Shown here: positions 1 through 64,000 of the stretch, in pieces
Layout of the letters: every line of letters begins with the position of its first letter
How positions within the stretch are numbered: the first letter of the stretch is position 1
Assembly (NCBI GenBank): GCA_041660605.1
Contig: JBAZWB010000001.1
Location: 686,503 to 750,502, forward strand
Source of the DNA: Patescibacteria group bacterium
Lineage (GTDB): Bacteria; Patescibacteriota; Patescibacteriia; UBA10025; JAHIVO01
DNA: 64,000 bases
Reading direction: 5' to 3'
Notes under the pieces: model-generated
The model's database searches: none
Told to the model about the DNA's origin: nothing
Seen by the model: the letters and a program-made list of their open reading frames with translations, nothing else
Translations under genes and position numbers: made by a program

Positions 1-352
1 ATTCTTTGGTCTCTTCGGGATCCAAAAATACAGAGTATGGATCCTGCAGACTGGCCACCATGCCTTTTAATGCTCCATAAAATAATATTTTGTCGTCAAC
101 CGGCTTATTAACGTATTTTTGCGATACAGTAGTCCAGACTTTCGAAAACAAGCTAGCGTCGGTATCAGTGCCTTTGAGAAACGTATTAGCCTGATTAAAG
201 AGATTGACAATAGATACATTATTTTGGTTGTTGACGCTTTGCCAAACGCCAAAATAAAATCCGGAAAAAAAGCAGATAATGATTATAAAAATCCCGATAC
301 TGAATATAGCTACTTTTGAGCCAATTTTCAAATTTGATTTCTTGATTTCCAT
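1..352 (-). CDS. C-terminal processing (tail-specific, S41) peptidase, N-terminal part; the CDS starts in the window at 352 and runs off the left edge
   Basis: Manual minus-strand translation gives MEIKKSNLKIGSKVAIFSIGIFIIII... (N-terminal TM anchor) followed by VWTTVSQKYVNKPVDDKILFYGALKGMVASLQDPYSVFLDPEETKEF, which resembles the CtpA/Prc N-terminal region. Not in the ORF track because it is truncated by the window edge. Confidence 0.5.
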   Translation of the reverse strand, partial: MEIKKSNLKIGSKVAIFSIGIFIIIICFFSGFYFGVWQSVNNQNNVSIVNLFNQANTFLKGTDTDASLFSKVWTTVSQKYVNKPVDDKILFYGALKGMVASLQDPYSVFLDPEETKE

Positions 353-354
353 AA

Positions 355-1608
355 TTATATCCTTTTTATGTTTGCTCCTAAGGAAGATAATCTTTGTTCT
401 ATTTTTTCGTAACCACGGTCAATAAGCTCCACTTTATCAATTACGCTTTGACCCTGAGCTATAATCGCTGCGATCAGTAAAGTTGCACCGGCGCGTATAT
501 CGAAAGAAGTAATTTCTTTGCCATATAAAGGCGTTGGCCCTGATATTATGGCATTGTTGTTATCGATAATATCGATGTTCGCTCCCATTTTTTTCAATTC
601 ACGGCAATATCCCAGCCGTCCGTCATACATTGTTTCAAAAATTTTACTGGTGCCGTTTGCCTGCGTTAATAAAACTGAAAAAGGCGCCTGTAAATCCGTG
701 GGGAACCCCGGATGCGGCCGGGTATCAATCTGAATCGGGCTGAATATAGTAGTCGGTTTTATATGCAATACTGATTCGCCCTCTATTTCAAAATTGACAT
801 TCGCTTTGGTTAATTTCTGCAAGACAATATCCAGATGATCGGGAATAACATTTTTTATCCTGACGTCGCCGCGACTGACAGCCGCCGCCACAGCAAACGT
901 ACCTGCCTCAATTCTGTCCGGAATCACCGTATGTTTCGCTCCATTCAATTTGCTGACGCCTGTTACTTTTATGATTGAAGTGCCAGCTCCCACGATTTTC
1001 GCCCCCATCTCATTCAGCAAATCTGCTAAATCGACAATTTCCGGTTCAGAAGCAGCCAGATGGATTTCCGTTTTACCGCTAGCCAAAACTGAGGCCATTA
1101 AAACGTTTTCTGTGGCAGTAACGCTCATTTCATCCAAAATTACTTTACCGCCTGTAAGCTTTTTTGTTCTAAAATAATAATAATCCTTATCCTCGTTAAA
1201 TTCCACATTCAACTGCTTCAAAGCGTTGATATGCGTATTGATTGGCCTGGCACCGATCAAACATCCGCCTGGCTGAGGTATTTTCACTGCTCCGAAGCGT
1301 GCCAACAGAGGGCCGATAATCATTACCGAAGCGCGCATATGCTTGATCAATTGATAATCTGGATCGATATTTTTTACTGTCGCGCAATTTATGCAAAAAT
1401 TGTGGTTATGGAAATCAACTTCGGCGCCTAATTTTTCCAGAATGCTTATCATAGTGCGAACGTCATTAATATCAGGAACGTTAGCTAGGCATACTTCCTT
1501 ATCTGTCATTAAGGACGCGGCAATTAATTTTAAAGCTGAATTTTTAGCTCCGCTTACGGTAATCTCACCTTCTAATGACTTACCACCTTGTATGATAAAT
1601 TTGGACAT
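355..1608 (-). CDS. murA: UDP-N-acetylglucosamine 1-carboxyvinyltransferase
   Basis: 417 aa. Full-length MurA/EPSP-synthase-fold signature: N-terminus MSKFIIQGGKSLEGEITVSGAKNSALKLIAASL, and the active-site cysteine-loop region is present. Confidence 0.9.
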   Translation of the reverse strand: MSKFIIQGGKSLEGEITVSGAKNSALKLIAASLMTDKEVCLANVPDINDVRTMISILEKLGAEVDFHNHNFCINCATVKNIDPDYQLIKHMRASVMIIGPLLARFGAVKIPQPGGCLIGARPINTHINALKQLNVEFNEDKDYYYFRTKKLTGGKVILDEMSVTATENVLMASVLASGKTEIHLAASEPEIVDLADLLNEMGAKIVGAGTSIIKVTGVSKLNGAKHTVIPDRIEAGTFAVAAAVSRGDVRIKNVIPDHLDIVLQKLTKANVNFEIEGESVLHIKPTTIFSPIQIDTRPHPGFPTDLQAPFSVLLTQANGTSKIFETMYDGRLGYCRELKKMGANIDIIDNNNAIISGPTPLYGKEITSFDIRAGATLLIAAIIAQGQSVIDKVELIDRGYEKIEQRLSSLGANIKRI

Positions 1609-1717
1609 TTATTCGATAAATAGGGATTAAATTAAACGATTGAATATTTCAATGACTTAATTATATCAGAACAAGGTCAGTTAGCAACCTTGAAAAAAAA
1701 TTCTTCTAATATATAAT

Positions 1718-3013
1718 ATGCTTATTATGAATATTTGGCAAAGAAGACTTTTTTTTCTGGCAATTATAGCAATTTTTATGATTATTACGCCAATTTTAGC
1801 GTTCTATGTGGCAGGTTGGCGTATTAACCGGCAAGAAAAGAGCATTTACCGTGTCGGAACACTGGAAATAGTTACTAAGCCTGCCGCAGCGCAGATTTAT
1901 ATTGATGATAATCAATACAACAAAACATCACCAGTGGACATTATCAATCTCTCGCCGGGAGATTATACGGTAAAAATAACAAAAGACGGTTACTTTGATT
2001 GGATACGTAAAATAACAATAAGCTCAGCACAGGTGACCGACTTGTCTGATATTTTTTTGGTAAAAAAAATTATTGACCCAAAACCATTGCTTGGTAATTC
2101 ATTTTCGATCATCCAGTACAACTCGGATTATTCTCAAGCCTTGGGTTATGCCGACAAAATATTAAATTTAGTTAACTTTAAAAAAGGAAATGTAGAAAAA
2201 AAGGTCAACTTTGATCATGATCTTAAAAAAATCGTTTGGTCGCCAAATTCTGATCAGGCCATCCTGCAAACTACTGATAACAGTTTTTTTATTTTAAATA
2301 TTTCCGATTTCAAAATTCGAGATTTGTCAGAATTTTTAAATGAGAAAATACTAGAATTATTCTGGAGTAATCCGGAACACGACATCGTATATGCCATTTC
2401 AGATACGGGAAATTATAGGATTAATCTTTTTCAAAATACGAAAAATTTGGAAAATAATCTGGACAATGTAATTTTCTTTAATTCACAGTTTACGATTCAA
2501 AAAAAATACGACAGCCTAATTTTTTCCAAGGCAAATACCGGTGAACAAAATGCCTTTAAAATCCAGGCAGACAGTAAATTTACAATTTTTGAACAGCGTG
2601 ATAATACTTTACCTCTACTGGATACTGCAAATCAAAAGCTTTTTTTCTATGATTTCGCCAAAAACAACTTCAGTGAATTCAGTATTAAAGTAGCTGGCTT
2701 GCAATGGCCTGCAAACAATGATGAGATATTGTTCTACAATAATAACGAAATATGGCAATGGAATCTGAAAACCGATGAACGATCCCTGCTGACTCGTACT
2801 TCTGATCTCATAACTTATGCAACTTTTATTTTGAATACAAAATACGTGCTATATTTCGTTTCGCCCGATAAAATGTACATAACGGAGATTTCCGGTCCTC
2901 AAAAAAATTCCTACGAACTTAATTTATTGGATATCAATCAAATAAATTATTTTGATAATAACAGCCTTCTGTTTATTTTAGCGAATAGTTTACTGTATAA
3001 AATTCAGCTTTAA
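1718..3013 (+). CDS. N-terminally membrane-anchored protein with a PEGA-like domain and a probable beta-propeller (TolB/WD40-like) C-terminal region
   Basis: 431 aa. TM helix at residues ~10-32. PEGA-like segment GTLEIVTKPAAAQIYIDDNQYNKTSPVDIINLSPGDYTVKITKDGYF. Repeated ~40-aa stretches rich in W/Y/N follow. Confidence 0.45.
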   Translation: MLIMNIWQRRLFFLAIIAIFMIITPILAFYVAGWRINRQEKSIYRVGTLEIVTKPAAAQIYIDDNQYNKTSPVDIINLSPGDYTVKITKDGYFDWIRKITISSAQVTDLSDIFLVKKIIDPKPLLGNSFSIIQYNSDYSQALGYADKILNLVNFKKGNVEKKVNFDHDLKKIVWSPNSDQAILQTTDNSFFILNISDFKIRDLSEFLNEKILELFWSNPEHDIVYAISDTGNYRINLFQNTKNLENNLDNVIFFNSQFTIQKKYDSLIFSKANTGEQNAFKIQADSKFTIFEQRDNTLPLLDTANQKLFFYDFAKNNFSEFSIKVAGLQWPANNDEILFYNNNEIWQWNLKTDERSLLTRTSDLITYATFILNTKYVLYFVSPDKMYITEISGPQKNSYELNLLDINQINYFDNNSLLFILANSLLYKIQL

Positions 3014-3134
3014 TAAAACAAACTTGATTCGGCTATAAACCGTATTTTGATAATTTTTTGTATTTTAAAAATAATCAACCCACGCTTTGGCACAGTCTGA
3101 TAATAATTATCCGGCGTTCTCCCTTTTTCAGTAA

Positions 3135-3866
3135 TTATTCTTCCAATGGCTTGCTTAATCTGTCGTGCTTGGATATAAACAGATTTGCTTCCAGTAACGA
3201 ATTAAATGTACCGGCATCAAACCAGGCGCCCTTGATCTGCCTGACGTCCAATTCGCCAATTTCCAGATATCGATTATGCAAATCAGTAATTTCAATCTCA
3301 CCACGCCCGGAAGGTTTGACTTCCTTAGCAAACTGACACACGCGATTATCATACACATACAATCCTGGTATGGCAAAATCGCTAATCCATTCTTTTGGCT
3401 TTTCTACTATTTTAATAGCTTTGTTGTTTTCATCAAATTGCACTACGCCTGACCTTTCGGGATCAGAAACTTTTTTGGCAAAAATTCTCCCGCCTTTTTT
3501 AAAAGTACTTATTTCTTTGGATAAATCATCTTCAAATATATTATCGCCAAGAATCATGGTTACATTATCCTCATCCATGAAATCCTCCCCGATTATAAAC
3601 GCGTCTGCCAGTCCGCGCGGCTCTTCTTGAATTTCGTATGTAAACTTTACCCCCAGCTGCCTGCCAGAGCCGAGTAAATGCAAAAAATGACCAGCATAAT
3701 CCGGCGCTACAATAATTAAAATTTCCTTAATGCCCGCCGTCAGCAAAGTATTCAGAGGATAAAAAATCATCGGCTTATTGTAAATCGGCAGCAGCTGTTT
3801 GCTAGTTATTTTCGTCAAAGGCCTTAATCTGGTTGCCTTTCCCCCGGCTAAAATAATGCCTTTCAT
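3135..3866 (-). CDS. rmlA: glucose-1-phosphate thymidylyltransferase
   Basis: 243 aa, MKGIILAGGKATRLRPLTKITSKQLLPIYNKPMIFYPL. This is the canonical G-x-G-T-R-L nucleotidyltransferase motif of RmlA/RfbA. Confidence 0.85.
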   Translation of the reverse strand: MKGIILAGGKATRLRPLTKITSKQLLPIYNKPMIFYPLNTLLTAGIKEILIIVAPDYAGHFLHLLGSGRQLGVKFTYEIQEEPRGLADAFIIGEDFMDEDNVTMILGDNIFEDDLSKEISTFKKGGRIFAKKVSDPERSGVVQFDENNKAIKIVEKPKEWISDFAIPGLYVYDNRVCQFAKEVKPSGRGEIEITDLHNRYLEIGELDVRQIKGAWFDAGTFNSLLEANLFISKHDRLSKPLEE

Positions 3867-3916
3867 AGTAAAATTTTAATTGTAAATATATATAATATTT
3901 ATAAACTTAATTAAGA

Positions 3917-3946
3917 AAAAGAGGATCTACGAATTCATCCTCTTTT
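3917..3946 (-). terminator. rho-independent terminator hairpin; AAAAGAGGAT/ATCCTCTTTT stem with a 10-nt loop and a U-tract on the minus strand
   Basis: Perfect 10-bp inverted repeat read directly. On the minus strand it is followed by TTTTTCTTAA. It lies 90 nt downstream of the Zn-ribbon gene stop. Confidence 0.5.
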
Positions 3947-4034
3947 CAGCAAAAGTAACATTTTTGATGCCAATGTTCGATTTTGCTAGAAATAATCATT
4001 CTTCCCATTTCACGAAATCTCCTACATTATTCGG

Positions 4035-4247
4035 TTAATGACCGTGATTACAGCAATCAGGACACGCTAAATTTGCCTTGAAAGCAATGCCTTTTGGCCA
4101 GCAATCTGTGCATAAATCTCTGCCACATTCTGGACAGTGCCTTTTCGTAAAACGTGGATACGGCCACCCGCATTTGCCGCAATCAAACGTTTCGCTGTGC
4201 GTAGACGAAGATTTGTCTTCCGCAGTAACCACTTTCTGGCTTCTCAT
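4035..4247 (-). CDS. small cysteine-rich zinc-ribbon protein with four CxxC pairs
   Basis: 70 aa: ...CGKCGWPYPRFTKRHCPECGRDLCTDCWPKGIAFKANLACPDCCNHGH. CxxC x4 is typical of a double zinc ribbon. It is embedded in the rml operon. Confidence 0.5.
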   Translation of the reverse strand: MRSQKVVTAEDKSSSTHSETFDCGKCGWPYPRFTKRHCPECGRDLCTDCWPKGIAFKANLACPDCCNHGH

Positions 4248-4303
4248 ATTGGCTCCTATTTTGTTGCGATGAAATGATCTATATCCATCACAATTTTATG
4301 CAT

Positions 4304-4325
4304 AAAAAAAGGCTCTGTCAAGAGC
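4304..4325 (-). terminator. rho-independent terminator downstream of rmlC
   Basis: GCTCT-GTCA-AGAGC hairpin preceded by A7 on the plus strand, which is a U-tract after the hairpin on the minus strand. Confidence 0.4.
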
Positions 4326-4369
4326 ATTTATGCCCAGCCTGAATAAATGGCTGCGCTTAAATATTTTGT

Positions 4370-4921
4370 TTAAAAAGGCGACTTCAGATCATTAAAAAAA
4401 CCTAATTTCAAATCTTTTTGCGATAAGACAGGTTCTTGTATTGGCCAGGTTATTTTCAAAGTCGGGTCATTCCAGATAATTCCAGAATCATGCTTAGGTG
4501 AATAATAGCTGTCTACTTTATATAGAAATTCCGTACCCGCCTGAAGCGTGCAAAATGCATGAGCGAAGCCTTTTGGGATATAAAGCATTTTAAAATTTTT
4601 ATCAGTTAATTCGAAACTTTGCCAGACTCCGTACGTTTTTGATTTCTTTCTCAGATCTACGATCACGTCATAAACCGCACCGCTGGTTACTCTTACGAGT
4701 TTTGCCTGGGCAAAAGGCGGTTTCTGATAATGCAAACCCCGCAGCACTCCGGCAGATACGGATTTTGAATGATTATCCTGAACGAATTTTGCCTTTATAT
4801 TTTTTTCTTTGAACCATTTATCAATATATGATTCCAGAAAAAATCCACGCTTATCCTGATAAACGTCTGGTTCAATAATCCAGGCACCTTCAAATTTAGT
4901 TTTATTGAATTTCATTTGCAT
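4370..4921 (-). CDS. rmlC: dTDP-4-dehydrorhamnose 3,5-epimerase
   Basis: 183 aa cupin-fold protein. KFNKTKFEGAWIIEPDVYQDKRGFFLESY and YSPKHDSGIIWNDP match RmlC. Confidence 0.85.
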   Translation of the reverse strand: MQMKFNKTKFEGAWIIEPDVYQDKRGFFLESYIDKWFKEKNIKAKFVQDNHSKSVSAGVLRGLHYQKPPFAQAKLVRVTSGAVYDVIVDLRKKSKTYGVWQSFELTDKNFKMLYIPKGFAHAFCTLQAGTEFLYKVDSYYSPKHDSGIIWNDPTLKITWPIQEPVLSQKDLKLGFFNDLKSPF

Positions 4922-5753
4922 TCTTTAAATAATCTGCGAGCGCTTCTTGCCAGCTTCTTAAAGCTGGTAATTTATTATTTAATAAAATGGAGTATTTCGG
5001 CCGTTTTACCGGTCTTGGATAAAAATCAGCAGTAACTGGATTAATTTTAGCGGAAATACTTTTTTGTGCAAATATCTCCCTGGCAAAATCAAACCAGGTG
5101 CAGGCACTGGCGTTGGTTACATGGTAAATACCAAAAGGCTTTTTGCTGTCAAATATAAATTTTGTCTGCGCAGCCAAATCAGGCGCGTAAGTTGGACGGG
5201 ACAATTCCTCGTTAACAACATTAATTTCTTTATTAGCTTTTGCCAGGTCAAGCATCAGCTGAACAAAACTTTTTTTTCCAGTCTGACTACCGGCTGGCTG
5301 GCCGAATAACCGCGATAACCGTATTAAATAAAAATTATGGCAATTATTCTGCAGTTCAATTTCACCCAGAAATTTAGAGCTAGCATAGACTGATTGCGGG
5401 TTTGGCTTGTCTTCTTCGTTGTACCCGTTTTTAACATCGCCTTTGAAGACATAATCAGTGCTGTAATGCACGAGGATGCCCTGTACGGCGGTTATTGCCC
5501 TGGCTAAGTAACCAATGGCGTACCCATTGATATCATTGGCAATTTGACGATTTTTTTCCGCTCCGTCAACGTCATTAAAAGCAGCGGCGTTAATTACTAA
5601 GTCTGGCCTAGTTTCTCCGATCATTTTCTGAACATTTTTTTCATTGGCAATATCAACATTTTCCCTGTCCCACAGGATAGGATTACTGCCAGCGAACGTT
5701 TTTGCTAATTCCTGGCCGAGCATGCCTTTTGCGCCGATAATGACTATTTTCAT
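4902..5753 (-). CDS. rmlD: dTDP-4-dehydrorhamnose reductase
   Basis: 283 aa. MKIVIIGAKGMLGQEL Rossmann N-terminus and YASSKFLGE (the SDR Y-x3-K) match the RmlD family. Overlaps rmlC by 20 nt. Confidence 0.85.
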   Translation of the reverse strand: MKIVIIGAKGMLGQELAKTFAGSNPILWDRENVDIANEKNVQKMIGETRPDLVINAAAFNDVDGAEKNRQIANDINGYAIGYLARAITAVQGILVHYSTDYVFKGDVKNGYNEEDKPNPQSVYASSKFLGEIELQNNCHNFYLIRLSRLFGQPAGSQTGKKSFVQLMLDLAKANKEINVVNEELSRPTYAPDLAAQTKFIFDSKKPFGIYHVTNASACTWFDFAREIFAQKSISAKINPVTADFYPRPVKRPKYSILLNNKLPALRSWQEALADYLKNANEIQ

Positions 5754-6343
5754 GATATTTTATTTGCCGTTATTTTTTTGATAAAATTGTGGATATTATT
5801 CATGCGCTCATCCGCTCCCGAATAAATGCTAAATCGCTTATATGCTTTGCTAAATGGCCCGATCACCGGGCCAACCCCCTTTTTAAAATCCGTCCGGCAG
5901 TCGCTGTAAGCGATTATTTTTTCTTCAATCGTCAGTGGAAAAAAATCTTTGGCGATAAACTTATATTTTTTGTTAGTTTCTTTATCCAGTCCCGAACCGC
6001 CGGCATGGCAAATGCAGATCCTCGCCAGTTCCGGATATCTCCTTTTTTTCATTTCATGATAACCTTCATACAAATGAAAAATTGGATGCTTTAACTCTTT
6101 TGAAGCTTTGCTGCCGGTTTTCATTCTCCCAATATCGTGAACATAACAGCCAGTTTTAAGTAATTCTAAATCAACCGTATAGCCGTTTGCTTTTGCATAC
6201 TTAGCAATTTGATAGGCAAAATCCCATACTATTTTTGAATGCCTCCAAGTATCTTCGACCTGATTGGAAATTTTATTGGCAGCAGCAATTTCAAACATCC
6301 ATTTTTTTATTTTTTTCAGTGGCGGCAGACTATCTTTTTTCAT
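5750..6343 (-). CDS. HD-domain metal-dependent phosphohydrolase
   Basis: 197 aa. H...HD signature (RHSKIV ... CYVHDIGR) and downstream HPIFHLYEGYHEMKK metal-ligand histidines. Confidence 0.6.
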   Translation of the reverse strand: MKKDSLPPLKKIKKWMFEIAAANKISNQVEDTWRHSKIVWDFAYQIAKYAKANGYTVDLELLKTGCYVHDIGRMKTGSKASKELKHPIFHLYEGYHEMKKRRYPELARICICHAGGSGLDKETNKKYKFIAKDFFPLTIEEKIIAYSDCRTDFKKGVGPVIGPFSKAYKRFSIYSGADERMNNIHNFIKKITANKIS

Positions 6344-6351
6344 AATAAAAT

Positions 6352-7464
6352 TTATCTAATTTCATATTGCCGGCGGTAGTATTCCTTGAATTCTCCAGAT
6401 TTTATAGGCTTCCACCACCACTCGTTCGCTATAAACCAATCAATCGTCTTTTTCAGATATTCATCTAGTTCAAATAAAGGTTCATACCCAAGTTCGCGTT
6501 TCGCCTTTGACCAATCTATTGCATAGCGCCGATCATGGCCTGGCCGATCTTTTACGTATTCGAGCGAATCCTCTCCTTTGTCCATAATTTTTAGAACCCG
6601 CCTGATTAGTTCCAAATTATTAACGTCTTCATGCATAGCGCCAATGCAATACGTCTCTCCGATCTTGCCTTTTTTTAAGATCAGATCAATTGCCCGACAA
6701 TGGTCATCCACATACAGCCAATCACGCACGTATTTTCCATCGCCGTAAATTGGTACTTTTTTACCTTCAATCAGATTGGTGATGGCCAGCGGTAGCAGTT
6801 TTTCTGGATAGATATAAGGACCAAAATTATTAGAGGTATTTGAAATTGTAACTGGCAGGCCGTAACTAATGTAATATGCATTAACAAGGTGGTCAGCTGC
6901 TGCTTTAGAGGCGGAATATGGGCTGCGCGGGTTATATTTCGTGTTTTCATTAAATTTATTCGGGTCATCAAGCGCCAGTGCACCAAATACCTCATCCGTT
7001 GAAATTAAATGAAATCTTTTATTTTTATAATTGATCGGCTTCCAGGCTTTTACTGCTGCTTCCAGCATGATATGGGTGCCCCAGGTATTTGTTAATATGA
7101 AATCATAGGCATCTGGCCTGTCTGGTCCGGCAAAAAGCACTGAGCGATCAACGTGCGATTCTGCAGCGAAATGCACGACAATATCCGATTCGCGCATCCA
7201 TTCTTTTAGCTGAATAAATTTTTTACGATCAAAGCGACCGTACTCTTCTTCATGCTTTGCCGATTTATATTCAATCGGGCAGGTGATATCAAATTTTTCA
7301 AAATGATAATTGGGTTTTTTTACTATATCCTTCAAATTCTCAAGGTTTCCGCAATAAGTTAATTTGTCCAAATTTAAAATTTCATCTTGCGGATATTTCT
7401 TCATCCAGTAATGAATGAAATTCGAGCCGATGAAGCCGGCACCGCCAGTGACTAATAGTTTCAT
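6352..7464 (-). CDS. rmlB: dTDP-glucose 4,6-dehydratase
   Basis: 370 aa. MKLLVTGGAGFIGSNFIHYW..., YSASKAAADHLV (catalytic YxxxK) and SNNFGPYIYPEKLLPL are characteristic of RmlB. Confidence 0.88.
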   Translation of the reverse strand: MKLLVTGGAGFIGSNFIHYWMKKYPQDEILNLDKLTYCGNLENLKDIVKKPNYHFEKFDITCPIEYKSAKHEEEYGRFDRKKFIQLKEWMRESDIVVHFAAESHVDRSVLFAGPDRPDAYDFILTNTWGTHIMLEAAVKAWKPINYKNKRFHLISTDEVFGALALDDPNKFNENTKYNPRSPYSASKAAADHLVNAYYISYGLPVTISNTSNNFGPYIYPEKLLPLAITNLIEGKKVPIYGDGKYVRDWLYVDDHCRAIDLILKKGKIGETYCIGAMHEDVNNLELIRRVLKIMDKGEDSLEYVKDRPGHDRRYAIDWSKAKRELGYEPLFELDEYLKKTIDWFIANEWWWKPIKSGEFKEYYRRQYEIR

Positions 7465-8012
7465 AATTGTTTTTTTAAATAATCTTTAGCCCTTAAAATT
7501 GCAGCAATAGATATGGCATCATTGATCCTGCCATCTATGCACCACCTATATGCCTTAATTAAAGGCAATTTCAGCACTTCCTGCAACTCCACTCCTTCCG
7601 GTTGCGGTTTGCCGATTTTTATATCCGTAGCCAGGAAAAGATGAGCGAATTCATTTATGATCCCAGGCGAGGTATTGACGTATCCTAATAATTTCCATTT
7701 TTTTGCAGTTACGCCCGCTTCTTCGCGTAATTCCTTTTTCGCCGTAAAAAGCGGCGTCTCCCCTTTTTCACAGGCACCGCGCGGTATCTCCGTAGTGACC
7801 ATTTCCAGGGGATAACGATATTCTCTGATCAAAAATATTTCCCCTTTCTTTGATAACGCCACCACTCCCACAGAATTTCCTTTTGGCCCCAAACCCACCA
7901 GGCCATAAATTCCTCTCTTTTTATCCGGTGTAATCACTTGATCCTCAACTACGCTAATCCAGGAATTCTTGTATATTCGCTTTGAGGAAATTTTTTTCCA
8001 GGGGTTTTTCAT
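7461..8012 (-). CDS. NUDIX hydrolase (ADP-ribose/nucleotide-sugar pyrophosphatase-like)
   Basis: 183 aa. The Nudix box is present: GACEKGETPLFTAKKELREEAGV (G-x5-E-x7-[RK]E-x2-EE-x-G-U). Confidence 0.8.
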   Translation of the reverse strand: MKNPWKKISSKRIYKNSWISVVEDQVITPDKKRGIYGLVGLGPKGNSVGVVALSKKGEIFLIREYRYPLEMVTTEIPRGACEKGETPLFTAKKELREEAGVTAKKWKLLGYVNTSPGIINEFAHLFLATDIKIGKPQPEGVELQEVLKLPLIKAYRWCIDGRINDAISIAAILRAKDYLKKQL

Positions 8013-8016
8013 TATC

Positions 8017-8454
8017 CTAAATGATAAATTCGTATGTTTTCCCGTAGATATCCTGTTTGTTTGTCAAAACCAGCAATGGCTGAAATTTCTTCGTATTATT
8101 TTTTATGGCATGCGGTACCAATGGAGGAATATAATAGATTTTGTAAAAATCTTTAGGGCCCAGCGACATTTTTACTTTAACTGTTTTTTTACCTTTGACA
8201 TCGCGTAATAAAAGCAATAACTCGCCCATGGGACAAAAAAATTCCTTTTTATCGCGATGATAATGATTCCCGGCCGTATCTCCCGGGCCAATGTGGTTGA
8301 GATAAGCAAAATTCGGTCTAAAGGCTTTTTTGCTTTCAGAAATATTCGGCCAGCAGTGCGACAGCCAGCGGTTGCCTTTGGAAGTCCGCCGTCCCTTGAT
8401 AATTTCCCAGTACAGTTTGTGTTTTATTACCCTAGAATAATTTTCATCAACCAT
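8017..8454 (-). CDS. small cupin-fold protein (possible WbuC-like)
   Basis: 145 aa. GNHYHRDKKEFFCPMGEL resembles the cupin motif-1 G-x5-H-x-H-x3,4-E. Confidence 0.4.
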   Translation of the reverse strand: MVDENYSRVIKHKLYWEIIKGRRTSKGNRWLSHCWPNISESKKAFRPNFAYLNHIGPGDTAGNHYHRDKKEFFCPMGELLLLLRDVKGKKTVKVKMSLGPKDFYKIYYIPPLVPHAIKNNTKKFQPLLVLTNKQDIYGKTYEFII

Positions 8455-8510
8455 GAAAATTTATAATAAATTTAAGAATTATAAATTAAGCATTATACAT
8501 TTTACATTAA

Positions 8511-9788
<1,278 letters not shown>

Positions 9789-10223
9789 TTAATTGTTGTT
9801 TAAATTATTATTTTCGTCGCTTAAATCATTTTTCGACAAAACGATTATTATCAAATAAGTGAATAGACCAGAGGCTATGGAGACGATATAAGACATTTTG
9901 CCAATGTCTTTTGTCAGCCAATACACAATAAGACCGGAGACAATCGCGGGCAGTAAAAAAATTGCATAATTAATTTTTTTGAAACCACTGGTACTTTCAA
10001 GATGATTTTCTTTTTCGAAGAATAGTGTTACAGCTCCGGAAATGAGAGAAATATATATGAAAATATTTATATTTATAAAATTTGAAACGAAACCAGGGGC
10101 CATCAGGTCCATGGCATAAAATATCAAAAAACCTAGGAAGGAAACTTTGAATATTTCTTTGATGCTCCCAGTTATTAAATTTAAAATGTCTTTTCTGTCG
10201 CTTTGTGCCATTATTTTATCCAT
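9789..10223 (-). CDS. small integral membrane protein (3-4 TM)
   Basis: 144 aa with hydrophobic helices. No recognisable motif. Confidence 0.45.
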   Translation of the reverse strand: MDKIMAQSDRKDILNLITGSIKEIFKVSFLGFLIFYAMDLMAPGFVSNFININIFIYISLISGAVTLFFEKENHLESTSGFKKINYAIFLLPAIVSGLIVYWLTKDIGKMSYIVSIASGLFTYLIIIVLSKNDLSDENNNLNNN

Positions 10224-11953
10224 TCTTTTAACCGCGAAAATATATTATTAATGGTAAACGGTTCTCTTTCCAGGCGTATGTTTACTTCGCTTATTTTAAG
10301 AATCCGCTTCTTTTCCGGCAGGTCAGGCAGGCTAATAATAAAATTTATTAGCTTATCTTTGCCTTCATTTATATAAAGATACGGTGCGCTGACTTCCGCC
10401 GACGCCTCCAGCCAGTCTCCATTTACTACAGGTTTTTTATAATGCGCAATGATATAATCATAGTCATTAATGTTTTTTGTTTCGGCTACGTCTTTTATCT
10501 CCCCAACTCCGGAATCAAAATACTGCTCCTGGCTGAATGTGAAATTTCCATCACCTTCCAGGTAAATATCATTTTTTGGAGAAATAATCTTTGATAACGA
10601 CGGTTTATCAGTAATATTCACCTGATAGATAAACGATTTTATATCGACCGGTAATACTTGCTGATTAATCTGCAATAATTGCACGCCTGAGTCATTACTG
10701 GCCCTGGCCTTTATAAAATTGCTGTCTGTAAATAGAATAGTCTGGCTATATTGCTTATTGCCAAGGTATTTCGAGTATTCAGCATTTTCAGCTAGGTGAA
10801 TATGGTTTTTAAACACTATCAAATGCTGCGCTGTAGTAATTTTTTTTATCAAAATATCGTCCTGCACATCAGTTATCGCCAACCTATAAACACCCGCAGG
10901 CAAATTATTATCTGCTAAAATAACATTTATTTCAGGCGATATATCACCCGTGGCTGCTGGCTTTTCGGCATCTGGTGATTTCACTTCTTCAATTTTCCGG
11001 CCAATCGCATCATAAAGCGTAACCGTAAAATCATCAGTGCCTTCAGTTTGATTTATATCCTGAATAGTGAAGTTAAAATTCAACGGTTCTTTTTCGCCTA
11101 TATAAGTAACAATTTCATGACTCCCAATCAGGCTTTTGTCAAAAACCAAGGGCTGAGCTGAAGATTTATAACCTGCTAATGGCTTATTGGATAACATTGG
11201 ATAATTAAACTGCAACATCTTATCTGAATCAGGCGGGTCAGCCTGGAAGCCCCCAATTGTGCTATATTTTACCGCCGTTTTATTTTTTTCCAGCTCTTTG
11301 TAAATACCTGATAATTTGGCTTTATAATCTTGAGATGATACCGCACTCGATATTAAATTACTTTTTTGTTTTTCATCAAGCGCGCTGAAACCGGCGCCGT
11401 ACTTATCGATCAGCTGGATATTCAGCTCTTCGTCCAGCTTATTTTTCAATTTCAGATATTGATCATAGATCGCGATATCCTTCTGCCAAAGGACGGAACT
11501 GTCTTCCGATATTTGCGTCCAATACGCAGGCAATCCATCAAGCGTCGGGCTGGTCATCACCATATCCGCGTAATAATAAACGCCATTGCCTTGCTTAACC
11601 CCCAGCTTCATTTCTGGCTGGTTATTTGGATCCTGGTATTTGATAGTTACTTTTGCTTTGGTGAAGGCTCTGGGTACCGCCAGGTCGAAATACAACGGAG
11701 AAGTAGTTATCAACTCAAAATCATTTTCTGTGAGTGCGGGATTGCTTTTTCCGAATAATTTATTCGGTTCCTTGGAAGCAAAATTTCTTACTAGCGTAGG
11801 TTTATCTGTGACTTTATAATTGATGCTGAGTGCGCCAAAAGGAGCGAAGTTTTTTATTAACACAAAAAAAAGGCAAAAAATAATTCCAGCCCAAGCCAAT
11901 GCTTTTAATACATTGAAAATCACTTTAATTTTGCTGTTTGCGAATTCCGACAT
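10211..11953 (-). CDS. N-terminally anchored large extracytoplasmic protein of unknown function
   Basis: 580 aa. Single N-terminal TM (ALAWAGIIFCLFFVLI), then a long hydrophilic domain. Overlaps the downstream gene by 13 nt. Confidence 0.55.
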   Translation of the reverse strand: MSEFANSKIKVIFNVLKALAWAGIIFCLFFVLIKNFAPFGALSINYKVTDKPTLVRNFASKEPNKLFGKSNPALTENDFELITTSPLYFDLAVPRAFTKAKVTIKYQDPNNQPEMKLGVKQGNGVYYYADMVMTSPTLDGLPAYWTQISEDSSVLWQKDIAIYDQYLKLKNKLDEELNIQLIDKYGAGFSALDEKQKSNLISSAVSSQDYKAKLSGIYKELEKNKTAVKYSTIGGFQADPPDSDKMLQFNYPMLSNKPLAGYKSSAQPLVFDKSLIGSHEIVTYIGEKEPLNFNFTIQDINQTEGTDDFTVTLYDAIGRKIEEVKSPDAEKPAATGDISPEINVILADNNLPAGVYRLAITDVQDDILIKKITTAQHLIVFKNHIHLAENAEYSKYLGNKQYSQTILFTDSNFIKARASNDSGVQLLQINQQVLPVDIKSFIYQVNITDKPSLSKIISPKNDIYLEGDGNFTFSQEQYFDSGVGEIKDVAETKNINDYDYIIAHYKKPVVNGDWLEASAEVSAPYLYINEGKDKLINFIISLPDLPEKKRILKISEVNIRLEREPFTINNIFSRLKEWIK

Positions 11954-12039
11954 CTATCAATAATTAATTTTGCTAAACTTTTTTGTAAAGATATTTTAAC
12001 TAATTTCCGCATATTATACAAGACTCTGATTTTTAGTAA

Positions 12040-13707
12040 TTATAATATTTGATATAATATTTCGCCGTCTTGAAAATTATATTTTTCAATCACCTCATAA
12101 TTATTACTCTTCAAGGTCTTAAGTTCATCTACGCTTTTTTGATCCAGCACATTATAAAATAAATACACTGCAGTTAATTTTGACAAGTCATCGACTATTT
12201 TTTTCTGCTGATTCATGTCTGTAGGCAGATGAACAATGACTGGCCTCTCCGGAAATATTATTTTATCGGCAAAACCAGAAATGATTACCGAATTCGCCGG
12301 AGTCTGTTGTAATATTATTTTTCTATGCGATTCTGCCTCAACCATGCTTTTTTTGATGGCAAATAACCCCTGCAGAGAATCCATTAAAACCAAATTTATG
12401 GAAAATATCACCATTGAGCAGATTATTAATGCGGTAAATGTCTTAACAATAATTTTTTTTCTTATCATTTGCATCAGCCGTTCAATAATCATAATAATCA
12501 ACGGCAAGGCGAATATTAAGATGGGCAGCCAATATCGCAGGTATGAGGAGCCTAAAATTATTTTATTGGCATCAATATATTCGTTGAAGGAAAAAGATCC
12601 ATAATAAAAGAGCAGCCAAACTGATAACCAAACCCAAACATAGAAATAATTTTTAACGGTTGACGGCAGTTTTTTCGTATATTCACTGAGCTCAGGAAAA
12701 TATTTGATGAATTTTGGCAATAATAAATTTTTAATAACCCAAAATACACTTATAAACAGCAAAACAACCAGCCAGGGTAACAATTGAATAAAATAATTGT
12801 TGAAAGTAGTCAGGGATGAACTAAAATTTAATCCAAACGGAAAAACCAGTTTAATAAACGAATAAACCACGGAACTGGAGCCGCCGGCTGAAGAGTTTTC
12901 ATTTAACAGCGTCTCCGCATAACCGAAATTGGAAATACTGCCATACAACTGATGATTGAAATATAAAATCGGCGAAAAGACAATAACGGCGCTGACAAAA
13001 AATAATAGAACTTGCCCCCAATTTATTTTCCTGCGGTTAATAATCAATAAACTGATGATTATTACGCCTACCCAAAAAATTTCTGATGTTCGTGTTATCA
13101 GAGCTAATCCTAAAAAAATTCCCGCTAAAATTGCATTTAAATAATTAACAATTTTTTTATTTTGATTTGAGATGAAATTCAGGAAAAAATAGAAACCTAT
13201 TATCAACAAATCAATAAACAAAACATTGTGAAACATGCCACGGCTGTTGTAATACCAAAAGGGTGGCAGAATAAATAAAAATAATGAAGAAATAAAAGAT
13301 ATTTTATTTGAAAATATTTTTTTCAGCAATAAATAAAAAAATAAGACGCCTAATACAGAAAAAAACGGCGTTAAATAAATTATTATATTAGAACCGAAAA
13401 CTTTCGCGATTGAACCGAAGATTAAAATCAAGCCCAAAAAACTGGCGGGAACAATATTGCCATTTATGGCCATGGCATTTCTCGGCGTTATCGTATTATC
13501 CGCAGCAGTATTTAATGGCTCATAATGTTGCAGCGAACCAGTTTCACTGAATAATTTTGTATAGTAATAATTGACTGCTTCATCCGGAGAGGAAAATAAC
13601 GGATTGACGCTCAGATAAAGCCAGGAATATATGAAAACGAATAAAAACCCCAGGCACAGCAAAATTAAAGGTAATCGATATTTTTTGATCCAACCGAGAA
13701 AATTCAT
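12040..13707 (-). CDS. GT-C-fold (PMT/ArnT-like) polytopic membrane glycosyltransferase candidate
   Basis: 555 aa, ~11 predicted TM helices. An acidic motif follows TM1 directly in the first extracytoplasmic loop (LFSSPDEAVNYYY), as in GT39/GT83 enzymes. Confidence 0.5.
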   Translation of the reverse strand: MNFLGWIKKYRLPLILLCLGFLFVFIYSWLYLSVNPLFSSPDEAVNYYYTKLFSETGSLQHYEPLNTAADNTITPRNAMAINGNIVPASFLGLILIFGSIAKVFGSNIIIYLTPFFSVLGVLFFYLLLKKIFSNKISFISSLFLFILPPFWYYNSRGMFHNVLFIDLLIIGFYFFLNFISNQNKKIVNYLNAILAGIFLGLALITRTSEIFWVGVIIISLLIINRRKINWGQVLLFFVSAVIVFSPILYFNHQLYGSISNFGYAETLLNENSSAGGSSSVVYSFIKLVFPFGLNFSSSLTTFNNYFIQLLPWLVVLLFISVFWVIKNLLLPKFIKYFPELSEYTKKLPSTVKNYFYVWVWLSVWLLFYYGSFSFNEYIDANKIILGSSYLRYWLPILIFALPLIIMIIERLMQMIRKKIIVKTFTALIICSMVIFSINLVLMDSLQGLFAIKKSMVEAESHRKIILQQTPANSVIISGFADKIIFPERPVIVHLPTDMNQQKKIVDDLSKLTAVYLFYNVLDQKSVDELKTLKSNNYEVIEKYNFQDGEILYQIL

Positions 13708-13822
13708 AAATTTGCCTCAATTATAGCATTTCGCAGCCTCTTTTCAAAACAGCCCATTTTTGTTATGATAAAAACTGATAATTTAGAAAATTGCCAGATA
13801 AATTTCGGTAATTTAGTATTTT

Positions 13823-15070
13823 ATGAATATTTGCATTTACGAGGACTCTGACCACGAAAAATTATATCCACTTGCCCTCACTAGACCGGTTTTTGATTTA
13901 AAATTCGGTTTTTTTACTTTATTGCAAAGATTGCTGAAATCAATTAAAACCACCGAAAAATTGCGAACTTCACTACTTTGCCGTGATTATCTGAAAAACA
14001 GAGTCAAAAAAGAAAATCCATCGGCTGCGATAAATAAAATTAATAAGGATCTGACTATTTTTTTAAACGGCCGGATGATATTAAGGGAGTCATTATTACG
14101 AAAATTAATTTCCTTAAAAAAGGATGCGATATTCGTAGATAATCAGATGATAATAGCGGCAAGACTGTCAGATGAAAATTTAAAACAAATTGACGTCAAG
14201 AATCCCGGAGAATCATTGAAAAAAATCAGAGCTCCAAGAATTAAAGTTAAGGCTCAGTTGATTGCCCATCTTTGGGAATTAATAACATTCAATGAGAAAT
14301 TTCTGGCCGATGATCTAAAGAACACCGGACTGCTGGGAAAAATCGAAGGCAATGTTTATCCTGGCGTTGACTATATTGAAAAAAAGAATATTTACATTGC
14401 AAAAAAATCCGTCATCAAATCCGGAACCGTGCTGGACGCTGAAAACGGGCCAATTTATATAGATGAATCAGCAATTATTGAACCGAATTGCACTATTGTC
14501 GGCCCGGCCTATATAGGAAAGAGTACAAAAATAAACGCCGGTGCCAAAATTCTTGCCAACACTTCGATCGGAGACTATTGCAGAATCGGCGGCGAAGTTG
14601 CTGAATCAATTTTTTATGGATATTCTAATAAACAGCACGACGGTTTTATCGGTCATTCGTACGTCGGTGAATGGTGCAATCTGGGCGCCAACACTAACAA
14701 CAGCGATTTAAAGAATAATTACTCCCCTATTGATATTGTTGAAAACGGAAAAAAGGTTAATACCGGCTTAATTCATTTTGGCTTTGTCATGGGCGATCAT
14801 TCAAAAACCGGCATCAGTACTATGATTAACAGCGGAACGGTAATAGGCGCTGGATGCAATCTTTATGGCGCTGGCTACCTCCCAAAATATCTCCCATCAT
14901 TCACTTGGCTGGATAATGGAAAAACTCCGGTTACTTACAATTTTTTAAAATTTTCCAAAACTGCCCACCTTGTTTGTCAAAGGCGTAAAAGTAAATTTTA
15001 TAAAACTGACGAAGCGATATTTTCAAACATTTTCAAACTAACCAAGATGGAAAGGGCTGATTATAAGTAG
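13823..15070 (+). CDS. sugar-phosphate nucleotidyltransferase with a C-terminal left-handed beta-helix (hexapeptide-repeat) domain, GlmU-like
   Basis: 415 aa. The C-terminal half is rich in [LIV]-G-x4 hexapeptide repeats (IGKSTKINAGAKILANTSIGDYCRIGGEVAESIF...). It is the first gene of the glycan locus. Confidence 0.65.
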   Translation: MNICIYEDSDHEKLYPLALTRPVFDLKFGFFTLLQRLLKSIKTTEKLRTSLLCRDYLKNRVKKENPSAAINKINKDLTIFLNGRMILRESLLRKLISLKKDAIFVDNQMIIAARLSDENLKQIDVKNPGESLKKIRAPRIKVKAQLIAHLWELITFNEKFLADDLKNTGLLGKIEGNVYPGVDYIEKKNIYIAKKSVIKSGTVLDAENGPIYIDESAIIEPNCTIVGPAYIGKSTKINAGAKILANTSIGDYCRIGGEVAESIFYGYSNKQHDGFIGHSYVGEWCNLGANTNNSDLKNNYSPIDIVENGKKVNTGLIHFGFVMGDHSKTGISTMINSGTVIGAGCNLYGAGYLPKYLPSFTWLDNGKTPVTYNFLKFSKTAHLVCQRRKSKFYKTDEAIFSNIFKLTKMERADYK

Positions 15071-15082
15071 TTGATAATTTAC

Positions 15083-15174
15083 CACGAATTTAGAATCACG
15101 AATCAACACGAATTCTCACAAACAAACGTTAGTAAAAATTCAAATTAGTGTAGATTAGTGGAAATAGATTAGTG
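15083..15174. promoter_or_regulatory. 92-bp dyad-symmetric element. It has three CACGAAT half-sites (15083, 15097, 15107) mirrored by three ATTAGTG half-sites (15144, 15154, 15168).
   Basis: Read directly. Half-site spacing is 14 and 10 bp on the left arm and 10 and 14 bp on the right arm, symmetric about ~15128. ATTAGTG is the reverse complement of CACTAAT, one mismatch from CACGAAT. The element sits immediately upstream of the epimerase start at 15195. Confidence 0.4.
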
Positions 15175-15194
15175 GTAATTAACACACAAATAAC

Positions 15195-16157
15195 ATGAAA
15201 AATGTATTAGTAACAGGTGGCGCCGGTTTTATAGGTTCGCATGTTGCAAAAAAACTGCTTGAACGCGGTGATCAGGTTATTATAGTTGATAATTTTAATG
15301 ATTATTATGATCCCAGCCTGAAAGAAGACCGTATAAAAATCTTGCTAAAAGACTTAAGTTTCAAGCTATACCGGACCGACATCGTAAATCTGGATGACCT
15401 GAAAAAAATATTTCAGAAAAACAAAATCGATGAAATCTGCCACCTAGCCGCCAGAGCCGGCGTACGTGCCTCTATTGCCAATCCCTTTATCTATCAGCAA
15501 TCCAATGACTTAGGAACTCTCAATCTTTTAGAGCTGGCGAAGGATTTTAAGATAAAGGATTTTGTCTTTGCTTCCAGCTCTTCGGTCTATGGAGGCAATG
15601 CCAAAATCCCATTCTCTGAATCAGATCCGGTTGACCATCCAATCTCCCCCTATGCGGCTACTAAAAAAGCTACGGAGGTTATGGCGCATGTCTATCACCA
15701 CTTATACGGCATTAACTGCACTGCCTTGCGATTTTTCACTGTTTGCGGTCCTTGGGGCAGGCCGGATATGGCTTTGTTCAAATTTACAGAAAAAATATTA
15801 GGCGGTAAACCAATTGATGTTTATAACAATGGAGACCATGAGCGGGACTTCACCTATATTGATGATATTGTTCAGGGTGTTGTGGCCGCGTTAGATAACC
15901 CTTTTCCATATGAAATAATTAATCTTGGTAATTCGCATACTGTAAATCTCAAGTATTTCATTGAATTAATTGAAAAGGAATTAAACAAAAAAGCAAAAAA
16001 GAACATGGTACCTTTGCAAGCTGGTGATGTGCACAAAACACACGCCGATATCAGTAAAGCCAAGAGATTGCTGGGATTTGAGCCCAAAACTAACATCGAA
16101 AAAACCGTTCATAATTTTATTAATTGGTATAAACAATATTATGGAATCAAAAATTAA
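15195..16157 (+). CDS. NAD-dependent epimerase/dehydratase, UDP-glucuronate 4-epimerase-like (extended SDR family)
   Basis: 320 aa. VLVTGGAGFIGSHVAKKLLERGDQVIIVDNF and YAATKKATEVMAHVY (YxxxK). Confidence 0.8.
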   Translation: MKNVLVTGGAGFIGSHVAKKLLERGDQVIIVDNFNDYYDPSLKEDRIKILLKDLSFKLYRTDIVNLDDLKKIFQKNKIDEICHLAARAGVRASIANPFIYQQSNDLGTLNLLELAKDFKIKDFVFASSSSVYGGNAKIPFSESDPVDHPISPYAATKKATEVMAHVYHHLYGINCTALRFFTVCGPWGRPDMALFKFTEKILGGKPIDVYNNGDHERDFTYIDDIVQGVVAALDNPFPYEIINLGNSHTVNLKYFIELIEKELNKKAKKNMVPLQAGDVHKTHADISKAKRLLGFEPKTNIEKTVHNFINWYKQYYGIKN

Positions 16158-17079
16158 GTACTCAATAGTTATCCCGGCATATAACGAGCAGGACGCTGTC
16201 GGTCCCCTACATCAAGAGATTAAAAACGCTATGGAAAAAATCGGTGATCCCTATGAAATCATTTTTATTGATGATGGTTCGTCTGACAAAACTTTTGAAC
16301 GGCTTAATTCTTTGATGCCCGTTAAAATCGTCAAGTTCAGAAAAAATTTCGGCCAGACGGCGGCGCTTGATGCCGGCATAAAAAATTCCCTGGGCGAAGT
16401 AATAATAATGCTGGACGCTGACGGCCAGAATCCTCCCTCGGAAATACCCAAGCTATTGGAAAAAATGAAAGAAGGATATGACGTTGTCTCCGGCTGGCGT
16501 TCAAAAAGAAAGGATACTTCAGCAAAAAAATTTGTTTCACGCGGTGCCAACCTTCTCAGGAAATTACTGGTTAATGACCAAATCCATGATTCCGGCTGTA
16601 CGCTGAAAGCCTATAAAAAAGAATGTTTCGAAGATATAGATCTGCAGGGGGAAATGCACAGATTCATCCCTGCCATTTTGCGCTGGCATGGTTTTAAAGT
16701 TACTGAAGTGCCTGTGGAACACCGCGCCAGGACTACAGGTACCACAAAATATAACTGGAAAAGAATATTGAAAGGCTTCATCGATATGATGTCCGTCTGG
16801 TTCTGGAGAAAATATTCAAATCGACCACTGCATCTTTTTGGCGGTCTGGGAATATTTATTGGTGGCACAGGGTTTGCTCTTGGATTATTCTTAGCGATTG
16901 GCCGTTTATTAGGATTATTTTCTCTGCAAAACAGGATTTGGCCTTTGGTAGCCGTATTTTTGATATTAGCCGGTATGCAGCTCTTTGTTTCAGGATTACT
17001 GGCTGACATTGCCGTAAAATCATATTACAGCGGGAAAAGAAGAGTTTACTACATTGAAAAAGTCATTTCCAGAGAATGA
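16141..17079 (+). CDS. GT2 glycosyltransferase, DPM1/ArnC-like polyprenyl-phosphate sugar synthase with C-terminal TM helices
   Basis: The start was refined to ATG at 16141 (MESKIKYSIVIPAYNEQDAV...), overlapping the epimerase stop. DAD motif (IIMLDADGQNPP) and two C-terminal TM helices, as in dolichol-P-mannose/undecaprenyl-P-sugar synthases. Confidence 0.8.
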   Translation: MESKIKYSIVIPAYNEQDAVGPLHQEIKNAMEKIGDPYEIIFIDDGSSDKTFERLNSLMPVKIVKFRKNFGQTAALDAGIKNSLGEVIIMLDADGQNPPSEIPKLLEKMKEGYDVVSGWRSKRKDTSAKKFVSRGANLLRKLLVNDQIHDSGCTLKAYKKECFEDIDLQGEMHRFIPAILRWHGFKVTEVPVEHRARTTGTTKYNWKRILKGFIDMMSVWFWRKYSNRPLHLFGGLGIFIGGTGFALGLFLAIGRLLGLFSLQNRIWPLVAVFLILAGMQLFVSGLLADIAVKSYYSGKRRVYYIEKVISRE

Positions 17080-18203
17080 AAATTTTGCTGCTAAATTATG
17101 AATTTCCACCACTAGGCGGCGGTGCCAGTCCGGTTAGCTATGATATTGCTCTCCGGCTATCCACGATCGGTAAATTCGATATTGACGTGGTTACTATGCA
17201 CTACCGCGGTCTGCCAAGAAAGGAAATTATTAACGAACATTTCACAATTTACCGGGTACCTTCGTGGCGCGCAAAAAAAGAAATTTGCCACCCCTGGGAG
17301 CAATTAACCTATCTGATCAGTGGTTTTTTCAAATGTCTTTCTCTCATCCACAAAAACAAATATAACCTTTGCTATTGCCATTTCATTATTCCCACCGGCG
17401 TTTTGGCGTATTTGTTAAAAATCTTATTTAAGCTCCCCTATATCATTACCAGCCATGGCAGCGATGTTATTAAATACAATCCCAGATTTAAAAGGATCTA
17501 TCCTCTGATTACCGGAGTTTGGAAAACGATTTTGAAAAATTCATTAATTATAACTACCCCATCAATTTTTTTGGCTAGGCAGATAAAAAATGTTTATCCA
17601 AAACTTGATTCAAACAAAATAAAAATTATTCCAAACGGTATAGAAAAAAATAAATTTTCTCCATTAAAAAAGGAAAAAACTATTTTACTAGTCACCAGAA
17701 TATTATTAAATAAAGGCGTCCAAGTTGTATTGGAAGCGGTAAAAGGAACTAACATAAATGATTGGAACATAATTATTGTAGGCGAAGGACCAGCACGAAA
17801 ACAGCTTGAAATATTAACTAGACATTATAAACTAGATAAAAAAGTTACCTTTTTAGGTTGGGTAAAAAATCCCAGTGAAAAACTACGAAATTTATATGGA
17901 AGCGCATCAATATTTGTCTTGCCTAGCTTTTTTGAAAATATGAATGTCACACTTTTAGAAGCAATGGCTTCTGGTTGTGCAATTCTAGCTACAAATGTAG
18001 GTGGTAATCCAGAAGTAATAGGGAGTGCTGGTATTCTTTTTTCACCAAGAAATCCTGCTGAACTAAGAAAAAAATTGCTAGATTTAATTAATAATGAAAA
18101 AAACCTTTCACTTTTCAAGCAGGCTTCTCGCATAAGATTTGAAAAATATTTTTCTTGGGAAATCATAATTCAAGAATACTTAAATGTTTTTTGTGAAAAA
18201 TAA
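17076..18203 (+). CDS. GT4 glycosyltransferase
   Basis: 375 aa. N-terminal LLLNYEFPPLGGGA and C-terminal E-x7-E region (FENMNVTLLEAMASGCAILATNVGGNPEVI). Confidence 0.8.
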   Translation: MKILLLNYEFPPLGGGASPVSYDIALRLSTIGKFDIDVVTMHYRGLPRKEIINEHFTIYRVPSWRAKKEICHPWEQLTYLISGFFKCLSLIHKNKYNLCYCHFIIPTGVLAYLLKILFKLPYIITSHGSDVIKYNPRFKRIYPLITGVWKTILKNSLIITTPSIFLARQIKNVYPKLDSNKIKIIPNGIEKNKFSPLKKEKTILLVTRILLNKGVQVVLEAVKGTNINDWNIIIVGEGPARKQLEILTRHYKLDKKVTFLGWVKNPSEKLRNLYGSASIFVLPSFFENMNVTLLEAMASGCAILATNVGGNPEVIGSAGILFSPRNPAELRKKLLDLINNEKNLSLFKQASRIRFEKYFSWEIIIQEYLNVFCEK

Positions 18204-19089
18204 TATTACGGACATTTCTATTGAATCTCAAATGAAAAACAAAATCTCTGACTATTTTTCATCAAAAGTTCTTCAATTAAAATTATTAAGGGAAACAGAT
18301 GTCTCGTATCTTTATCTGGCTGAACTAAGTAATATTAAAATTTTAGCAAAACAATATAAAAATATATCTATCAAGCACGAATATGAAAACCAATTATATA
18401 TATATACTATTATAAATGACCATTATCAGAATAAATTATTCAGGGTACCACGACCATTCTTTTTTTCTGAATCCGAAAATTTTTTCACTATGGAATATAT
18501 TCCCGATGCTAAAAACTTTTTAGATTTGCTGTTTATTCTTCCTCTTAATCAGGTACAACAACTGTCTCAAAAGGTAGGGCTTGCCTTATATGAATATCAT
18601 GTGTTACTCACGAAGTACCTAAGCCAGAAAAAAAAATCTATTTATACGGGTGATTCAATGCAGGAACTTTTCAAAACAAAAAAGGGATCTACTATTAAAA
18701 AAATTATAGACAAATTCCCGGAAAATACGACGTCAGTAATTTACAGGGATTTTACGCCAACTAATATAATGTTCCGCAACGATGAAATATATTTTATTGA
18801 TTTTCAAACGATTTGCTATACTGGCCCCTTTTTTTATGACTTAGCGCGTTTTCAAGATGTTACTAGAATATTTAGTTTTTTGAAGCATCCGTTCTCTTAT
18901 CTTTATCATAGAAAAACAATATTAATGATTCTAGACCAAATAGTACAGGGGTATAATGAAAAAAAATATGTTGATAGAAATTTATTAAAAATGGCATCCT
19001 TTATCCATCACAAAGAACATGCAATCATGAAGAATAAAAATAAATTTAATAAGTACATATTAAAGTTTTTATATTTAATTAATATTTAA
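18184..19089 (+). CDS. protein-kinase-like (aminoglycoside/choline-kinase fold) phosphotransferase
   Basis: 301 aa. Catalytic-loop-like YRDFTPTNIMF and DFG-like IYFIDFQ plus FFYDLARF. Weak but consistent with the APH/ChoK family. The true start may be the internal Met at ~18232. Confidence 0.45.
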   Translation: MFFVKNNITDISIESQMKNKISDYFSSKVLQLKLLRETDVSYLYLAELSNIKILAKQYKNISIKHEYENQLYIYTIINDHYQNKLFRVPRPFFFSESENFFTMEYIPDAKNFLDLLFILPLNQVQQLSQKVGLALYEYHVLLTKYLSQKKKSIYTGDSMQELFKTKKGSTIKKIIDKFPENTTSVIYRDFTPTNIMFRNDEIYFIDFQTICYTGPFFYDLARFQDVTRIFSFLKHPFSYLYHRKTILMILDQIVQGYNEKKYVDRNLLKMASFIHHKEHAIMKNKNKFNKYILKFLYLINI

Positions 19090-19091
19090 AT

Positions 19092-19847
19092 ATGGTAAAT
19101 AAAAGCTATCGTGACGGATTTATGACTGGCGCAACTAGCTACGAATCTATTACTGCGCGCAAACACATTTCACTAATATATAAACTGGAGCAGGATATTT
19201 TAAGCGATTTTTTCAAAAAGATTAATTCACATTCAAAAACTGTGCTTGATTTTGCGTGCGGCACTGGTCGGTGGACAATGTTTTTAGAAAAATATTTTCA
19301 TAAGGTTACCGGACTTGATATTTCCCCTAAGATGATTGAATTGGCTCAACAAAAATGTAAACAAACCAATTTTTATGTAGATGACATTACTGGCGATAAA
19401 AATGCTAATCTACACTTTAATGATGCTTTTGATGTTTTAACGGCTTTTAGATTTTATAAAAATGCGGAAAATGAACTACAAATAAACGCCACTAGAAGCT
19501 TACAAAAATTAGTCAAAAAAGGAGGATATTTTATATTTGATTTGCATTTAAATACATTTTCAATTATGGGTTTAATTGCATGTTTCATTAGAATAACCCA
19601 ATTATATAAATTGCTAAAAATAAATCCGCTAGCCGTTCGTACTATCTCACTTAGAAGAATTAGAAAAATATTTAAACATAGTGATTTCGAAATAATCGAT
19701 TATTTTGGGATGGGAATAGTACCCGGAAGACGAAATTTTACTTTATTACCGACTTCAACGTTAATGCCGTTTGAACGGTGGTTAAGCCAGCATAAAATAT
19801 TAAGAAATTTTTGCTATAATTTACTGGTGTTCGCTCAAAAAAAATAA
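19092..19847 (+). CDS. class I SAM-dependent methyltransferase
   Basis: 251 aa. Motif I VLDFACGTGRWTMFL, motif post-I GLDISPKMI, and LTAFRFY. Confidence 0.8.
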   Translation: MVNKSYRDGFMTGATSYESITARKHISLIYKLEQDILSDFFKKINSHSKTVLDFACGTGRWTMFLEKYFHKVTGLDISPKMIELAQQKCKQTNFYVDDITGDKNANLHFNDAFDVLTAFRFYKNAENELQINATRSLQKLVKKGGYFIFDLHLNTFSIMGLIACFIRITQLYKLLKINPLAVRTISLRRIRKIFKHSDFEIIDYFGMGIVPGRRNFTLLPTSTLMPFERWLSQHKILRNFCYNLLVFAQKK

Positions 19848-19852
19848 TTTTT

Positions 19853-20947
19853 ATGAATATTTTACATTTAATTGATCATGTCGGATATGGCGGTACTCAA
19901 ACAATTCTCAAAGAAATATTTGAAAATCAAATTAATGATAAAAGCATCTTCTATTATGCATTACGCAATAATGCAACTGCACATGTTGACATACATCATA
20001 ATAATGTTTTATTTTGTTCAAGTTATTCGAAATTCTCCCTTAAGCCATTGTTCGAAATATGCGGACTCGTAAAGAAATATAATATTCAGATACTTCATTG
20101 CCATCTTTTTAGATCACAGGTATTTGGCTGGTTAATCAAAAAATTCTTTAATCACCGACTATGCCTTGTTTTTCATGAACATGGCGAAATATTTAGAAAA
20201 AAATGGTGGTTTATTTTTTTTCTCAAAATAGCTAAACTCGATATTAATGGCTGGATAGCTGTTTCAGCCGCGACAAAAACAAAACTGATTGAAACTTCAA
20301 ATATACCTGCAAAAAAAATTTTTGTTCTTTATAACTTTGCTAATAGCAATAAATTTAATGAAAAAAATCTGCGTAATCTCAACAGATTTCAAATCAGATC
20401 AAATTATCAAATTCCTCAAACCGATTTTGTCATTGGATTTCTGGGACGCTTAGATGAAATAAAATCGCTACCAACATTAATAAAAGCTCTGCCATTATTA
20501 AAATTCCCATTTGTAACGATAGTGGTAGGACAAGGACCAGAACATCAACCATTAGTTACCTTAGCAGAAAAACTAAACATAAAAGATAAAATCCGATTTA
20601 TAAATTTCCAAAAAGATGTTCTGTTAATATATTCTATAATAGACATCCTTGTACTGCCTTCACGTTCCGAAGCAAGCCCAATGATATTTTATGAAAGTCA
20701 AATGCTAGGCGTCCCCATAATCGCAAGTGATGTACCAGCATTAAATGAACTTATACGTGACGGTGAAAATGGTTCACTTTTTCAGTATCAAAATAGTAAA
20801 ATGTTAGCTCAAAAAATCACTAAATTTTATTTAAATAAATCATTTTTGGTGCATATTAAAAAAAATTCTTTGATAAACGGAAAAAAATTTACTATTTCAA
20901 ATTTTATTAAGAATCTGAACGCAATTTATGAGCAAATCCAATCGTGA
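19853..20947 (+). CDS. GT4 glycosyltransferase
   Basis: 364 aa. C-terminal SRSEASPMIFYESQMLGVPIIASDVPALNELI (E-x7-E-like). Confidence 0.75.
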   Translation: MNILHLIDHVGYGGTQTILKEIFENQINDKSIFYYALRNNATAHVDIHHNNVLFCSSYSKFSLKPLFEICGLVKKYNIQILHCHLFRSQVFGWLIKKFFNHRLCLVFHEHGEIFRKKWWFIFFLKIAKLDINGWIAVSAATKTKLIETSNIPAKKIFVLYNFANSNKFNEKNLRNLNRFQIRSNYQIPQTDFVIGFLGRLDEIKSLPTLIKALPLLKFPFVTIVVGQGPEHQPLVTLAEKLNIKDKIRFINFQKDVLLIYSIIDILVLPSRSEASPMIFYESQMLGVPIIASDVPALNELIRDGENGSLFQYQNSKMLAQKITKFYLNKSFLVHIKKNSLINGKKFTISNFIKNLNAIYEQIQS

Positions 20948-21668
20948 GTATAGAAATTCTCACCTAGATCCAAAAATAGTCAACTATTACGAGCATACCG
21001 TGTATGGTCATGGCTCAAGCTATAGCCTTCTTTGGAATTTAGAAAAAAGTATTCTACTAAAAATATTTAAAAAGTATAATTTGCAAAATAATTCCACTAC
21101 GTATCTTGATTTTGCCTGCGGTACTGGCAGAGTAATTTCTTTTCTTGAAGATAAAGTGAGAAACTCTTTTGGTATAGATGTATCGCAGAACATGATTAAT
21201 CTCGCGCTACCCAAACTTCATCGCTCAAAACTTATGGTGGTCGATTTGGCATCTGACGATAAATTACTTGACGAAAAATACGATCTAATCACTGCTTTTC
21301 GATTTTTTCTGAATTCCCAGCCTGAACTACGTAAAACAGCAATGAATATTTTGGGTCAAAAATTATCCACCAATGGTTTGTTGATTTTTAATATTCATGG
21401 TAATACAATCTGCTATCGCTTCCCTATTGTAATTTTATACCGATTATTTGGTAAACCGCTCCAGCAAATGACATACTTTCAGGTAAAAAATCTTGTCCAT
21501 CAAAACGGCCTTAAAATAGTTGGGTATTATGGCGTGGGATTCATACCAAAATTTTTATACCCTATTTTTCCCAAAACATGGATAATGACATTTGAAAAAA
21601 TTTTGTCAAAGACATTATTAAAGTATTTATGCTTAGACATGATTTTTGTTTGTAAAAAAAATGAATAA
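20928..21668 (+). CDS. class I SAM-dependent methyltransferase; paralog of 19092..19847
   Basis: 246 aa. YLDFACGTGRVISFL, ITAFRFF and NIHGNT mirror LDFACGTGRW / LTAFRFY / DLHLNT of the upstream MT. Confidence 0.8.
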   Translation: MSKSNREYRNSHLDPKIVNYYEHTVYGHGSSYSLLWNLEKSILLKIFKKYNLQNNSTTYLDFACGTGRVISFLEDKVRNSFGIDVSQNMINLALPKLHRSKLMVVDLASDDKLLDEKYDLITAFRFFLNSQPELRKTAMNILGQKLSTNGLLIFNIHGNTICYRFPIVILYRLFGKPLQQMTYFQVKNLVHQNGLKIVGYYGVGFIPKFLYPIFPKTWIMTFEKILSKTLLKYLCLDMIFVCKKNE

Positions 21669-22488
21669 ATATTTATCATTCAGAAAAAATAAATATTTTG
21701 TTAGAAATGACCTTGAATCATTTTTAATATTTTATCGATTTTTTTTATTCCGCCCCTTTTTAATCGGACATTTCTTACGCCTGTCACTTAAGTTTTTTGA
21801 TTCCGTTTTTTGCGCTATAATTAAAATTTTTTTCGTATTACGTTTTAATTTTCTATTGCCAGCAAAAAAACTCAATGCAAATTTTTTAATTTCCCGGCGT
21901 GGAGGTGGCCTGCAAAAAAATTTATGCATTATTGAAAAGAGTAATTCTCATTATAAACTAAATAAAATATTTTCGGATGATAATGCATTTAAACGAGAAC
22001 AAAAATTTTTAAACCTGTACTATGCCAAATCGGATAAAATTCTCCTACCTGAATATCGAATTTATGAAAAAAAAATTGTATATACCTTCCTAAAATCTGA
22101 ATCATTAAAATCATTAATCAGGCGCGGTTGTATTACCAAACCACGGGCATTACAAATTTATAAAAAAATCTTTTCTGCTATGACCCCTCTTTACAAAAAG
22201 AATGATAATTATCAGCATGGTGACTTGGCTACTGAAAATATTTATCCTGTTAATGATTTTATTTATTTAATCGATTTTGCAGATTCAGCTTTTCTTCCGC
22301 CATTTTACGATACGATCTTCCTGCTCTACCGGATTGTATCAGAGTTTGACCGTATAACTTACTCTTACTTCATTAGTAATGCCTTAGCGATTTTTAATTC
22401 ATTACAATTAAAAATAAAATTGTCGCGAGGCGATATTATAAATTTTGATCAAACATATAAACACAATTTAAAATTAAAATATGGATAA
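21646..22488 (+). CDS. protein-kinase-like phosphotransferase; paralog of 18184..19089
   Basis: 280 aa. QHGDLATENIY (HxD catalytic-loop-like), IYLIDFADSAF (DFG-like) and PFYDTIFLLYR, matching IYFIDF / PFFYDLARF of the first copy. Confidence 0.45.
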   Translation: MFVKKMNKYLSFRKNKYFVRNDLESFLIFYRFFLFRPFLIGHFLRLSLKFFDSVFCAIIKIFFVLRFNFLLPAKKLNANFLISRRGGGLQKNLCIIEKSNSHYKLNKIFSDDNAFKREQKFLNLYYAKSDKILLPEYRIYEKKIVYTFLKSESLKSLIRRGCITKPRALQIYKKIFSAMTPLYKKNDNYQHGDLATENIYPVNDFIYLIDFADSAFLPPFYDTIFLLYRIVSEFDRITYSYFISNALAIFNSLQLKIKLSRGDIINFDQTYKHNLKLKYG

Positions 22489-23635
22489 ATCAATTATTGA
22501 CCATAATAAAATTAAGGTATGTTTTGTACAAGCACATGTCTACCCTTTTTTTGATAAAAAAATTAATGCTACTATCGGCGGAGCAGAATTGCAATTATAT
22601 TTAATCGGTACAGAAATTGCTAAAGATAACGGATACGAAGTTTCATATTTAGTTGGCGATTACGGCCAGCCAAAAACAGTTCAGCACGGTAATATAAGCT
22701 TATTCAATGGTATTCCAACTAAAAAAGGACTTTCATTATTGAAAAAAATTAGTTCAGCATTAAAAATATACAGAATCCTAGGAAGAATTAACGCCGATAT
22801 TTACATCTCATCAGGCGCTAACAGCGTTATTGGTCTTGTATCTTATTTTTGCCTCCACAAAGGTAAGATTCATATTTATCGGACATCACATAAAAATGGT
22901 TGCAATAAAGTGTATATCAATCAAAATGGGTTAACCGGAAAAATATTCCAATACGGTTTAGAACATGCCAATTTCGTAATTACTCAGTCAAAAGAACATC
23001 AAATCCTTCTTAAGCAGCATCATAATCGAAATTCAAAGGTATTTAGAAATATTTTTCCGATTCAAACACAAAAAAATGGACTTAAGAAGAAAACCATCCT
23101 TTGGGTAGCCAGGATTGCGCACTGGAAACAACCAGAATTATTTATTGAGTTAGCTAAATTATTTCCTAGTGAAAAATTTGTAATGGTTTGCGCTACTAGC
23201 AAAGAAGATGTTCATTATCAAAATAAAATTCAATCAATGATTAAACAGCAATCAAATATTAAGCTCTATAATCAAGTTCCCTATGACCAAGTCCAAAAAA
23301 TTTTTAACGAAGCTAAAATATTTGTCAATACCTCCATGGCAGAGGGCTTTCCAAATACATTTTTGCAGGCTGGCGTTGGTAAGACGCCTATCGTATCTCT
23401 AAATGTCAATCCAGATGGATTTATCGAACAATATAATTGTGGCTATTTTTGCCAAAATAATTTTAATAATATGGTATTAAAAATTAGAATATTGCTGAAG
23501 CAGAGAGATGATTGGCAGAAAAAAAGTGAGAATCTTTATAATTATGTCAGGAACAATCATGATCTATCAAGAAATGTAGCCTATCTAAAACAATTGATCA
23601 GGTATTTTATCTCCGAGTCAAAAAGTCTAAAATAA
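22481..23635 (+). CDS. GT4 glycosyltransferase
   Basis: 384 aa. C-terminal NTSMAEGFPNTFLQAGVGKTPIVSLNVNPDGFIE (E-x7-E-like region). Confidence 0.7.
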   Translation: MDKSIIDHNKIKVCFVQAHVYPFFDKKINATIGGAELQLYLIGTEIAKDNGYEVSYLVGDYGQPKTVQHGNISLFNGIPTKKGLSLLKKISSALKIYRILGRINADIYISSGANSVIGLVSYFCLHKGKIHIYRTSHKNGCNKVYINQNGLTGKIFQYGLEHANFVITQSKEHQILLKQHHNRNSKVFRNIFPIQTQKNGLKKKTILWVARIAHWKQPELFIELAKLFPSEKFVMVCATSKEDVHYQNKIQSMIKQQSNIKLYNQVPYDQVQKIFNEAKIFVNTSMAEGFPNTFLQAGVGKTPIVSLNVNPDGFIEQYNCGYFCQNNFNNMVLKIRILLKQRDDWQKKSENLYNYVRNNHDLSRNVAYLKQLIRYFISESKSLK

Positions 23636-23640
23636 TCCTC

Positions 23641-24432
23641 ATGGAAAAAATTTTGATTTCAATAATAAATATAATTAATATAATCAGGGATTTCACTAAC
23701 TGGCCTTTAGTAATCCTAAACTATTTACACATACGAAAAGCAGTTACTCTAAAACATCGCAATGGTTTGCATTTTTTTTGCCATAACCGGGCTCACTCAA
23801 AAATAATACAGGAAATGTTCCAAGGAATGATTTACAATAAGCACTTAATTGATCAAATAGGCCAAACATTACATAAAAAAACTATTATTGATATAGGAGC
23901 GCATGTGGGGAGTTTTTCCTTTTGGTTTGATTTTCATTGCCCTGGTAATACTTTCTATTTGTATGAGCCCGACAAAAATACATTTGATATATTACAAAAA
24001 AATGTTTGGCTGAATTATAAAAAAAAATTTCACATTTTTAACATCTGCGTCGCCTATAAATCAGGAATTGTTACATTTTATTCTACGTCAAGCAAAGGTC
24101 AAACTCAATCTTCATCTATACTTCACCGATCTGCTAATGAAGATAAATACTCTATCAATGCGAAAACGTTAATTGACATTATTACAGAAAATAAAATAAC
24201 GCAGGTAGATCTAGTAAAAATGGATTGCGAGGGTGCGGAATTTGATATTATACTTCAAGCACCGACTCGACTTTGGGCAATAGTTAAGGCAATACTTTTT
24301 GAATACCATGATGATATTTCGGGTAAGTCACACGAACAACTTGTTAAATCATTAAAGCCATTTTATAATACTATAGTTGTTCATCCGGCGCGATATAATA
24401 AATTTCGTGGCACAATTTTCGCTAAAAATTAA
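23641..24432 (+). CDS. FkbM-family methyltransferase
   Basis: 263 aa. IIDIGAHVGSFSFWF (FkbM motif I) and C-terminal LFEYHDDISGKSHEQL. Confidence 0.75.
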   Translation: MEKILISIINIINIIRDFTNWPLVILNYLHIRKAVTLKHRNGLHFFCHNRAHSKIIQEMFQGMIYNKHLIDQIGQTLHKKTIIDIGAHVGSFSFWFDFHCPGNTFYLYEPDKNTFDILQKNVWLNYKKKFHIFNICVAYKSGIVTFYSTSSKGQTQSSSILHRSANEDKYSINAKTLIDIITENKITQVDLVKMDCEGAEFDIILQAPTRLWAIVKAILFEYHDDISGKSHEQLVKSLKPFYNTIVVHPARYNKFRGTIFAKN

Positions 24433-24447
24433 AAATTATTAAAAATA

Positions 24448-25233
24448 ATGTGGTTTTTAAAAAAAATTAAAACAATAATGAAATCACTTAAGAGCAAAGT
24501 AATCCCTGATTTTATTAGGTTAAAATTTGATGCTGAAGAATTTAGTATTACTAAATTTGTCGAATTTGCGTCAAAACAAATCGCACCTACCGATAAAATT
24601 TTAGACGCAGGTGCCGGTTCCTGTCCATACAAAAAATATTTTAACCATGCAAGTTACGAATCTACCGATTTTGAAAACATTTTCGATAAATCTTCAAAAA
24701 ATAAGCATACATTCATCTGCAGTTTAGACAACATCCCAAAATCAGATGAATCTTATGATGCTATTCTAAATACCCAAGTGTTGGAGCATGTCGAATATCC
24801 CCAAAAAGTAATTAAAGAATTTTTTCGTATACTCAGACCTGGTGGTAAATTGTTCCTTACTGCACCCCAAGGATGGGGCATTCATGGTGATCCTTACCAT
24901 TTTTTTAATTTCACAAAATATGGCCTAAAATCACTTTTTATTAATGCCGGATTTACAATAAAATTTATTAAACCAAGAGGTGGAATTTTTTGGTATTTGG
25001 GGAAACGTATTAAAATGCTCCCACTTTATATTTTCTTACAGCATATCATATTAAAAAAAGATGGTGCGACAAAGTTCAAACCTACGCTTACTGGTTTTTT
25101 GTTATTACCATTTTATATTTTGTCTATACCAATCTGCAGTTTATTAATTCCTTTGCTATTTTTTTATCTTGACAAGCTTGACAAAAAGCAAGATTTTACA
25201 TTGGGGTATGCTTGTTATTGTGAAAAAAAATAG
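24448..25233 (+). CDS. class I SAM-dependent methyltransferase
   Basis: 261 aa. ILDAGAGSCPYKKYF, ILNTQVLEHVEYPQKVIKEFFRILRPGGKLFLT (MT type-11-like). Confidence 0.75.
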   Translation: MWFLKKIKTIMKSLKSKVIPDFIRLKFDAEEFSITKFVEFASKQIAPTDKILDAGAGSCPYKKYFNHASYESTDFENIFDKSSKNKHTFICSLDNIPKSDESYDAILNTQVLEHVEYPQKVIKEFFRILRPGGKLFLTAPQGWGIHGDPYHFFNFTKYGLKSLFINAGFTIKFIKPRGGIFWYLGKRIKMLPLYIFLQHIILKKDGATKFKPTLTGFLLLPFYILSIPICSLLIPLLFFYLDKLDKKQDFTLGYACYCEKK

Positions 25234-25379
25234 TTTATATAAAAGCGATAAAAACAGACGTATTAAATTATTTATTAAATACAACTGCCCCAGAAACCTG
25301 GCCCAAGATAGGCACTATTATACTTGAATTTCACGATGATATTACAAAGGAACCGCATGGCCAGTTGATCAAACAATAA
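25224..25379 (+). pseudogene. decayed C-terminal fragment of an FkbM-family methyltransferase
   Basis: Manual translation of this short ORF (flanked by stops) gives ...WPKIGTIILEFHDDITKEPHGQLIKQ*. This aligns with the C-terminus of 23641..24432 (WAIVKAILFEYHDDISGKSHEQLVKS). No start codon or N-terminal domain is present. Confidence 0.55.
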
Positions 25380-25465
25380 TATTATTATATAATAATATTA
25401 TAATTATACCGAACAGAATGTATAAACTTCGTGGAACTACTTATGCTTGAAACTAATCAATAAAT

Positions 25466-26116
25466 ATGAATATTAGTAAATATTTTAAATATTTGATTCC
25501 ACCCATGACTTTAATTTTTCATACTAAGAAAACTGGATTATATAGATATAAAAACTACAGTCATTATAAAAAAGTTCAAGTTGAGGGAAATATTAAAAAA
25601 ATTAATCAATCATGGGTTGTTGAAAAAAATATTAAGTATTTATCAAGTTTTTTAAAAAATGAAGTGCCAAATCTTAAATTTGGCATCTGTCATGGTACTA
25701 GACGTGGGAAAGAACAAGAATGGTTCAGTAAATATTTAAGTATAAATGTTATCGGTACTGAAATTTCTCCTACCGCAACACAATTCCCAAATACAATACA
25801 ATGGGATTTTCATGATGTAAAACCCGAGTGGATTAATAATATCGATTTTATTTATAGTAATTCTTTTGATCACTCTTATAAACCAAAGGAATGTTTAGAC
25901 GCATGGATGAGTTGTATAAAAAAAAGTGGGATGCTAATTCTAGAATGGACTACTGGACACATAGGGGTCGACGAACTCGATCCTTTCGGTGCAACTTTAG
26001 ATGCCTACAAAATACTAATAACTGAAAAATATAAAATTAAAAAAATTCTAAAAGCTCCTAGTAATCGTTTATGGAAATTACATAATAGATATTATTTCAT
26101 AATTTCACATAAGTAA
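25466..26116 (+). CDS. putative methyltransferase-like protein (weak)
   Basis: 216 aa. FGICHGTRRGKEQEWFSKYLSINVIGTEISP loosely resembles a Rossmann MT motif I/II. Uncertain. Confidence 0.4.
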   Translation: MNISKYFKYLIPPMTLIFHTKKTGLYRYKNYSHYKKVQVEGNIKKINQSWVVEKNIKYLSSFLKNEVPNLKFGICHGTRRGKEQEWFSKYLSINVIGTEISPTATQFPNTIQWDFHDVKPEWINNIDFIYSNSFDHSYKPKECLDAWMSCIKKSGMLILEWTTGHIGVDELDPFGATLDAYKILITEKYKIKKILKAPSNRLWKLHNRYYFIISHK

Positions 26117-26184
26117 TTATTTACTAATATTTTTTTAAAATAGACTTAATTATCAGATAAAAAAATTATAATAAGTTTAAACTA

Positions 26185-26219
26185 AAAAATTCAGAGTTTC
26201 ACTTAAACTCTGAATTTTT
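26185..26219. terminator. bidirectional rho-independent terminator between convergent genes
   Basis: Perfect 15-bp inverted repeat AAAAATTCAGAGTTT / AAACTCTGAATTTTT with a 5-nt loop. A/T runs on both sides give a U-tract on either strand. Confidence 0.55.
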
Positions 26220-26265
26220 ACTGAAAACAATATACAAAATTTAATTTCCTTAATATAAAATCGAA

Positions 26266-27573
26266 TTAATTTATCTGTTTACTCTTAAGCTGAAAAAAAT
26301 ATTTTAATGAGTATTGAGGATAATGTCGAAAAAAGTATATTTCGTATAATATCATTTTAAATCCATATCCAATTACCGTAGCAACTGCACCACCCATTAT
26401 ACCCATCCGGGGAATCAATACGATATCAAATATTATATTTATCGCAAATTGACCAATGTTAACTATTTGAGAAAAACGAAATTTTTTTAAGGAAATAATA
26501 ATAGGGATGTAAAAAGTATTATATGCAGCCAGTAATGCTCCAAAAATTAGCATCTTTAATATAGGGACGGATTGAGAATACTCACTTTTATAGACTAAAC
26601 GAATTAACACTGAAATGTTAAAATATAATAAAAATAAACCAAAGATAATAATTAATAAAAGTTTCCATCGTTTACTAAAAAGGTAATTGGATATTTTTTT
26701 TGAATTCTTAATATTCGTCGCGATGAATGGGGTAAAATAACTACCAAGAATAAATGTACTCATTACTAAACCCTTAAAAACTTCGTAACTCAAATTATAA
26801 ACTCCAATTTCATGAAAAGACACATAATGTCGTAACACTAAATTATCGCCCCAATTAACTAAATAAACTCCAACTGAACCAAACATTATCCAGCTGATAT
26901 ACCCTATAGTTTCTTTAAATAATTTTTTATCAATAACAAACGGGAATAACATGCTGTAATCTGTACGACGCAGGAATATGGGAAAAAATATCAATAAAAG
27001 TATGGCCGAGACAAGATACGAGTAAAATATATTGTTTAAACTTAATTGATGAAAAATGAACAGAAGCAAAACGGATAGAACATTAAATAAACCGAAGAAA
27101 AAATCGATCCAGGAATGCTTTAACCTCATATTCAAAGCTAAGAAAAGATTTCCGATAAACCGATATAACGTTAGCCCGGTATAGGCCAAAAAAAGTGAAA
27201 ATAATTCTAAACGCGTTATGCCCGCAAAATTCTGCAGATACTTGCCTAATACCAAATTTACTAAAATATATATGCTAATCGAAATAATCAAAAAAATGAT
27301 CTGCACTGAAAAAGACTTATTAATTTTTCCTGATAAGTTTCTTTCCTGATTCGCGTTCACAATAAAAGGTGTTTGCGCAGACGCTATTAGCAGACTTGAA
27401 AAGAAAAAAATTATAGTTTTTGACAACGAATAACCGCCAAATAAGCTAGGAGATAAAAATTTCGCTATCAGAAGCGGGGCCAATAGTGAAAATCCCTGTC
27501 CCACTAGTTTAATAAGCGAAAAACTTAACATCATCTTCCCCAGCTTAAATTCTTTTATTACTCGACGAATCAT
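26266..27573 (-). CDS. Wzx-like oligosaccharide flippase (MOP/polysaccharide-biosynthesis family)
   Basis: 435 aa, ~12 TM. N-terminal LIKLVGQGFSLLAPLLIAKFLSPSLFGGYSL is typical of Wzx/RfbX-type proteins. Confidence 0.7.
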   Translation of the reverse strand: MIRRVIKEFKLGKMMLSFSLIKLVGQGFSLLAPLLIAKFLSPSLFGGYSLSKTIIFFFSSLLIASAQTPFIVNANQERNLSGKINKSFSVQIIFLIISISIYILVNLVLGKYLQNFAGITRLELFSLFLAYTGLTLYRFIGNLFLALNMRLKHSWIDFFFGLFNVLSVLLLFIFHQLSLNNIFYSYLVSAILLLIFFPIFLRRTDYSMLFPFVIDKKLFKETIGYISWIMFGSVGVYLVNWGDNLVLRHYVSFHEIGVYNLSYEVFKGLVMSTFILGSYFTPFIATNIKNSKKISNYLFSKRWKLLLIIIFGLFLLYFNISVLIRLVYKSEYSQSVPILKMLIFGALLAAYNTFYIPIIISLKKFRFSQIVNIGQFAINIIFDIVLIPRMGIMGGAVATVIGYGFKMILYEIYFFRHYPQYSLKYFFQLKSKQIN

Positions 27574-27586
27574 AATTCTTTAATTA

Positions 27587-29827
27587 TCATTGGAATAAAA
27601 AAACCTTGCTTAAACCATCCGGAGATAAATAAACAATTTTTTCTTTGTTCGTATTCAGAAAGTTGATAAAATCATTGCGGACATGAACAGTATATAGTAC
27701 ATTTATGCTCCCTCCGTTAATAACCAGCCAAACTTTTCTTGTATCCTTAGTATCTATAATTTTTTGCACATCCTGGACGCTGGTAAGAATCTTGCTCCCC
27801 TCTCTATTAATAAAATTATAATTATTATCGATAATAGATTTACTAATTGAGCTTCCGCTTTGATTAAAAATATAATCGGGTTTTCTATCCATAATAAAAT
27901 CATAGGAACTCACTACGTTAATCCAAATGTCGCCCGGGCCAATTTGCTCGTTCAAATAAGTATACTGTGTTTTAAAATCAGCCCGATAAGCGGCAACTGA
28001 CGTATTTCTGAAGGGATCTTTGGAAACATCATCTCCATATTGGATAGTTATTCTGTCGTAAAAATTCGGCTGTATCAAGACAGTTAATAATATTAAAACT
28101 ACTAGAGTGCAAAATATCTGCAATTTTTTATTGTTTATGAATATTTTAATGATAAAGTAAATAGCAAAACTAGAAATGATAACATAAATGCCTTCTGCAA
28201 AAAGAAAAATTCTGGGTCCTACAACATTTCGACTACCTATTTCATAAATAATCACTGATAAAAATAAAACAGCATATAAATAAACTAAAAAACTAAGTTG
28301 TTTTCCAATTTTAACTTGTGATTTTAATTTTTTAAAAAATAAGTAAATAAATAAAAGTCCAATAAATATAAAAAAGATTAAAGGTATGTAATTTTTATTA
28401 AAAAAATCAAATAAATACCATTGGGGAAATTGGAATAGCGGATATGTTGGCGTGTCAACTCCCAGTAAAACATTTTTTGCATATGTCACGTCAAGCTGTA
28501 AGAATTTTTGAAAAGGATTATCCATATAATAAATGCAGACAATAATTGGCAAGAAAATTAAATTAGAAATATTGTTTTTTATTGTTGCAAATATATGCCG
28601 ATGTTTTGATATAAGTTGATAAATAAAAAATATGCACCAAACTCCAATTATAGCCATGAATATTGCTCCCAGCTGAACTGTCATCAACATTAATAAAAAA
28701 ATAACAACCGATAATATTTTATATTTAAATTTATTCTGAAAAAAACCAAGATAAATCGTATAAACCGCGGCCAAAAATAAAAATGCATTCATAATATAAA
28801 AACGCGCAAATCTTGAGTATTCTATATTGTATGTTGAAAAGACCAGGAAAAATAAAGTTAAAAGCCCGATCCATTTATTAATTTTTTTAGCGTACCAAAA
28901 AGATAAAAAAACAATCCCCATTCCAAAAAGAAAGCTGGGAAACCGCAGCCAGAATTCTGTTAAGCCAAAGGATGCCGTAAAAACTGAAACCAGATAGTAA
29001 TATGCTACCCCACGCCAATAAAAAATTTCACCCATAAAAGGCACGCCTTTCTGAAGTATAGCTTTGGAAACTAAACCCGCGGTGCCTTCGTCCCACCATA
29101 AACTTAAAGTTCCCAAATGATACAATCTTAGTACGGCCGCCATCACCAGTAAAATCAGTACAACAGTACTATAAATTTTTCCATTCTGATAATACCACTT
29201 ACAAATCAAACCTATTAATGGTACACGTGCGATTTCTGGGTAATTTTCTTTAAATTTCGTCGCTCTATTGAACTGAACGTTTTCTAAGAATTCGGATTCT
29301 TTAACGGTTTCTATAAATGATTTTTTAAAAATTATTTCTAGAATTTGATAAATTTTATTTCGTATAGATCTGAGGAAAAATAAACCTGCTAAAATAATTA
29401 AATAATTATAGATTATATGAAAATGATAAATATTTTGAGATGAATAATTATTTAGACTAATCGCCCATAAAGAATTAAATATTAATGAACATAATAAAAT
29501 GGTGATCCAAAATTTTTCATTTTTAAGCCCATTTTTACTAGTTAATACAAAAATTAAAATACTATCTATAAATATGAAAATCAAAATAAACGGGTCAAAC
29601 GTTTGCAGCCAAAAAAAATTCCCAATTGCATTAAGATTTACCCCTTGATAATTACTAAATATCAACACTCTTCCTGTAAATAGAAATAAAAATATAATAA
29701 TAAAGAAAAATAGTAAAACATGCACTATTCTCCTTATTATCCACCATTTCCTTTGGGGGAAATAAATATCTTTTAACTTACTTATTTTATTACTATTGAT
29801 TGCTTTTTTTGCAAAATCAATTTTCAT
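27587..29827 (-). CDS. GT-C-fold PMT/ArnT-like membrane glycosyltransferase (GT39/GT83-like) with a large C-terminal extracytoplasmic domain
   Basis: 746 aa. Hallmark region LRLYHLGTLSLWWDEGTAGLVSKAILQKGVPFMG...FWLRFPSFLFGMGIVFLSFWYAKKI (the DE motif plus amphipathic loop of Pmt/ArnT), plus many TM helices. Confidence 0.7.
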   Translation of the reverse strand: MKIDFAKKAINSNKISKLKDIYFPQRKWWIIRRIVHVLLFFFIIIFLFLFTGRVLIFSNYQGVNLNAIGNFFWLQTFDPFILIFIFIDSILIFVLTSKNGLKNEKFWITILLCSLIFNSLWAISLNNYSSQNIYHFHIIYNYLIILAGLFFLRSIRNKIYQILEIIFKKSFIETVKESEFLENVQFNRATKFKENYPEIARVPLIGLICKWYYQNGKIYSTVVLILLVMAAVLRLYHLGTLSLWWDEGTAGLVSKAILQKGVPFMGEIFYWRGVAYYYLVSVFTASFGLTEFWLRFPSFLFGMGIVFLSFWYAKKINKWIGLLTLFFLVFSTYNIEYSRFARFYIMNAFLFLAAVYTIYLGFFQNKFKYKILSVVIFLLMLMTVQLGAIFMAIIGVWCIFFIYQLISKHRHIFATIKNNISNLIFLPIIVCIYYMDNPFQKFLQLDVTYAKNVLLGVDTPTYPLFQFPQWYLFDFFNKNYIPLIFFIFIGLLFIYLFFKKLKSQVKIGKQLSFLVYLYAVLFLSVIIYEIGSRNVVGPRIFLFAEGIYVIISSFAIYFIIKIFINNKKLQIFCTLVVLILLTVLIQPNFYDRITIQYGDDVSKDPFRNTSVAAYRADFKTQYTYLNEQIGPGDIWINVVSSYDFIMDRKPDYIFNQSGSSISKSIIDNNYNFINREGSKILTSVQDVQKIIDTKDTRKVWLVINGGSINVLYTVHVRNDFINFLNTNKEKIVYLSPDGLSKVFLFQ

Positions 29828-29921
29828 TAATTTTTGTTATAATAAGAATTTCCAAAATTGTAATTTTAAATTGCTCAAAAATTCAACGTTTTGTTAACAT
29901 AAAAATATCATAATTTCGAGT

Positions 29922-32900
29922 TTGAGGCAAGCTTGTAAAATGTTAAAATTATTGGTATTATTTCTTTATATATTCAAATCAAAATATCAAATCATGAGGG
30001 AGATTAGCCAGAATTACAAAAAAGCCTACCTAAATATTATAGTAATAGTTGCCTATATATTTTTGACGCTAATTTTTACCGCGCCAGTTATATTTCAAAT
30101 AAATAGCCATATCGCCGGCTCGGATGACGCTTTCCAGGTGCTGAAAAATGTCAGGCTAAACTCTGAACAATACAGTATAACCAATATTAATGATATTGGT
30201 CATTTTATTAATCCCCTAAAAATAGGAAATATTTATTCTCATTTATTTATACTTGATAAAATATTCAGCGAGCCATTAGCCTATAACCTGTACTGGCTTC
30301 TATCATTTATTCTTTCAGCACTTGGCGCGTACTATCTGATTTATTATTTGATTAAAAACAGGACAGCGGCTTTCATTGCTGGATTTTTATATAGTTTTTC
30401 CGCAATACATTTTACCTTTTCTTTGGGATTTGGCCCGGCCACACACATAGAGTGGATACCGCTTTTTATACTATTCTTGTTAAAATACATAGAAAAACCT
30501 TCTCTAAAAAATATTCTATTAATAGTCTTTTTTTCGCTTTTTATAATTGAAAACGACCCTCATTTTGCCCTATATACCCTATTATTCAGTTTTATTTTAA
30601 TCGTATATTATCTCCTTAAAAAACCGGAAGTACTTAAAAATAAACGATTCCAATATTACTCGCTCGGATCTATTGTTTTAATCGTTTTTGCTTTTATTGT
30701 TTTTTTCGGCCCAATGATTAAAACTACACTTTCAGAAGATAATTACCTAAATCCGGGAATTGCGCAAACTGAATGGAATTCTGCGGATCTGGCAGGATTT
30801 TTTACTCCAAGCTCGTTGCAAGTATTTTGGGGAAAATTATCGGATTTCATAAATTACCAATTTACCGGTAATGCAGCTGAAAGAACCGTTTACATAGGTT
30901 TTATTGTTTTATTTTTAACAACAGTGGCTTTTATTTATAGAAAAGGCGAATATGGTTCGAAATTTATTTCCTTTTGGTTATTTAATGCGATTTTATTTTC
31001 AGTTCTTTCACTCGGTCCTTTTCTTCATTTACTTGGCGAAATAAATCCAAAGATACCCATGCCCTATCTTTTTCTATATCGTTACATTCCATTTTTTCAA
31101 AACATACGTGGCACTGGCAGAATTTTCATCATTGCCAGCCTAAGCTTCTCTATACTTGGTGCATATGGGATTAAGATACTTATTGAAAAATACGCCGATA
31201 AAATAAATTTGCGGGCGCTGATAATTGGCACTGTCTTTGTATTGGTGGCAATTGAGGCTTTTCTCATCATACCTACTTCAGCCGTGGCGCCTCCTGAATT
31301 TTATAAAAAATTAGCAACTGAGCAGGGGGATTTTAAAATAATCCAGCCCTTAATAACTACCACTTATCCGTATGCCACTATGGCCTTCTATTACAATTCA
31401 TACCATGATAAAAAATTTATTGGCAGTGATTTTTCTCACTTTGTCCGATCGCAGGCTGGAGACCTAAAATTCGAAAATGAAACGCCAATAATAACTGATC
31501 TTCTTAATTATCTGCCCTGGGGGGAAACTAAAATGAATTCCCGATTTATTAAACAAAATTTCAAAAGCATTGGCAATTATGTTTTAAGCAACGTAAATAA
31601 TATTAAATATTTGATATTGGATAAAAATACTATAAAAAATGGAGGTGGTTATTTCACTGATCAAAATTTCGCCTACTATAAAAAATATCTTGAAACAAAT
31701 CTCGATTGCTCAATTGCCTGGGACGACAAGGATCTGCTAGTTTATAAAATTAATCCAACCAACGCACAGCCCTTGACTCTGCAACGCGGAAAAAATTGGA
31801 GTCAGATAAATTATGACGTTTCTGACAATCAAGAAGGAAGCTGGATTACTAACGAAACGACATTACTACTGAATAATCATTCAAATTCAATTATCAATGC
31901 GGAAATAACGTTAACTATGTCTTCACCACTTCCGGATGTCGAAAAAATGTTCGAAAAAATAAACGTAAACTTAAATGATAAACTAAAAGGCAGCTATCTA
32001 ATTGGCCCCACGCAGAAAGAATACATGCTTTATTTCGACAATGTTTTACCCGGAGAAAATACAATAAAATTCACAGTTTTAAATGGTGACAACAACATTA
32101 CCGCCTCTAATGATCTTGAAAATGGTGAAACAATATACGAAAATACAGTATTAGTAAAAAATATATCCTACAGCCAAATCAATTCTATTGAAAAACCCAG
32201 CATTTATAATGCAATTGAGCAAGAACCTGGCGATTTCGGAATAATACAGATCCCAAAGCACTCAAATTACAGTTTTGATACAGAATTTTTTACAGATAAA
32301 AAAATAGGTTCCAAACAAATTGCCGAAAATGACTATTATGCTAATAAAATTTCAGGTGCTCCCACTCTCTTCAATTTCATTGATTACTCAAGATTGTATG
32401 GCCTATTTCCTTTGATGGCTAATCACATTAATTGGGATGAAATAAACACTAATTTTAATATTTATAATCAGAATTATTTTTACTCTCTCAGCTTAAACAT
32501 GCAGAAAAAATATAATGTCAGATACGTCGTGCTTGATAAAAATAAGCTTGGTAACGACGCAATCGAAAATTTCAGAACTTATTTTAAAAATATCGTTTGG
32601 GATTCTCGTGTCTCCTTTGAAAATAATGACTATTTGGTCTATCGCCTTGAACCATTTGATTTTAATCCAAACCTATTGGAAGTTAACTTAGGCGAAAACT
32701 GGGGACCTTTGCTTTGGGGGCAGAATAATCAACCGCCAGAATGTCGAACGCAGTGCCGGAATATCTATAATGATTCCGCTCTAAACATATTTAATTATAG
32801 TTCCCAAATTAGACCGGGTAAATTAAAATTTAATATTACGGGAAATGAAGACACGCCAATCTACTTGCATCCGATTTTAAATGAAAAAGCAGCTGATAAA

Positions 32901-33050
32901 ATACTTATTAATGAGCAAGATCAGTCTATTATTATAAATTTAGACGAGATCAAACCCGGATATAATAACTTGAAATTTTATTTTGAGGATTTTAACGGCG
33001 CACTAATCGAGGACGTCTTATCCATAAAAATCTACAATCTATCAATCTGA
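29922..33050 (+). CDS. very large polytopic membrane protein, GT-C/YfhO-like candidate, with a ~600-aa extracytoplasmic C-terminal domain
   Basis: 1042 aa. An acidic DD motif follows TM1 in the first loop (FQINSHIAGSDDAFQVL), then ~12 TM helices in the first 450 aa, then a hydrophilic N/Y-rich domain. The start could be a downstream Met (MLKLL... or MREIS...). Confidence 0.5.
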   Translation: MRQACKMLKLLVLFLYIFKSKYQIMREISQNYKKAYLNIIVIVAYIFLTLIFTAPVIFQINSHIAGSDDAFQVLKNVRLNSEQYSITNINDIGHFINPLKIGNIYSHLFILDKIFSEPLAYNLYWLLSFILSALGAYYLIYYLIKNRTAAFIAGFLYSFSAIHFTFSLGFGPATHIEWIPLFILFLLKYIEKPSLKNILLIVFFSLFIIENDPHFALYTLLFSFILIVYYLLKKPEVLKNKRFQYYSLGSIVLIVFAFIVFFGPMIKTTLSEDNYLNPGIAQTEWNSADLAGFFTPSSLQVFWGKLSDFINYQFTGNAAERTVYIGFIVLFLTTVAFIYRKGEYGSKFISFWLFNAILFSVLSLGPFLHLLGEINPKIPMPYLFLYRYIPFFQNIRGTGRIFIIASLSFSILGAYGIKILIEKYADKINLRALIIGTVFVLVAIEAFLIIPTSAVAPPEFYKKLATEQGDFKIIQPLITTTYPYATMAFYYNSYHDKKFIGSDFSHFVRSQAGDLKFENETPIITDLLNYLPWGETKMNSRFIKQNFKSIGNYVLSNVNNIKYLILDKNTIKNGGGYFTDQNFAYYKKYLETNLDCSIAWDDKDLLVYKINPTNAQPLTLQRGKNWSQINYDVSDNQEGSWITNETTLLLNNHSNSIINAEITLTMSSPLPDVEKMFEKINVNLNDKLKGSYLIGPTQKEYMLYFDNVLPGENTIKFTVLNGDNNITASNDLENGETIYENTVLVKNISYSQINSIEKPSIYNAIEQEPGDFGIIQIPKHSNYSFDTEFFTDKKIGSKQIAENDYYANKISGAPTLFNFIDYSRLYGLFPLMANHINWDEINTNFNIYNQNYFYSLSLNMQKKYNVRYVVLDKNKLGNDAIENFRTYFKNIVWDSRVSFENNDYLVYRLEPFDFNPNLLEVNLGENWGPLLWGQNNQPPECRTQCRNIYNDSALNIFNYSSQIRPGKLKFNITGNEDTPIYLHPILNEKAADKILINEQDQSIIINLDEIKPGYNNLKFYFEDFNGALIEDVLSIKIYNLSI

Positions 33051-33160
33051 TAAACAAGAAAAATTAACTAAAAACAACTCATAAGGCTGGACAAAATCGG
33101 GCTTTTTTAATATAATTTAGATACTTTTTAAGCCATTAGCCTAGAATTAAACGAATTTAA

Positions 33161-34087
33161 ATGAAAATTATCGTATTTCTGCCTTGCTATAACGAAGAAA
33201 AAACAATTTCCAAAGTGATTGACGATTTCAAGAAAGAACTGCCGGAAGCGGAAATTGTAGTCTTTGATAATAATTCCTCGGATCAATCCGTAAATATCGC
33301 CAGAAGTAAAGGCGCGACTATTTATGTTGAAAAAAAACGGGGAAAGGGCAATGTCGTTAAATCCGCGTTTAATAAATTACAGGCGGATATTTACATTATG
33401 GCAGACGCTGATGATACCTATCCGGCCGATGAAGTGCATAAATTATTAAAACCGATATTAGACGGTCAGGCTGATATGACAGTTGGCACGCGCCTAGAAA
33501 ACGCCAATGCCAAAGAATTGCGCAAGCTCCATAAATTTGGTAATAAATTTATTTTATTCATTTTAAATACCGTTTTTCGTTCAAAATTCAAAGATATACT
33601 TTCCGGCTATCGAGTTATGAATAAGGATTTCGTCAAAGGTATTCCTCTTTTATCAGAAGGCTTTGAAATAGAAACAGAAATAACATTACAAGCATTGGAA
33701 CGAGGCTATAGAGTTTTAGAAATCCCAACAAAATACCGTGAGCGTCCGATCGGTAGCTTTTCAAAAATTGAAACCTTCAAAGATGGTTTTAAAATTGTTT
33801 TCACGATTATTTCAATACTCAGGGATTACCGGCCGATTGTTTTTTTTATGTCTATTTCAGTCATACTCCTGGTATTAGGGCTTTTATCAGGAGGGACTGT
33901 ACTTATTGAATACATTCAAACGAAATTTGTCACCCGCATCCCGCTGGCGATATTGTCAACTTTGCTGATAATCTTAAGTTTTATTTCATTCATGACCGGA
34001 TTTATTGTTTCGGCTATCAACAGGAGATTTGAAGAGATGAATATCCAGATAAAAAAATCCCTATATAAAGAAGAGGAGCAAAAATGA
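33161..34087 (+). CDS. GT2 glycosyltransferase, DPM1-like polyprenyl-phosphate sugar synthase with C-terminal TM helices
   Basis: 308 aa. MKIIVFLPCYNEEKTIS, IYIMADADDTYP (DxD) and two C-terminal TM helices. Confidence 0.8.
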   Translation: MKIIVFLPCYNEEKTISKVIDDFKKELPEAEIVVFDNNSSDQSVNIARSKGATIYVEKKRGKGNVVKSAFNKLQADIYIMADADDTYPADEVHKLLKPILDGQADMTVGTRLENANAKELRKLHKFGNKFILFILNTVFRSKFKDILSGYRVMNKDFVKGIPLLSEGFEIETEITLQALERGYRVLEIPTKYRERPIGSFSKIETFKDGFKIVFTIISILRDYRPIVFFMSISVILLVLGLLSGGTVLIEYIQTKFVTRIPLAILSTLLIILSFISFMTGFIVSAINRRFEEMNIQIKKSLYKEEEQK

Positions 34088-35244
34088 TAATTGCTTTTGT
34101 TTCAGACGCAATTTATCCTTATAACAAAGGGGGTAAGGAAAAAAGACTATATGAAATTTCCAGACGATTGGCCGTATATGGGCATAAAGTCGTAATTTTT
34201 ACCATGAAATGGTGGTCTGGACCCGATGAAATTACTGAAAATGGCGTGACTCTCAAAAGCGTCGGTAAATCAGTTAACCTTTATACCAACGAACGCCGCA
34301 GGTCTTTATCAGAAGCGTTTCTTTTTGGCATTAAAGTTTTTTTGCCCGTGTTAAGATTTAAATACGATTTATTAATCGTTGATCATATCCCCTATTTTCA
34401 ATTATTCAGCCTGAAAATCGTTTCATTGTTAAAAAGAAAAAAGCTACTGGCAGACTGGCATGAAGTCTGGGGTAAAAAAAATTGGCAGGAATATCTTGGC
34501 AAGCTGAAAGGATTGTTTGCCTATTATATTGAATATTGGTCAACAAAAATGCCAAATGTAATATTTTCCATCTCTGATTTCACTACCCGTAGATTGAAAA
34601 ACGAATTCGGCGTTTCACCAAATAAAATCAATACCGTCAGTTGCGGAATTGATTTGGCTCAAATAAGCCTGGCGAATAAAAAAACGGAATATACCAGTGA
34701 TTGCATTTTTGCCGGACGGCTATTAAATCACAAAAAAGTTGATGTTTTAATTAAATCTATTGATATAATTAAAAATAAATACAAATCGGATATTAAATGC
34801 ATTATAATTGGCGATGGCCCGGAAAAAAAATATTTGGTACAACAGGCTGACGAATCCGGCCTAAAAGAAAATATCCTCTTCAAGGGATTCCTCGCGGACC
34901 ACAACGAAGTATATTCATATTTCAAATCTTCAAAGCTTTTTGTTTTTCCGTCCATCAGAGAAGGTTTTGGCCTAGTGGTTCCGGAAGCCAACGCCTGCGG
35001 ACTGCCGGTGATTGCCGTAAGAAGCGATTTTAGCGCTTCAATCGACCTGATCCATGACAATCAAAACGGCTTTTTACTTAATCTTTCAGAAAACGAAATT
35101 GCGGATAAAATCATTGAAATATTCAAAGACCAGAAAAAATTAACCGCCTTTTCGGAAAATTCCATTAAATTTTCCCAAAATTTTTCCTGGGACCTCATTG
35201 TAAAAAAAATGGAAAACATTTATAAACAAATATATTCCAGCTAA
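34084..35244 (+). CDS. GT4 glycosyltransferase
   Basis: 386 aa. PSIREGFGLVVPEANACGLPVIAVRSDFSASIDLI (E-x7-E). Confidence 0.8.
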   Translation: MIIAFVSDAIYPYNKGGKEKRLYEISRRLAVYGHKVVIFTMKWWSGPDEITENGVTLKSVGKSVNLYTNERRRSLSEAFLFGIKVFLPVLRFKYDLLIVDHIPYFQLFSLKIVSLLKRKKLLADWHEVWGKKNWQEYLGKLKGLFAYYIEYWSTKMPNVIFSISDFTTRRLKNEFGVSPNKINTVSCGIDLAQISLANKKTEYTSDCIFAGRLLNHKKVDVLIKSIDIIKNKYKSDIKCIIIGDGPEKKYLVQQADESGLKENILFKGFLADHNEVYSYFKSSKLFVFPSIREGFGLVVPEANACGLPVIAVRSDFSASIDLIHDNQNGFLLNLSENEIADKIIEIFKDQKKLTAFSENSIKFSQNFSWDLIVKKMENIYKQIYSS

Positions 35245-35251
35245 ATATAAT

Positions 35252-36367
35252 ATGAAAAATATTTTGATTGTCGCCCCATATTACTATCTGGAAGGCGGAG
35301 GCCTGGAAAATTACGCGCATCAGGTGGCCAAAGGACTCCAGAAGCTTGGCCATAAAGTCATTGTCTTATGTTTGACAAAAGACATAAGCAAAACTGAAAT
35401 TATTGATGCAGTGGAAATTATCCGGAAAAAGCCTGATTTTATAATTTCCAACACACCGATAAAATTGAATTTCATTTTCGATATTTTTAAAATAATAAAT
35501 AAATATAAAATTGAATTGGTGCATGCGCATACGCCCGTGCCTTACGCCGCGGATATGGCTGCCTTGGCTGCTAATCTGAAAAAAATTCCATTTATACTCA
35601 CCTACCATTCCAACACGTTATTTAAAGGAAAATCTTTGACAGATATAATCGCCGCTTTTTACCTCCCAATCCAATACTTAACCCTGAAAAGCGCAAAACA
35701 AATCGTTTTCGTGTATCGGAATATCGGGCCAAAATTTAATAAGTGGAAAAACAAAAATCTGGCCATCCCACCAGGCGTTGATACTGAACAATTCAGATTT
35801 TCAGAATACCCAAAAAGCCAGCAAAATATCCTGTTTATTTCACCCTTGAGCAAGGCCTATCCCTCAAAGGGTGTCAAAGTACTATTTCATGCGCTAGACC
35901 TCTTAAAACCGCAATTAAGTAGCTTTAAAGTGCATATAGCGGGTTCAGGAGACATGGAAGATTATTACAAACAATACGCAAAATCTCTTGATTTAGCCAG
36001 CAACGTGGAATTCCTCGGAAAACGCCAATATTCTGATATGCCGGCGCAATACCAGCGTTCTAATATACTAGTTGTCCCCTCGCTTAAAGCAGAAGGCAGC
36101 CCGACAGTTATTATTGAAGCAATGGCTTCCGGCCGTCCGGTTATCGGTACAAATATCGGCGGCATTCCTGAAATGATCAAGGACAATATTACCGGTCTTA
36201 TTATTAAACCAAATGATCCGCAAAATCTGGCACAAGCCATACTTCGTCTGTTAAAAAATTCCAATCTGGCCGCTGAAATGGGTCGAGCCGGCAGAAAAAT
36301 TGCCGAAGACCGGTATTCCTGGGAAAAAATAGTCAAACAATATGACCAGCTTATACAAAGTATTTAA
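35252..36367 (+). CDS. GT4 glycosyltransferase
   Basis: 371 aa. PSLKAEGSPTVIIEAMASGRPVIGTNIGGIPEMI (E-x7-E). Confidence 0.8.
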   Translation: MKNILIVAPYYYLEGGGLENYAHQVAKGLQKLGHKVIVLCLTKDISKTEIIDAVEIIRKKPDFIISNTPIKLNFIFDIFKIINKYKIELVHAHTPVPYAADMAALAANLKKIPFILTYHSNTLFKGKSLTDIIAAFYLPIQYLTLKSAKQIVFVYRNIGPKFNKWKNKNLAIPPGVDTEQFRFSEYPKSQQNILFISPLSKAYPSKGVKVLFHALDLLKPQLSSFKVHIAGSGDMEDYYKQYAKSLDLASNVEFLGKRQYSDMPAQYQRSNILVVPSLKAEGSPTVIIEAMASGRPVIGTNIGGIPEMIKDNITGLIIKPNDPQNLAQAILRLLKNSNLAAEMGRAGRKIAEDRYSWEKIVKQYDQLIQSI

Positions 36368-37952
36368 TAATAAATCCCTTTACTCAATAATTCTAATTAT
36401 TTTAGTGATTTTTCTTTTTATCTTTTATTTTTACGGATTTTTTAAATATAACTATACCGTGGCTCCGGGCGATGATAATATCCGCCATATGACAGAGGCA
36501 AATTATATAATTAATAACGGAACGTTTATTGCGCATGCCGGCAGTTTTGATCCGCCGCTTTTTCATATTTTGCTTGCTTCCTTGTCTTTGATTTCCGGAT
36601 TAAGCATTGATCTAACCACAAAAATATTTGCTCCTCTGCTGGCCATTTTATCTACTCTCTCTATTTACTTTGTATCCAGAAGGCTGTTTGGTTCCCGCTA
36701 CTTATCATTAATCATACTGGCGCTATTAATTTTCTTGTCTCCACAGCCGTACCAGATTTATAATGACGGCACATATTTAAATCTATTTGGGGCTGGTTTT
36801 CTTCTGATTTTTTCTCTGTCGTTCCTGCCTCCGTTGCTGGAAAATGATAAAATTAATTTAAAAACCATCCTTCCGTTTTTTATTTTTTCTGCCGCGCTTT
36901 TGCTTTCCCATTCACTTTCCGCGACGTATTTTATTTTGATACTGGCCGTTTATACTATCATACTTCTGTTTAAATACCGTAAACTTTTATTTAAGAAACC
37001 GAACTATCTGACTGCCCTGTTTTTCCTGGGAGTACTTATCCTGCCATTTACCTGGAAATTTTACCTGAATGATTCTTTCCAGAAAATCCTTTCTACTTTC
37101 GGCCTTAGGCAGATAAGCAGTACCAATATTTTAAGCCTGGATTTTTCTACCATAAATTCCATACCAAATTTTGACACATATAAATGGCTGCTTAATTATC
37201 TGCCAATAATTTTAGCGACATTCGGCTTGTTATTTCTCTTTAAAATATTCAAAGGAAAAACACATGAAAATTGGCTCATCATTTCCTGGTTTACCGCCCT
37301 GTTTATCGGCTCCCGCGTGAATTTTTTCCAGCTGCCAGAGCGTTTTGCCAGGGATATGGCGGTGGTCGTCACCATTCTTTCAGGAGTGTTTATTTATAAA
37401 TTATTCAGAGAAAACAACAGAATTTATAAATTCGTGATAATAGTTATTTTTTCCATGCTGGTAATTCTTTACGTACCAGCAAAAACCAACACTGCCACGC
37501 AATACGACAGCATGGTCAGAGTGCAATCTTCCGATGAAAAAGCCATGCGGTGGATCAAAGAAAATACTCAGCCAGACGCCATAATAATGGGCATGCCGCG
37601 AACAATCGTGGCTGGCGATTGGGGGAGCTATATTAATATTATCACCGGCAGAACGACAATAGACGGCACCCTATGCCCCGAAGAAGACAGGGCCTGCGAT
37701 CACCTATATAATCCCCTTTCCACGAATTCAATAAAATATTACTTGGTGAATAAAATTGATTATATCTATGACGGAAAACCCATGGTTGGCAGTTTTATTT
37801 CCAAGAATACCATTGATTGGAGCTATAAAGATGGATTTAAAAAAACTCCCTTTTTGCAAAAGGTATCTGAATTTCCCGAAAGTAAATTATTGGGCAGCGT
37901 GGTGATCTATAAAATTGACCGCGATAAGTTAACGGCGCTAATAGAAGAATAA
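36342..37952 (+). CDS. polytopic membrane protein, GT-C-like candidate
   Basis: 536 aa, ~11 TM. An acidic DD motif follows TM1 (YNYTVAPGDDNIRHMTE). C-terminal soluble domain. Confidence 0.45.
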   Translation: MTSLYKVFNNKSLYSIILIILVIFLFIFYFYGFFKYNYTVAPGDDNIRHMTEANYIINNGTFIAHAGSFDPPLFHILLASLSLISGLSIDLTTKIFAPLLAILSTLSIYFVSRRLFGSRYLSLIILALLIFLSPQPYQIYNDGTYLNLFGAGFLLIFSLSFLPPLLENDKINLKTILPFFIFSAALLLSHSLSATYFILILAVYTIILLFKYRKLLFKKPNYLTALFFLGVLILPFTWKFYLNDSFQKILSTFGLRQISSTNILSLDFSTINSIPNFDTYKWLLNYLPIILATFGLLFLFKIFKGKTHENWLIISWFTALFIGSRVNFFQLPERFARDMAVVVTILSGVFIYKLFRENNRIYKFVIIVIFSMLVILYVPAKTNTATQYDSMVRVQSSDEKAMRWIKENTQPDAIIMGMPRTIVAGDWGSYINIITGRTTIDGTLCPEEDRACDHLYNPLSTNSIKYYLVNKIDYIYDGKPMVGSFISKNTIDWSYKDGFKKTPFLQKVSEFPESKLLGSVVIYKIDRDKLTALIEE

Positions 37953-37963
37953 AATTTTAATGC

Positions 37964-39007
37964 TCACAACAACCCGTTGATTATCACTGAAATTTTTTTG
38001 TAATTGACCTTAACGGAGTAATTATTCAGTACGGCTTCCCGGGCTCTGACGCCCAGGTCGGCTCTTTTTTCTTTATCCTGAATTAATTGCGATAATGCTT
38101 TCAGCCATTCATCATCGGTTCTGGCTAAAATTCCTGCCCCCGGCTGAATAACGTCTATATTTGCTCCTACAGGAGAAGCGACAACTGCCAGGCCGCAAGA
38201 CATATATTGGATGGCTTTAAAAGCGCACTTACCCCGGGCCCATTCAGTGTCATCCAGAGGCATAATGCCGATATCAAACTTCTGTATATCCGTGGCTTCA
38301 TTTTCCGCGCTCCAGGGGATGAAATTATAGGCTATGCCTAATTCAAAATCCGGCCGTTGATCGCAGACTATCGCCAGTCTGACTTTATTTCCGTAAATAC
38401 TTTTTAATTTTAAAAAAACCGGCTGTAATCTTTTCAAGTATTTAAGATTGGAATAAGTCCCTATCCAGCCGATAGTCAGGAAACCGTCTTCTGCTGATTT
38501 AATAACCGGCTGATAAATATCCGTATCAATAGGCGTTGGAACAATAGTAACGTTCTGGCAGAATTTACCGGAATAGCTGGAAATATAATCATTACCGGCA
38601 ATTATTTGACGTGAAATCCTCAACACTGCATCAACCGGATTTGCCTTTTTATCCGCATAATTCAACCAGATGGCGTCATCCAGGTCAAAAATAATTTTTT
38701 TGCCCAAGTTCCTGATTATTTTTTCCGGCCAAGGGGAAATATGCCTGACTATCGAGCGCTGAATGAAAATCAGATCATAAAAAGGCGCCAGCAATATTGA
38801 AAAAAACTTCAAAAAAACTATTTGCCCGTATAAAAAATATTTTAGCACTCCATAATTCTCTGGGTGTTTATTGCTCCATAAAAGCGGATAAAAATGGACC
38901 TTGAGCCCGTCATTCTGCAAATACGGCAAATACTGCTGCACCCGGAATCGCGAGGCACCTTCGTTTTTGCCCATGGTAATGAATAAAATTGATGGCTGTT
39001 TTTTCAT
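37964..39007 (-). CDS. GT4-like glycosyltransferase
   Basis: 347 aa. C-terminal GKCAFKAIQYMSCGLAVVASPVGANIDVIQPGAGILAR (GT-B C-terminal donor-binding region). Confidence 0.6.
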   Translation of the reverse strand: MKKQPSILFITMGKNEGASRFRVQQYLPYLQNDGLKVHFYPLLWSNKHPENYGVLKYFLYGQIVFLKFFSILLAPFYDLIFIQRSIVRHISPWPEKIIRNLGKKIIFDLDDAIWLNYADKKANPVDAVLRISRQIIAGNDYISSYSGKFCQNVTIVPTPIDTDIYQPVIKSAEDGFLTIGWIGTYSNLKYLKRLQPVFLKLKSIYGNKVRLAIVCDQRPDFELGIAYNFIPWSAENEATDIQKFDIGIMPLDDTEWARGKCAFKAIQYMSCGLAVVASPVGANIDVIQPGAGILARTDDEWLKALSQLIQDKEKRADLGVRAREAVLNNYSVKVNYKKISVIINGLL

Positions 39008-39010
39008 GCT

Positions 39011-40465
39011 TTATATTTTTTGTAATTCATCTGCCTTTTCCTGCTTTTTCATCAAGCTACGGTAAAACGATATTTCCTGCCTAGTAATTCCGCCAGTAAT
39101 TAGCAGTAAAACGAAATAAATAACAATGCCGCCAAACAGAATCAGCAGTATATTCATGTTTCTAAAAACGTACAAAAAAATACCCATGCCAATCGCGGCT
39201 AAGACAGGCTTGAGCAAGTATGGAGTAAACTTCACACTGACTATTTTTCGGAATTTAAAATACATATAGAACAAAAGCACCAATGCCGTTACCAGCGTAG
39301 CCGCGGCTGAACCGTTTAAACTATAAAACGGTATTAAGATCAGATTCAGGATCAAATTAACGGCCGCACCCAGACCGACCCCTTTGGCATATGTTTTTTG
39401 CCGGTCGCAGGCCTGCAAGGAATTGCCATAAACGGTATTCAGGTAAGTTACCGCCGCGCCCCACATTAGGATCTGGAAAGCCAGTCCTCCACCGGAAAAA
39501 TCCTCGCCAAATATAAATACCAAAAGCTTAGGCCCGATGATCGTTACGCCGAACCCCAAAGGCACGGCAATGATAATCATCAGCTTGCTGAAATTTCCCA
39601 GCAACAGCTTCAGCCTGGCAACAGACTCTTTATACAACTTTGAAATTACCGGAAAAAATACTCCCACAAATACATTGGCAAAAAGCAAAACAAAAAAAAC
39701 AATTTTATATCCGGCATTGTACCAGCCGACTTCCTTGTCCCCGCTTAACAAGCCAAGCAGAAATGAATCCATAAAATAGTAAATATTCACGAAAACCAGG
39801 CTCAGGGTGAAAGGCCAGGATTGCTTAATTAAATACTGCCAAAACTTATAATCAAAGCTGAAAGATATTTTGACGAAATATTTATGCAAAACTATCAGCG
39901 AATATATAAGGGCTGCGAATGATGCAAATACGTAAACCCAGCCGAAATAAACCAGATCAAGCGTTTTCCAGGTTACCAGCAATCCGCCGCCGAACAAAAT
40001 GATTGAATATAACACCTTGCTGATCGCCTCGAAATTCATTTTTTCCTGCGATCGGTAAATTGCTACGCAAGCTTGGGTTAAATTATAAATTACCATATAA
40101 ATAGCAGTCAGCATTACCAGATAAACGACTACGGCTCCCTTATGGCTGATGGCGGCTATTAAAAACATCAAGCCAATGTAAAATACGCTCAAGACCAGCC
40201 TGAGGCTGAAGATGGCGCTGAAATACTTTTTTGACAGTTCTATGTGCCTGGAAACCTCGCGAATGGTGAAAACTCCCAGGCCGAAATCTATCAGTACGGC
40301 GAACAGGGTGGAAGCGCTCAGAGCGAAAGAAATCTGGCCGTATTTTTCCGCACCCAGGTATTTTGCCACCAAAACCGTGAATAGATAAAGCAGGACCGAG
40401 TTGATCACCTCGGAAACGCTCAGCCAGACGACATTTTTGAAAATAACCTTATGAACAACGGGCAT
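39011..40465 (-). CDS. Wzx-like flippase (MOP superfamily polysaccharide biosynthesis protein)
   Basis: 484 aa, ~14 TM. N-terminal VWLSVSEVINSVLLYLFTVLVAKYLGAEKYGQISFA is typical of the family. Confidence 0.7.
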   Translation of the reverse strand: MPVVHKVIFKNVVWLSVSEVINSVLLYLFTVLVAKYLGAEKYGQISFALSASTLFAVLIDFGLGVFTIREVSRHIELSKKYFSAIFSLRLVLSVFYIGLMFLIAAISHKGAVVVYLVMLTAIYMVIYNLTQACVAIYRSQEKMNFEAISKVLYSIILFGGGLLVTWKTLDLVYFGWVYVFASFAALIYSLIVLHKYFVKISFSFDYKFWQYLIKQSWPFTLSLVFVNIYYFMDSFLLGLLSGDKEVGWYNAGYKIVFFVLLFANVFVGVFFPVISKLYKESVARLKLLLGNFSKLMIIIAVPLGFGVTIIGPKLLVFIFGEDFSGGGLAFQILMWGAAVTYLNTVYGNSLQACDRQKTYAKGVGLGAAVNLILNLILIPFYSLNGSAAATLVTALVLLFYMYFKFRKIVSVKFTPYLLKPVLAAIGMGIFLYVFRNMNILLILFGGIVIYFVLLLITGGITRQEISFYRSLMKKQEKADELQKI

Positions 40466-40466
40466 T

Positions 40467-40805
40467 TTATTCCTTCTGATTTTGCTTAGTCCTTATTTTT
40501 CTGAAAATCAAAAAAACAATTTCCAAAATAATTAAAATACCCAGAACTATAGCAATGTTTATCTGCGTTATTTTAATACCGATTTTATTCAAAAAAAATA
40601 AAATCAGCGGCACTACAGACACCGAAAAAGCAAATGACAGCAAAACTCGCTCCAGCCAGTTCAGACTAGCACCCGTTTTTCCAATAATTTCGGCAGTACT
40701 GTCTTTTTTATTCATCGGAAAAAAAACGTAGGTCATCAACAAGCCCGGCACAAATAGTACTCCAAGAAATCCTAAAATAACTTGTAATACCGAAAAATCA
40801 TTCAT
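40467..40805 (-). CDS. small membrane protein (3 TM)
   Basis: 112 aa, hydrophobic. Abuts the flippase, with a 1-nt gap. Confidence 0.45.
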   Translation of the reverse strand: MNDFSVLQVILGFLGVLFVPGLLMTYVFFPMNKKDSTAEIIGKTGASLNWLERVLLSFAFSVSVVPLILFFLNKIGIKITQINIAIVLGILIILEIVFLIFRKIRTKQNQKE

Positions 40806-40811
40806 AGTATT

Positions 40812-42140
40812 CTATCTCCCCATCCCCAGGTACTTAAAGCCCAGCTTCTTTATCTGCTCCGGCTCGTAAATATTCCTGCCGTCAACAAAAACATGCTTCT
40901 TCATTAATTTTTTCGCCTTGTTAAAATCCAGCTTCTTATATTGATCCCATTCCGTGACCAAAACAACTGCGTCAGCCCCTTTCAGCGCCTGGTAAACTTC
41001 AAAACAATATTCAATCTTATTATGGAAAATGGTTTTAATGTTATGGAGGCTCATGGGATCGCAAACCCGGATTTTTGCTCCAAGCCGCAGTAATTTTTCA
41101 ATAATGGTAATTGAAGGGGCATCACGGATATCATCAGTATCTGGTTTAAACGAAGCACCTAAAATTACAATCGTATTGCCTTTTATTTTACCTAATAAAA
41201 TATGCAGCTTTTTAATAATTTCTTTACGCTGACCCATGTTAACTTTTTCCACCATTTTCAAAAAAGTCGGATCATACCCGTTGCGCTCATATATTCTGAT
41301 AAAACCTTTCATGTCTTTGGGAAAGCATAATCCCCCGTAACCAGCGCCGGCATTAAGGAAAGCCTTCTGCCCGATGCGATGATCGGCCTTCATTATCTCA
41401 GAAATCACCTTAACGTCCGCGCCAATTGCGTCGCATAGATTGGCGATATTGTTTATAAAAGATATTTCCGTGGCTAAAAAGACATTGGCAGCATATTTAG
41501 ACAGCTCGGCCGTACGGTTATTTGTTTCAAAAATTGGCGCTTTAATGGGCTTATAAACCGCTCGCATTATCTTTTTTATTACCGGACGGCAGTCATCCGC
41601 GTAGCCAAGCACTACCCGATGCGCCTTTAAAAATGAATCAATCGCCCGGCCTTCCTGCAGGAATTCCGGATTTGATACAATCTCAATTTTGCCTTTGTAA
41701 AATCTTTTAATGATTTTTTTCACCACTTCCGCCGTGCCTGCCGGGACTGTACTTTTTACTACGAAAATTTTATTGGTTTTTACCAAACGCGCGACGTCTT
41801 CAATGGCCTTCTGCAGATATCGCAAATCAACGCTGCCTGTTTTTCTGGATGGCGTACCAACGCAGAAAAAAACCAAATCGCTGTTATCCACCACATGCTG
41901 TAAATTCAGATAAAATCCCAGCCGTTTGGCTTTTAAATTTTTATTTACCAACTCATTCATATTCGGCTCATAAAACGGCATCATACCGCCATGCTGGAGA
42001 TTATTAATTCTTTCCGTATCAATGTCATAACACCTGACTTTATTCCCTATCTCCGCGAAACTGGCTGCTGTAACCAGTCCGACATAGCCGACACCAATAA
42101 TACCGATATTAAATTTTTTCTTTTTTAACAAATCGTTCAT
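40812..42140 (-). CDS. ugd: UDP-glucose 6-dehydrogenase (nucleotide-sugar dehydrogenase)
   Basis: 442 aa. IGIIGVGYVGLVTAASFAEIGNKV (NAD Rossmann) and the catalytic-Cys region GGLCFPKD. Confidence 0.85.
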   Translation of the reverse strand: MNDLLKKKKFNIGIIGVGYVGLVTAASFAEIGNKVRCYDIDTERINNLQHGGMMPFYEPNMNELVNKNLKAKRLGFYLNLQHVVDNSDLVFFCVGTPSRKTGSVDLRYLQKAIEDVARLVKTNKIFVVKSTVPAGTAEVVKKIIKRFYKGKIEIVSNPEFLQEGRAIDSFLKAHRVVLGYADDCRPVIKKIMRAVYKPIKAPIFETNNRTAELSKYAANVFLATEISFINNIANLCDAIGADVKVISEIMKADHRIGQKAFLNAGAGYGGLCFPKDMKGFIRIYERNGYDPTFLKMVEKVNMGQRKEIIKKLHILLGKIKGNTIVILGASFKPDTDDIRDAPSITIIEKLLRLGAKIRVCDPMSLHNIKTIFHNKIEYCFEVYQALKGADAVVLVTEWDQYKKLDFNKAKKLMKKHVFVDGRNIYEPEQIKKLGFKYLGMGR

Positions 42141-43477
42141 CTGCCTATTCCTTTATAAATTATTTTATTTTTAATTACTTCTTCTTTTGACAGGCAATTC
42201 TTGCCGTCAACTACGACTTTAATGCCGTTTCTTTTCAGTTGATTAACCGGAATTTTTTTAAAGTCTTCATGATCGGTAGCAATTATGATGGCCTCAGATT
42301 TTTTTAATAACTCATCAAGGCTTTTCACGGTTGACTCTTTATTAAAAAACGGATCAAAAATATTCAATTCTGCCCCTTCTTCCCGTAAAATTTCGATAAT
42401 TTTTAACGCCGGACTTTCTCTTTTATCGCCGACATTGGCTTTGTAAGATATCCCCAATATTCCTACCTTCGTGCCTTTTAACGACTTTTTTATCTGGTTT
42501 AAGCCTTTATTCAGTAAATCCACGGTGTATTTAGGCATGCTGTTGTTAATCTGCCTGGCAAGTTTTAAAAATCGATGATCAAAACCTGCCAATCGCGCCC
42601 GTTCTATCAGATAGTATGGATCCACAGGTATGCAATGTCCGCCCACACCGCAAGAAGGATAATGCGCCATAAAGGCAAACGGCTTAGTTTTGGCACCCTC
42701 TATAACATCGACTAGATCAATGCCCAAAGCCTCAAATGATCTGGCTAATTCATTTACAAAGGCGATGTTAATATCACGGAATGAATTCTCAATTATTTTC
42801 GTTGCTTCAGCCTCCTTGATTGACTTCATCGGGCGAATGGGTGCGGATAAAATTTTTCTGTAAAAATTTACTGCCAGGCTGAGCCCTTTTTTGTTGGTGG
42901 CACCCACGCAGCGGGGTATGTTTGTGACATTCCACTTAGGATCGCCGGGATTGATCCTTTCAGGACTATGCGCCAGATAAAAATCTTTTCCGGCTATCAA
43001 CTTTGATCCTTTCTCTAAAATCGGCTTGATGACTTCCTCGCAGACTCCCGGATTAACCGTTGACTCCATGACTACCAGCTGTCCGTGATGCAGTAGCGGC
43101 GCTATTTTATTGCAGGCCGAGCGCACTGGAGTCAGATCAGGGTTATACATTTTATCGACCGGCGTTGGCACGCAGATGACGATAATATCAGATTTTTTTA
43201 CTGAATCAAACTTAGTAGTAGCTACAAAATTCTTTTTAGCCACCCAGGCTGCTAATTCCGGATCTCCTTTAATCGGAGAAGTGCCTTTGTTAATCATTTT
43301 AACATTGGCTGAATCCCTGGAAATTCCAAAAGTCGTAAAACCTTTGTCACCGCACAGGCAAGCTAAAGGCAGGCCGACATATCCGACGCCAACAATAGTG
43401 ACAACCCGTTTTTTTTGCTTTTTCCCCTGGCTTTTTAATTTTTCAGCTTTTTTAATCTTTTTTACCATACTCTTCAT
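42137..43477 (-). CDS. nucleotide-sugar dehydrogenase, UDP-N-acetyl-D-mannosamine/UDP-GlcNAc 6-dehydrogenase-like (WecC/Cap5O family)
   Basis: 446 aa. VVTIVGVGYVGLPLACLCGDKGF and GGHCIPVDPYYL (the catalytic Cys of the UDPG/GDP-Man DH family). Confidence 0.8.
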   Translation of the reverse strand: MKSMVKKIKKAEKLKSQGKKQKKRVVTIVGVGYVGLPLACLCGDKGFTTFGISRDSANVKMINKGTSPIKGDPELAAWVAKKNFVATTKFDSVKKSDIIVICVPTPVDKMYNPDLTPVRSACNKIAPLLHHGQLVVMESTVNPGVCEEVIKPILEKGSKLIAGKDFYLAHSPERINPGDPKWNVTNIPRCVGATNKKGLSLAVNFYRKILSAPIRPMKSIKEAEATKIIENSFRDINIAFVNELARSFEALGIDLVDVIEGAKTKPFAFMAHYPSCGVGGHCIPVDPYYLIERARLAGFDHRFLKLARQINNSMPKYTVDLLNKGLNQIKKSLKGTKVGILGISYKANVGDKRESPALKIIEILREEGAELNIFDPFFNKESTVKSLDELLKKSEAIIIATDHEDFKKIPVNQLKRNGIKVVVDGKNCLSKEEVIKNKIIYKGIGR

Positions 43478-44369
43478 TGAACCAATTAAATGTCTTAATT
43501 AAACCACCGGATAAATTTTCTTTTGGCCGCCAGTGCAATACCGACATTGCCTGATTATTGGCCAAACGACTGTGCTCTTGCTCGTTAAGGCTATAACCCC
43601 GTTTAGGTTTAATCTTCATTTTAGCCAAAGAATAAATACTATTATACAACTCGTTTACTGTCGTTTCTTTATTGGTGCTGACATTAATTATTTTTTTATT
43701 TCCATAAATCAGGCTTTTTTGTACAGCTTTGACGACATCTGCAACATAAGTGAAATCTCTTGTTTGTCGGCCGGTATTGTTTATTTTTGACTGCTGGCCG
43801 CGGGCGCTGTTCTGGCAAAATACTGCCACCACACCGCCCTCCCCTTCAGCCCGTTGGCGCGGACCATAAACATTAGCCGGTCTGATGATCGTATAATTTA
43901 ATGCCGATTGCAGAAGATAAAGTTCGACAGTCCTTTTCGCAATGCCATACGGCGTGGCTGGTAAAGGGCAATCTTTTTCATTATTTGGCGCTTTATCAAA
44001 AATATTATAAACCGCTGCGCTGGAAAAAAAGATAAGTTTCTTGACTTTAAACTCAGAAGCAAGCCTGATGACATTCAAACTTCCCAAAATATTCGTTTCT
44101 GCGTCTTCAATCGGATGATTTTTTGAATATTGAAGGTTTATCTGCGCTGCTAAATGAAAGACAAAATCAAATTTATATGCTTTAAAACACCGACGAAGGC
44201 TAGGACTCTGTATTTGCTGATGAATGAAGCGCGCCTGTTTATTAATATTTTGGCGAAGACCACGACTTAAATCATCAACCACAGTAACCTGAAAGCCATC
44301 AGCCAGCAGACCATCAACCAGATGGCTGCCAATGAACCCAGCGCCTCCCGTAACTAAAACTCTAGCCAT
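43452..44369 (-). CDS. NAD-dependent epimerase/dehydratase (GalE-like SDR)
   Basis: 305 aa. MARVLVTGGAGFIGSHLVDGLLADGFQVTVVDDLS and YGIAKRTVELY (YxxxK). Confidence 0.8.
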   Translation of the reverse strand: MARVLVTGGAGFIGSHLVDGLLADGFQVTVVDDLSRGLRQNINKQARFIHQQIQSPSLRRCFKAYKFDFVFHLAAQINLQYSKNHPIEDAETNILGSLNVIRLASEFKVKKLIFFSSAAVYNIFDKAPNNEKDCPLPATPYGIAKRTVELYLLQSALNYTIIRPANVYGPRQRAEGEGGVVAVFCQNSARGQQSKINNTGRQTRDFTYVADVVKAVQKSLIYGNKKIINVSTNKETTVNELYNSIYSLAKMKIKPKRGYSLNEQEHSRLANNQAMSVLHWRPKENLSGGLIKTFNWFNEEYGKKD

Positions 44370-44372
44370 AGA

Positions 44373-45416
44373 CTATTCGTCCTCCTCTTTATCGTATTTC
44401 CAAAGCATTGGCTGCAGGATATTCTGGTGAGCCCTGACGTACTCAATCGTTTTCTCCAGACCCGCTTTCAGCGAGACTAAAGGATACCACCCGATTTTTT
44501 CCTTGACCGAAGAAATATCCGGCAAGGGCAGCGGGGTCATAAAAATCAATGACCGTTTGAATTTTATTGCTGATTTTGAATTGGTCATTTCTTTTATCTT
44601 CCTGGCGATATCGACCATGTTAAGCTCTTCGTAATGTCCGAAATTATAGATACCATTTTCATTTGATTTCATAAATTTCATCAAGCCTTCCACAATATCA
44701 GAAACATAGCAAAGCGAGGTAGTGAAATTCTCATCTCCGTAAATTACCAGCGGTTTATTGTTTAATGCCTGCAGTACAAAATCTGGTACCATATGGCCTT
44801 CAAAAAGAGGCAAACGCGGACCGTAAGTCCTGAAAATGCGGGCAATCTTTGTCTGAATATTAAACATATCCCTGTAAGTGATGGCCGCCGTTTCGGCAAA
44901 TCTTTTACCTTCATCATAACAGCTCCTGGGGCCGGTGAAATTAACATAGCCCTGGTAGCCTTCAGCATAAGGCGGTGCATCTACAAATCTCGGCCCATAC
45001 ACGACTACGGATGAAGTCAGTAAAAATTTTGCCTCATACTTTTTCGCTAATTCTAAAGCATTGGTAACTCCCAGGCTATTTGTATGCAGCGTCTTGATTC
45101 TCAGCGCATTGAAATTCTTCGGCGAAGTTGGGCAGGCCAAATGGTAAATTTCCTGGATTCCCTGAAAACGAACTTTGAATTTTTCCAATTCATGCATTGA
45201 TTCCAGATTTATTTCTTTGCAGATATCGTGTTTGATAAATTCAAAATTTGGGTTTTGCAGAAGATTACTGATATTTTCCACATTTCCGGAAGCAAAATTG
45301 TCCAAACAAATGACATTACTGTCCTTAACCAGGGCTTCGCAAAGATGCGAACCTATAAATCCTGCTCCTCCTGTGACTAAGACGTTTTTTCGCGGAAAAA
45401 TTTTTTCGTTTCTCAT
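44373..45416 (-). CDS. UDP-glucuronate decarboxylase (UDP-xylose synthase-like)
   Basis: 347 aa. VLVTGGAGFIGSHLCEALVKDSNVICLDNFASG, YDEGKRFAE (YxxxK) and overall UXS/ArnA-decarboxylase-like pattern. Lies next to UDP-glucose dehydrogenase. Confidence 0.75.
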   Translation of the reverse strand: MRNEKIFPRKNVLVTGGAGFIGSHLCEALVKDSNVICLDNFASGNVENISNLLQNPNFEFIKHDICKEINLESMHELEKFKVRFQGIQEIYHLACPTSPKNFNALRIKTLHTNSLGVTNALELAKKYEAKFLLTSSVVVYGPRFVDAPPYAEGYQGYVNFTGPRSCYDEGKRFAETAAITYRDMFNIQTKIARIFRTYGPRLPLFEGHMVPDFVLQALNNKPLVIYGDENFTTSLCYVSDIVEGLMKFMKSNENGIYNFGHYEELNMVDIARKIKEMTNSKSAIKFKRSLIFMTPLPLPDISSVKEKIGWYPLVSLKAGLEKTIEYVRAHQNILQPMLWKYDKEEDE

Positions 45417-45420
45417 AAAT

Positions 45421-46128
45421 TTATTTTTTTAACCTGATGCTCATTAATGAAAAAAACATTTTAAAAGCCATCTGGATCACTCTGCCAAACGAGCCTAGCA
45501 TGGCTGAGCTGCTTTTATCAACCCAGCGGGTTGGTACTTCTACTATTTTAAATCCCCGTTTCAAGGATAAATATAGCAGCTCGACATCAAAAGCCATATT
45601 GGTAATCTTCAATGATGGTAAAAGATTTTTTATGGCTTGCTTCTTGAAAATCTTCGCTCCACACTGTGTATCGGTAAAAGGCATCCAGAAAAATACTTTC
45701 ACGAATATTAAAAAACTGAAACTGATTAATTTTCTTGGAAAAGAACGGTTTATGACTTGCGAGCCTTTTTTCCAGCGCGAAGCTATTACTCCGTCTGCTT
45801 CACCGAGCTGATCAACAACTTTCTGGAATTCTGCCGGTTCAGTGGAACCGTCGGCATCAACAAAGCCGATTAGTTCACCTTCTGCCCGCGAAAATCCTAA
45901 ATGCACCGCACCGCCTTTGCCAATAGCTTTTTTTTCCTCAATATATTCAATTAATCCGGGGTATTCTTTTTTAAAATCTGAAACTATGCCGATGGTATTG
46001 TCCCGACAACCATTTAAAACGATGATGATTTCTGTATCTTTTCCGGAAAAATAATTTGTATAATCAGTTAATGTCTTGCTGATTCTCTGCTCTTCATTGA
46101 AGGCGGGAATGATTATTGACAGGTGCAT
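45421..46128 (-). CDS. GT2 glycosyltransferase (dolichyl/undecaprenyl-phosphate beta-glucosyltransferase-like)
   Basis: 235 aa. MHLSIIIPAFNEEQRISKTL and FVDADGSTEP (DxD). Confidence 0.8.
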   Translation of the reverse strand: MHLSIIIPAFNEEQRISKTLTDYTNYFSGKDTEIIIVLNGCRDNTIGIVSDFKKEYPGLIEYIEEKKAIGKGGAVHLGFSRAEGELIGFVDADGSTEPAEFQKVVDQLGEADGVIASRWKKGSQVINRSFPRKLISFSFLIFVKVFFWMPFTDTQCGAKIFKKQAIKNLLPSLKITNMAFDVELLYLSLKRGFKIVEVPTRWVDKSSSAMLGSFGRVIQMAFKMFFSLMSIRLKK

Positions 46129-46186
46129 ATATGTTTAAAATTATACCGAAAAATAAGCTTTTTAGCAACTGATATAAGACGCACGT

Positions 46187-46648
46187 TCAATTACGAAAAG
46201 TCCAATATTTATTGCCAAAATAATTGCTGAAAAGCACAATGCCAATTGCCACGGCTTTGGCAAAAAAATCAACGTTATCGCCGAAATATTTTACTGCACC
46301 ACTGTGTTCAACCACGATATAAACAATGCCTAAATTTAAAAAATAGTTGACCAGACTGACGATAAAAAATTTTACAGATTCGGACTTGGCCTTGCCGCTG
46401 TCACCTTTTTTAAAAGTCCAGAATTTATTCAGAAAAAAATTATTGACAATCGCCAAAAAAACGCTGGTAGCGGTGGCGTAAATATAATATACACCGAAAA
46501 CCCGCGTTAATAGCGCGTAAGAACTGAAATCAACCAAAGTACCGGCCACACCGACTATTCCGAATTTTAAAAATTCAACAACGCTTGGATGTTCTCGTAA
46601 ATAACTTATTTTTTCCAGCCGGTTTTTTAGTGTCATATTGCTGATCAT
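46187..46648 (-). CDS. GtrA-family membrane protein (polyprenyl-phosphate-sugar translocation-associated)
   Basis: 153 aa, 4 TM. FLKFGIVGVAGTLVDFSSYALLTRVFGVYY matches the GtrA N-terminal signature. Its start ATG overlaps the subtilase stop (ATGA). Confidence 0.75.
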   Translation of the reverse strand: MISNMTLKNRLEKISYLREHPSVVEFLKFGIVGVAGTLVDFSSYALLTRVFGVYYIYATATSVFLAIVNNFFLNKFWTFKKGDSGKAKSESVKFFIVSLVNYFLNLGIVYIVVEHSGAVKYFGDNVDFFAKAVAIGIVLFSNYFGNKYWTFRN

Positions 46649-48831
46649 CTGATAGCTGCCACGTTAACGCCTCCGCGGAATGATTCGGCATAGGCGAAGA
46701 ACTGGGAAAGCAAATTGCCGCTTTCACCGAATATTCTGACGTGAGGTCCGCCGGTATAGCCGGCACCGGCGATTATTTCATCAGTGCCGTCTCCGTTGAC
46801 ATCCCCCGCTGCCACGTTAACGCCTCCGCGGAATGATTCGGCATAGGCGAAGAACTGGGAAAGCAAATTGCCGCTGGCTCCGAATATTCTGACGTGAGGT
46901 CCGCCGGTATAGCCGGCACCGGCGATTATTTCATCAGTGCCGTCTCCGTTGACATCCCCCGCTGCCACGTTAACGCCTCCGCGGAATGATTCGGCATAGG
47001 CGAAGAACTGGGATTGACGCACTCCGCTATAATTAAATACCCTGACATGGGGACCACCGGTATTTCCTGCCCCGGTTACAATTTCATCTACTCCATTGTT
47101 ATCAAAATCGCCAACAGCCACGTTAACGCCTCCGCGGAATGATTCGGCATAGGCGAAGAACTGGGAAAGCAAATTGCCATGCTGATCGAATATCCGGACA
47201 TGCGGACCGCCGCCGTTACCAGCACCGGCGATGATTTCATCAGTGCCGTCTCCGTTGACATCTCCTGACGCAACATTAACGCCTCCGCGGAATGATTCGG
47301 CATAGGCGAAGAACTGGGAAAGCAAATTGCCATGCTGGTCGAATATCCGGACATGCGGACCGCCGCCATTGCCGGCACCGGCGATGATTTCATCAGTACC
47401 GTCTCCGTTGACATCCCCCGCTGCCACGTTAACGCCCCCGCGGAATGATTCGGCATAGGCGAAAAATTGTGATTGCACTGATCCTTGCGTATTTATAATC
47501 CGCACATGCGGTCCGCCATTTTGGCCGGCTCCGGTGATTATATTCATGGTATCAGCCAACACCACCGGCTGGGCAAAAACATTTCCAATATTTAAACGAC
47601 CACTGCCTAGTTGGGTGGCTAAAGGTTCGTCAGCACTGAATGGATCGGAATTATGCAATAACAAATTTTTAATTTCAGAAATAGAAAGCGTAGGATTACT
47701 GGCCTTAATAAGCGCCGCCGCACCGGCCACCATTGGAGTGGCCATAGAAGTGCCAGACCAGCCGCTCAAATATGGATTATCAAGTCCGTTTACGGGATCG
47801 TAAAAAGAAGTACTGATAAAATTTTCACCCGGTGCGGAAATATCAATGCAATCCGATCCGTAATTTGAAGCCACACTTATTTGCCCGCCGGATTCAACCA
47901 GTAATCGGGTATCTTCCTGATCGGTGCCACCGACGCCAATAACGTTTTCATCGCAAACTGGATAACGCGGGCTGCTATTGAGATTAATATTATTATTGCC
48001 CGCAGCGGCAAAAACCAAAATTCCAGCCTGTGTGGCCTCATTAATAGCGTTACTTAACAAAACATCCTGATTATTCCCAACAAAGCTTAAATTAATAAAA
48101 TCAGCGCCATTGGCGATGGCATAATCAATACCCTGATAAATATCCCCGGTATCTCCCACGCCGGCGCCGTCCAGAACCCTGATTGGCATAAGTTTAACCG
48201 ACCAATTCATGCCGGCTATCCCGGCGTTATTATTTCCAACAGCGCCAATCACGCCGGCTATCGCCGTGCCGTGATTAATGCCAGAGGTATTCCACCCTGT
48301 ATCGTATTTCGGAAGCGGATCCGGCACTGAACCGATAAAATCCCAGCCATGATAATCATCAATAAAACCATTGTTATCGTCATCAATATTATTATCAGGT
48401 AGCTCTCCGGCGTTAGTCCAAATATTAGCGCTCAAATCCGGATGGTTAATATCAATTCCGGTATCTAAAACCGCCACCACTACTTCATTGCTTCCGGTTG
48501 TTGTATCCCAGGCACCTGGGGCATTCACTTTGCTCAAATACCATTGGGAACCAAACAATGGGTCATTTGGCTCAGCCGCTGCTTGATAGTCATAATTCGG
48601 CTCAACAAAATCAACATTCGGCTGGTTTTTCCAGTCTTTAATTACTTGGGCAACATTTTCACCTGGCAATAAATTGATCTGATGAATTTTATCGTCTTTT
48701 TTTAATTTAATAATTACACTATGGGCATGGCTGGCATTCTCCCCAACGGCTGACGCCGAAAAAGGTGCCGTCAACCACAGACAAAAAAACACCATCGCCA
48801 GATACTTAATATATTTAGTAATCTTATTCAT
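46645..48831 (-). CDS. secreted subtilisin-like serine protease (S8) fused to a C-terminal 7-blade FG-GAP repeat beta-propeller
   Basis: 728 aa. Signal peptide. Catalytic triad motifs VAVLDTGID (Asp), HGTAIAGVIG (His) and GTSMATPMVAGAAALI (Ser). The C-terminal ~330 aa are 6.5 copies of a 51-aa unit FFAYAESFRGGVNVAAGDVNGDGTDEIIAGAGNGGGPHVRIFDQHGNLLSQ (FG-x-GDxNGDGxxD = FG-GAP). Confidence 0.85.
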   Translation of the reverse strand: MNKITKYIKYLAMVFFCLWLTAPFSASAVGENASHAHSVIIKLKKDDKIHQINLLPGENVAQVIKDWKNQPNVDFVEPNYDYQAAAEPNDPLFGSQWYLSKVNAPGAWDTTTGSNEVVVAVLDTGIDINHPDLSANIWTNAGELPDNNIDDDNNGFIDDYHGWDFIGSVPDPLPKYDTGWNTSGINHGTAIAGVIGAVGNNNAGIAGMNWSVKLMPIRVLDGAGVGDTGDIYQGIDYAIANGADFINLSFVGNNQDVLLSNAINEATQAGILVFAAAGNNNINLNSSPRYPVCDENVIGVGGTDQEDTRLLVESGGQISVASNYGSDCIDISAPGENFISTSFYDPVNGLDNPYLSGWSGTSMATPMVAGAAALIKASNPTLSISEIKNLLLHNSDPFSADEPLATQLGSGRLNIGNVFAQPVVLADTMNIITGAGQNGGPHVRIINTQGSVQSQFFAYAESFRGGVNVAAGDVNGDGTDEIIAGAGNGGGPHVRIFDQHGNLLSQFFAYAESFRGGVNVASGDVNGDGTDEIIAGAGNGGGPHVRIFDQHGNLLSQFFAYAESFRGGVNVAVGDFDNNGVDEIVTGAGNTGGPHVRVFNYSGVRQSQFFAYAESFRGGVNVAAGDVNGDGTDEIIAGAGYTGGPHVRIFGASGNLLSQFFAYAESFRGGVNVAAGDVNGDGTDEIIAGAGYTGGPHVRIFGESGNLLSQFFAYAESFRGGVNVAAIR
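46650..47530. repeat. tandem array of ~6 near-identical 153-bp repeats encoding the FG-GAP blades
   Basis: The strings gctgccacgttaacgcctccgcggaatgattcggcataggcgaagaactgggaaagcaaattgcc and ccggtatagccggcaccggcgat...tcatcagtgccgtctccgttgacatc recur with ~153-bp period. Confidence 0.8.
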
Positions 48832-50089
48832 TGTTTAATTTTTCAAGTGTAATTTTAATTTCCTCGCTTTTACCTCCACGCATAATCCGCATTGTCAGCA
48901 GATCCCCCGGGCTTTGCCGGCTGATAAAGTCATTTAAACTCATGTTCTGAGACAGCTCAGTGTTGTTAATCATTTGAATAATATCTCCGGTCTGCAAGCC
49001 GCCTTTTTGAGCCGGACTGTTTTTCTCCACACTGGGCCTGGCTTCTTCATCATCGCTGTAAATCACGGCGCCTTTGCTCAGATTGCTGCTTATTTCCACC
49101 GGTAAATTTACCACCTCAGCCAAATCAACATAATGTACACCCAGGTATGCTTGATTTATTTTTCCTTGAGCTAAAATTGATTCTATCTCTCCGGTAATCT
49201 GGCTGAAGGGAATGATATAATTTTGACTGCCGCCCGTCTGCACGATGCCTACCGCTTTGCTGTCGCCGGTAAAAGCCAGGGCATAATTAAAACTTGCCGG
49301 GATTTCATTCCCGATCAATATTTTTCTGTCCATTAATTCAGAAGATTTCACGATGTCCTCAATTTTATCCTGCGCATAGTAAATCGGTGCGACTATTTGT
49401 GCATTAAGAATTGAAGGGGTTTGGCTGAAAAAATGCGGCTGAAACAAAAACAAATCAGTCAAGCTCAGCAATTCGTCATTTTTTGAAAAAGCCACAGTAT
49501 CCAGCCCCTTAGCGTCAATTTTGATAAAAACAAAATTTGTCGCCGGGTCGGGAATAATTTCCTTAACCTCATATTTTACATTGCCCTGGACAAAAACTAC
49601 GTAATTTTCCGCCTGCGAATCACCAACAACCTGTTTGGTCGTTACCAAATATCCGTCGTTGGTTATAATAAAACCGTCACCCAGGCTGGCTGAATCAAGA
49701 TAAGCGCTTTGCAGTCCTTCTTCCTCACTTTTTATTTTAAATATCCTGGCGATAGTGGCGGAAATCTTCTGAGATTGCTGATTTACCTGAGCCACGTTAG
49801 CAGACTGGTTCTTACCGCTCCCGACAATAATAGAAGTTTGCGTTGTATTATTGAATATATTTAATTTATCAATTATTGGTATTGAAGAGCCGTAAGTAAA
49901 CAAAATAATTTGACTCAGGACACCCGCTAATAACCCGAAAAATATGGCCAGCAAGATGATGGCAATGGTACTGGTACGTTTTTTTTGGGGTTTTTCAATT
50001 TTATTTAACTCATCGGAGTATAAATTTTTCAGACTGTCCTCTTTTTTTATGCTGGATTTCGGGGAAGTTGGACTGATTTTTGATTTCAT
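48824..50089 (-). CDS. membrane-anchored trypsin-fold (HtrA-like) protein with a C-terminal PDZ domain; the catalytic triad is not clearly conserved
   Basis: 421 aa. N-terminal TM. C-terminal PDZ-like GAVIYSDDEEARPSVEKNSPAQKGGLQTGDIIQMINNTEL. GDS-containing segments (FTGDSKAVGIV) sit where HtrA has GNSGGPL, but no clear TNxHV His motif. Confidence 0.5.
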   Translation of the reverse strand: MKSKISPTSPKSSIKKEDSLKNLYSDELNKIEKPQKKRTSTIAIILLAIFFGLLAGVLSQIILFTYGSSIPIIDKLNIFNNTTQTSIIVGSGKNQSANVAQVNQQSQKISATIARIFKIKSEEEGLQSAYLDSASLGDGFIITNDGYLVTTKQVVGDSQAENYVVFVQGNVKYEVKEIIPDPATNFVFIKIDAKGLDTVAFSKNDELLSLTDLFLFQPHFFSQTPSILNAQIVAPIYYAQDKIEDIVKSSELMDRKILIGNEIPASFNYALAFTGDSKAVGIVQTGGSQNYIIPFSQITGEIESILAQGKINQAYLGVHYVDLAEVVNLPVEISSNLSKGAVIYSDDEEARPSVEKNSPAQKGGLQTGDIIQMINNTELSQNMSLNDFISRQSPGDLLTMRIMRGGKSEEIKITLEKLNNE

Positions 50090-50105
50090 ATTTATTTATT
50101 ATTTA

Positions 50106-50867
50106 TTAATACCATTTAGCGGTGGCCAGTAAAAAGACACCTAAAGTAGCGCTGATTATAATATAAGTTCTTATATTTTGCTTATTTAAATTATTCCTTA
50201 AAAAATCCCTGGATAAATTCATCACCAAATAATAAATTATTGCCAGGAATAGCCCATTAAATAGAAAACTTGTCGGTAAAAAACTAAAGACAAAATAAGA
50301 TTCAGACATCAGGACGCCAACTAATAAAATAAAAAATTTGCTTTTTCGCCACTCAATTTTATATGACCACAACGTACGCATGTACAAAAAACCGGAAATT
50401 ACAAATACTACGATACTAAATAACCACGATGGCCAGTTCATGAATAATGACAACCCAAAAAAGCTGGCATAAAATAAAAATAAAATGACCATGTTAATGT
50501 AGCCATATAGATTTTCCAGTGCATATGGCTGATAGCTTTTATCCTGATTTAAAAATTTAAATAAATTTTTCAATACCAAAAAAAATAATATGCCAATCAG
50601 AAAAATAAAAACCTGCTGAATAACTATCGAGTCAATCAGAGTAAAAAATACCTGACTGCCGGCAACTAAAAAAAGTGGCGTTGAAAGAAAATTCCAGAAT
50701 AATTTACTTTTGAATTTTCTGCCAGTCAGCGACCAAATTGTCAAAACTATTATACAAACGTTAATTGAAACGATATAATAAAACAACCCGTGGCTGACTG
50801 ACCAGATTTCAAAAAATATTACTACCAGCAAACTGCTTAAATATGGGAGGAATCGGTTAAAAAACAT
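50106..50867 (-). CDS. polytopic membrane protein of unknown function
   Basis: 253 aa, ~7 TM. No motif recognised. Confidence 0.45.
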   Translation of the reverse strand: MFFNRFLPYLSSLLVVIFFEIWSVSHGLFYYIVSINVCIIVLTIWSLTGRKFKSKLFWNFLSTPLFLVAGSQVFFTLIDSIVIQQVFIFLIGILFFLVLKNLFKFLNQDKSYQPYALENLYGYINMVILFLFYASFFGLSLFMNWPSWLFSIVVFVISGFLYMRTLWSYKIEWRKSKFFILLVGVLMSESYFVFSFLPTSFLFNGLFLAIIYYLVMNLSRDFLRNNLNKQNIRTYIIISATLGVFLLATAKWY

Positions 50868-50870
50868 AAT

Positions 50871-51452
50871 TTATTTTTTTTCAGTGGTCTCTTTAGCGCC
50901 GCCATCGTTCACCCGGCGTAAAATATTTATAATTTCTTCGGCCGTAATATTCTTATCATCCCTATTCTCCTTCTGCAACTCGATGATAGTCTGCTGGATC
51001 CTTTCCGGATCCTTGATCCCGCTCAGCTCAATATTTGCTTGCGCGCCGGCCGTCTGCACAATAATGCTGCCGTAATGGTATAATGTCTGCATTACCCCTT
51101 TAATTCTGAAACTGACGTCCTGAATCTTATTGTAAGTGGTCTCAGAAACCGTCCGGTCAAAAAAACCGCGCTGGTCTATGTCTATTATCCTTTGGTTGGT
51201 TATGATAAAAACGTTGAATGAATAAACAATAAAAGTTCTCAAGGCAATCATAATTCCAAACACTGATATTGCCGCAAATACGAGCAAACCCCAATTTGAC
51301 CATTTCAAGAGTGGATACAAAAAGAAAAAAGGTGCTATAATAAATATCATTGACAGTAATATCCTGCCGAGAAAAACCAGCCAGAATTTTCTGATAACCG
51401 CCACTGGCTCCTCATTTTCCTTAAGATTTTTAATTAGTTTATCTTCAAACAT
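50871..51452 (-). CDS. bacterial PH-domain (bPH_2/YdbS-like) membrane protein
   Basis: 193 aa. Two N-terminal TM helices, then ITNQRIIDIDQRGFFDRTVSETTYNKIQDVSF...GSIIVQTAG, typical of DUF304/bPH_2. Confidence 0.6.
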   Translation of the reverse strand: MFEDKLIKNLKENEEPVAVIRKFWLVFLGRILLSMIFIIAPFFFLYPLLKWSNWGLLVFAAISVFGIMIALRTFIVYSFNVFIITNQRIIDIDQRGFFDRTVSETTYNKIQDVSFRIKGVMQTLYHYGSIIVQTAGAQANIELSGIKDPERIQQTIIELQKENRDDKNITAEEIINILRRVNDGGAKETTEKK

Positions 51453-51550
51453 ATATATTTATGAAACGAAAGAAGGTTATAAGGGTAATCTGGATTGTCA
51501 TAGTAATCATCGGCGTTTTAAGCATGGTGTTCTTCACGGTCCTGCCTGCT

Positions 51551-53368
51551 TTATCTTTTTAATATCGCCAAAAAAGCTTCCTGGGGTATCTCTACTTTTC
51601 CCATCTGCTTCATCCTTTTTTTCCCTTTTTTCTGTTTTTCCAATAATTTTCTCTTCCGGGAAACGTCGCCGCCATATAATTTTGCGGTGACGTCTTTTCT
51701 TAGCGGAGGGATCCGGCTGGAAGCGATAATCTTGCTGCCGATGGCCGCCTGAATTTTGACTTCAAAGAGCTGGCGGGGTAAAACGTCCTTTAATTTTTCC
51801 ACGATTTTTCGTCCGACCTGGAAGGCCTCATCAGTGTAAACAATGGTTGCCAGCGATTCAGCCGGTTCTTGCGCAACCAATACATCGAGCCTGATGACAT
51901 CGCAAGTGCGATATTCTAAAAATTGATAATTCATTGAGGCGTAGCCGGCACTGACACTCTTCAGTTTATCATAAAAATCCACTAAAATACTAGCTAACGG
52001 AAGATTGTAGTGCATGACCGCTTTTTGTTCATCCAGATACTCGGTATTAATGAATTCTGCCCGTTTCTCCTGGGCTAAGGTCATAACATTCCCTAAATAA
52101 GCCGTTGGCGTCACAATATCCAGGGTCACCCAGGGCTCAGTGATTTTTTCTGTGTGCATTTTTTCCGGCAGTTGCAGAGGGCTAGTGATGGTAATTTCCC
52201 TATTTATGAACGACTTATCCTTGCGGCGATACGACTGAAAACCGGCTTCGCTTAAAATCACTTTATAGGCGACTGAAGGCGCTGTTACAATCAAATGCAT
52301 GTTGTACTCGCGCGTCAATCTCTCCTGAAATATATCCAGATGCAAAATCCCTAAAAAACCGCAGCGAAAACCAAAACCCAGAGCTTCTGAATGGTCTGGC
52401 TCATAGATAATTGAAGAATCATTAAGCGTGATTTTTTCCAGTGCGTCCCGCAAGTGTGAAAAATCATCACCCTCTTTGCAGTAAATTCCCGCAAAAACCA
52501 TGGGCTTCAAAATTTTGTAGCCTGGCAGGGGTTGGCTTGCCGGCCGCTTCAATAAGGTAATAGTATCGCCTACTCTGGAATGCAAAACCTCCTTCAACCC
52601 TGTCAACAAATAGCCAATTTCCCCAGCTGAAAGTTTATCAGTTTCCTCCAGCATGGGCTTAAAAATTCCCACACCCAGACACTCGGTGTCTTTCTTGCTG
52701 CCCATAATAAGCAGCTTATCGCCTTTTTTTACTTCGCCATTCATTACCCTGCCGAAAGCCACAACTCCCTTAAATTCGTCAAAAAATGAATCAAAAATCA
52801 AAATCTGTAAAGGATTTTCCAGTTCGCCTGTCGGCGGGGGTACTTTTTTAATTACTGCCTGTAAAATTACTTTGACATTTTCCCCGGTTTTAGCGGAAAC
52901 AGTCAGGATATCGCTTTTTGAAACACCCAATAATTTTACTAAATCCTGCGTAACTTCCTCGACTTTCGCATTTGGCAGATCAATTTTATTTATTACCGGA
53001 ATAATTACTAAATCCTGCTCCATGGCCAGATAAAGATTGGCTAGAGTCTGGGCTTCAATTCCCTGGGTAGCATCTACCAGCAAAATAGCTCCCTCAACTG
53101 CGGCCAATGAGCGGGAAACTTCATAAGAAAAATCAACATGCCCAGGAGTGTCAATCAGATTCAGAATATATCCCTGGTATAGCATGCGGACGGGCTGCAA
53201 TTTTATAGTAATCCCCCGCTCCCTTTCCAGCTCCATCTGATCCAGCAGCTGATCTCGCATATCGCGCTTATTGACGGTTTCCGTAACTTCTAAAAACCGA
53301 TCAGCCAATGTGGACTTGCCATGGTCAATATGCGCGATGATGCAAAAATTTCGAATTTTATTAAACAT
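51551..53368 (-). CDS. lepA: translation elongation factor 4
   Basis: 605 aa. NFCIIAHIDHGKSTLADR (G1), DTPGHVDF (G3) and the LepA-specific C-terminal domain. Confidence 0.95.
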   Translation of the reverse strand: MFNKIRNFCIIAHIDHGKSTLADRFLEVTETVNKRDMRDQLLDQMELERERGITIKLQPVRMLYQGYILNLIDTPGHVDFSYEVSRSLAAVEGAILLVDATQGIEAQTLANLYLAMEQDLVIIPVINKIDLPNAKVEEVTQDLVKLLGVSKSDILTVSAKTGENVKVILQAVIKKVPPPTGELENPLQILIFDSFFDEFKGVVAFGRVMNGEVKKGDKLLIMGSKKDTECLGVGIFKPMLEETDKLSAGEIGYLLTGLKEVLHSRVGDTITLLKRPASQPLPGYKILKPMVFAGIYCKEGDDFSHLRDALEKITLNDSSIIYEPDHSEALGFGFRCGFLGILHLDIFQERLTREYNMHLIVTAPSVAYKVILSEAGFQSYRRKDKSFINREITITSPLQLPEKMHTEKITEPWVTLDIVTPTAYLGNVMTLAQEKRAEFINTEYLDEQKAVMHYNLPLASILVDFYDKLKSVSAGYASMNYQFLEYRTCDVIRLDVLVAQEPAESLATIVYTDEAFQVGRKIVEKLKDVLPRQLFEVKIQAAIGSKIIASSRIPPLRKDVTAKLYGGDVSRKRKLLEKQKKGKKRMKQMGKVEIPQEAFLAILKR

Positions 53369-53490
53369 AGAAAATAACGATGAATTCTGCGAAACGGATT
53401 ATATCAGCGACGACTTGCCCCGCATACTGCGACACTGAGCGAAGTCGAAGAGGAGCTGTTGTGCGGGGTGCAAAAATTTCGAATTTTATT
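53341..53490. repeat. perfect 22-bp direct repeat (tgcaaaaatttcgaattttatt) at 53341-53362 and 53469-53490, flanking a 106-bp segment
   Basis: Copy 1 encodes lepA codons 3-9 (minus strand). Copy 2, followed by cat, encodes a second start-like MNKIRNFC and overlaps the murJ stop. The intervening segment contains the CCCCGCA...TGCGGGG inverted repeat. Confidence 0.7.
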
Positions 53491-55201
53491 CATTATTTTT
53501 TTCCGGTTGGATATTTTTTGATTTTTTGTTGTTAAATAATTGATGCCTGGCTTTTAACAGCCAATTTACTATTATTTTTACTTCTTCACATTTGAATAAT
53601 AAGGCTAAGACTAAATAGCTGCAGATGCCGAAAATGCCTGCTCCCAAGCCCTGGATAAAAATACCAACGAAAGTCTGCATATTTACTCCCAACGCCAAAA
53701 AATATTTCGCGGCAATAACCAGCGCACCCATCATGGCAGAGATTACTACTATTTTCAGGGTAGAGATGATTATCCTCTTATCGTCCAAATTGCCTACTTT
53801 TGAGCGCAGGAATACAAGCAGCAATATCATATTTATAAAACTGGAGATCGTAAAAGATAAAGCCAGGCCCATGACGCCCAAAAATCTGGTAAATATCAAA
53901 GCGCCGATGATATTCATCGCCACGCTGACCAGAGCGACTTTTACCGGAGTTTTTGTATCCTGCCAGGCATAAAAAGAACGCGCTAATAAGGGAATGACGC
54001 TCTGGGCAAATAATGATAAAGAAAATATGCCCAGCGTTTGTGCGGTCAGATAAGTATCATTCCAGTCAAAAGCGCCAGTGCCCAGGATTACCCTGACCAG
54101 CTGGGCGCGCAGTAAAAGTATCAGTACGGAAATGGGAATTACCACGAATAAAATACGGCGAAAACTTTCTGAAAAGTGCTCAATAAAAACTTGGTTCTTT
54201 TTCTGCACAAAGGCTTCACTTAAAAAAGGAAAAGAGGCCACGGCCACGGACACTCCGAATACATTGATCGGAAAGCTTTGCAGATTATTGGCAAATGTAA
54301 AAATTGCCACCGAACCGGCGGCCAACGTGGAACCAATGATAACGCTGATCAGCTGATCAACCTGCCCGACTGCCAGACCAAAAGTCCTCGGCAGCATCAG
54401 CTTGCCGATATTTCTGACACCGGCGTGCTTGGTATCAAAAACAAATTTGTAACGAAAGCCCAATTTAATTGCGCCTGGCAGCTGGATTAGCAAATGAAGC
54501 AGCGAGCCAAGAACTACGCCATAGGCTAAACCATAAATTCCGTAATATTTTACAAAAACACTGATGCCCAGGATTAATCCAATATTATACATGACCGGCG
54601 CAAAGGCAAAATTGATGTACCTTTTGAATGAATTCAATACTCCGGTTAAAATATTGCTGATGCCGAAAAATACGATGGAGACAAGCATGATTCTGGTCAT
54701 TTTTACGGTAACAATCTGCTTCTGCATATCAAAACCTGGGGCAATCAGCGGGATGATTTGCGGAGCGAAAATAAAAAACAGGATTCCGAAAAAAACGAGT
54801 CCTATGAGTAAAATATTCAGTAATGAATTTACCAGATACCAAACTTCATTTTTTGCTTCCGGATTTTCCTTGGCTTTTTGTATGTACTGAATGAATATCG
54901 GGATGAATGCGGCGGAAAGCGCACCCAATACCAGCACATTAAAAACTAAATCCGGTATTCGAAAGGCGGCATAATAAATATCCAGCTCATTGCCCGCCCC
55001 GAATTTTGCTGCCAGCAACCTGTCCCGTATCAATCCTAGGAATCTGCTGCCAACAGATGAAGCGGCTATAATAATTGCACCGCCAGTTAAGGTGGTGGTT
55101 AATTTAAACCATATTTTTGACCACATAATGTGAAAATTATACCAACTTTTTGCGAAAAAAACAAGCCCACTATATATAAAAAAGTGTGTCGTAAAATGCA
55201 T
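53486..55201 (-). CDS. murJ: lipid II flippase MurJ (MviN)
   Basis: 571 aa. SRFLGLIRDRLLAAKFGAGNELDIYYAAFRIPDLVFN is the canonical MurJ N-terminus, plus 14 TM. The true start may be the internal Met at ~55126 (MWSKIW...). Confidence 0.85.
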   Translation of the reverse strand: MHFTTHFFIYSGLVFFAKSWYNFHIMWSKIWFKLTTTLTGGAIIIAASSVGSRFLGLIRDRLLAAKFGAGNELDIYYAAFRIPDLVFNVLVLGALSAAFIPIFIQYIQKAKENPEAKNEVWYLVNSLLNILLIGLVFFGILFFIFAPQIIPLIAPGFDMQKQIVTVKMTRIMLVSIVFFGISNILTGVLNSFKRYINFAFAPVMYNIGLILGISVFVKYYGIYGLAYGVVLGSLLHLLIQLPGAIKLGFRYKFVFDTKHAGVRNIGKLMLPRTFGLAVGQVDQLISVIIGSTLAAGSVAIFTFANNLQSFPINVFGVSVAVASFPFLSEAFVQKKNQVFIEHFSESFRRILFVVIPISVLILLLRAQLVRVILGTGAFDWNDTYLTAQTLGIFSLSLFAQSVIPLLARSFYAWQDTKTPVKVALVSVAMNIIGALIFTRFLGVMGLALSFTISSFINMILLLVFLRSKVGNLDDKRIIISTLKIVVISAMMGALVIAAKYFLALGVNMQTFVGIFIQGLGAGIFGICSYLVLALLFKCEEVKIIVNWLLKARHQLFNNKKSKNIQPEKNNE

Positions 55202-55299
55202 TAATAATTATTTTCAAATATTAAATCATCGCGAACCTTTTAATGCTTAAAAGTAAGCTTCAACTAAAAAAAATAAATCAGCATATCATTTCAACTCAC

Positions 55300-55580
55300 A
55301 CTTGTCATGGCAGCTTATGCCTGTCACCTCGACCGAAACCCCCGCCAAAGGCGGGGGCGAGTGGAGAGGTCTCTGTTATACACTATTAACGTTGTTAATT
55401 CTAAACCGAGACTTCTCCGTTCCCCCGTCAGATGACGGGGTCAGTCGAAGTGACGGACGTTATTGGATCGCAAACCACACCTAATTAACCACTTACGATT
55501 GTCATGTCGACCGAGTCATCCCGCCTGTGGCGGGAGGACGAGTGGAGACATCTCGGTTATATACCCACTCACGCTTGCCA
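55300..55580 (+). other. GC-rich structured non-coding region. It carries two copies of a ~60-nt motif, (TGTCAyyTCGACCGA-hairpin-CGAGTGGAGAnnTCTCnGTTATA) at 55322-55380 and 55501-55563, plus a third GC hairpin at 55423-55440. This is a candidate ncRNA or repeat element.
   Basis: In copy 1 versus copy 2 the stems are conserved and the loops differ: CCCCCGCC-aaa-GGCGGGGG versus CCCGCC-tgt-GGCGGG, and GAGA-gg-TCTC versus GAGA-ca-TCTC. The strand is undetermined. The track ORFs here (55302..55484 and 55463..55669) look non-coding. Confidence 0.35.
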
Positions 55581-56075
55581 TTAGGTGTCCTTTTATAAAT
55601 AAAAATGCCGAGGCTACAGGTTATAAGGTCCCGGGCCGAGGTAAACATTATATTTTACGGAAAGGATAGGAAACCACTTTTTAAAAAACGGGTTTCCTAC
55701 AATAAAAAAGCTGCCGGCTAAATATATATGGTCATGCAAATTTGTAAGTAGAAATCCTGAATAAATCCAGGATTGAGGAGAGAGATTTTACCCTGCTGAA
55801 AAGCAGAGCCCTGCTTACCAACCTGATTTCCTTAAATATTATAACCAACAGCTTTTTTATGCCAACCTATAAACACATGGTTAAATAGGTTAGCACCGCT
55901 AGGATATTCCTTGTTTTTTAGTTTGTCAAGTCTATTACCCAATCATTTCCCTTTTTCACTGCACAAGATGGTCTTATGCCGCGGAAAAGGGAGGCAGGCG
56001 ACAAATTGCTTATAAGCGACTGTCTTATACCTGCCTTTTGAACAATACTATTGCTCGACAATGCCGAGATAGATA

Positions 56076-56582
56076 CTACGTTTGAGGTGAGAAAGTTTGA
56101 GGTAAGCACGTTTCACGTTTTAACGTTTCCGGAGAAATACGAACAATAAATACTTGAAAGTTTTCATCGTCAAATAATAGATTAACATTTTCAAGCATAT
56201 CACTCGAAATTCCGGCTAAAAGCCAACTATCAAGCCAATACTCGCGAAACTTGAATTCCACAGTCGGAACAATCTTCGTGCTGTCCCGAACCATCCGAAT
56301 CTTTTTTTCGGGAATTAGCGTAACCACATAAACATCTGGTTTCGGTGACCACGTGAAGCGAATGCTCTTTTCGGTAGATACCTTCCCAGAGGCACTCCCA
56401 CATCCGAAAAAGAATCCTCCTTCAAATGAACCGTTGATAGAACTTTCACTGGGAAAAACGCGCAAATAATGTTCACCGAAAACTCCAGTAGGTTCAAGCA
56501 ATTCTCGATGAGTTGCACAACCAGTGATATTGATAGCCGCCATAATCACTATCAGCAATGCACACGCGTACCATTTCTTCAT
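56076..56582 (-). CDS. lipoprotein of unknown function
   Basis: 168 aa. Signal peptide plus lipobox (LIVIMAAINITGC). GGAGAA RBS 6 nt upstream. G+C-richer than the surrounding genome. Confidence 0.55.
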   Translation of the reverse strand: MKKWYACALLIVIMAAINITGCATHRELLEPTGVFGEHYLRVFPSESSINGSFEGGFFFGCGSASGKVSTEKSIRFTWSPKPDVYVVTLIPEKKIRMVRDSTKIVPTVEFKFREYWLDSWLLAGISSDMLENVNLLFDDENFQVFIVRISPETLKRETCLPQTFSPQT

Positions 56583-56636
56583 GATATTCTCCTGAAATAG
56601 GGTTAATGTTATGAACTATTTTTCTTTTATCTCAAT
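56583..56636 (-). promoter_or_regulatory. sigma70-like promoter (copy 1 of a duplicated element): TTGAGA-17-ATAACA
   Basis: Minus-strand read: GATTGAGATAAAAGAAAAATAGTTCATAACAT..AGGAGAATATC-ATG. 20 of these nt are identical to copy 2 at 56885-56952. Confidence 0.35.
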
Positions 56637-56795
56637 CCGCCGTAGGTGTACTGGGATAAAAGAAAAGTTTCTCTTTTTCAACCCACGATAATTGATTTTC
56701 ATGGTCTGAAAAAGTGATGGGAGCCGAGAGAATAAAATGTTCATGAAGAACAAATGTTCTTTTGGCTCCCGAATCATCACTTTCGTCGACTGGTG

Positions 56796-56879
56796 TCAGC
56801 CGTTAATTAAGGCACAGATCATGGCGATGTTGCACGCCACTGATACTGTCCACAGCGCTGCCAGAGCCCGCTTACTCAT
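56796..56879 (-). CDS. 27-aa hydrophobic small ORF (MSKRALAALWTVSVACNIAMICALING)
   Basis: Found manually; below the track cut-off. Preceded by GGAGGGACAAGGAG RBS and by promoter copy 2, with the same spacing as the lipoprotein gene. Confidence 0.3.
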   Translation of the reverse strand: MSKRALAALWTVSVACNIAMICALING

Positions 56880-56884
56880 GTTGA

Positions 56885-56952
56885 CTCCTTGTCCCTCCTG
56901 GGACGGTTAAGTGATGATTGATTATTTATGTACCATTTTTCTTTTATCTCAA
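56885..56952 (-). promoter_or_regulatory. sigma70-like promoter (copy 2): TTGAGA-17-ATAAAT, upstream of the 27-aa sORF
   Basis: Minus-strand read: GATTGAGATAAAAGAAAAATGGTACATAAAT. The shared 20-mer atttttcttttatctcaatc is on the plus strand at 56618 and 56932. Confidence 0.35.
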
Positions 56953-57042
56953 TCGAGTATAACTCCATACCCGGCTGGCATAAAGGCAGGAAATAAATTT
57001 CCCTTTTTCAGTTCTGAAAAAAATTTTCAATCCTGGAAAAGA

Positions 57043-57077
57043 GTGAGAAGAATATTACTGTTGTAATATCTTCTCAC
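57043..57077 (-). terminator. rho-independent terminator downstream of the FHA gene
   Basis: 15-bp stem GTGAGAAGA(A)TATTAC / GTAATATCTTCTCAC with one bulge and a TGTT loop. Followed on the minus strand by TCTTTTCC. Confidence 0.4.
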
Positions 57078-57258
57078 ATAGCTGTTCAGTTCCACGGAGC
57101 CACCGTGATCGGCATTTCGATCCATGATAAGGGCTACCGTATTTGACCCTTGCGATTACTTAGAGCATCCTGCCTCCACCACAGGTTCATTATATGTCCA
57201 GGTCACTACGTGTCCTGGGGTTAATTCGACTTCTTTTTATCAGTCGACGGCCGCCCAA

Positions 57259-57552
57259 TTAAGCTGCAACCGCTATCTGATAATTGGCGATCTCAATCAC
57301 GTTGCCAACAGCCAGAACGTGATCAATGATCTGCTTATCATTCACAAAAGTACCATTTTTTGAATTCTGATCACGTATCATGTAATCAGTACCATTCCAG
57401 ACGATGACCGCATGCAGTCGGCTGACACCGCGCTGACTGAGCACCAGCCCGCACGTATCTAATCGGCCTACCGAGAACTCCTCATTAGGCCCTAGCGTAG
57501 GCAGCACAACCTTATCTAAGGTTATGCCACCGAGGTTTACAACAAGTCGCAT
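57259..57552 (-). CDS. FHA-domain protein (stand-alone forkhead-associated domain)
   Basis: The start was refined to the Met preceded by GGAGG (MRLVVNLGG...). FHA signature: SVGRLDTCGLVLSQRGVSRLHAVIVWNGTDYMIRDQNSKNGTFVND. Confidence 0.65.
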   Translation of the reverse strand: MRLVVNLGGITLDKVVLPTLGPNEEFSVGRLDTCGLVLSQRGVSRLHAVIVWNGTDYMIRDQNSKNGTFVNDKQIIDHVLAVGNVIEIANYQIAVAA

Positions 57553-57633
57553 GTTGCCTCCAAATATTCTTGGTTTAAATCTTGATTTAATCTCCTGAAT
57601 GTTCAAACTGCAGCAGATTGTGATTGGGGAATA

Positions 57634-57882
57634 TTAAGCCAATTCCATCTCCGTTCTAATACATCCCAGTATCAGGTAAAAGTACATGACACCGAAGATG
57701 ACATAGAGAGATGGCACAGCTATTAACCATACCAGTGTTAATGATCCGGCCGCGACATAGTAAATCCCATCTTGATAAAGGGAATATTTAAACGCATACC
57801 AGATTCCCTCACCATACTTATGGTATCCTACTGCCAGCCCAATAACGGCAAATAGCAGGATGTGCGGTAGAATGAAGTTCAT
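57634..57882 (-). CDS. small 2-TM membrane protein upstream of the FHA gene
   Basis: The start was refined to MNFILPHILLF..., which has GGAGG 6 nt upstream. Two hydrophobic helices. 82 aa. Confidence 0.45.
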   Translation of the reverse strand: MNFILPHILLFAVIGLAVGYHKYGEGIWYAFKYSLYQDGIYYVAAGSLTLVWLIAVPSLYVIFGVMYFYLILGCIRTEMELA

Positions 57883-59131
57883 TTGAAACCTCCGTAAACA
57901 AGTCAATGATCTAGCAATTTTCTCTTTTTTCAGCAGCCAATGGTACTTGACCATTACCCGCTGGAAAAAAGAGGCGGAAAATTATTAATATATTTACTCC
58001 TAAAAACAATTAACTCATTTTTTCAAAGAAAGAGGAAGAGGCTAAGTGGCACGGTTTTGACTACATGGAAGCAGTCACCGGACCGGGTATCAATGGCAGT
58101 TAACTCTTAGTTCGCACCAAGCGCTATTGCCATTATATGATATCCTTTTGAATAGCCCTCCTTTTCTCTCTTTGAAAATTTTTAATTTACATTACTTTCT
58201 TTTAATCATCACGAACCTTGGGTTATACCGCGCCCGCTTCGAATGCGAAGCAGTCGGGCGGGATGTCCTAAACTAAATGATGTTTACTGACAATTTAAAA
58301 TAATTTATGCCGAGTCATCGACTTCACGTCGGGACGAGGTATTCCTTTACGGAAGGATGAGTGATGAGAAGGAAACCCTTGGTTGCCTTCTCATAAACTT
58401 CCCTTATTCAGCAGACAATAACACGGGGCTATTGCCCGCTGGAGAAGGGAGGACAGCTACTGAGTTGCAACTGTCCCTTGGTGTGCGGCTAAAAGCAAGT
58501 AACGAGTAAGATGAGGTGATAAAGATCCATTTTTGGCGCGGGAAGAAGGATTTGCACCCGCCTCTGAGCTCTAAACGAGTTCAGTCCGTATTGTTAATCA
58601 GTAGTGTATACTGATCACGCAACGGCTTTACAGCCATTCTCTCCTCCGGTATGAATAACCGCGGTGTAAGTAGCTTCCCGCATTTTTCTAAGAAAGGAGA
58701 AGGAGGTTAGTAGGTTCGCCTTTGGCCATATAAATATGGCCGACGGACCAGATATCAGAATTAGTAATATTCTAGTCGAAACCAGAAACATGCTAATCCT
58801 ATTGATATCTCTTAACTAATCCCCCCTTTTCCTTTCTCCAAAATTTTCAAGGTAGAAACTGGATAAACAAAAAACGGACTTTTCCTTGAGAAGAGCTCGT
58901 TTTTTGCTTGAGTTATTGGTTGTTGTAATAATAAACCTTATCAAAACCACCACCCCTGCCACATGATCTTTCTTAAGATTTATTATTTGTTACTCTCTCC
59001 TCAAAGAGTATTTTTGCTGATTTAAAATGAACAAGAAATATTGAATTTAACTGATAATAATATACCCCCAGACATTTTCTGTCAAGGGGAGATATCCACA
59101 TTATATTAATTTTTGGCTAAAGTTAGACTAA

Positions 59132-61483
59132 TTACTTCTTTATTAACACACCAAAATATTTATCTGTAACTAAATCCGTGATAAACGACAGATTCTGACC
59201 GTCAGCGCTGACGGTATCAGGACACCAGGCGATCTTATATTTTTCAGGCAAAATTACTGTCCCGGCGTAAAAATCATTCAATACACCAGGCTGTTTCTGA
59301 ATCAGCAGGCTGTAATCATCGGTATTATTAAATAAACCTCCTGGCAAAACGGTAAAAGGCAGCGTATAGGTAATGCTGGCTTCAGCCGCCTGCCCAGGAT
59401 CAACCGTCATCCAGTTGCCAAAAACCGTCTTGCCAAATTCCGTAGTCAATCGGGTATTATTTGCTTCATCCATGATAGCGTCTTTTTCAATTGATTCCAG
59501 GTCCGAATCAGGCGTGGCGTCTGTATCCGGCAGCTTAAAGCGAAAAGAAGGGATATCGGTAAAACCCTTGGCTTCAATTAATTTACTGCCATAGGGGACA
59601 TAAAACCTGACGTATGAAACATTGGCCTGGCCTTCCCAGCGATCACGCGGATTTCCATTATGCACTCTCTTCAATGTAACAGTATCGGTGACCGTGCCAT
59701 CGTCTCCGATCCTAATGTCATGTTTAATGAATTGATCGACTACCTGATCAGTTTTCCCTCCACCGATATTAGTGCTGACAACGTTCAGATAATCCTTGGC
59801 AGTGCTTTTTACTCCCCCGTCCCAGTTTAAATCAGTGATTTTTTTCTGCAGTTCTTCATCATTGAAATAGAGCAGAAAATCCTTGGAATTTATGGAATCG
59901 CCAAAAGCTGATACTACCTTTATTATATTATCCTTATCCGTCTGGAATATCTTGTCTAGTAGTATTGGCAATAAATCACCGATGAACTTTTTCGGCTTAT
60001 TTTCTTCCCTGTCATACTGAACTTCCGCCCAGTATTGGGCTTCACGCACGAAATTGTCCGAGGTGACCGTCACTCCGTAATCTTTCATTTCTATCGGACC
60101 AGTTATGTCCAGCAATTTTTCAACGACTGTCGGCGTCAGTGAAATCACGCCGTCAACAGTCGCCCTGCCCGCTCTTTCGTAGAACCATTCAATCTTCCTG
60201 GCTGACGTAGGAAAATCAACGAACCAATTGGCATCCTGAATATTCCAGTGCGGATTTACCAGCCACAATGGCTTCGGAGCGACAATCTTCTCCTGGAGCT
60301 GCCCGGCAATATCATACACTCCCCCTCCGGGGACTTCCAGATTGGTAATTTTACCCTGATTGATGTCCACTAACGCAATCGAGCCGATAAATCCGCCGGT
60401 CGGCCTCAACTCCCGGTTATTCTGAAAAATCAGCAGATAACGCATTGATTTATTATGGCCCAGCACTTCCAGCATCATATCTGCCAGAGATACATAGCTG
60501 TCTGAGCTTTTTTGAATGGCTGGCAGCAACGTCTGAATCTTGCTAATTTCCGGCTGATACTCCTCGGGGATATCTTTTATCCTGACGTTCTTGATACTTT
60601 CAGCAGCCGCGCTGATTTCCTGCTGCAGAGGGGCTATTTTTTCTCGCACTAATAGTAAATATTGTATTAATGATGATTCATTATCTCCGCCCAGAACGTT
60701 GAGGTCGATATTGGAGATATTGCCTAATAGCTCGGTTATTACCGAACCGGCCTGCGATAATTGGCTGCCGGCAGCCAACAGGTATTGCGCGCTCTTTGCT
60801 TTGTTAGGGACGATCTTTGTCAGCTGTATAACGAACGAACCGACTTCATCCAGCTGCTGCTGCGCTGAAACAAAATAATTCGTTGCCTGACTGAACTGCG
60901 CCTGCGCTGTTTCGTAATCAGATGAGGTTATTGAATTGCCGGCTGCCATCAGGCTCTTATAGGCTTCCGTCGAAATGCCAAGCACCTTGCCTTTAGCGGC
61001 ACTGGCGCTCTTGTAAAATCCAAATAAAAAAATCGGCAGGACAATGATAACGCAAGCCATGATGAAATAAGCCAGCTTCCTGTTCCAGCCCGGCGCCAGT
61101 TGGAATTTCAATAATTCCAGTTTTTCTTCCGTCACTTTATTCTCTCTTTTTGGTTTTTTTTGCACCGGCGGGGGTATGGGTGCGGGTTTTTCTTCCGGTC
61201 TGGGCAGCTGGCTGGCTGGCGGCTGAAAACTCCTGGAAACAATCACTTTTTCCGCTGCTTCACGCCTGCCGGTATCTTGCTTTTCAGTTTTTTTAGGCAG
61301 TTTGAAATTCCCGAAAAATTTCTGAAAAGATAATCCTTTTTTTTCTTTTATTTCCTCGGGTTTTTCAGTTTCAGCAAATTTGCGCAAATCAATGATATTG
61401 GCTTTCGGGACATGCAGATTTTTTGGGTTTGAATTATTTCCCAGAATATTGAATTTATTCGTGTTTATATTATGCCGTTTCAT
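59132..61483 (-). CDS. DUF4012-domain protein. It has an N-terminal cytoplasmic region, a Pro-rich linker and one TM helix, followed by a large extracytoplasmic domain.
   Basis: 783 aa. RYLLIFQNNRELRPTGGFIGSIALVD and the surrounding region match the DUF4012 signature common in CPR/Gram-positive genomes. Linker PPASQLPRPEEKPAPIPPPVQKKPKRE. TM helix AYFIMACVIIVLPIFLFGFY. Confidence 0.7.
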   Translation of the reverse strand: MKRHNINTNKFNILGNNSNPKNLHVPKANIIDLRKFAETEKPEEIKEKKGLSFQKFFGNFKLPKKTEKQDTGRREAAEKVIVSRSFQPPASQLPRPEEKPAPIPPPVQKKPKRENKVTEEKLELLKFQLAPGWNRKLAYFIMACVIIVLPIFLFGFYKSASAAKGKVLGISTEAYKSLMAAGNSITSSDYETAQAQFSQATNYFVSAQQQLDEVGSFVIQLTKIVPNKAKSAQYLLAAGSQLSQAGSVITELLGNISNIDLNVLGGDNESSLIQYLLLVREKIAPLQQEISAAAESIKNVRIKDIPEEYQPEISKIQTLLPAIQKSSDSYVSLADMMLEVLGHNKSMRYLLIFQNNRELRPTGGFIGSIALVDINQGKITNLEVPGGGVYDIAGQLQEKIVAPKPLWLVNPHWNIQDANWFVDFPTSARKIEWFYERAGRATVDGVISLTPTVVEKLLDITGPIEMKDYGVTVTSDNFVREAQYWAEVQYDREENKPKKFIGDLLPILLDKIFQTDKDNIIKVVSAFGDSINSKDFLLYFNDEELQKKITDLNWDGGVKSTAKDYLNVVSTNIGGGKTDQVVDQFIKHDIRIGDDGTVTDTVTLKRVHNGNPRDRWEGQANVSYVRFYVPYGSKLIEAKGFTDIPSFRFKLPDTDATPDSDLESIEKDAIMDEANNTRLTTEFGKTVFGNWMTVDPGQAAEASITYTLPFTVLPGGLFNNTDDYSLLIQKQPGVLNDFYAGTVILPEKYKIAWCPDTVSADGQNLSFITDLVTDKYFGVLIKK

Positions 61484-61524
61484 CCCTTTTTGTTAATAAA
61501 ACTTAATAACTGCGATTTAACGTA

Positions 61525-62643
61525 TTATATTGAATTATACAATTCCAGGGTAGATTTGGCCAGCCTGTCCCAGCTGTACTCTTTTGATTTTTTAATGCCC
61601 AATTTACGCAATTTTTCTATTAAGCTTTCGCTATTTAATAACTTACTGATCACTTCCGCCATGTTATCAACGTTATACGGGTCAAAATATACCGCTGCCT
61701 TGCCCAAAATTTCCGGCAGGCATGAATTATTGCTGGCCGCCACTGGCAGTCCATAAGAACACGCTTCCAGGGCCGGCAGGCCGAATCCTTCGCAAAATGA
61801 AGGAAAAGCGTAAATTTTAGCGTTTTTATATAAGCCCGGCAGGTCTTCATCGGTGACAAACCCGGTAAAAATTACTTTTTGCTCCAAGTCATTAAAAGCC
61901 ACTTCTCTTTTAATTTTTTTATAAAAATAATCGTCCTTGCCTACTAGTACCAGATAATATTCCTGATTTTTCTCCAATATTTTTTTAAAAGCCCGCAGCA
62001 GCCCCTCAATATTTTTATGGGGGTAAACATTGCCGACAAATAAAATAAATGGTTTTTTAATCCTGTATTTGCTCAGAACAAACTCTTCGCTCCTGAAATT
62101 CTCTGACGGCGGTTCAACGGCTTCATGAGTAATCAATATTTTATCTGCGGTAATATTAAAATATTTCATCAGCTCCGATTTTGTATATTGGGAAACAGTG
62201 ATTATTTTTCTGGCTTTCTTGACCGCGCTTCTGATGATAACTTTATAGCCGAACTGCTTAATTTTATATAATATTGGTCCGAGAGTAGTCGCTCTTTGCG
62301 TAGGATATTTGGTGATAATCAGATCATGAATAGTCACCACGAAACGGCCAAAATACAATAAGGGCACGTTAAAATGAGGGAAGTGCATGACATCCAGATG
62401 GTACGACCAGATCTTCAATGGTAAAAAAATCTGCTCTGACAGACTATACCAGCGGTAGTCAGCCAGTACCTTCCTGAAATTGCTTTTAGCCGACTGAAAA
62501 GATGCCCAATTTTCTTTGCGCAAAAAAATATAATACTCATTTTTCTCATCCAGGTTTTCCAGATGAGTTATCAGTTTTTCGGTGTACCGCCCGAGTCCTT
62601 TGCCGAATGATCCGTAAAAACGGGCGTCGATGCCAATCCTCAT
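61525..62643 (-). CDS. GT4 glycosyltransferase
   Basis: 372 aa. MRIGIDARFYGSFGKGLGRYT... and PSFCEGFGLPALEACSYGLPVAASNNSCLPEILG (E-x7-E). Confidence 0.8.
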   Translation of the reverse strand: MRIGIDARFYGSFGKGLGRYTEKLITHLENLDEKNEYYIFLRKENWASFQSAKSNFRKVLADYRWYSLSEQIFLPLKIWSYHLDVMHFPHFNVPLLYFGRFVVTIHDLIITKYPTQRATTLGPILYKIKQFGYKVIIRSAVKKARKIITVSQYTKSELMKYFNITADKILITHEAVEPPSENFRSEEFVLSKYRIKKPFILFVGNVYPHKNIEGLLRAFKKILEKNQEYYLVLVGKDDYFYKKIKREVAFNDLEQKVIFTGFVTDEDLPGLYKNAKIYAFPSFCEGFGLPALEACSYGLPVAASNNSCLPEILGKAAVYFDPYNVDNMAEVISKLLNSESLIEKLRKLGIKKSKEYSWDRLAKSTLELYNSI

Positions 62644-62645
62644 AA

Positions 62646-63749
62646 TTATTTAGAAGTTAAAATTTCCAATGTTTTTTCTGCGGTATTTTCCCAGGTAAAC
62701 TGCCTGACCCATTCTTTCGCTCTTTTAGCGATTTTTTCGCGAAAAATATCATTGGTCATAACCTGCTTGATCGCGGCAACGATTTCCTGGGGATTATAGG
62801 GATCTATCAATATGGCCGTACCGCCGCTGATAGCCGGCAATGAAGTGCCGTGGCTGGTAATAACTGCAGTACCGGCGGCCATGGCTTCCAGCACCGGCAA
62901 TCCGAATCCCTCATAATATGAAGGGTAAATGAATGCCTTAGCCGTTTTATACAGCGCCTTTTTTTCCTGATCGCTGACGTAGCCGATAATTTTTTCGGTG
63001 CCTCGGCAAATTTTAACGGTTTTTTTGTCCACTTTACCGGCAATAACCAAATCATATTCCGTCTGGCCCGCAATTTTCCAGGCCTGCAGAAGTCCTTCAA
63101 TATTTTTCCTTTTTTCAACGGTGGCCAGATATAGAATGAACGGTTTATTTAAATTAAATTTATTCTTTAATTCTTCGCATTTTATTTGATCGACTTCATC
63201 GCTGAAATCCATATCAACACCGAGGGGTATGACGGAAATTTTTTTTGGAGATATTTGATAACGCGTTTCCAGATCTGATTTCGTACTTGATGATACGGCG
63301 ATAATTTTATCAGCCCGGCGCAAGGCTTCCTCAGGTCCGATAAATTTATGCCAATAATAAGCTTTTCGAGTATAAAATGAGCTTTGGAAAAATGAAAGGT
63401 CATGGACTGTCAGCACCAGACGGCATTTGGCTGAAAAATGCCAAAAATTAAGATTAGGCATAAAAAACAAATCCACTCCTCCTAACAGAGAATCCAGTTC
63501 AGGTTTCTTTAGAAAAAACAATGAGGAGTTGAATGCTTTACTCGGCCAGTGGAATTCCTTCAAAACCGCATTTTTTTCATTGAACAATGACTTGTATCTG
63601 TCATCAATTTTCTTCAGCGAATTATAAAAAAACAGATAAGTATTGGCCTTATCTCGCATCAGTAAATGACGAATGATTTGATAGGTATATTCAGTAACCC
63701 CTGACGGGAAGGGTTCAACGAAAGTTCTTATATCAATGCCAATTCGCAT
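62646..63749 (-). CDS. GT4 glycosyltransferase; paralog of 61525..62643
   Basis: 367 aa. MRIGIDIRTF... and PSYYEGFGLPVLEAMAAGTAVITSHGTSLPAISGG (E-x7-E). Confidence 0.8.
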   Translation of the reverse strand: MRIGIDIRTFVEPFPSGVTEYTYQIIRHLLMRDKANTYLFFYNSLKKIDDRYKSLFNEKNAVLKEFHWPSKAFNSSLFFLKKPELDSLLGGVDLFFMPNLNFWHFSAKCRLVLTVHDLSFFQSSFYTRKAYYWHKFIGPEEALRRADKIIAVSSSTKSDLETRYQISPKKISVIPLGVDMDFSDEVDQIKCEELKNKFNLNKPFILYLATVEKRKNIEGLLQAWKIAGQTEYDLVIAGKVDKKTVKICRGTEKIIGYVSDQEKKALYKTAKAFIYPSYYEGFGLPVLEAMAAGTAVITSHGTSLPAISGGTAILIDPYNPQEIVAAIKQVMTNDIFREKIAKRAKEWVRQFTWENTAEKTLEILTSK

Positions 63750-63750
63750 G

Positions 63751-64000
63751 TTATACTTGTCGGCTCTCTATGCCTTCTTCTTTATGCCAATATTCCGCTA
63801 AATATGCAATGGCCAGGCTGATAATCAAGCCGGCGATAAAGCCCAGGACAACATTCAGCCAGATATTCGGCTTGTCTTCGACAATTACCGGTTTTGATCC
63901 GACTACCTCGAATACTGATTTATTGTCTGAGGTTTGATTTGAAGCTGCAGCTTTTGTTTCTACGATACTGATTATTGCCTGACCGATTTTTTCAGCTGTA
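63751..64000 (-). CDS. C-terminal part of a Wzz/CapA-like polysaccharide chain-length-determinant-type membrane protein; partial, running off the right edge
   Basis: Manual translation ends ...NVVLGFIAGLIISLAIAYLAEYWHKEEGIESRQV*. This is the typical C-terminal TM helix plus short basic/acidic tail of Wzz/YveK-type proteins. The stop is 1 nt from the downstream GT4 start. Confidence 0.45.
   Translation of the reverse strand, partial: TAEKIGQAIISIVETKAAASNQTSDNKSVFEVVGSKPVIVEDKPNIWLNVVLGFIAGLIISLAIAYLAEYWHKEEGIESRQV

Follow-up and report, generated by a model that had tools for sequence, protein, structure and literature searches.

The window was a 64-kb stretch of a Patescibacteria genome (Ca. 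Kerfeldbacteria-like), and the segment of interest lay between the start of murJ (55126) and the stop codon of a DUF4012 gene (59132). The coding fraction between these two genes was 0.26, compared with 0.95 in the rest of the window, and only three ORFs of at least 80 aa were present. An earlier note, made from the sequence alone, had described the segment as gene-poor and lacking long ORFs, with short genes behind strong ribosome binding sites (RBS), and this description held. All four of the short genes that it had listed, encoding a lipoprotein, a 27-aa peptide, an FHA-only protein, and a small membrane protein, were present when the sequence was read directly (Table 1). The lipoprotein was an ORFan: a word-seeded search of limited sensitivity through 5.8 billion proteins returned only the protein itself. 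The 29 nt upstream of its gene duplicated those upstream of the 27-aa sORF with 93% identity (repeat D8). The FHA-only protein gave just sub-threshold generic FHA matches against NCBIfam. The 82-aa protein had no match in Pfam, NCBIfam, or PADLOC; it was indeed a membrane protein, but a crude hydropathy window scan marked three hydrophobic segments and not the two that had been proposed. A further sORF of 18 aa is possible, although its coding status is uncertain.

At the other end, the MurJ start was set by P0001 (546 aa, 100% identical). The putative murJ promoter was located 9 nt from the ATG, so the mRNA would be leaderless or nearly so. Its counterpart was TTGNTATAAT at the same place in relatives L003, L015, and L016, and TCGGTATAAT in L014.

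Table 1. Features between the DUF4012 gene and murJ, listed from the DUF4012 end (positions in the window)
Feature	Position	Strand	Basis
RNA-D putative promoter, TTGACA - 17 nt - TATTAT	59057..59085	-	Best promoter-like site in scan, 11/12 matches
RNA-D, ~185 nt, leader or small RNA at DUF4012 end	58865..59050	-	5' end inferred from promoter
D box ACUCUUUGAGGAGAGAGU, core GAGGAGAGAG	58992..59009	-	10-nt core invariant in 10/10 genomes
RNA-D putative intrinsic terminator (A tract, hairpin, U run)	58865..58909	-	Fold, compensatory changes
RNA-A copy 1	58675..58850	-	Model R1, 164.8 bits, E = 1e-38
Possible 18-aa sORF (MAVKPLRDQYTLLINNTD)	58581..58637	-	RBS GGAGGAGAGA; 37 nt past RNA-A copy 1
B hairpin, strict CCAGCG...UGCUGAA core	58392..58457	-	Model R2, 67.8 bits (minus) vs 30.4 (plus strand)
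E-like module	58290..58400	-	83% identical over 72 nt to L019 4789-4860
RNA-A copy 2, GCGA tetraloop on P2b	58010..58185	-	Model R1, 149.4 bits, E = 7e-35
B hairpin between RNA-A copy 2 and 82-aa protein gene	57914..57979	-	R2, 66.5 bits (minus) vs 26.3 (plus)
82-aa membrane protein gene	57634..57882	-	ORF, hydropathy; GGAGG RBS
97-aa FHA-domain-only protein gene	57259..57552	-	GGAGG RBS; Pfam FHA 1.3e-17
Degenerate B hairpin after FHA gene	56992..57051	-	R2, 31.6 bits, E = 3e-6; alignment A6
27-aa hydrophobic sORF (MSKRALAALWTVSVACNIAMICALING)	56796..56879	-	Sequence read; RBS AAGGAG
Degenerate B hairpin between 27-aa sORF and lipoprotein gene	56662..56724	-	R2, 19.1 bits, E = 0.02 (weak); alignment A6
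168-aa lipoprotein gene	56076..56582	-	ORF, lipobox ITGC, RBS AGGAGA
Degenerate B hairpin after lipoprotein gene	55940..55999	-	R2, 27.8 bits, E = 4e-5
RNA-C putative promoter, TTGACA - 17 nt - TATCCT	55901..55929	-	Promoter scan, 10/12 matches
RNA-C, ~190 nt (5' hairpin, long-range closing helix, variable inner hairpin)	55704..55894	-	Alignment
C box AAAAUCUCUCUCCUCAA, invariant CUCUCUCCUC	55773..55789	-	Complement of D box
Very stable multi-branched fold, window-specific	55290..55600	.	z = -7.1 and -7.2, two strands
Putative murJ promoter TTGGTATAAT	55136..55145	-	Sequence read

The locus was compared with those of 12 relatives, whose MurJ proteins were 56–75% identical and whose genome G+C ranged over 31–52%; the sequence covered was the 64 kb of this genome and ~20 kb per relative. 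DUF4012 and murJ were separated at the same place in all 12 Kerfeldbacteria relatives by a gap of 2.2 to >10 kb, the DUF4012 end of which lay beyond the sequence covered in L020. The adjacency raised in the earlier note was found in a more distant relative (CP060223.1, MurJ 54%), where the two genes were only 14 nt apart. The locus is thus specific to the Kerfeldbacteria lineage and lies between two cell-envelope genes. The small ORFs of the gaps were unrelated from genome to genome, and the protein-coding content turned over almost completely. Most of them, those of the relatives included, encoded predicted transmembrane segments, signal peptides, or lipoproteins.

The base composition did not show the sharp shift reported earlier. 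The G+C content was 42.1% in the segment (55202–58900), 41.4% in the left flank, and 42.0% in the right flank. Among 3.7-kb windows the segment stood at the 88th percentile, a rank that it owed solely to a low-G+C block at 17–30 kb, which pulled the window mean down. The claim of G+C richness stood for the non-coding DNA, with 40.4% in the gap against 31.7% for the intergenic DNA elsewhere in the window. The tetranucleotide distance was raised (0.28 versus ~0.16), which fits the non-coding nature of the segment rather than a foreign origin. A chimeric assembly, the other concern of the note, was excluded because the sequence was 100% identical in other assemblies, over 4.4 kb (the gap and 200 nt on each side) in a second assembly and over the murJ-proximal 3.3 kb of this in two further assemblies from other sequencing runs.

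Import of the segment from another organism, with its foreign composition retained, is improbable. The elevated tetranucleotide distance, the ORFan lipoprotein, the wholly different gene content of the relatives, and the abutting genes in the more distant relative would agree with such an island, but composition, mobility genes, and phage or plasmid similarity gave no support to it. tRNA genes were absent from the window and from the gaps of the relatives, the gene tables of the relatives listed no integrase or transposase in the 10 kb to each side of these gaps, and the segment had no similarity to phage and plasmid records. For the locus as a whole, the island was largely refuted by a G+C content equal to that of the flanks in this window and in the majority of the relatives (a difference of 3–5 points, in either direction, was seen for four of 11 measured gaps), by a position shared by all Kerfeldbacteria relatives that were examined, and by a framework of RNA elements, D, A, B, and C, which was orthologous and vertically conserved over genomes of 31–52% G+C.

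The alternative offered in the same note, a cluster of non-coding RNAs, was borne out, as the gap contained at least four families of conserved and covarying RNA elements, all on the gene strand. None of the D, A, B, and C elements matched a family in Rfam 15, and a literature search found no paper on the locus. The four elements are undescribed and conserved, and they frame fast-changing genes for small membrane or secreted proteins. In every locus the order was the D box, RNA-A, genes with B hairpins (and extra RNA-A in some), and the C box. The conserved RNA genes RNA-D and RNA-C bracketed the locus, each behind a sigma-70-type promoter-like site, and between them strain-specific small genes were punctuated by the same-strand, multi-copy modules A and B. 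Start sites, termination, and read-through were assigned from consensus motifs only, and promoters of Patescibacteria are poorly characterised.

In the putative RNA-D promoter, CTTGAC and the -10 region were conserved in 10/10 genomes. The alignments of RNA-D (A10 and A11, 9–10 genomes) showed conservation of the promoter, box, and terminator, and variable sequence with non-triplet indels between them. When the sequence was read, no start codon was found at a usable distance from the D box. The D box occurred once per locus, on the gene strand, in nine of the ten loci with the DUF4012 end of the gap covered, and L014 contained two further exact copies. The terminator region folded with -16.5 kcal/mol here and with -12.7 to -23.3 kcal/mol in 8/9 genomes (-6.1 in L017), and seven of its pairs carried compensatory changes. 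Its 5' half was complementary to the D box, with a predicted duplex of -12.9 to -17.0 kcal/mol in 8/9 genomes. The D box could also fold locally into a 7-bp hairpin, a competing structure that was preferred by RNAalifold.

RNA-C was found in 11/11 aligned loci and, read by eye, in L024. The TTGACA and TAYNNT motifs of its putative promoter were conserved in 6/8 aligned genomes. A possible second promoter, TTGGCA - 16 nt - TATAAT, was located at 55865–55838; if used, the transcript would begin past the 5' strand of the closing helix. This helix was formed by AAGCUGUUGG and CCGGCAGCUU, ended in a U run, and comprised 16–18 pairs, of which 6–8 showed compensatory changes. The C-box 10-mer CTCTCTCCTC was located on the gene strand 135–702 nt (typically 155–335 nt) before murJ in 11/11 loci, with a second exact copy in L001. 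The 12-nt core of the C box was the exact reverse complement of the D box, and the predicted duplex of the two boxes had -19.8 to -23.8 kcal/mol in 8/8 genomes. In ~250 kb of flanking DNA, neither box was found elsewhere, except for a chance match inside murJ of L006. The D box of L024 was GGGGAGAGAG, and its pairing with the C box was kept via a G.U pair. Since the two boxes never varied together, the case for their pairing consists of co-invariance and this one G.U-compatible change. The 12-bp inverted repeat may have a role at the DNA level.

The CU-rich RNA-C could also be seen as a shared antitoxin that masks the ribosome binding sites of hydrophobic peptide toxins, their mRNAs being locked by Shine-Dalgarno-sequestering structures as in a type I toxin-antitoxin-like cluster. 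Several products, among them those of the 27-aa sORF and of the 82-aa membrane protein gene, are hydrophobic peptides of 27–82 aa, pairing of GA-rich with CU-rich sequence is dominant in the locus, and the 18-aa sORF has an RBS of which 9 nt are complementary to the C box. However, many products (100–370 aa) look like ordinary lipoproteins or secreted proteins, one is an FHA protein, none matched a known toxin family, and RNA-C neither overlapped nor was antisense to any cassette gene. Such a cluster is very unlikely.

RNA-A was a ~172-nt element in which a closing helix of ~23 bp (P1) surrounded a three-way junction. It occurred in 21 copies from 11 loci, to which L024 added two weaker matches; every one of them lay inside the gap, on the gene strand. 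Copy 1, which began 14 nt past the RNA-D terminator, had a long P1 (GGGGGG:CCUUCU/CCUCC core) and a UUCG-capped P2b. Copy 2 was ~60% identical to copy 1 and was nearest to copy a of L019 (75%). The predicted folding energy of RNA-A was -48.3 kcal/mol on the gene strand and -23.5 kcal/mol on the other. In an alignment that was fitted to the model and hence leans towards structure, 89.8% of the cells were paired, compared with 40–44% when the partners were slid, and double changes were found in 53 of 57 pairs. The P1 core GGAGG:CCUYC was kept in all copies, and the P2b loop alternated between GNRA and UNCG tetraloops, whereas few unpaired nucleotides were conserved. The element was usually located 12–37 nt before a start codon, or just past a terminator or B element. 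The first RNA-A started 0–20 nt past the RNA-D terminator in five genomes, a spacing that leaves no room for a promoter of its own.

These features recall a riboswitch or a ligand- or protein-sensing leader controlling translation of the downstream small gene, in which P1 would open and its CCUCC anti-Shine-Dalgarno strand would pair with the GGAGG of the gene and block initiation. The conserved three-way junction, the strong covariation, and the conserved P1 core agree with this, as does the gene directly next in 11/20 copies, most of them 12–37 nt from the Shine-Dalgarno sequence and start codon. No gene followed directly in 9/20, and a B hairpin came next after many copies. Moreover, the poorly conserved junctions and internal loops offer no obvious ligand pocket, a P1 of ~23 bp is too stable for a switch helix, copies in L024 and L019 retained P1 alone, and the regulated genes had no common function. 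The whole proposal, including the switch, is rated improbable.

The B element, a hairpin of 24 bp between cistrons, had an invariant CAGCG/UGCUG core with a G.U pair in it, and five copies were present here. The core of the copy nearest RNA-D was located at 58407–58442 by regular expression, and this copy was preceded by a U-rich tract and a short hairpin rich in G+C. Covariation was found in 16/24 pairs, and the G.U pair was invariant. All matches of the B model lay inside gaps, with the exception of a borderline one in L007 (E = 0.09), and strong matches scored far higher on the gene strand than on the other. B directly followed a gene in 24/36 copies, typically 30–80 nt past the stop codon. 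Hairpins at 57056–57090 and 56003–56045 preceded the degenerate copies after the FHA and lipoprotein genes, respectively.

A and B might instead be miniature inverted-repeat, REP/Correia-like, or integron-attC-like sites with incidental RNA structure, and the D and C boxes a 12-bp inverted repeat for a recombinase or DNA-binding protein; taken together, this is unlikely. The 23-bp terminal inverted repeats of RNA-A around ~115 nt resemble Correia elements in size and layout, the units of an ORF and a palindrome recall integron arrays, the RNA-A copies of L003 were 94–100% identical, as after recent duplication, and the D and C boxes never covaried. On the other hand, G.U pairs were tolerated on the gene strand only (the invariant G.U of B and conserved positions of RNA-A), and this strand outscored the other by far. 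The B half-sites differed consistently (CAGCG versus CAGCA) because of the invariant G.U, a difference that a dimer-site DNA palindrome does not need. The exchange of GNRA and UNCG tetraloops is an RNA feature, and the internal helices of RNA-A covaried as well as its ends. Within the sequence covered, every copy was in a single orientation at a single locus, with no recombinase or integrase nearby, and no integron cores (GTTRRRY/RYYYAAC) were found.

The segment is probably a lineage-specific locus in which RNA elements organise the expression of variable envelope proteins, and we infer its regulation as follows. Transcription would begin at the RNA-D promoter, and RNA-D would act as an attenuator, in which pairing of the D box with the 5' half of the RNA-D terminator lets transcription run on into RNA-A and the gene array. 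As the stronger partner of the D box, RNA-C would leave the terminator free and the array switched off. A and B, with their long helices, may be double-strand-specific processing or stability modules, at which the read-through transcript would be cut into small mRNAs, each stable by itself. As repeats, the modules could also supply homology for the gain and loss of cassettes, which would account for the hypervariable gene content.

Other repeats and folds were observed in the segment. The region was repeat-rich: pairs of 16-mers that differed at no more than one position numbered 11, compared with 0.1 in shuffles. The 15/16 repeat that had been noticed at both edges was real (55224–55239 and 58204–58219), but it marked no boundary and was absent from all relatives; such a pair arose in 8% of gap shuffles. 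The many stable inverted repeats reported earlier were also found, for example at 55285–55600, where folding gave a z of -7 on either strand. This fold had no counterpart among the loci of the relatives. It contained three copies (+, -, +) of a CCCGCC-hairpin/GAGUGGAGA motif, which was limited to this spot within the 64 kb. The E-like module was composed of a GAGAAGG/CCUUCUC hairpin, a UUCC..GGAA hairpin, and a CUCGUCC-hairpin-GAUGACUCGG element, and its motif occurred again at 55605–55640 and 55322–55564.

The G+C content of the segment between murJ and the DUF4012 gene (55202-58900, hereafter the gap) was 42.1%, compared with 41.4% for 45000-55200 and 42.0% for 59132-64000. A 1-kb profile gave 0.41-0.43 over 55-59 kb, with equal values on either side. 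Since the segment and its flanks agreed, there was no abrupt compositional change at murJ of the kind that the earlier note had seen by eye. The visual impression was nevertheless partly right: there was no G+C shift of the segment as a whole, but its non-coding DNA was G+C-rich, with 40.4% against 31.7% in the pooled other intergenic DNA of the window. The window mean of 37.3% was low because a low-G+C block at ~17-30 kb drags it down. The true outlier in composition was this block (17000-30000), with 25-31% G+C versus ~40% elsewhere in the window and a tetranucleotide distance of up to 0.33; it was densely coding, with ORFs on the same strand. A chimeric assembly was ruled out: an ENA assembly matched the whole gap and the adjoining 200 nt at either end with 100% identity, and the murJ-proximal 3.3 kb was 100% identical in two Logan assemblies from other sequencing runs. 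The Logan contigs L022 and L023, which are independent short-read assemblies, both stopped at window position ~58241, just upstream of the second copy of the element RNA-A described below; strain variation or a repeat in the DUF4012-proximal part of the locus could account for this shared break.

The MurJ relatives placed the window within Patescibacteria, close to Candidatus Kerfeldbacteria, and the locus was found within a cell-wall and glycosylation gene cluster. Each of the 12 relatives whose MurJ was 56-75% identical (L001-L003, L013-L020, and L024) had the murJ and DUF4012 genes apart, and the gap measured 2.2 to >10 kb in genomes of 31-52% G+C, the DUF4012 end of L020 being beyond the examined DNA. 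In the more distant CP060223.1 (MurJ 54%), 14 nt separated the DUF4012 stop from the murJ start. The gaps of the relatives contained short ORFs without firm Pfam matches, nearly all on one strand. Among 11 gaps measured, seven were within 2 points of the G+C content of their flanks, and four differed by 3-5 points in either direction. ARAGORN found no tRNA or tmRNA gene in the window or in the gaps of the 12 relatives. In the gene tables of the relatives, the DNA up to 10 kb from the gap contained envelope and housekeeping genes only and no mobility gene; in eight relatives, none of the genes called within this distance belonged to a recombinase family. BLAST searches of phages and plasmids gave no similarity to the gap. 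The 16-mer at the two edges of the segment was a genuine 15/16 match, but it was not a boundary marker, being neither conserved in the relatives nor located at the boundary, and of marginal significance. The suggestion of a horizontally acquired island is thus contradicted by flank-like composition, by synteny, and by missing mobility signatures, including mobility genes, tRNA genes, and end repeats. The synteny, the flank-like G+C content, and the lack of a tRNA gene, a mobility gene, or phage or plasmid similarity instead identify the segment as a lineage-specific locus of fixed position and hypervariable coding content, and not as a compositionally foreign island.

When the gaps were compared with each other by BLASTN, the conserved parts were non-coding blocks and multi-copy repeats. 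Inverted repeats were as plentiful as had been described, and direct repeats were plentiful too. Four families of conserved, covarying, and strand-specific RNA elements, RNA-A, B, RNA-C, and RNA-D, were recognized, all reading on the gene strand (the minus strand of the window), so that the alternative proposal of a non-coding RNA cluster was supported. Ten mapped loci shared the order of D box (an invariant stretch in RNA-D), RNA-A, genes with B hairpins, and C box (an invariant stretch in RNA-C), with extra RNA-A copies in some of them. The elements of the window are listed in the table in minus-strand order.

Features of the gap and the murJ start region, ordered along the minus strand
Feature	Position	Strand	Basis or content
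RNA-D	~59050-58865	minus	promoter-like site, box, terminator
RNA-A copy 1	58850-58675	minus	covariance model
18-aa sORF (uncertain)		minus	
B hairpin	58457-58392	minus	model R2 (B covariance model)
E-like module	58290-58400	minus	
RNA-A copy 2	58185-58010	minus	covariance model
B hairpin	57979-57914	minus	model R2
82-aa membrane protein gene		minus	
FHA gene	57259-57552	minus	
B hairpin, degenerate	57051-56992	minus	model R2
27-aa sORF		minus	
B hairpin, degenerate	56724-56662	minus	model R2
Lipoprotein gene		minus	
B hairpin, degenerate	55999-55940	minus	model R2
RNA-C	~55894-55704	minus	promoter-like site, closing helix, box
Second promoter-like site in RNA-C	55838-55865	minus	TTGGCA, 16 nt, TATAAT
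Window-specific stable fold	55600-55290		
Predicted murJ promoter	55124-55145	minus	extended -10
murJ	53486-55126	minus	

No Rfam 15 family, whether of riboswitches, ribozymes, small RNAs, or the large OLE, GOLLD, ROOL, HEARO, and raiA RNAs, matched the 64-kb window at the gathering score, and the region 55000-59300 gave only chance matches to eukaryotic snoRNAs and miRNAs at E up to 10 (best E 0.33). The gaps of six relatives were likewise free of Rfam 15 matches, and full-text literature searches found no description of these elements. The RNA families are new. Taken singly, the parts of the locus resemble known kinds, namely attenuator leaders, intercistronic hairpins, and CU-rich-seed small RNAs with their decoys. 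We know of no counterpart to an array of units (5' module, ORF, and 3' module) at one conserved locus that is enclosed by an RNA encoded at each end, the invariant boxes of the two RNAs being complementary. We are confident that the gap holds a conserved cluster of new structured RNAs that frames a variable gene array. The RNA framework seems to be inherited vertically, and the cassette genes within it turn over. Hammerhead and other ribozyme cores and retron msr/msd were also considered and rejected, as there were no core motifs, Rfam matches, or reverse transcriptase.

RNA-A was ~172 nt long. In its closing helix P1, of ~23 bp, a 5' strand rich in G and A paired with a 3' strand rich in C and U, and the GGAGG:CCUYC core was conserved. 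The helix enclosed a three-way junction with an arm P2-P2a-P2b under a tetraloop alternating between GNRA and UNCG, and an arm P3 with an AAR bulge. The fold had an energy of -48.3 kcal/mol with 23 compensatory pairs on the gene strand, compared with -23.5 kcal/mol on the opposite strand. In an alignment of 21 sequences, which was fitted to the model, 89.8% of cells were paired versus 40-44% when the partners were slid, and double changes were present in 53 of 57 pairs. The covariance model (R1) identified these 21 copies in 11 loci and two weaker matches in L024, all on the gene strand and within the gap; the rest of the 64-kb window and the more distant genomes gave no match. The five-sequence model with filters off detected no further copy in the gap, at a sensitivity at which weak copies may be missed. 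A strict RNA-A pattern scan of metagenome and viral collections returned two contigs only, duplicates of L002 and L003, and no viral contig; therefore, either the family is rare or the pattern was too strict.

The two RNA-A copies of the window were ~60% identical and each was nearer to copies of other genomes, and they are therefore old paralogues. The four copies of L003 were 94-100% identical, and some copies in L019 and L024 were reduced to P1 around a small interior. A gene followed directly in 11 of 20 copies, mostly with a Shine-Dalgarno sequence and a start codon 12-37 nt downstream. RNA-A contained no conserved ORF, and a conserved ORF after its GGAGG was rejected because no start codon was conserved at a usable distance. 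The junction nucleotides were variable, which, together with the great length of P1, weakens the reading of RNA-A as a riboswitch.

The B element formed a hairpin of 24 bp capped by a 5-nt loop; its 5' strand was rich in pyrimidines and its 3' strand in purines. Its CAGCG/UGCUG core was invariant and included one G.U pair. Covariation was observed in 16 of 24 pairs, and 88.8% of cells were paired versus 40-52% when slid. The G.U pair of the core and those frequent in the upper stem suited the gene strand alone, and the model scored 66-68 bits on this strand compared with 26-30 bits on the other. All matches were within gaps, barring one borderline match in L007 (E = 0.09). B was directly preceded by a gene in 24 of 36 copies, typically 30-80 nt past the stop codon; many copies were 21-58 nt ahead of the next start, and seven adjoined an RNA-A copy. 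Several were preceded by a short G+C-rich hairpin and a U-rich tract with the look of a terminator.

The modular look of the locus and the terminal inverted repeats of its elements would suit selfish or other DNA-level repeats, or integron-like recombination sites. This reading is contradicted by the strand-specific G.U pairs, the tetraloop exchange, the internal covariation, the single orientation at a single locus (A and B copies were restricted to the gap and the gene strand in the 64 kb searched here and ~20 kb per relative), and the lack of a recombinase. REP/BIME elements of enterobacteria and Correia repeat-enclosed elements of Neisseria are intercistronic repeated hairpins, and A and B resembled them in being repeated, strongly palindromic, 60-170 nt long, and located between genes of one transcription unit, with helices (23-24 bp) long enough for double-strand-specific RNases and for stabilization of the upstream mRNA. 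Unlike these, A and B occurred at a single locus of the DNA searched and in one orientation, were orthologous across genomes of 31-52% G+C, and had compensatory changes and strand-specific G.U pairs, and the interior of RNA-A was a structured three-way junction. The array was similar to integron attC arrays in several respects: its ORFs were short, mostly orphan, poor in promoters, and on one strand; a structured imperfect palindrome came after each ORF; palindrome shape was conserved above sequence; and the cassette content was hypervariable between relatives. However, there was no intI or attI and there were no RYYYAAC/GTTRRRY cores; the B palindrome lacked a GTT core and had the invariant CAGCG/UGCUG instead, the pair asymmetry suited a coding-strand RNA, and fixed RNA genes were present at both ends of the array.

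The genes between these modules were few and variable. Coding sequence occupied 26% of the gap versus 95% of the window outside it, in agreement with its description as gene-poor, and the four short genes with strong ribosome-binding sites were present as described, with start codons corrected to 57552 for the FHA protein (97 aa) and to 57882 for the small membrane protein. The MurJ start was placed at 55126 because the database copy has 546 aa. Most gap ORFs had N-terminal signal or transmembrane segments or lipoboxes. No homology was found among the cassette proteins of different genomes except for one weak family of ~150 aa with four transmembrane segments, which followed the last RNA-A copy in L001, L014, L015, and L016 and was absent from the gap ORFs of the window in this comparison. 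The window lipoprotein had no detectable relative among 5.8 billion proteins, and comparison of the small gap proteins with PADLOC and NCBIfam gave a generic FHA match only. A type I toxin-antitoxin locus would account for only the smallest hydrophobic ORFs, which do exist in the gap; no gap protein matched a known toxin family in either collection. The FHA-only gene was 2 kb upstream of murJ, and no FHA gene was seen in the gaps of the relatives. The mycobacterial FHA protein FhaA has been reported to bind phosphorylated MurJ/MviN. In L020 (positions 1-10000; MurJ 58%), the array was longer than 10 kb. Of its 17 small ORFs, 16 were on the gene strand, and three of the 17 encoded membrane proteins that were paralogous, ~145-151 aa long, and had 4-6 transmembrane segments. 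In this array, the models matched RNA-A once and B not at all.

RNA-D, at the DUF4012 end, began with a promoter-like site (CTTGACA, 17 nt, TATKAT) that was kept in 10 of 10 genomes and was the top promoter-like site of the window scan. It contained the 18-nt sequence ACUCUUUGAGGAGAGAGU, the 10-nt core of which was invariant in all ten genomes. A conserved ORF after this D box was rejected, as there was no conserved start codon at a usable distance. RNA-D ended at an intrinsic terminator (58865-58909) with a 12-bp stem containing an internal hairpin, followed by UUUUUUGUUU, with an energy of -16.5 kcal/mol; its A tract, hairpin, and U run included seven covarying pairs. The first RNA-A copy was located 0-20 nt past the terminator in five genomes, so that this copy could be produced only by read-through.

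RNA-C, at the murJ end, was found in 11 of 11 aligned loci and by eye in L024. A promoter-like site (TTGACA, 17 nt, TAYNNT) was followed by a covarying 5' hairpin and by a long-range helix, AAGCUGYCGR / YCGGCAGCUUUUU, which enclosed ~135 nt and ended in a U run. This helix comprised 16-18 pairs, 6-8 of them compensatory. RNA-C also contained the invariant box AAAWCUCUCUCCUC, followed by a variable hairpin. The second promoter-like site within RNA-C matched at 11 of 12 positions and was partly conserved in the relatives; if used, it would yield a shorter RNA-C without the 5' strand of the closing helix. The predicted murJ promoter was an extended -10 element, TTGGTATAAT, ~9-10 nt before the ATG, and the equivalent place was occupied by TTGNTATAAT in L003, L015, and L016 and by TCGGTATAAT in L014. 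With a promoter 9 nt from the ATG, the murJ mRNA would be leaderless or nearly so, and since murJ has its own TTGNTATAAT promoter, RNA-C would not be the murJ leader.

The cores of the D box, UUGAGGAGAGAG, and the C box, CUCUCUCCUCAA, were exact reverse complements. Both 10-mers were on the gene strand in every locus with that end examined, D near the DUF4012 gene and C before murJ, at a distance of 135-702 nt (typically 155-335). One extra C-like box was found in L001 and two extra D-like boxes in L014; the flanking DNA contained no others, except for a chance match within murJ of L006. Across eight genomes, the D box-C box duplex had energies of -19.8 to -23.8 kcal/mol. The L024 version of the D box, GGGGAGAGAG, retained its pairing with the C box through a G.U pair. 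These box-level energies were used in place of whole-length RNAduplex values for RNA-D and RNA-C, which gave z of -0.4 to -2.5 and were uninformative because shuffled RNA forms long duplexes too. The D box had a second complement in the terminator of RNA-D, whose 5' half (GAGCUCUYCUCAAAGG) gave duplex energies of -12.9 to -17.0 kcal/mol with it in 8 of 9 genomes. This complementarity would explain the 97% identity of the terminator over 35 nt among genomes with MurJ each ~70% identical to that of the window.

RNA-D may serve the array as its leader and attenuator. Read-through would be favoured when the D box pairs with the 5' half of the terminator, and RNA-C, by binding the D box more strongly, would restore the terminator, so that the locus would be controlled negatively from its distal end. 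The near-perfect duplexes of RNA-A P1 and B (~23-24 bp each) could act as processing or stability modules that define individual small mRNAs, with an RNase III-type enzyme as the obvious candidate for the processing, and the repeated modules might provide homology for cassette turnover. This specific scheme of attenuation and processing is proposed tentatively, as one possibility that we consider somewhat improbable.

The proposed scheme resembled transcription attenuators controlled by small RNAs in the RNA-D promoter, a box able to pair with the terminator 5' half, the genes directly downstream, and a second RNA of the locus, RNA-C, that carried a better complement to the D box. It differed from known attenuators in the lack of an Rfam match, in a partner encoded at the far end of the array, and in an alternative pairing deduced from energies. 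The invariant CU-rich stretch of RNA-C and the invariant, Shine-Dalgarno-like GA-rich stretch of RNA-D with no ORF behind it, which can pair over at least 12 contiguous bases, were reminiscent of small RNAs with CU-rich seeds and their decoys or sponges; unlike those pairs, neither RNA had homology to a described small RNA, and both were tied to one hypervariable locus. As in the processing stems of rRNA operons, conserved complementary sequences were located several kilobases apart around a transcribed unit, and RNA-A P1 and B would suit RNase III. In contrast to those stems, the D box and C box were each in a unit with its own promoter-like site and terminator-like end, the complementarity extended over 12-14 bp only, and the enclosed sequence was protein-coding and variable.

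Patescibacteria (CPR bacteria) are ultra-small, mostly uncultured, and described as attached to host cells, and to our knowledge almost nothing is known of their RNA-based regulation. Genetic manipulation is not yet possible in the organism of this locus. The locus adds four new, strongly supported RNA families that are tied to its most variable envelope-protein genes, and the invariant complementary box of two RNAs separated by 3-6 kb (by more in L020) constitutes an unusually clear predicted RNA-RNA regulatory interaction. If the arrangement of RNA-A, gene, and B is general, it would explain the expression and exchange of variable surface proteins in these bacteria, and the covariance models could be used to annotate such loci in metagenomes. 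A more speculative reading, which we rate as rather unlikely, is a Kerfeldbacteria cassette array of a hitherto undescribed kind, framed by RNA, with each fast-evolving envelope-protein ORF between A (5') and B (3' or intercistronic), and gated by the end-encoded D/C RNA pair. In that case, the modules would provide uniform post-transcriptional control, processing sites, and homology for shuffling, and the locus would be the RNA-level counterpart of an integron, serving the surface proteins of a bacterium that lives as an episymbiont.

Other structured elements were observed at the locus and in its relatives. The window-specific fold between RNA-C and the murJ promoter was extremely stable (z ~-7 on both strands) and contained three motif copies (+, -, +), each a CCCGCC hairpin with GAGUGGAGA; the fold had no counterpart in the relatives, and the motif occurred nowhere else in the 64 kb. 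In L024, a nearly ORF-free 2.2-kb gap contained at ~8853-8970 a tRNA-like 3' end, GGUUCGACUCCUC...ACCAGCCA, which gave no ARAGORN call and paired with GGCUGGU ~118 nt upstream. The E-like module consisted of CUCGKCC, a hairpin, and GAUGACUCGG, with two small hairpins ahead, and was represented in the window by the element between B and RNA-A copy 2 and by 55605-55645. It was shared with L019 (4789-4882 and 9440-9478) and partly with L002, with 83% identity over 72 nt.

Follow-up and report, generated by a model that had tools for sequence, protein, structure and literature searches.

A cluster of short repeats is located at positions 55290-55585 of the window, the 64,000-nucleotide stretch of DNA that was analyzed as a whole, inside an intergenic gap of 874 bp. 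Reading of the sequence and a search of both strands of the window identified three full units, two of them on the plus strand (c1 and c3) and one inverted on the minus strand (c2), together with two 5' fragments. This ensemble probably represents a REP-like DNA repeat of the TGTC/CGTC-tagged superfamily (Ssn-related motifs, SRM) operating with the Ssn mechanism. The copies of the window are a GA-mismatch, long-insert subtype of the CGTC-tagged REPs or SRM and not a new RNA. The initial annotation had favored a new structured RNA under selection for its structure; this headline is not supported because the units occur in mixed orientations, the family is linked to a DNA nuclease and Rfam returns no match. 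Two other options listed in the same annotation fared better. REP-like elements are supported by the assignment to the tagged REP superfamily, and so is, by analogy, a pair of protein-binding sites, since relatives of the units flank Ssn-type GIY-YIG genes and Ssn binds such hairpins as single-stranded DNA (ssDNA) (PMC11893778).

The coordinates of the individual features are collected in Table 1. The two direct copies had been recognized from their common elements TGTCAyyTCGACCGA ... CGAGTGGAGAnnTCTCnGTTATA, and both were confirmed, the 3' block CGAGTGGAGAnnTCTCnGTTATA displaying 2 matches in 64 kb versus 0.01 expected. A count of two copies was nevertheless too low. A search for the 5' block GTCAYNTCGACNGA on both strands added an exact minus-strand match at 55441-55454 as the third one, corresponding to the inverted copy c2, and two 5' fragments are present besides. 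The hairpin CCCCGTC-agat-GACGGGG, formerly regarded as a separate element, is the central hairpin of c2. This copy belongs to a sub-type GACTGA...GAACGGA, and the GACTG...AACGGA sub-type is also encountered in another locus (L008). A structure-aware scan of the window retrieves c1, c2 and c3 as its 3 units, where random sequence of equal composition would be expected to yield 0.065. In each of the three copies the 5-bp stem is perfect and the GA/GA, the tag and the tail are retained, and the inner part of 31-38 nt carries its own GC hairpin of 6-8 bp. Copies c1 and c2 are convergent with about 35 bp between their tails, c2 and c3 are divergent, and the units lie 35-46 nt apart. Both 5' fragments bear the same upstream box, ACTYACRNT. 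The local duplication noticed earlier at c1 is real and consists of the TGTCATG of the first fragment, while the second, degenerate fragment is the third member of a direct-repeat family, D2 (ACTCACACTTGTCATG / ACTTACGATTGTCATG / ACTCACGCTTGCCATT). Upon alignment, c1 and c3 display flanks in common, yet their stems differ by a double compensatory change (CC/GG versus TG/CA), which argues for an ongoing constraint on pairing in this lineage. A contig from a related strain (L012) is identical throughout the intergenic region and therefore provides no presence/absence information.

Table 1. Coordinates of the repeat units, of their borders in the window and of the GIY-YIG open reading frames in four other loci
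Feature	Coordinates	Strand	Description
5' partial copy	55294-55309	+	Upstream box ACTCACACT, then tag and stem start TGTCATG (55303-55309); remainder of unit absent
Full unit c1	55322-55373	+	Tag TGTC 55322-55325; tail CTC 55371-55373
c1 stem	55326-55330 and 55366-55370		ACCTC paired with GAGGT; GA 55331-55332 opposite GA 55364-55365
c1 central hairpin	55339-55357	+	CCCCCGCC-aaa-GGCGGGGG
Full unit c2, inverted	55408-55455	-	Tag CGTC 55455-55452; tail CTC 55410-55408
c2 stem	55451-55447 and 55415-55411	-	ACTTC paired with GAAGT
c2 central hairpin	55423-55440 (plus-strand positions)		CCCCGTC-atct-GACGGGG
Full unit c3	55500-55554	+	Tag TGTC 55500-55503; tail CTC 55552-55554
c3 stem	55504-55508 and 55547-55551	+	ATGTC paired with GACAT
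c3 central hairpin	55520-55534	+	CCCGCC-tgt-GGCGGG within GTC/GAC
Degenerate 5' partial copy	55567-55582	+	ACTCACGCTTGCCATT; directly after c3; degenerate TTGCCATT 55575-55582
murJ	53486-55201	-	One border of the intergenic gap
168-aa ORF	56076-56582	-	Other border of the intergenic gap
GIY-YIG ORF, locus L064	608-955
GIY-YIG ORF, locus L081	4041-4388
GIY-YIG ORF, locus L032	223-720
GIY-YIG ORF, locus L076			Truncated ORF

The architecture of the unit was established on the family collected from public sequence collections. The scanning pattern used for the covariation test left the four YN/NN bases free in order to avoid circularity. Among the matches listed, 140 of the 145 unselected members are Watson-Crick paired at both variable stem positions, versus 66 expected under dinucleotide independence, with the pair types TT/AA (87), TC/GA (42), TG/CA (8), CC/GG (2) and CT/AG (1). 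This covariation settles the reading of the 3' block. The sequences GGAGA-gg-TCTC and GGAGA-ca-TCTC had been taken as a hairpin with a variable loop. The two supposed loop bases pair instead with the YN of TGTCA-YN-TC (CC/GG in c1, CT/AG in c2, TG/CA in c3), so that the mini-hairpin GAGA-nn-TCTC is ruled out in favor of a long-range stem. Of the two internal hairpins originally described with fixed stems and changing loops, the central GC hairpin (CCCCCGCC-aaa-GGCGGGGG versus CCCGCC-tgt-GGCGGG) is thus retained and GGAGA-nn-TCTC is not; the notion of conserved stems with covariation was right in spirit, but the wrong helix had been chosen for the 3' block. A second helix ACCGAG/CTCGGT, which would form a pseudoknot, was ruled out as well, given the uncompensated variation of the N in CTC-N-GTT.

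A wider catalogue of 181 unique units, taken like all the figures of this paragraph among the matches listed, was used to define the remaining positions. GTC is preceded by T in 70% of the units and by C in 23%. The GA on the 5' side of the inner part was required by the scan, and a GA is found on the 3' side in 178 of the 181. In these 178 units, which have GA on both sides of the inner part, inner position 3 faces position -3 as C:G in 129 cases, G:C in 41, A:T in 2 and other combinations in 6. This covariation favors, family-wide, a register with tandem GA/GA and an S:S' pair over one with CCG/YGG and a GA bulge; the latter may apply to the long GACCG...CGG forms. The stem is followed by C (97%), T (95%) and C (88%), and no position past this CTC tail is conserved across the family. 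The GTTATA included in the motif as first described is therefore a local feature: it is present in c1 and c3 only and does not belong to the family. The unit consists of an unpaired Y-GTC tag, a 5-bp stem A-Y-N-T-C / G-A-N-R-T, a tandem GA/GA, an S:S' pair, a variable distal part and a CTC tail. The distal part ranges from 0 to 75 nt across the family and forms in the window the GC hairpin already mentioned.

Nearest-neighbor folding of the units as ssDNA lends modest support to this structure. The predicted fold of c1 has an energy of -14.9 kcal/mol (z -3.2), but in its minimum free energy (MFE) form another outer pairing replaces the ACCTC/GAGGT stem, which is assigned because of the family covariation. 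The predicted fold of c2 is weak (z -1.0), and that of c3 (z -2.65) displays the stem, the CC/GG pairs and the inner hairpin. As the MFE fold matches the family structure for c3 only among the three copies, the structural case is carried by covariation rather than by the predicted energies.

The gene partner of the family was identified in both directions, from the repeat to the gene and from the gene to the repeat. Translations of such repeats next to small GIY-YIG genes (RFLDYARND, SFRAERGIS) provided a lead that was then tested. A strict GIY-YIG regular expression found no such gene in the first 10 loci; the genes were found later, by TBLASTN, in other loci. Scans starting from the motif yielded four loci (L064, L081, L032 and L076) where a GIY-YIG ORF lies between inverted copies, with a plus-strand unit upstream of the ATG and an inverted unit overlapping or following the stop codon in each case. 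L064 and L081 are homologous loci and do not count as independent insertions. The bracketed gene encodes a product of about 90 aa, with Pfam GIY-YIG E-values of 3e-17 in L081 and 5e-16 in L032. For the reverse test, the L032 protein was used to collect six homologs and their contigs, representing five genomic contexts as two of the contigs (P0080 and P0097) have the same flanking genes. All six Ssn homologs display a unit upstream of the gene and an inverted unit at or just past the stop codon. In four contexts the upstream unit precedes the ATG by 13-32 nt, and in the remaining one (P0012) by 133 nt. These units show Y-GTC, a 5-bp stem, GA...GA and CT, but their stems are of other types, for instance ATTCT/AGAAT, ATCCT/AGGAT, ATGTT/AACAT and ATTCC/GGAAT. 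The L032 protein and the ortholog of SsnA in Neisseria gonorrhoeae share 45.9% identity (E 2e-17), and this ortholog is itself surrounded by the canonical NTS repeats CGTCATTCCCGC.CAGGCGGGAATC. No ssn or GIY-YIG gene or remnant was detected in the window using TBLASTN and a profile search, and no GIY-YIG gene is present among the called genes within 10 kb beyond either window end.

Repeats of this kind have been described from two sides. The CGTC-tagged REPs were defined by Di Nocera et al. (2013) in five phyla, with a tag that is often TGTC and may be CCTC, a 3-nt tail and dimers in opposite orientation (PMC3733652). Their classical members have stems of 8-9 bp starting with A-T and T-A and loops of 4-5 nt, families CGTC-1 to -4 include dRS3 of Neisseria and RPE-4/RPE-6 of Rickettsia, and no association with a transposase was found (PMC3733652). 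Chenal et al. (2025) reported that NTS in Neisseria and SRM flank single-domain GIY-YIG Ssn genes (cd10448), and remarked on the IS-like SRM-ssn-SRM layout (PMC11893778). SsnA binds the tagged strand as ssDNA only, and neither dsDNA, RNA nor the reverse strand, the RNA result having been obtained in vitro with the Neisseria enzyme only; the cut site lies a few nucleotides upstream of the tag (PMC11893778). Cleavage depends critically on the GTC triplet, the three bases upstream of the palindrome, the base that matters most for binding is the C that follows the palindrome, and the Neisseria system restricts transforming ssDNA (PMC11893778).

The units of the window share with SRM and NTS an unpaired HGTC tag on the 5' side of the stem (TGTC in c1 and c3, CGTC in c2), a stem starting with A-Y, a conserved C after the stem that opens a short tail (CTC in c1-c3), and a hairpin whose pairing is maintained, as indicated by the family covariation and the perfect 5-bp stems of c1-c3. 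Family copies also resemble SRM and NTS in flanking ssn genes in inverted orientation, the flanked proteins being 46% identical to the Neisseria SsnA ortholog, and in being intergenic, clustered and distributed across phyla. Differences were noted as well. Only 5 uninterrupted pairs precede a tandem GA/GA and the distal inserts range from 0 to 75 nt; and the host is a Patescibacteria MAG with no ssn gene within the approximately 84 kb examined. Tag, maintained stem, conserved C with its tail and gene association of relatives, weighed against the unmatched SRM pattern and the lack of the uninterrupted 8-9 bp stem and short loop of the classical CGTC families, lead to the assignment as a sub-type of a known family. 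The published SRM pattern HGTCWYN(0-2)YYVSBRHN(0-5)WNVSBRGN(0-2)RNCYNB has 0 matches in the window because of the GA mismatch and the long insert; it finds no more than 8 sites across 922 kb of family loci, and 6 NTS around the N. gonorrhoeae ssnA ortholog. With the CGTC REPs, the window units have in common the unpaired CGTC/TGTC tag, the unpaired tail of 3 nt, the dimers in opposite orientation and the intergenic location. They differ by a stem of 5 bp plus GA/GA, by first pairs that are A-T then C-G in c1 and c2 in place of the near-universal A-T then T-A, by a CTC tail versus the published CCA-like one, and by a long distal hairpin versus a loop of 4-5 nt.

On this basis, the following mechanism is proposed. 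Each unit would be a hairpin, oriented and imperfect, that takes shape once the DNA becomes single-stranded. By analogy with the systems characterized elsewhere, a single-domain GIY-YIG nuclease of the Ssn family would bind the tagged strand as ssDNA and nick it a few nucleotides upstream of the tag, and the units of the window may be, or may have been, substrates of such a nuclease while the locus is single-stranded, for example during replication, repair or DNA uptake. The repeats would be propagated or maintained in company with ssn genes, in the form of SRM-ssn-SRM units. The convergent pair c1/c2 could then be a gene-less derivative of such a unit, and c3 would be an additional copy forming a divergent pair with c2. 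Ssn specificity is sequence-dependent as well as structure-dependent (PMC11893778), and for that reason we infer recognition of the present subtype by Ssn from genomic association only. The points counting against the proposal are the lack of a local ssn gene, the single cluster in about 84 kb, the unmatched SRM pattern, the A-C start of c1 and c2, the distal hairpin by which the units exceed the length of the classical CGTC REPs, and the modest z-scores of the predicted folds.

Several of these points would also be explained if the copies were orphan relics, that is Ssn-associated repeats in a genome devoid of the cognate nuclease, decaying as remnants of past activity and exerting at most incidental effects such as 3' or 5' structure in an mRNA or a fortuitous -35 box. 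This is the most plausible alternative, although we consider it unlikely. The absence of an ssn gene from the window and from 10 kb beyond each end, the single cluster in about 84 kb, the two truncated 5' fragments beside the full copies and the weak fold of c2 all point in this direction. However, the stem, GA/GA, tag and tail are intact in all three copies, the double compensatory change between c1 and c3 is unexpected under neutral decay, and the inspected part amounts to only about 9% of the 0.96-Mb Patescibacteria contig. Less likely still is a structured RNA, where the units would be transcribed, forming a small RNA family or serving in cis to stabilize, terminate or regulate the transcript on the murJ side. 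The helices are indeed preserved by covariation, G-T (G-U) pairs occur in the sense of the tagged strand (CCG/TGG in c1 and c3, CTG/CGG in c2), and the cluster lies between co-directional genes, a position for which Di Nocera et al. argue that many REPs are transcribed (PMC3733652). On the other hand, units in both orientations at such short distances imply that no single transcript contains all of them in sense, no terminator-like site was seen in the cluster, and G-T pairs form in ssDNA too. The partner of the family at large is a DNA nuclease and SsnA does not bind RNA (PMC11893778). The Rfam scan proposed at the outset was run and gave 0 matches at gathering thresholds over the whole 64 kb; permissive scans of 54900-56300 (E up to 10) and of 55560-59200 returned only noise of the miRNA type, which is due to the long hairpins. 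An RNA role would nevertheless be compatible with the DNA role, given the co-directional flanking genes and the G-T pairs in the tagged sense.

The resemblance to systems mobilized by Y1 (HUH) transposases was considered as well. GTAG-type REPs, REPINs and BIMEs are likewise short tagged extragenic palindromes arranged as inverted doublets, with a single-copy nuclease or transposase gene between repeats and a probable action on ssDNA (PMC3116915, PMC3333891), and the subterminal hairpins of IS200/IS605 elements also act as ssDNA, with a small nuclease cutting at a distance and a gene between the hairpins. A palindrome of either type mobilized by RAYT or TnpA would account for the short tagged hairpins, the inverted doublets, the BIME-like clustering and a probable ssDNA action. 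It is very improbable here, since the tag is Y-GTC and not GTAG, the bracketed genes belong to the GIY-YIG fold and not to the HUH Y1 transposases, the CGTC REPs lack any found association with a transposase (PMC3733652), and PF01797 (Y1 transposase) is absent from the called genes around the locus. GTAG REPs are moreover usually species-specific, whereas the core of the present family is nearly identical between phyla, and IS200/IS605 elements have left and right ends that differ from each other, together with a Y1 transposase and often TnpB, none of which was seen here. An integron attC-like site or another recombination site folded from ssDNA is hardly credible. The imperfect hairpin, the unpaired positions, the variable distal structure and the GTTATA ends of c1 and c3, loosely similar to the core GTTRRRY, could suggest it; but the RRR is not respected by GTTATAC and GTTATAT, the family does not conserve GTT, no RYYYAAC stands on the 5' side, the units are inverted, tens of bases apart and bound no cassettes, and no integrase gene lies nearby. 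The earlier rejection of CRISPR repeats, hammerhead, attC, mini-ykkC and preQ1 stands. Hammerhead, hairpin ribozyme, K-turn and group II domain V were also discarded as their defining elements are absent by eye and the Rfam models give no match, and so were iterons, Tn7 ends and LexA boxes, judged by eye against the repeat consensus, as their defining sequence elements are absent.

With the repeat placed in the recently characterized Ssn/SRM system, a false lead toward a new RNA family is removed. For the window by itself, this is ordinary repeat biology. The published SRM search pattern overlooks a large cross-phylum subtype with a tandem GA mismatch and insertions in the distal part, which is still tightly bracketed around ssn genes and extends to genomes of the candidate phyla radiation (Patescibacteria). 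To our knowledge, Ssn is the only family of site-specific endonucleases acting on ssDNA only, and the subtype is relevant to cataloguing pairs of Ssn and target for use as ssDNA tools, as well as to the question of whether the repeats are mobile or domesticated. A bolder reading, which we regard as doubtful, is that the GA-mismatch, insert-tolerant subtype constitutes a separate Ssn recognition class and that SRM-ssn-SRM units are mobile elements whose activity is driven by a GIY-YIG ssDNA nuclease. These would then represent an IS-like class with neither an HUH nor a DDE enzyme, and tandem duplications of the 5' half and gene-less convergent doublets such as those of the window would be footprints of that mobility. 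Compensated copies in a Patescibacteria genome of about 1 Mb would in that case point to a nuclease, resident or incoming, that still exerts selection and perhaps acts on DNA imported via the type IV pilus/competence machinery.

The search for further copies was productive. In addition to the third copy of the window, the scans of collections place the family in many bacterial groups and in more than 130 contigs, as a lower bound. Ten genome loci include Peptoniphilus, Flavobacteriales, Saprospiraceae, Bacteroidales, Defluviicoccus and Acidobacteriota, and at least 119 stretches with the family were obtained in the metagenome scan. The family is rare in viral contigs, with only 2 loci in the corresponding scan, and no convincing match came from BLAST of the canonical unit against the records of plasmids and phages; an origin from either was therefore rejected. 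A literature search with the literal motif sequences retrieved unrelated primer matches only. No unit other than those of the cluster was found in the approximately 84 kb formed by the window and 10 kb beyond either end, and the genome is therefore not visibly rich in SRM.

Among the matches listed, pairs of family units are convergent in 42 cases, divergent in 20 and tandem in 11, and convergent pairs with gaps of 8-50 nt predominate. An extra 5' half is present at most 44 nt upstream in 31 of 239 family copies (13%, among the matches listed). Such duplications of the 5' half recur across the family. Both the orientation bias and the extra 5' halves match the arrangement in the window, where c1/c2 are convergent, c2/c3 divergent and the TGTCATG is duplicated.

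The family is a hairpin repeat tagged with Y-GTC and associated with Ssn, a small single-domain GIY-YIG nuclease. Two near-identical contigs with the same Ssn homolog are distinguished by an indel of 52 nt (L134 1852-1930 versus L135 1852-1878), which corresponds to exactly one additional repeat unit. The copy number of the repeat is polymorphic between these close relatives. Many full units of the family are also preceded by tandem arrays of the 5' half alone, in which the tag, the stem arm and the start of the inner part recur every 19-26 nt or so. In the window, the first unit (c1) is likewise preceded by a repeat of the 5' half. Slippage, abortive copying or nuclease-linked rejoining could be at the origin of these arrays.

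Many unrelated metagenome contigs carry a longer, conserved form of the repeat. The tag and the tail of the family are kept, the stem is ATCTC, CCTGCCGCCACC always precedes, and the inner part extends to 71-74 nt (GAGCGGAGG...TATGGG...ATTGAAACGC.GAGTCGA). This variant may constitute a distinct structured cargo.

Location of example arrays, of the long variants and of additional motifs (L-numbers, other contigs carrying family units or Ssn homologs)
Feature	Contig	Position	Strand
5'-half array	L003	509-581	
5'-half array	L007	306-392	
5'-half array	L026	9846-9930	
5'-half array	L055	3423-3510	
5'-half array	L140	1253-1321	
Long variant	L077	926-1210	
Long variant	L095	314-1220	
Long variant	L113	~7975	
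Long variant	L120	~5288	
Long variant	L027	~7623	
Long variant	L015	~209	
Long variant	L107	~1085	
Second motif	window	55605-55643	+
Second motif	window	56061-56104	+
Second motif	window	58307-58341	+
Hairpin beyond second motif	window	55667-55699	
Hairpin beyond second motif	window	58364-58392	
Polypyrimidine/polypurine hairpin (folded)	window	55945-55995	-
Polypyrimidine/polypurine hairpin	window	56620-56680	-
Polypyrimidine/polypurine hairpin	window	56930-57010	-
Polypyrimidine/polypurine hairpin (folded)	window	57918-57985	-
Polypyrimidine/polypurine hairpin (folded)	window	58400-58460	-

Upstream of murJ, a promoter-like consensus match, ATGACA-17-TATGCT with a TG, lies on the minus strand (55280-55308). 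Its -35-like hexamer is the reverse complement of TGTCAT (55303-55308), the tag of a 5' partial repeat.

A second repeated motif of the window, ATGCCGAG-N(21-30)-GAGGTA, occurs three times for 0.01 expected. Two of the three copies run on into TTTACGGAA(A)GGAT followed by a second hairpin, and RNA folding of 58300-58400 (+) yielded a z of -5.5. No Rfam match was obtained for the motif, and the short ORFs that begin at the ATG lack conservation.

The gene-poor stretch of 55.2-59.1 kb also contains several long hairpins that are read on the minus strand and lie upstream of small minus-strand ORFs. Their 5' arm is polypyrimidine and their 3' arm polypurine (CCTCYYTTYTCC ... GAAWAAGRG). The RNA fold z ranged from -3.4 to -5.3 for the three hairpins folded. 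The last two listed have CC-AGCGGG-YAAT...ATTG-KCTGCTGAA in common, with compensatory changes within. The set displays neither T-runs 3' of the hairpins nor an Rfam match.

Elsewhere in the window, a peptidase S8/FG-GAP ORF (46645-48831) contains tandem repeats of about 150 nt each (79-90% identity) at 46655-47475, a segment in which the window and the organism's ENA assembly do not agree. Outside the window, the type IV pilus genes PilM and PilO are located about 5 kb past its low-coordinate end (L146 12737-14863); their only relevance is to the setting in which this Patescibacteria genome might take up DNA.
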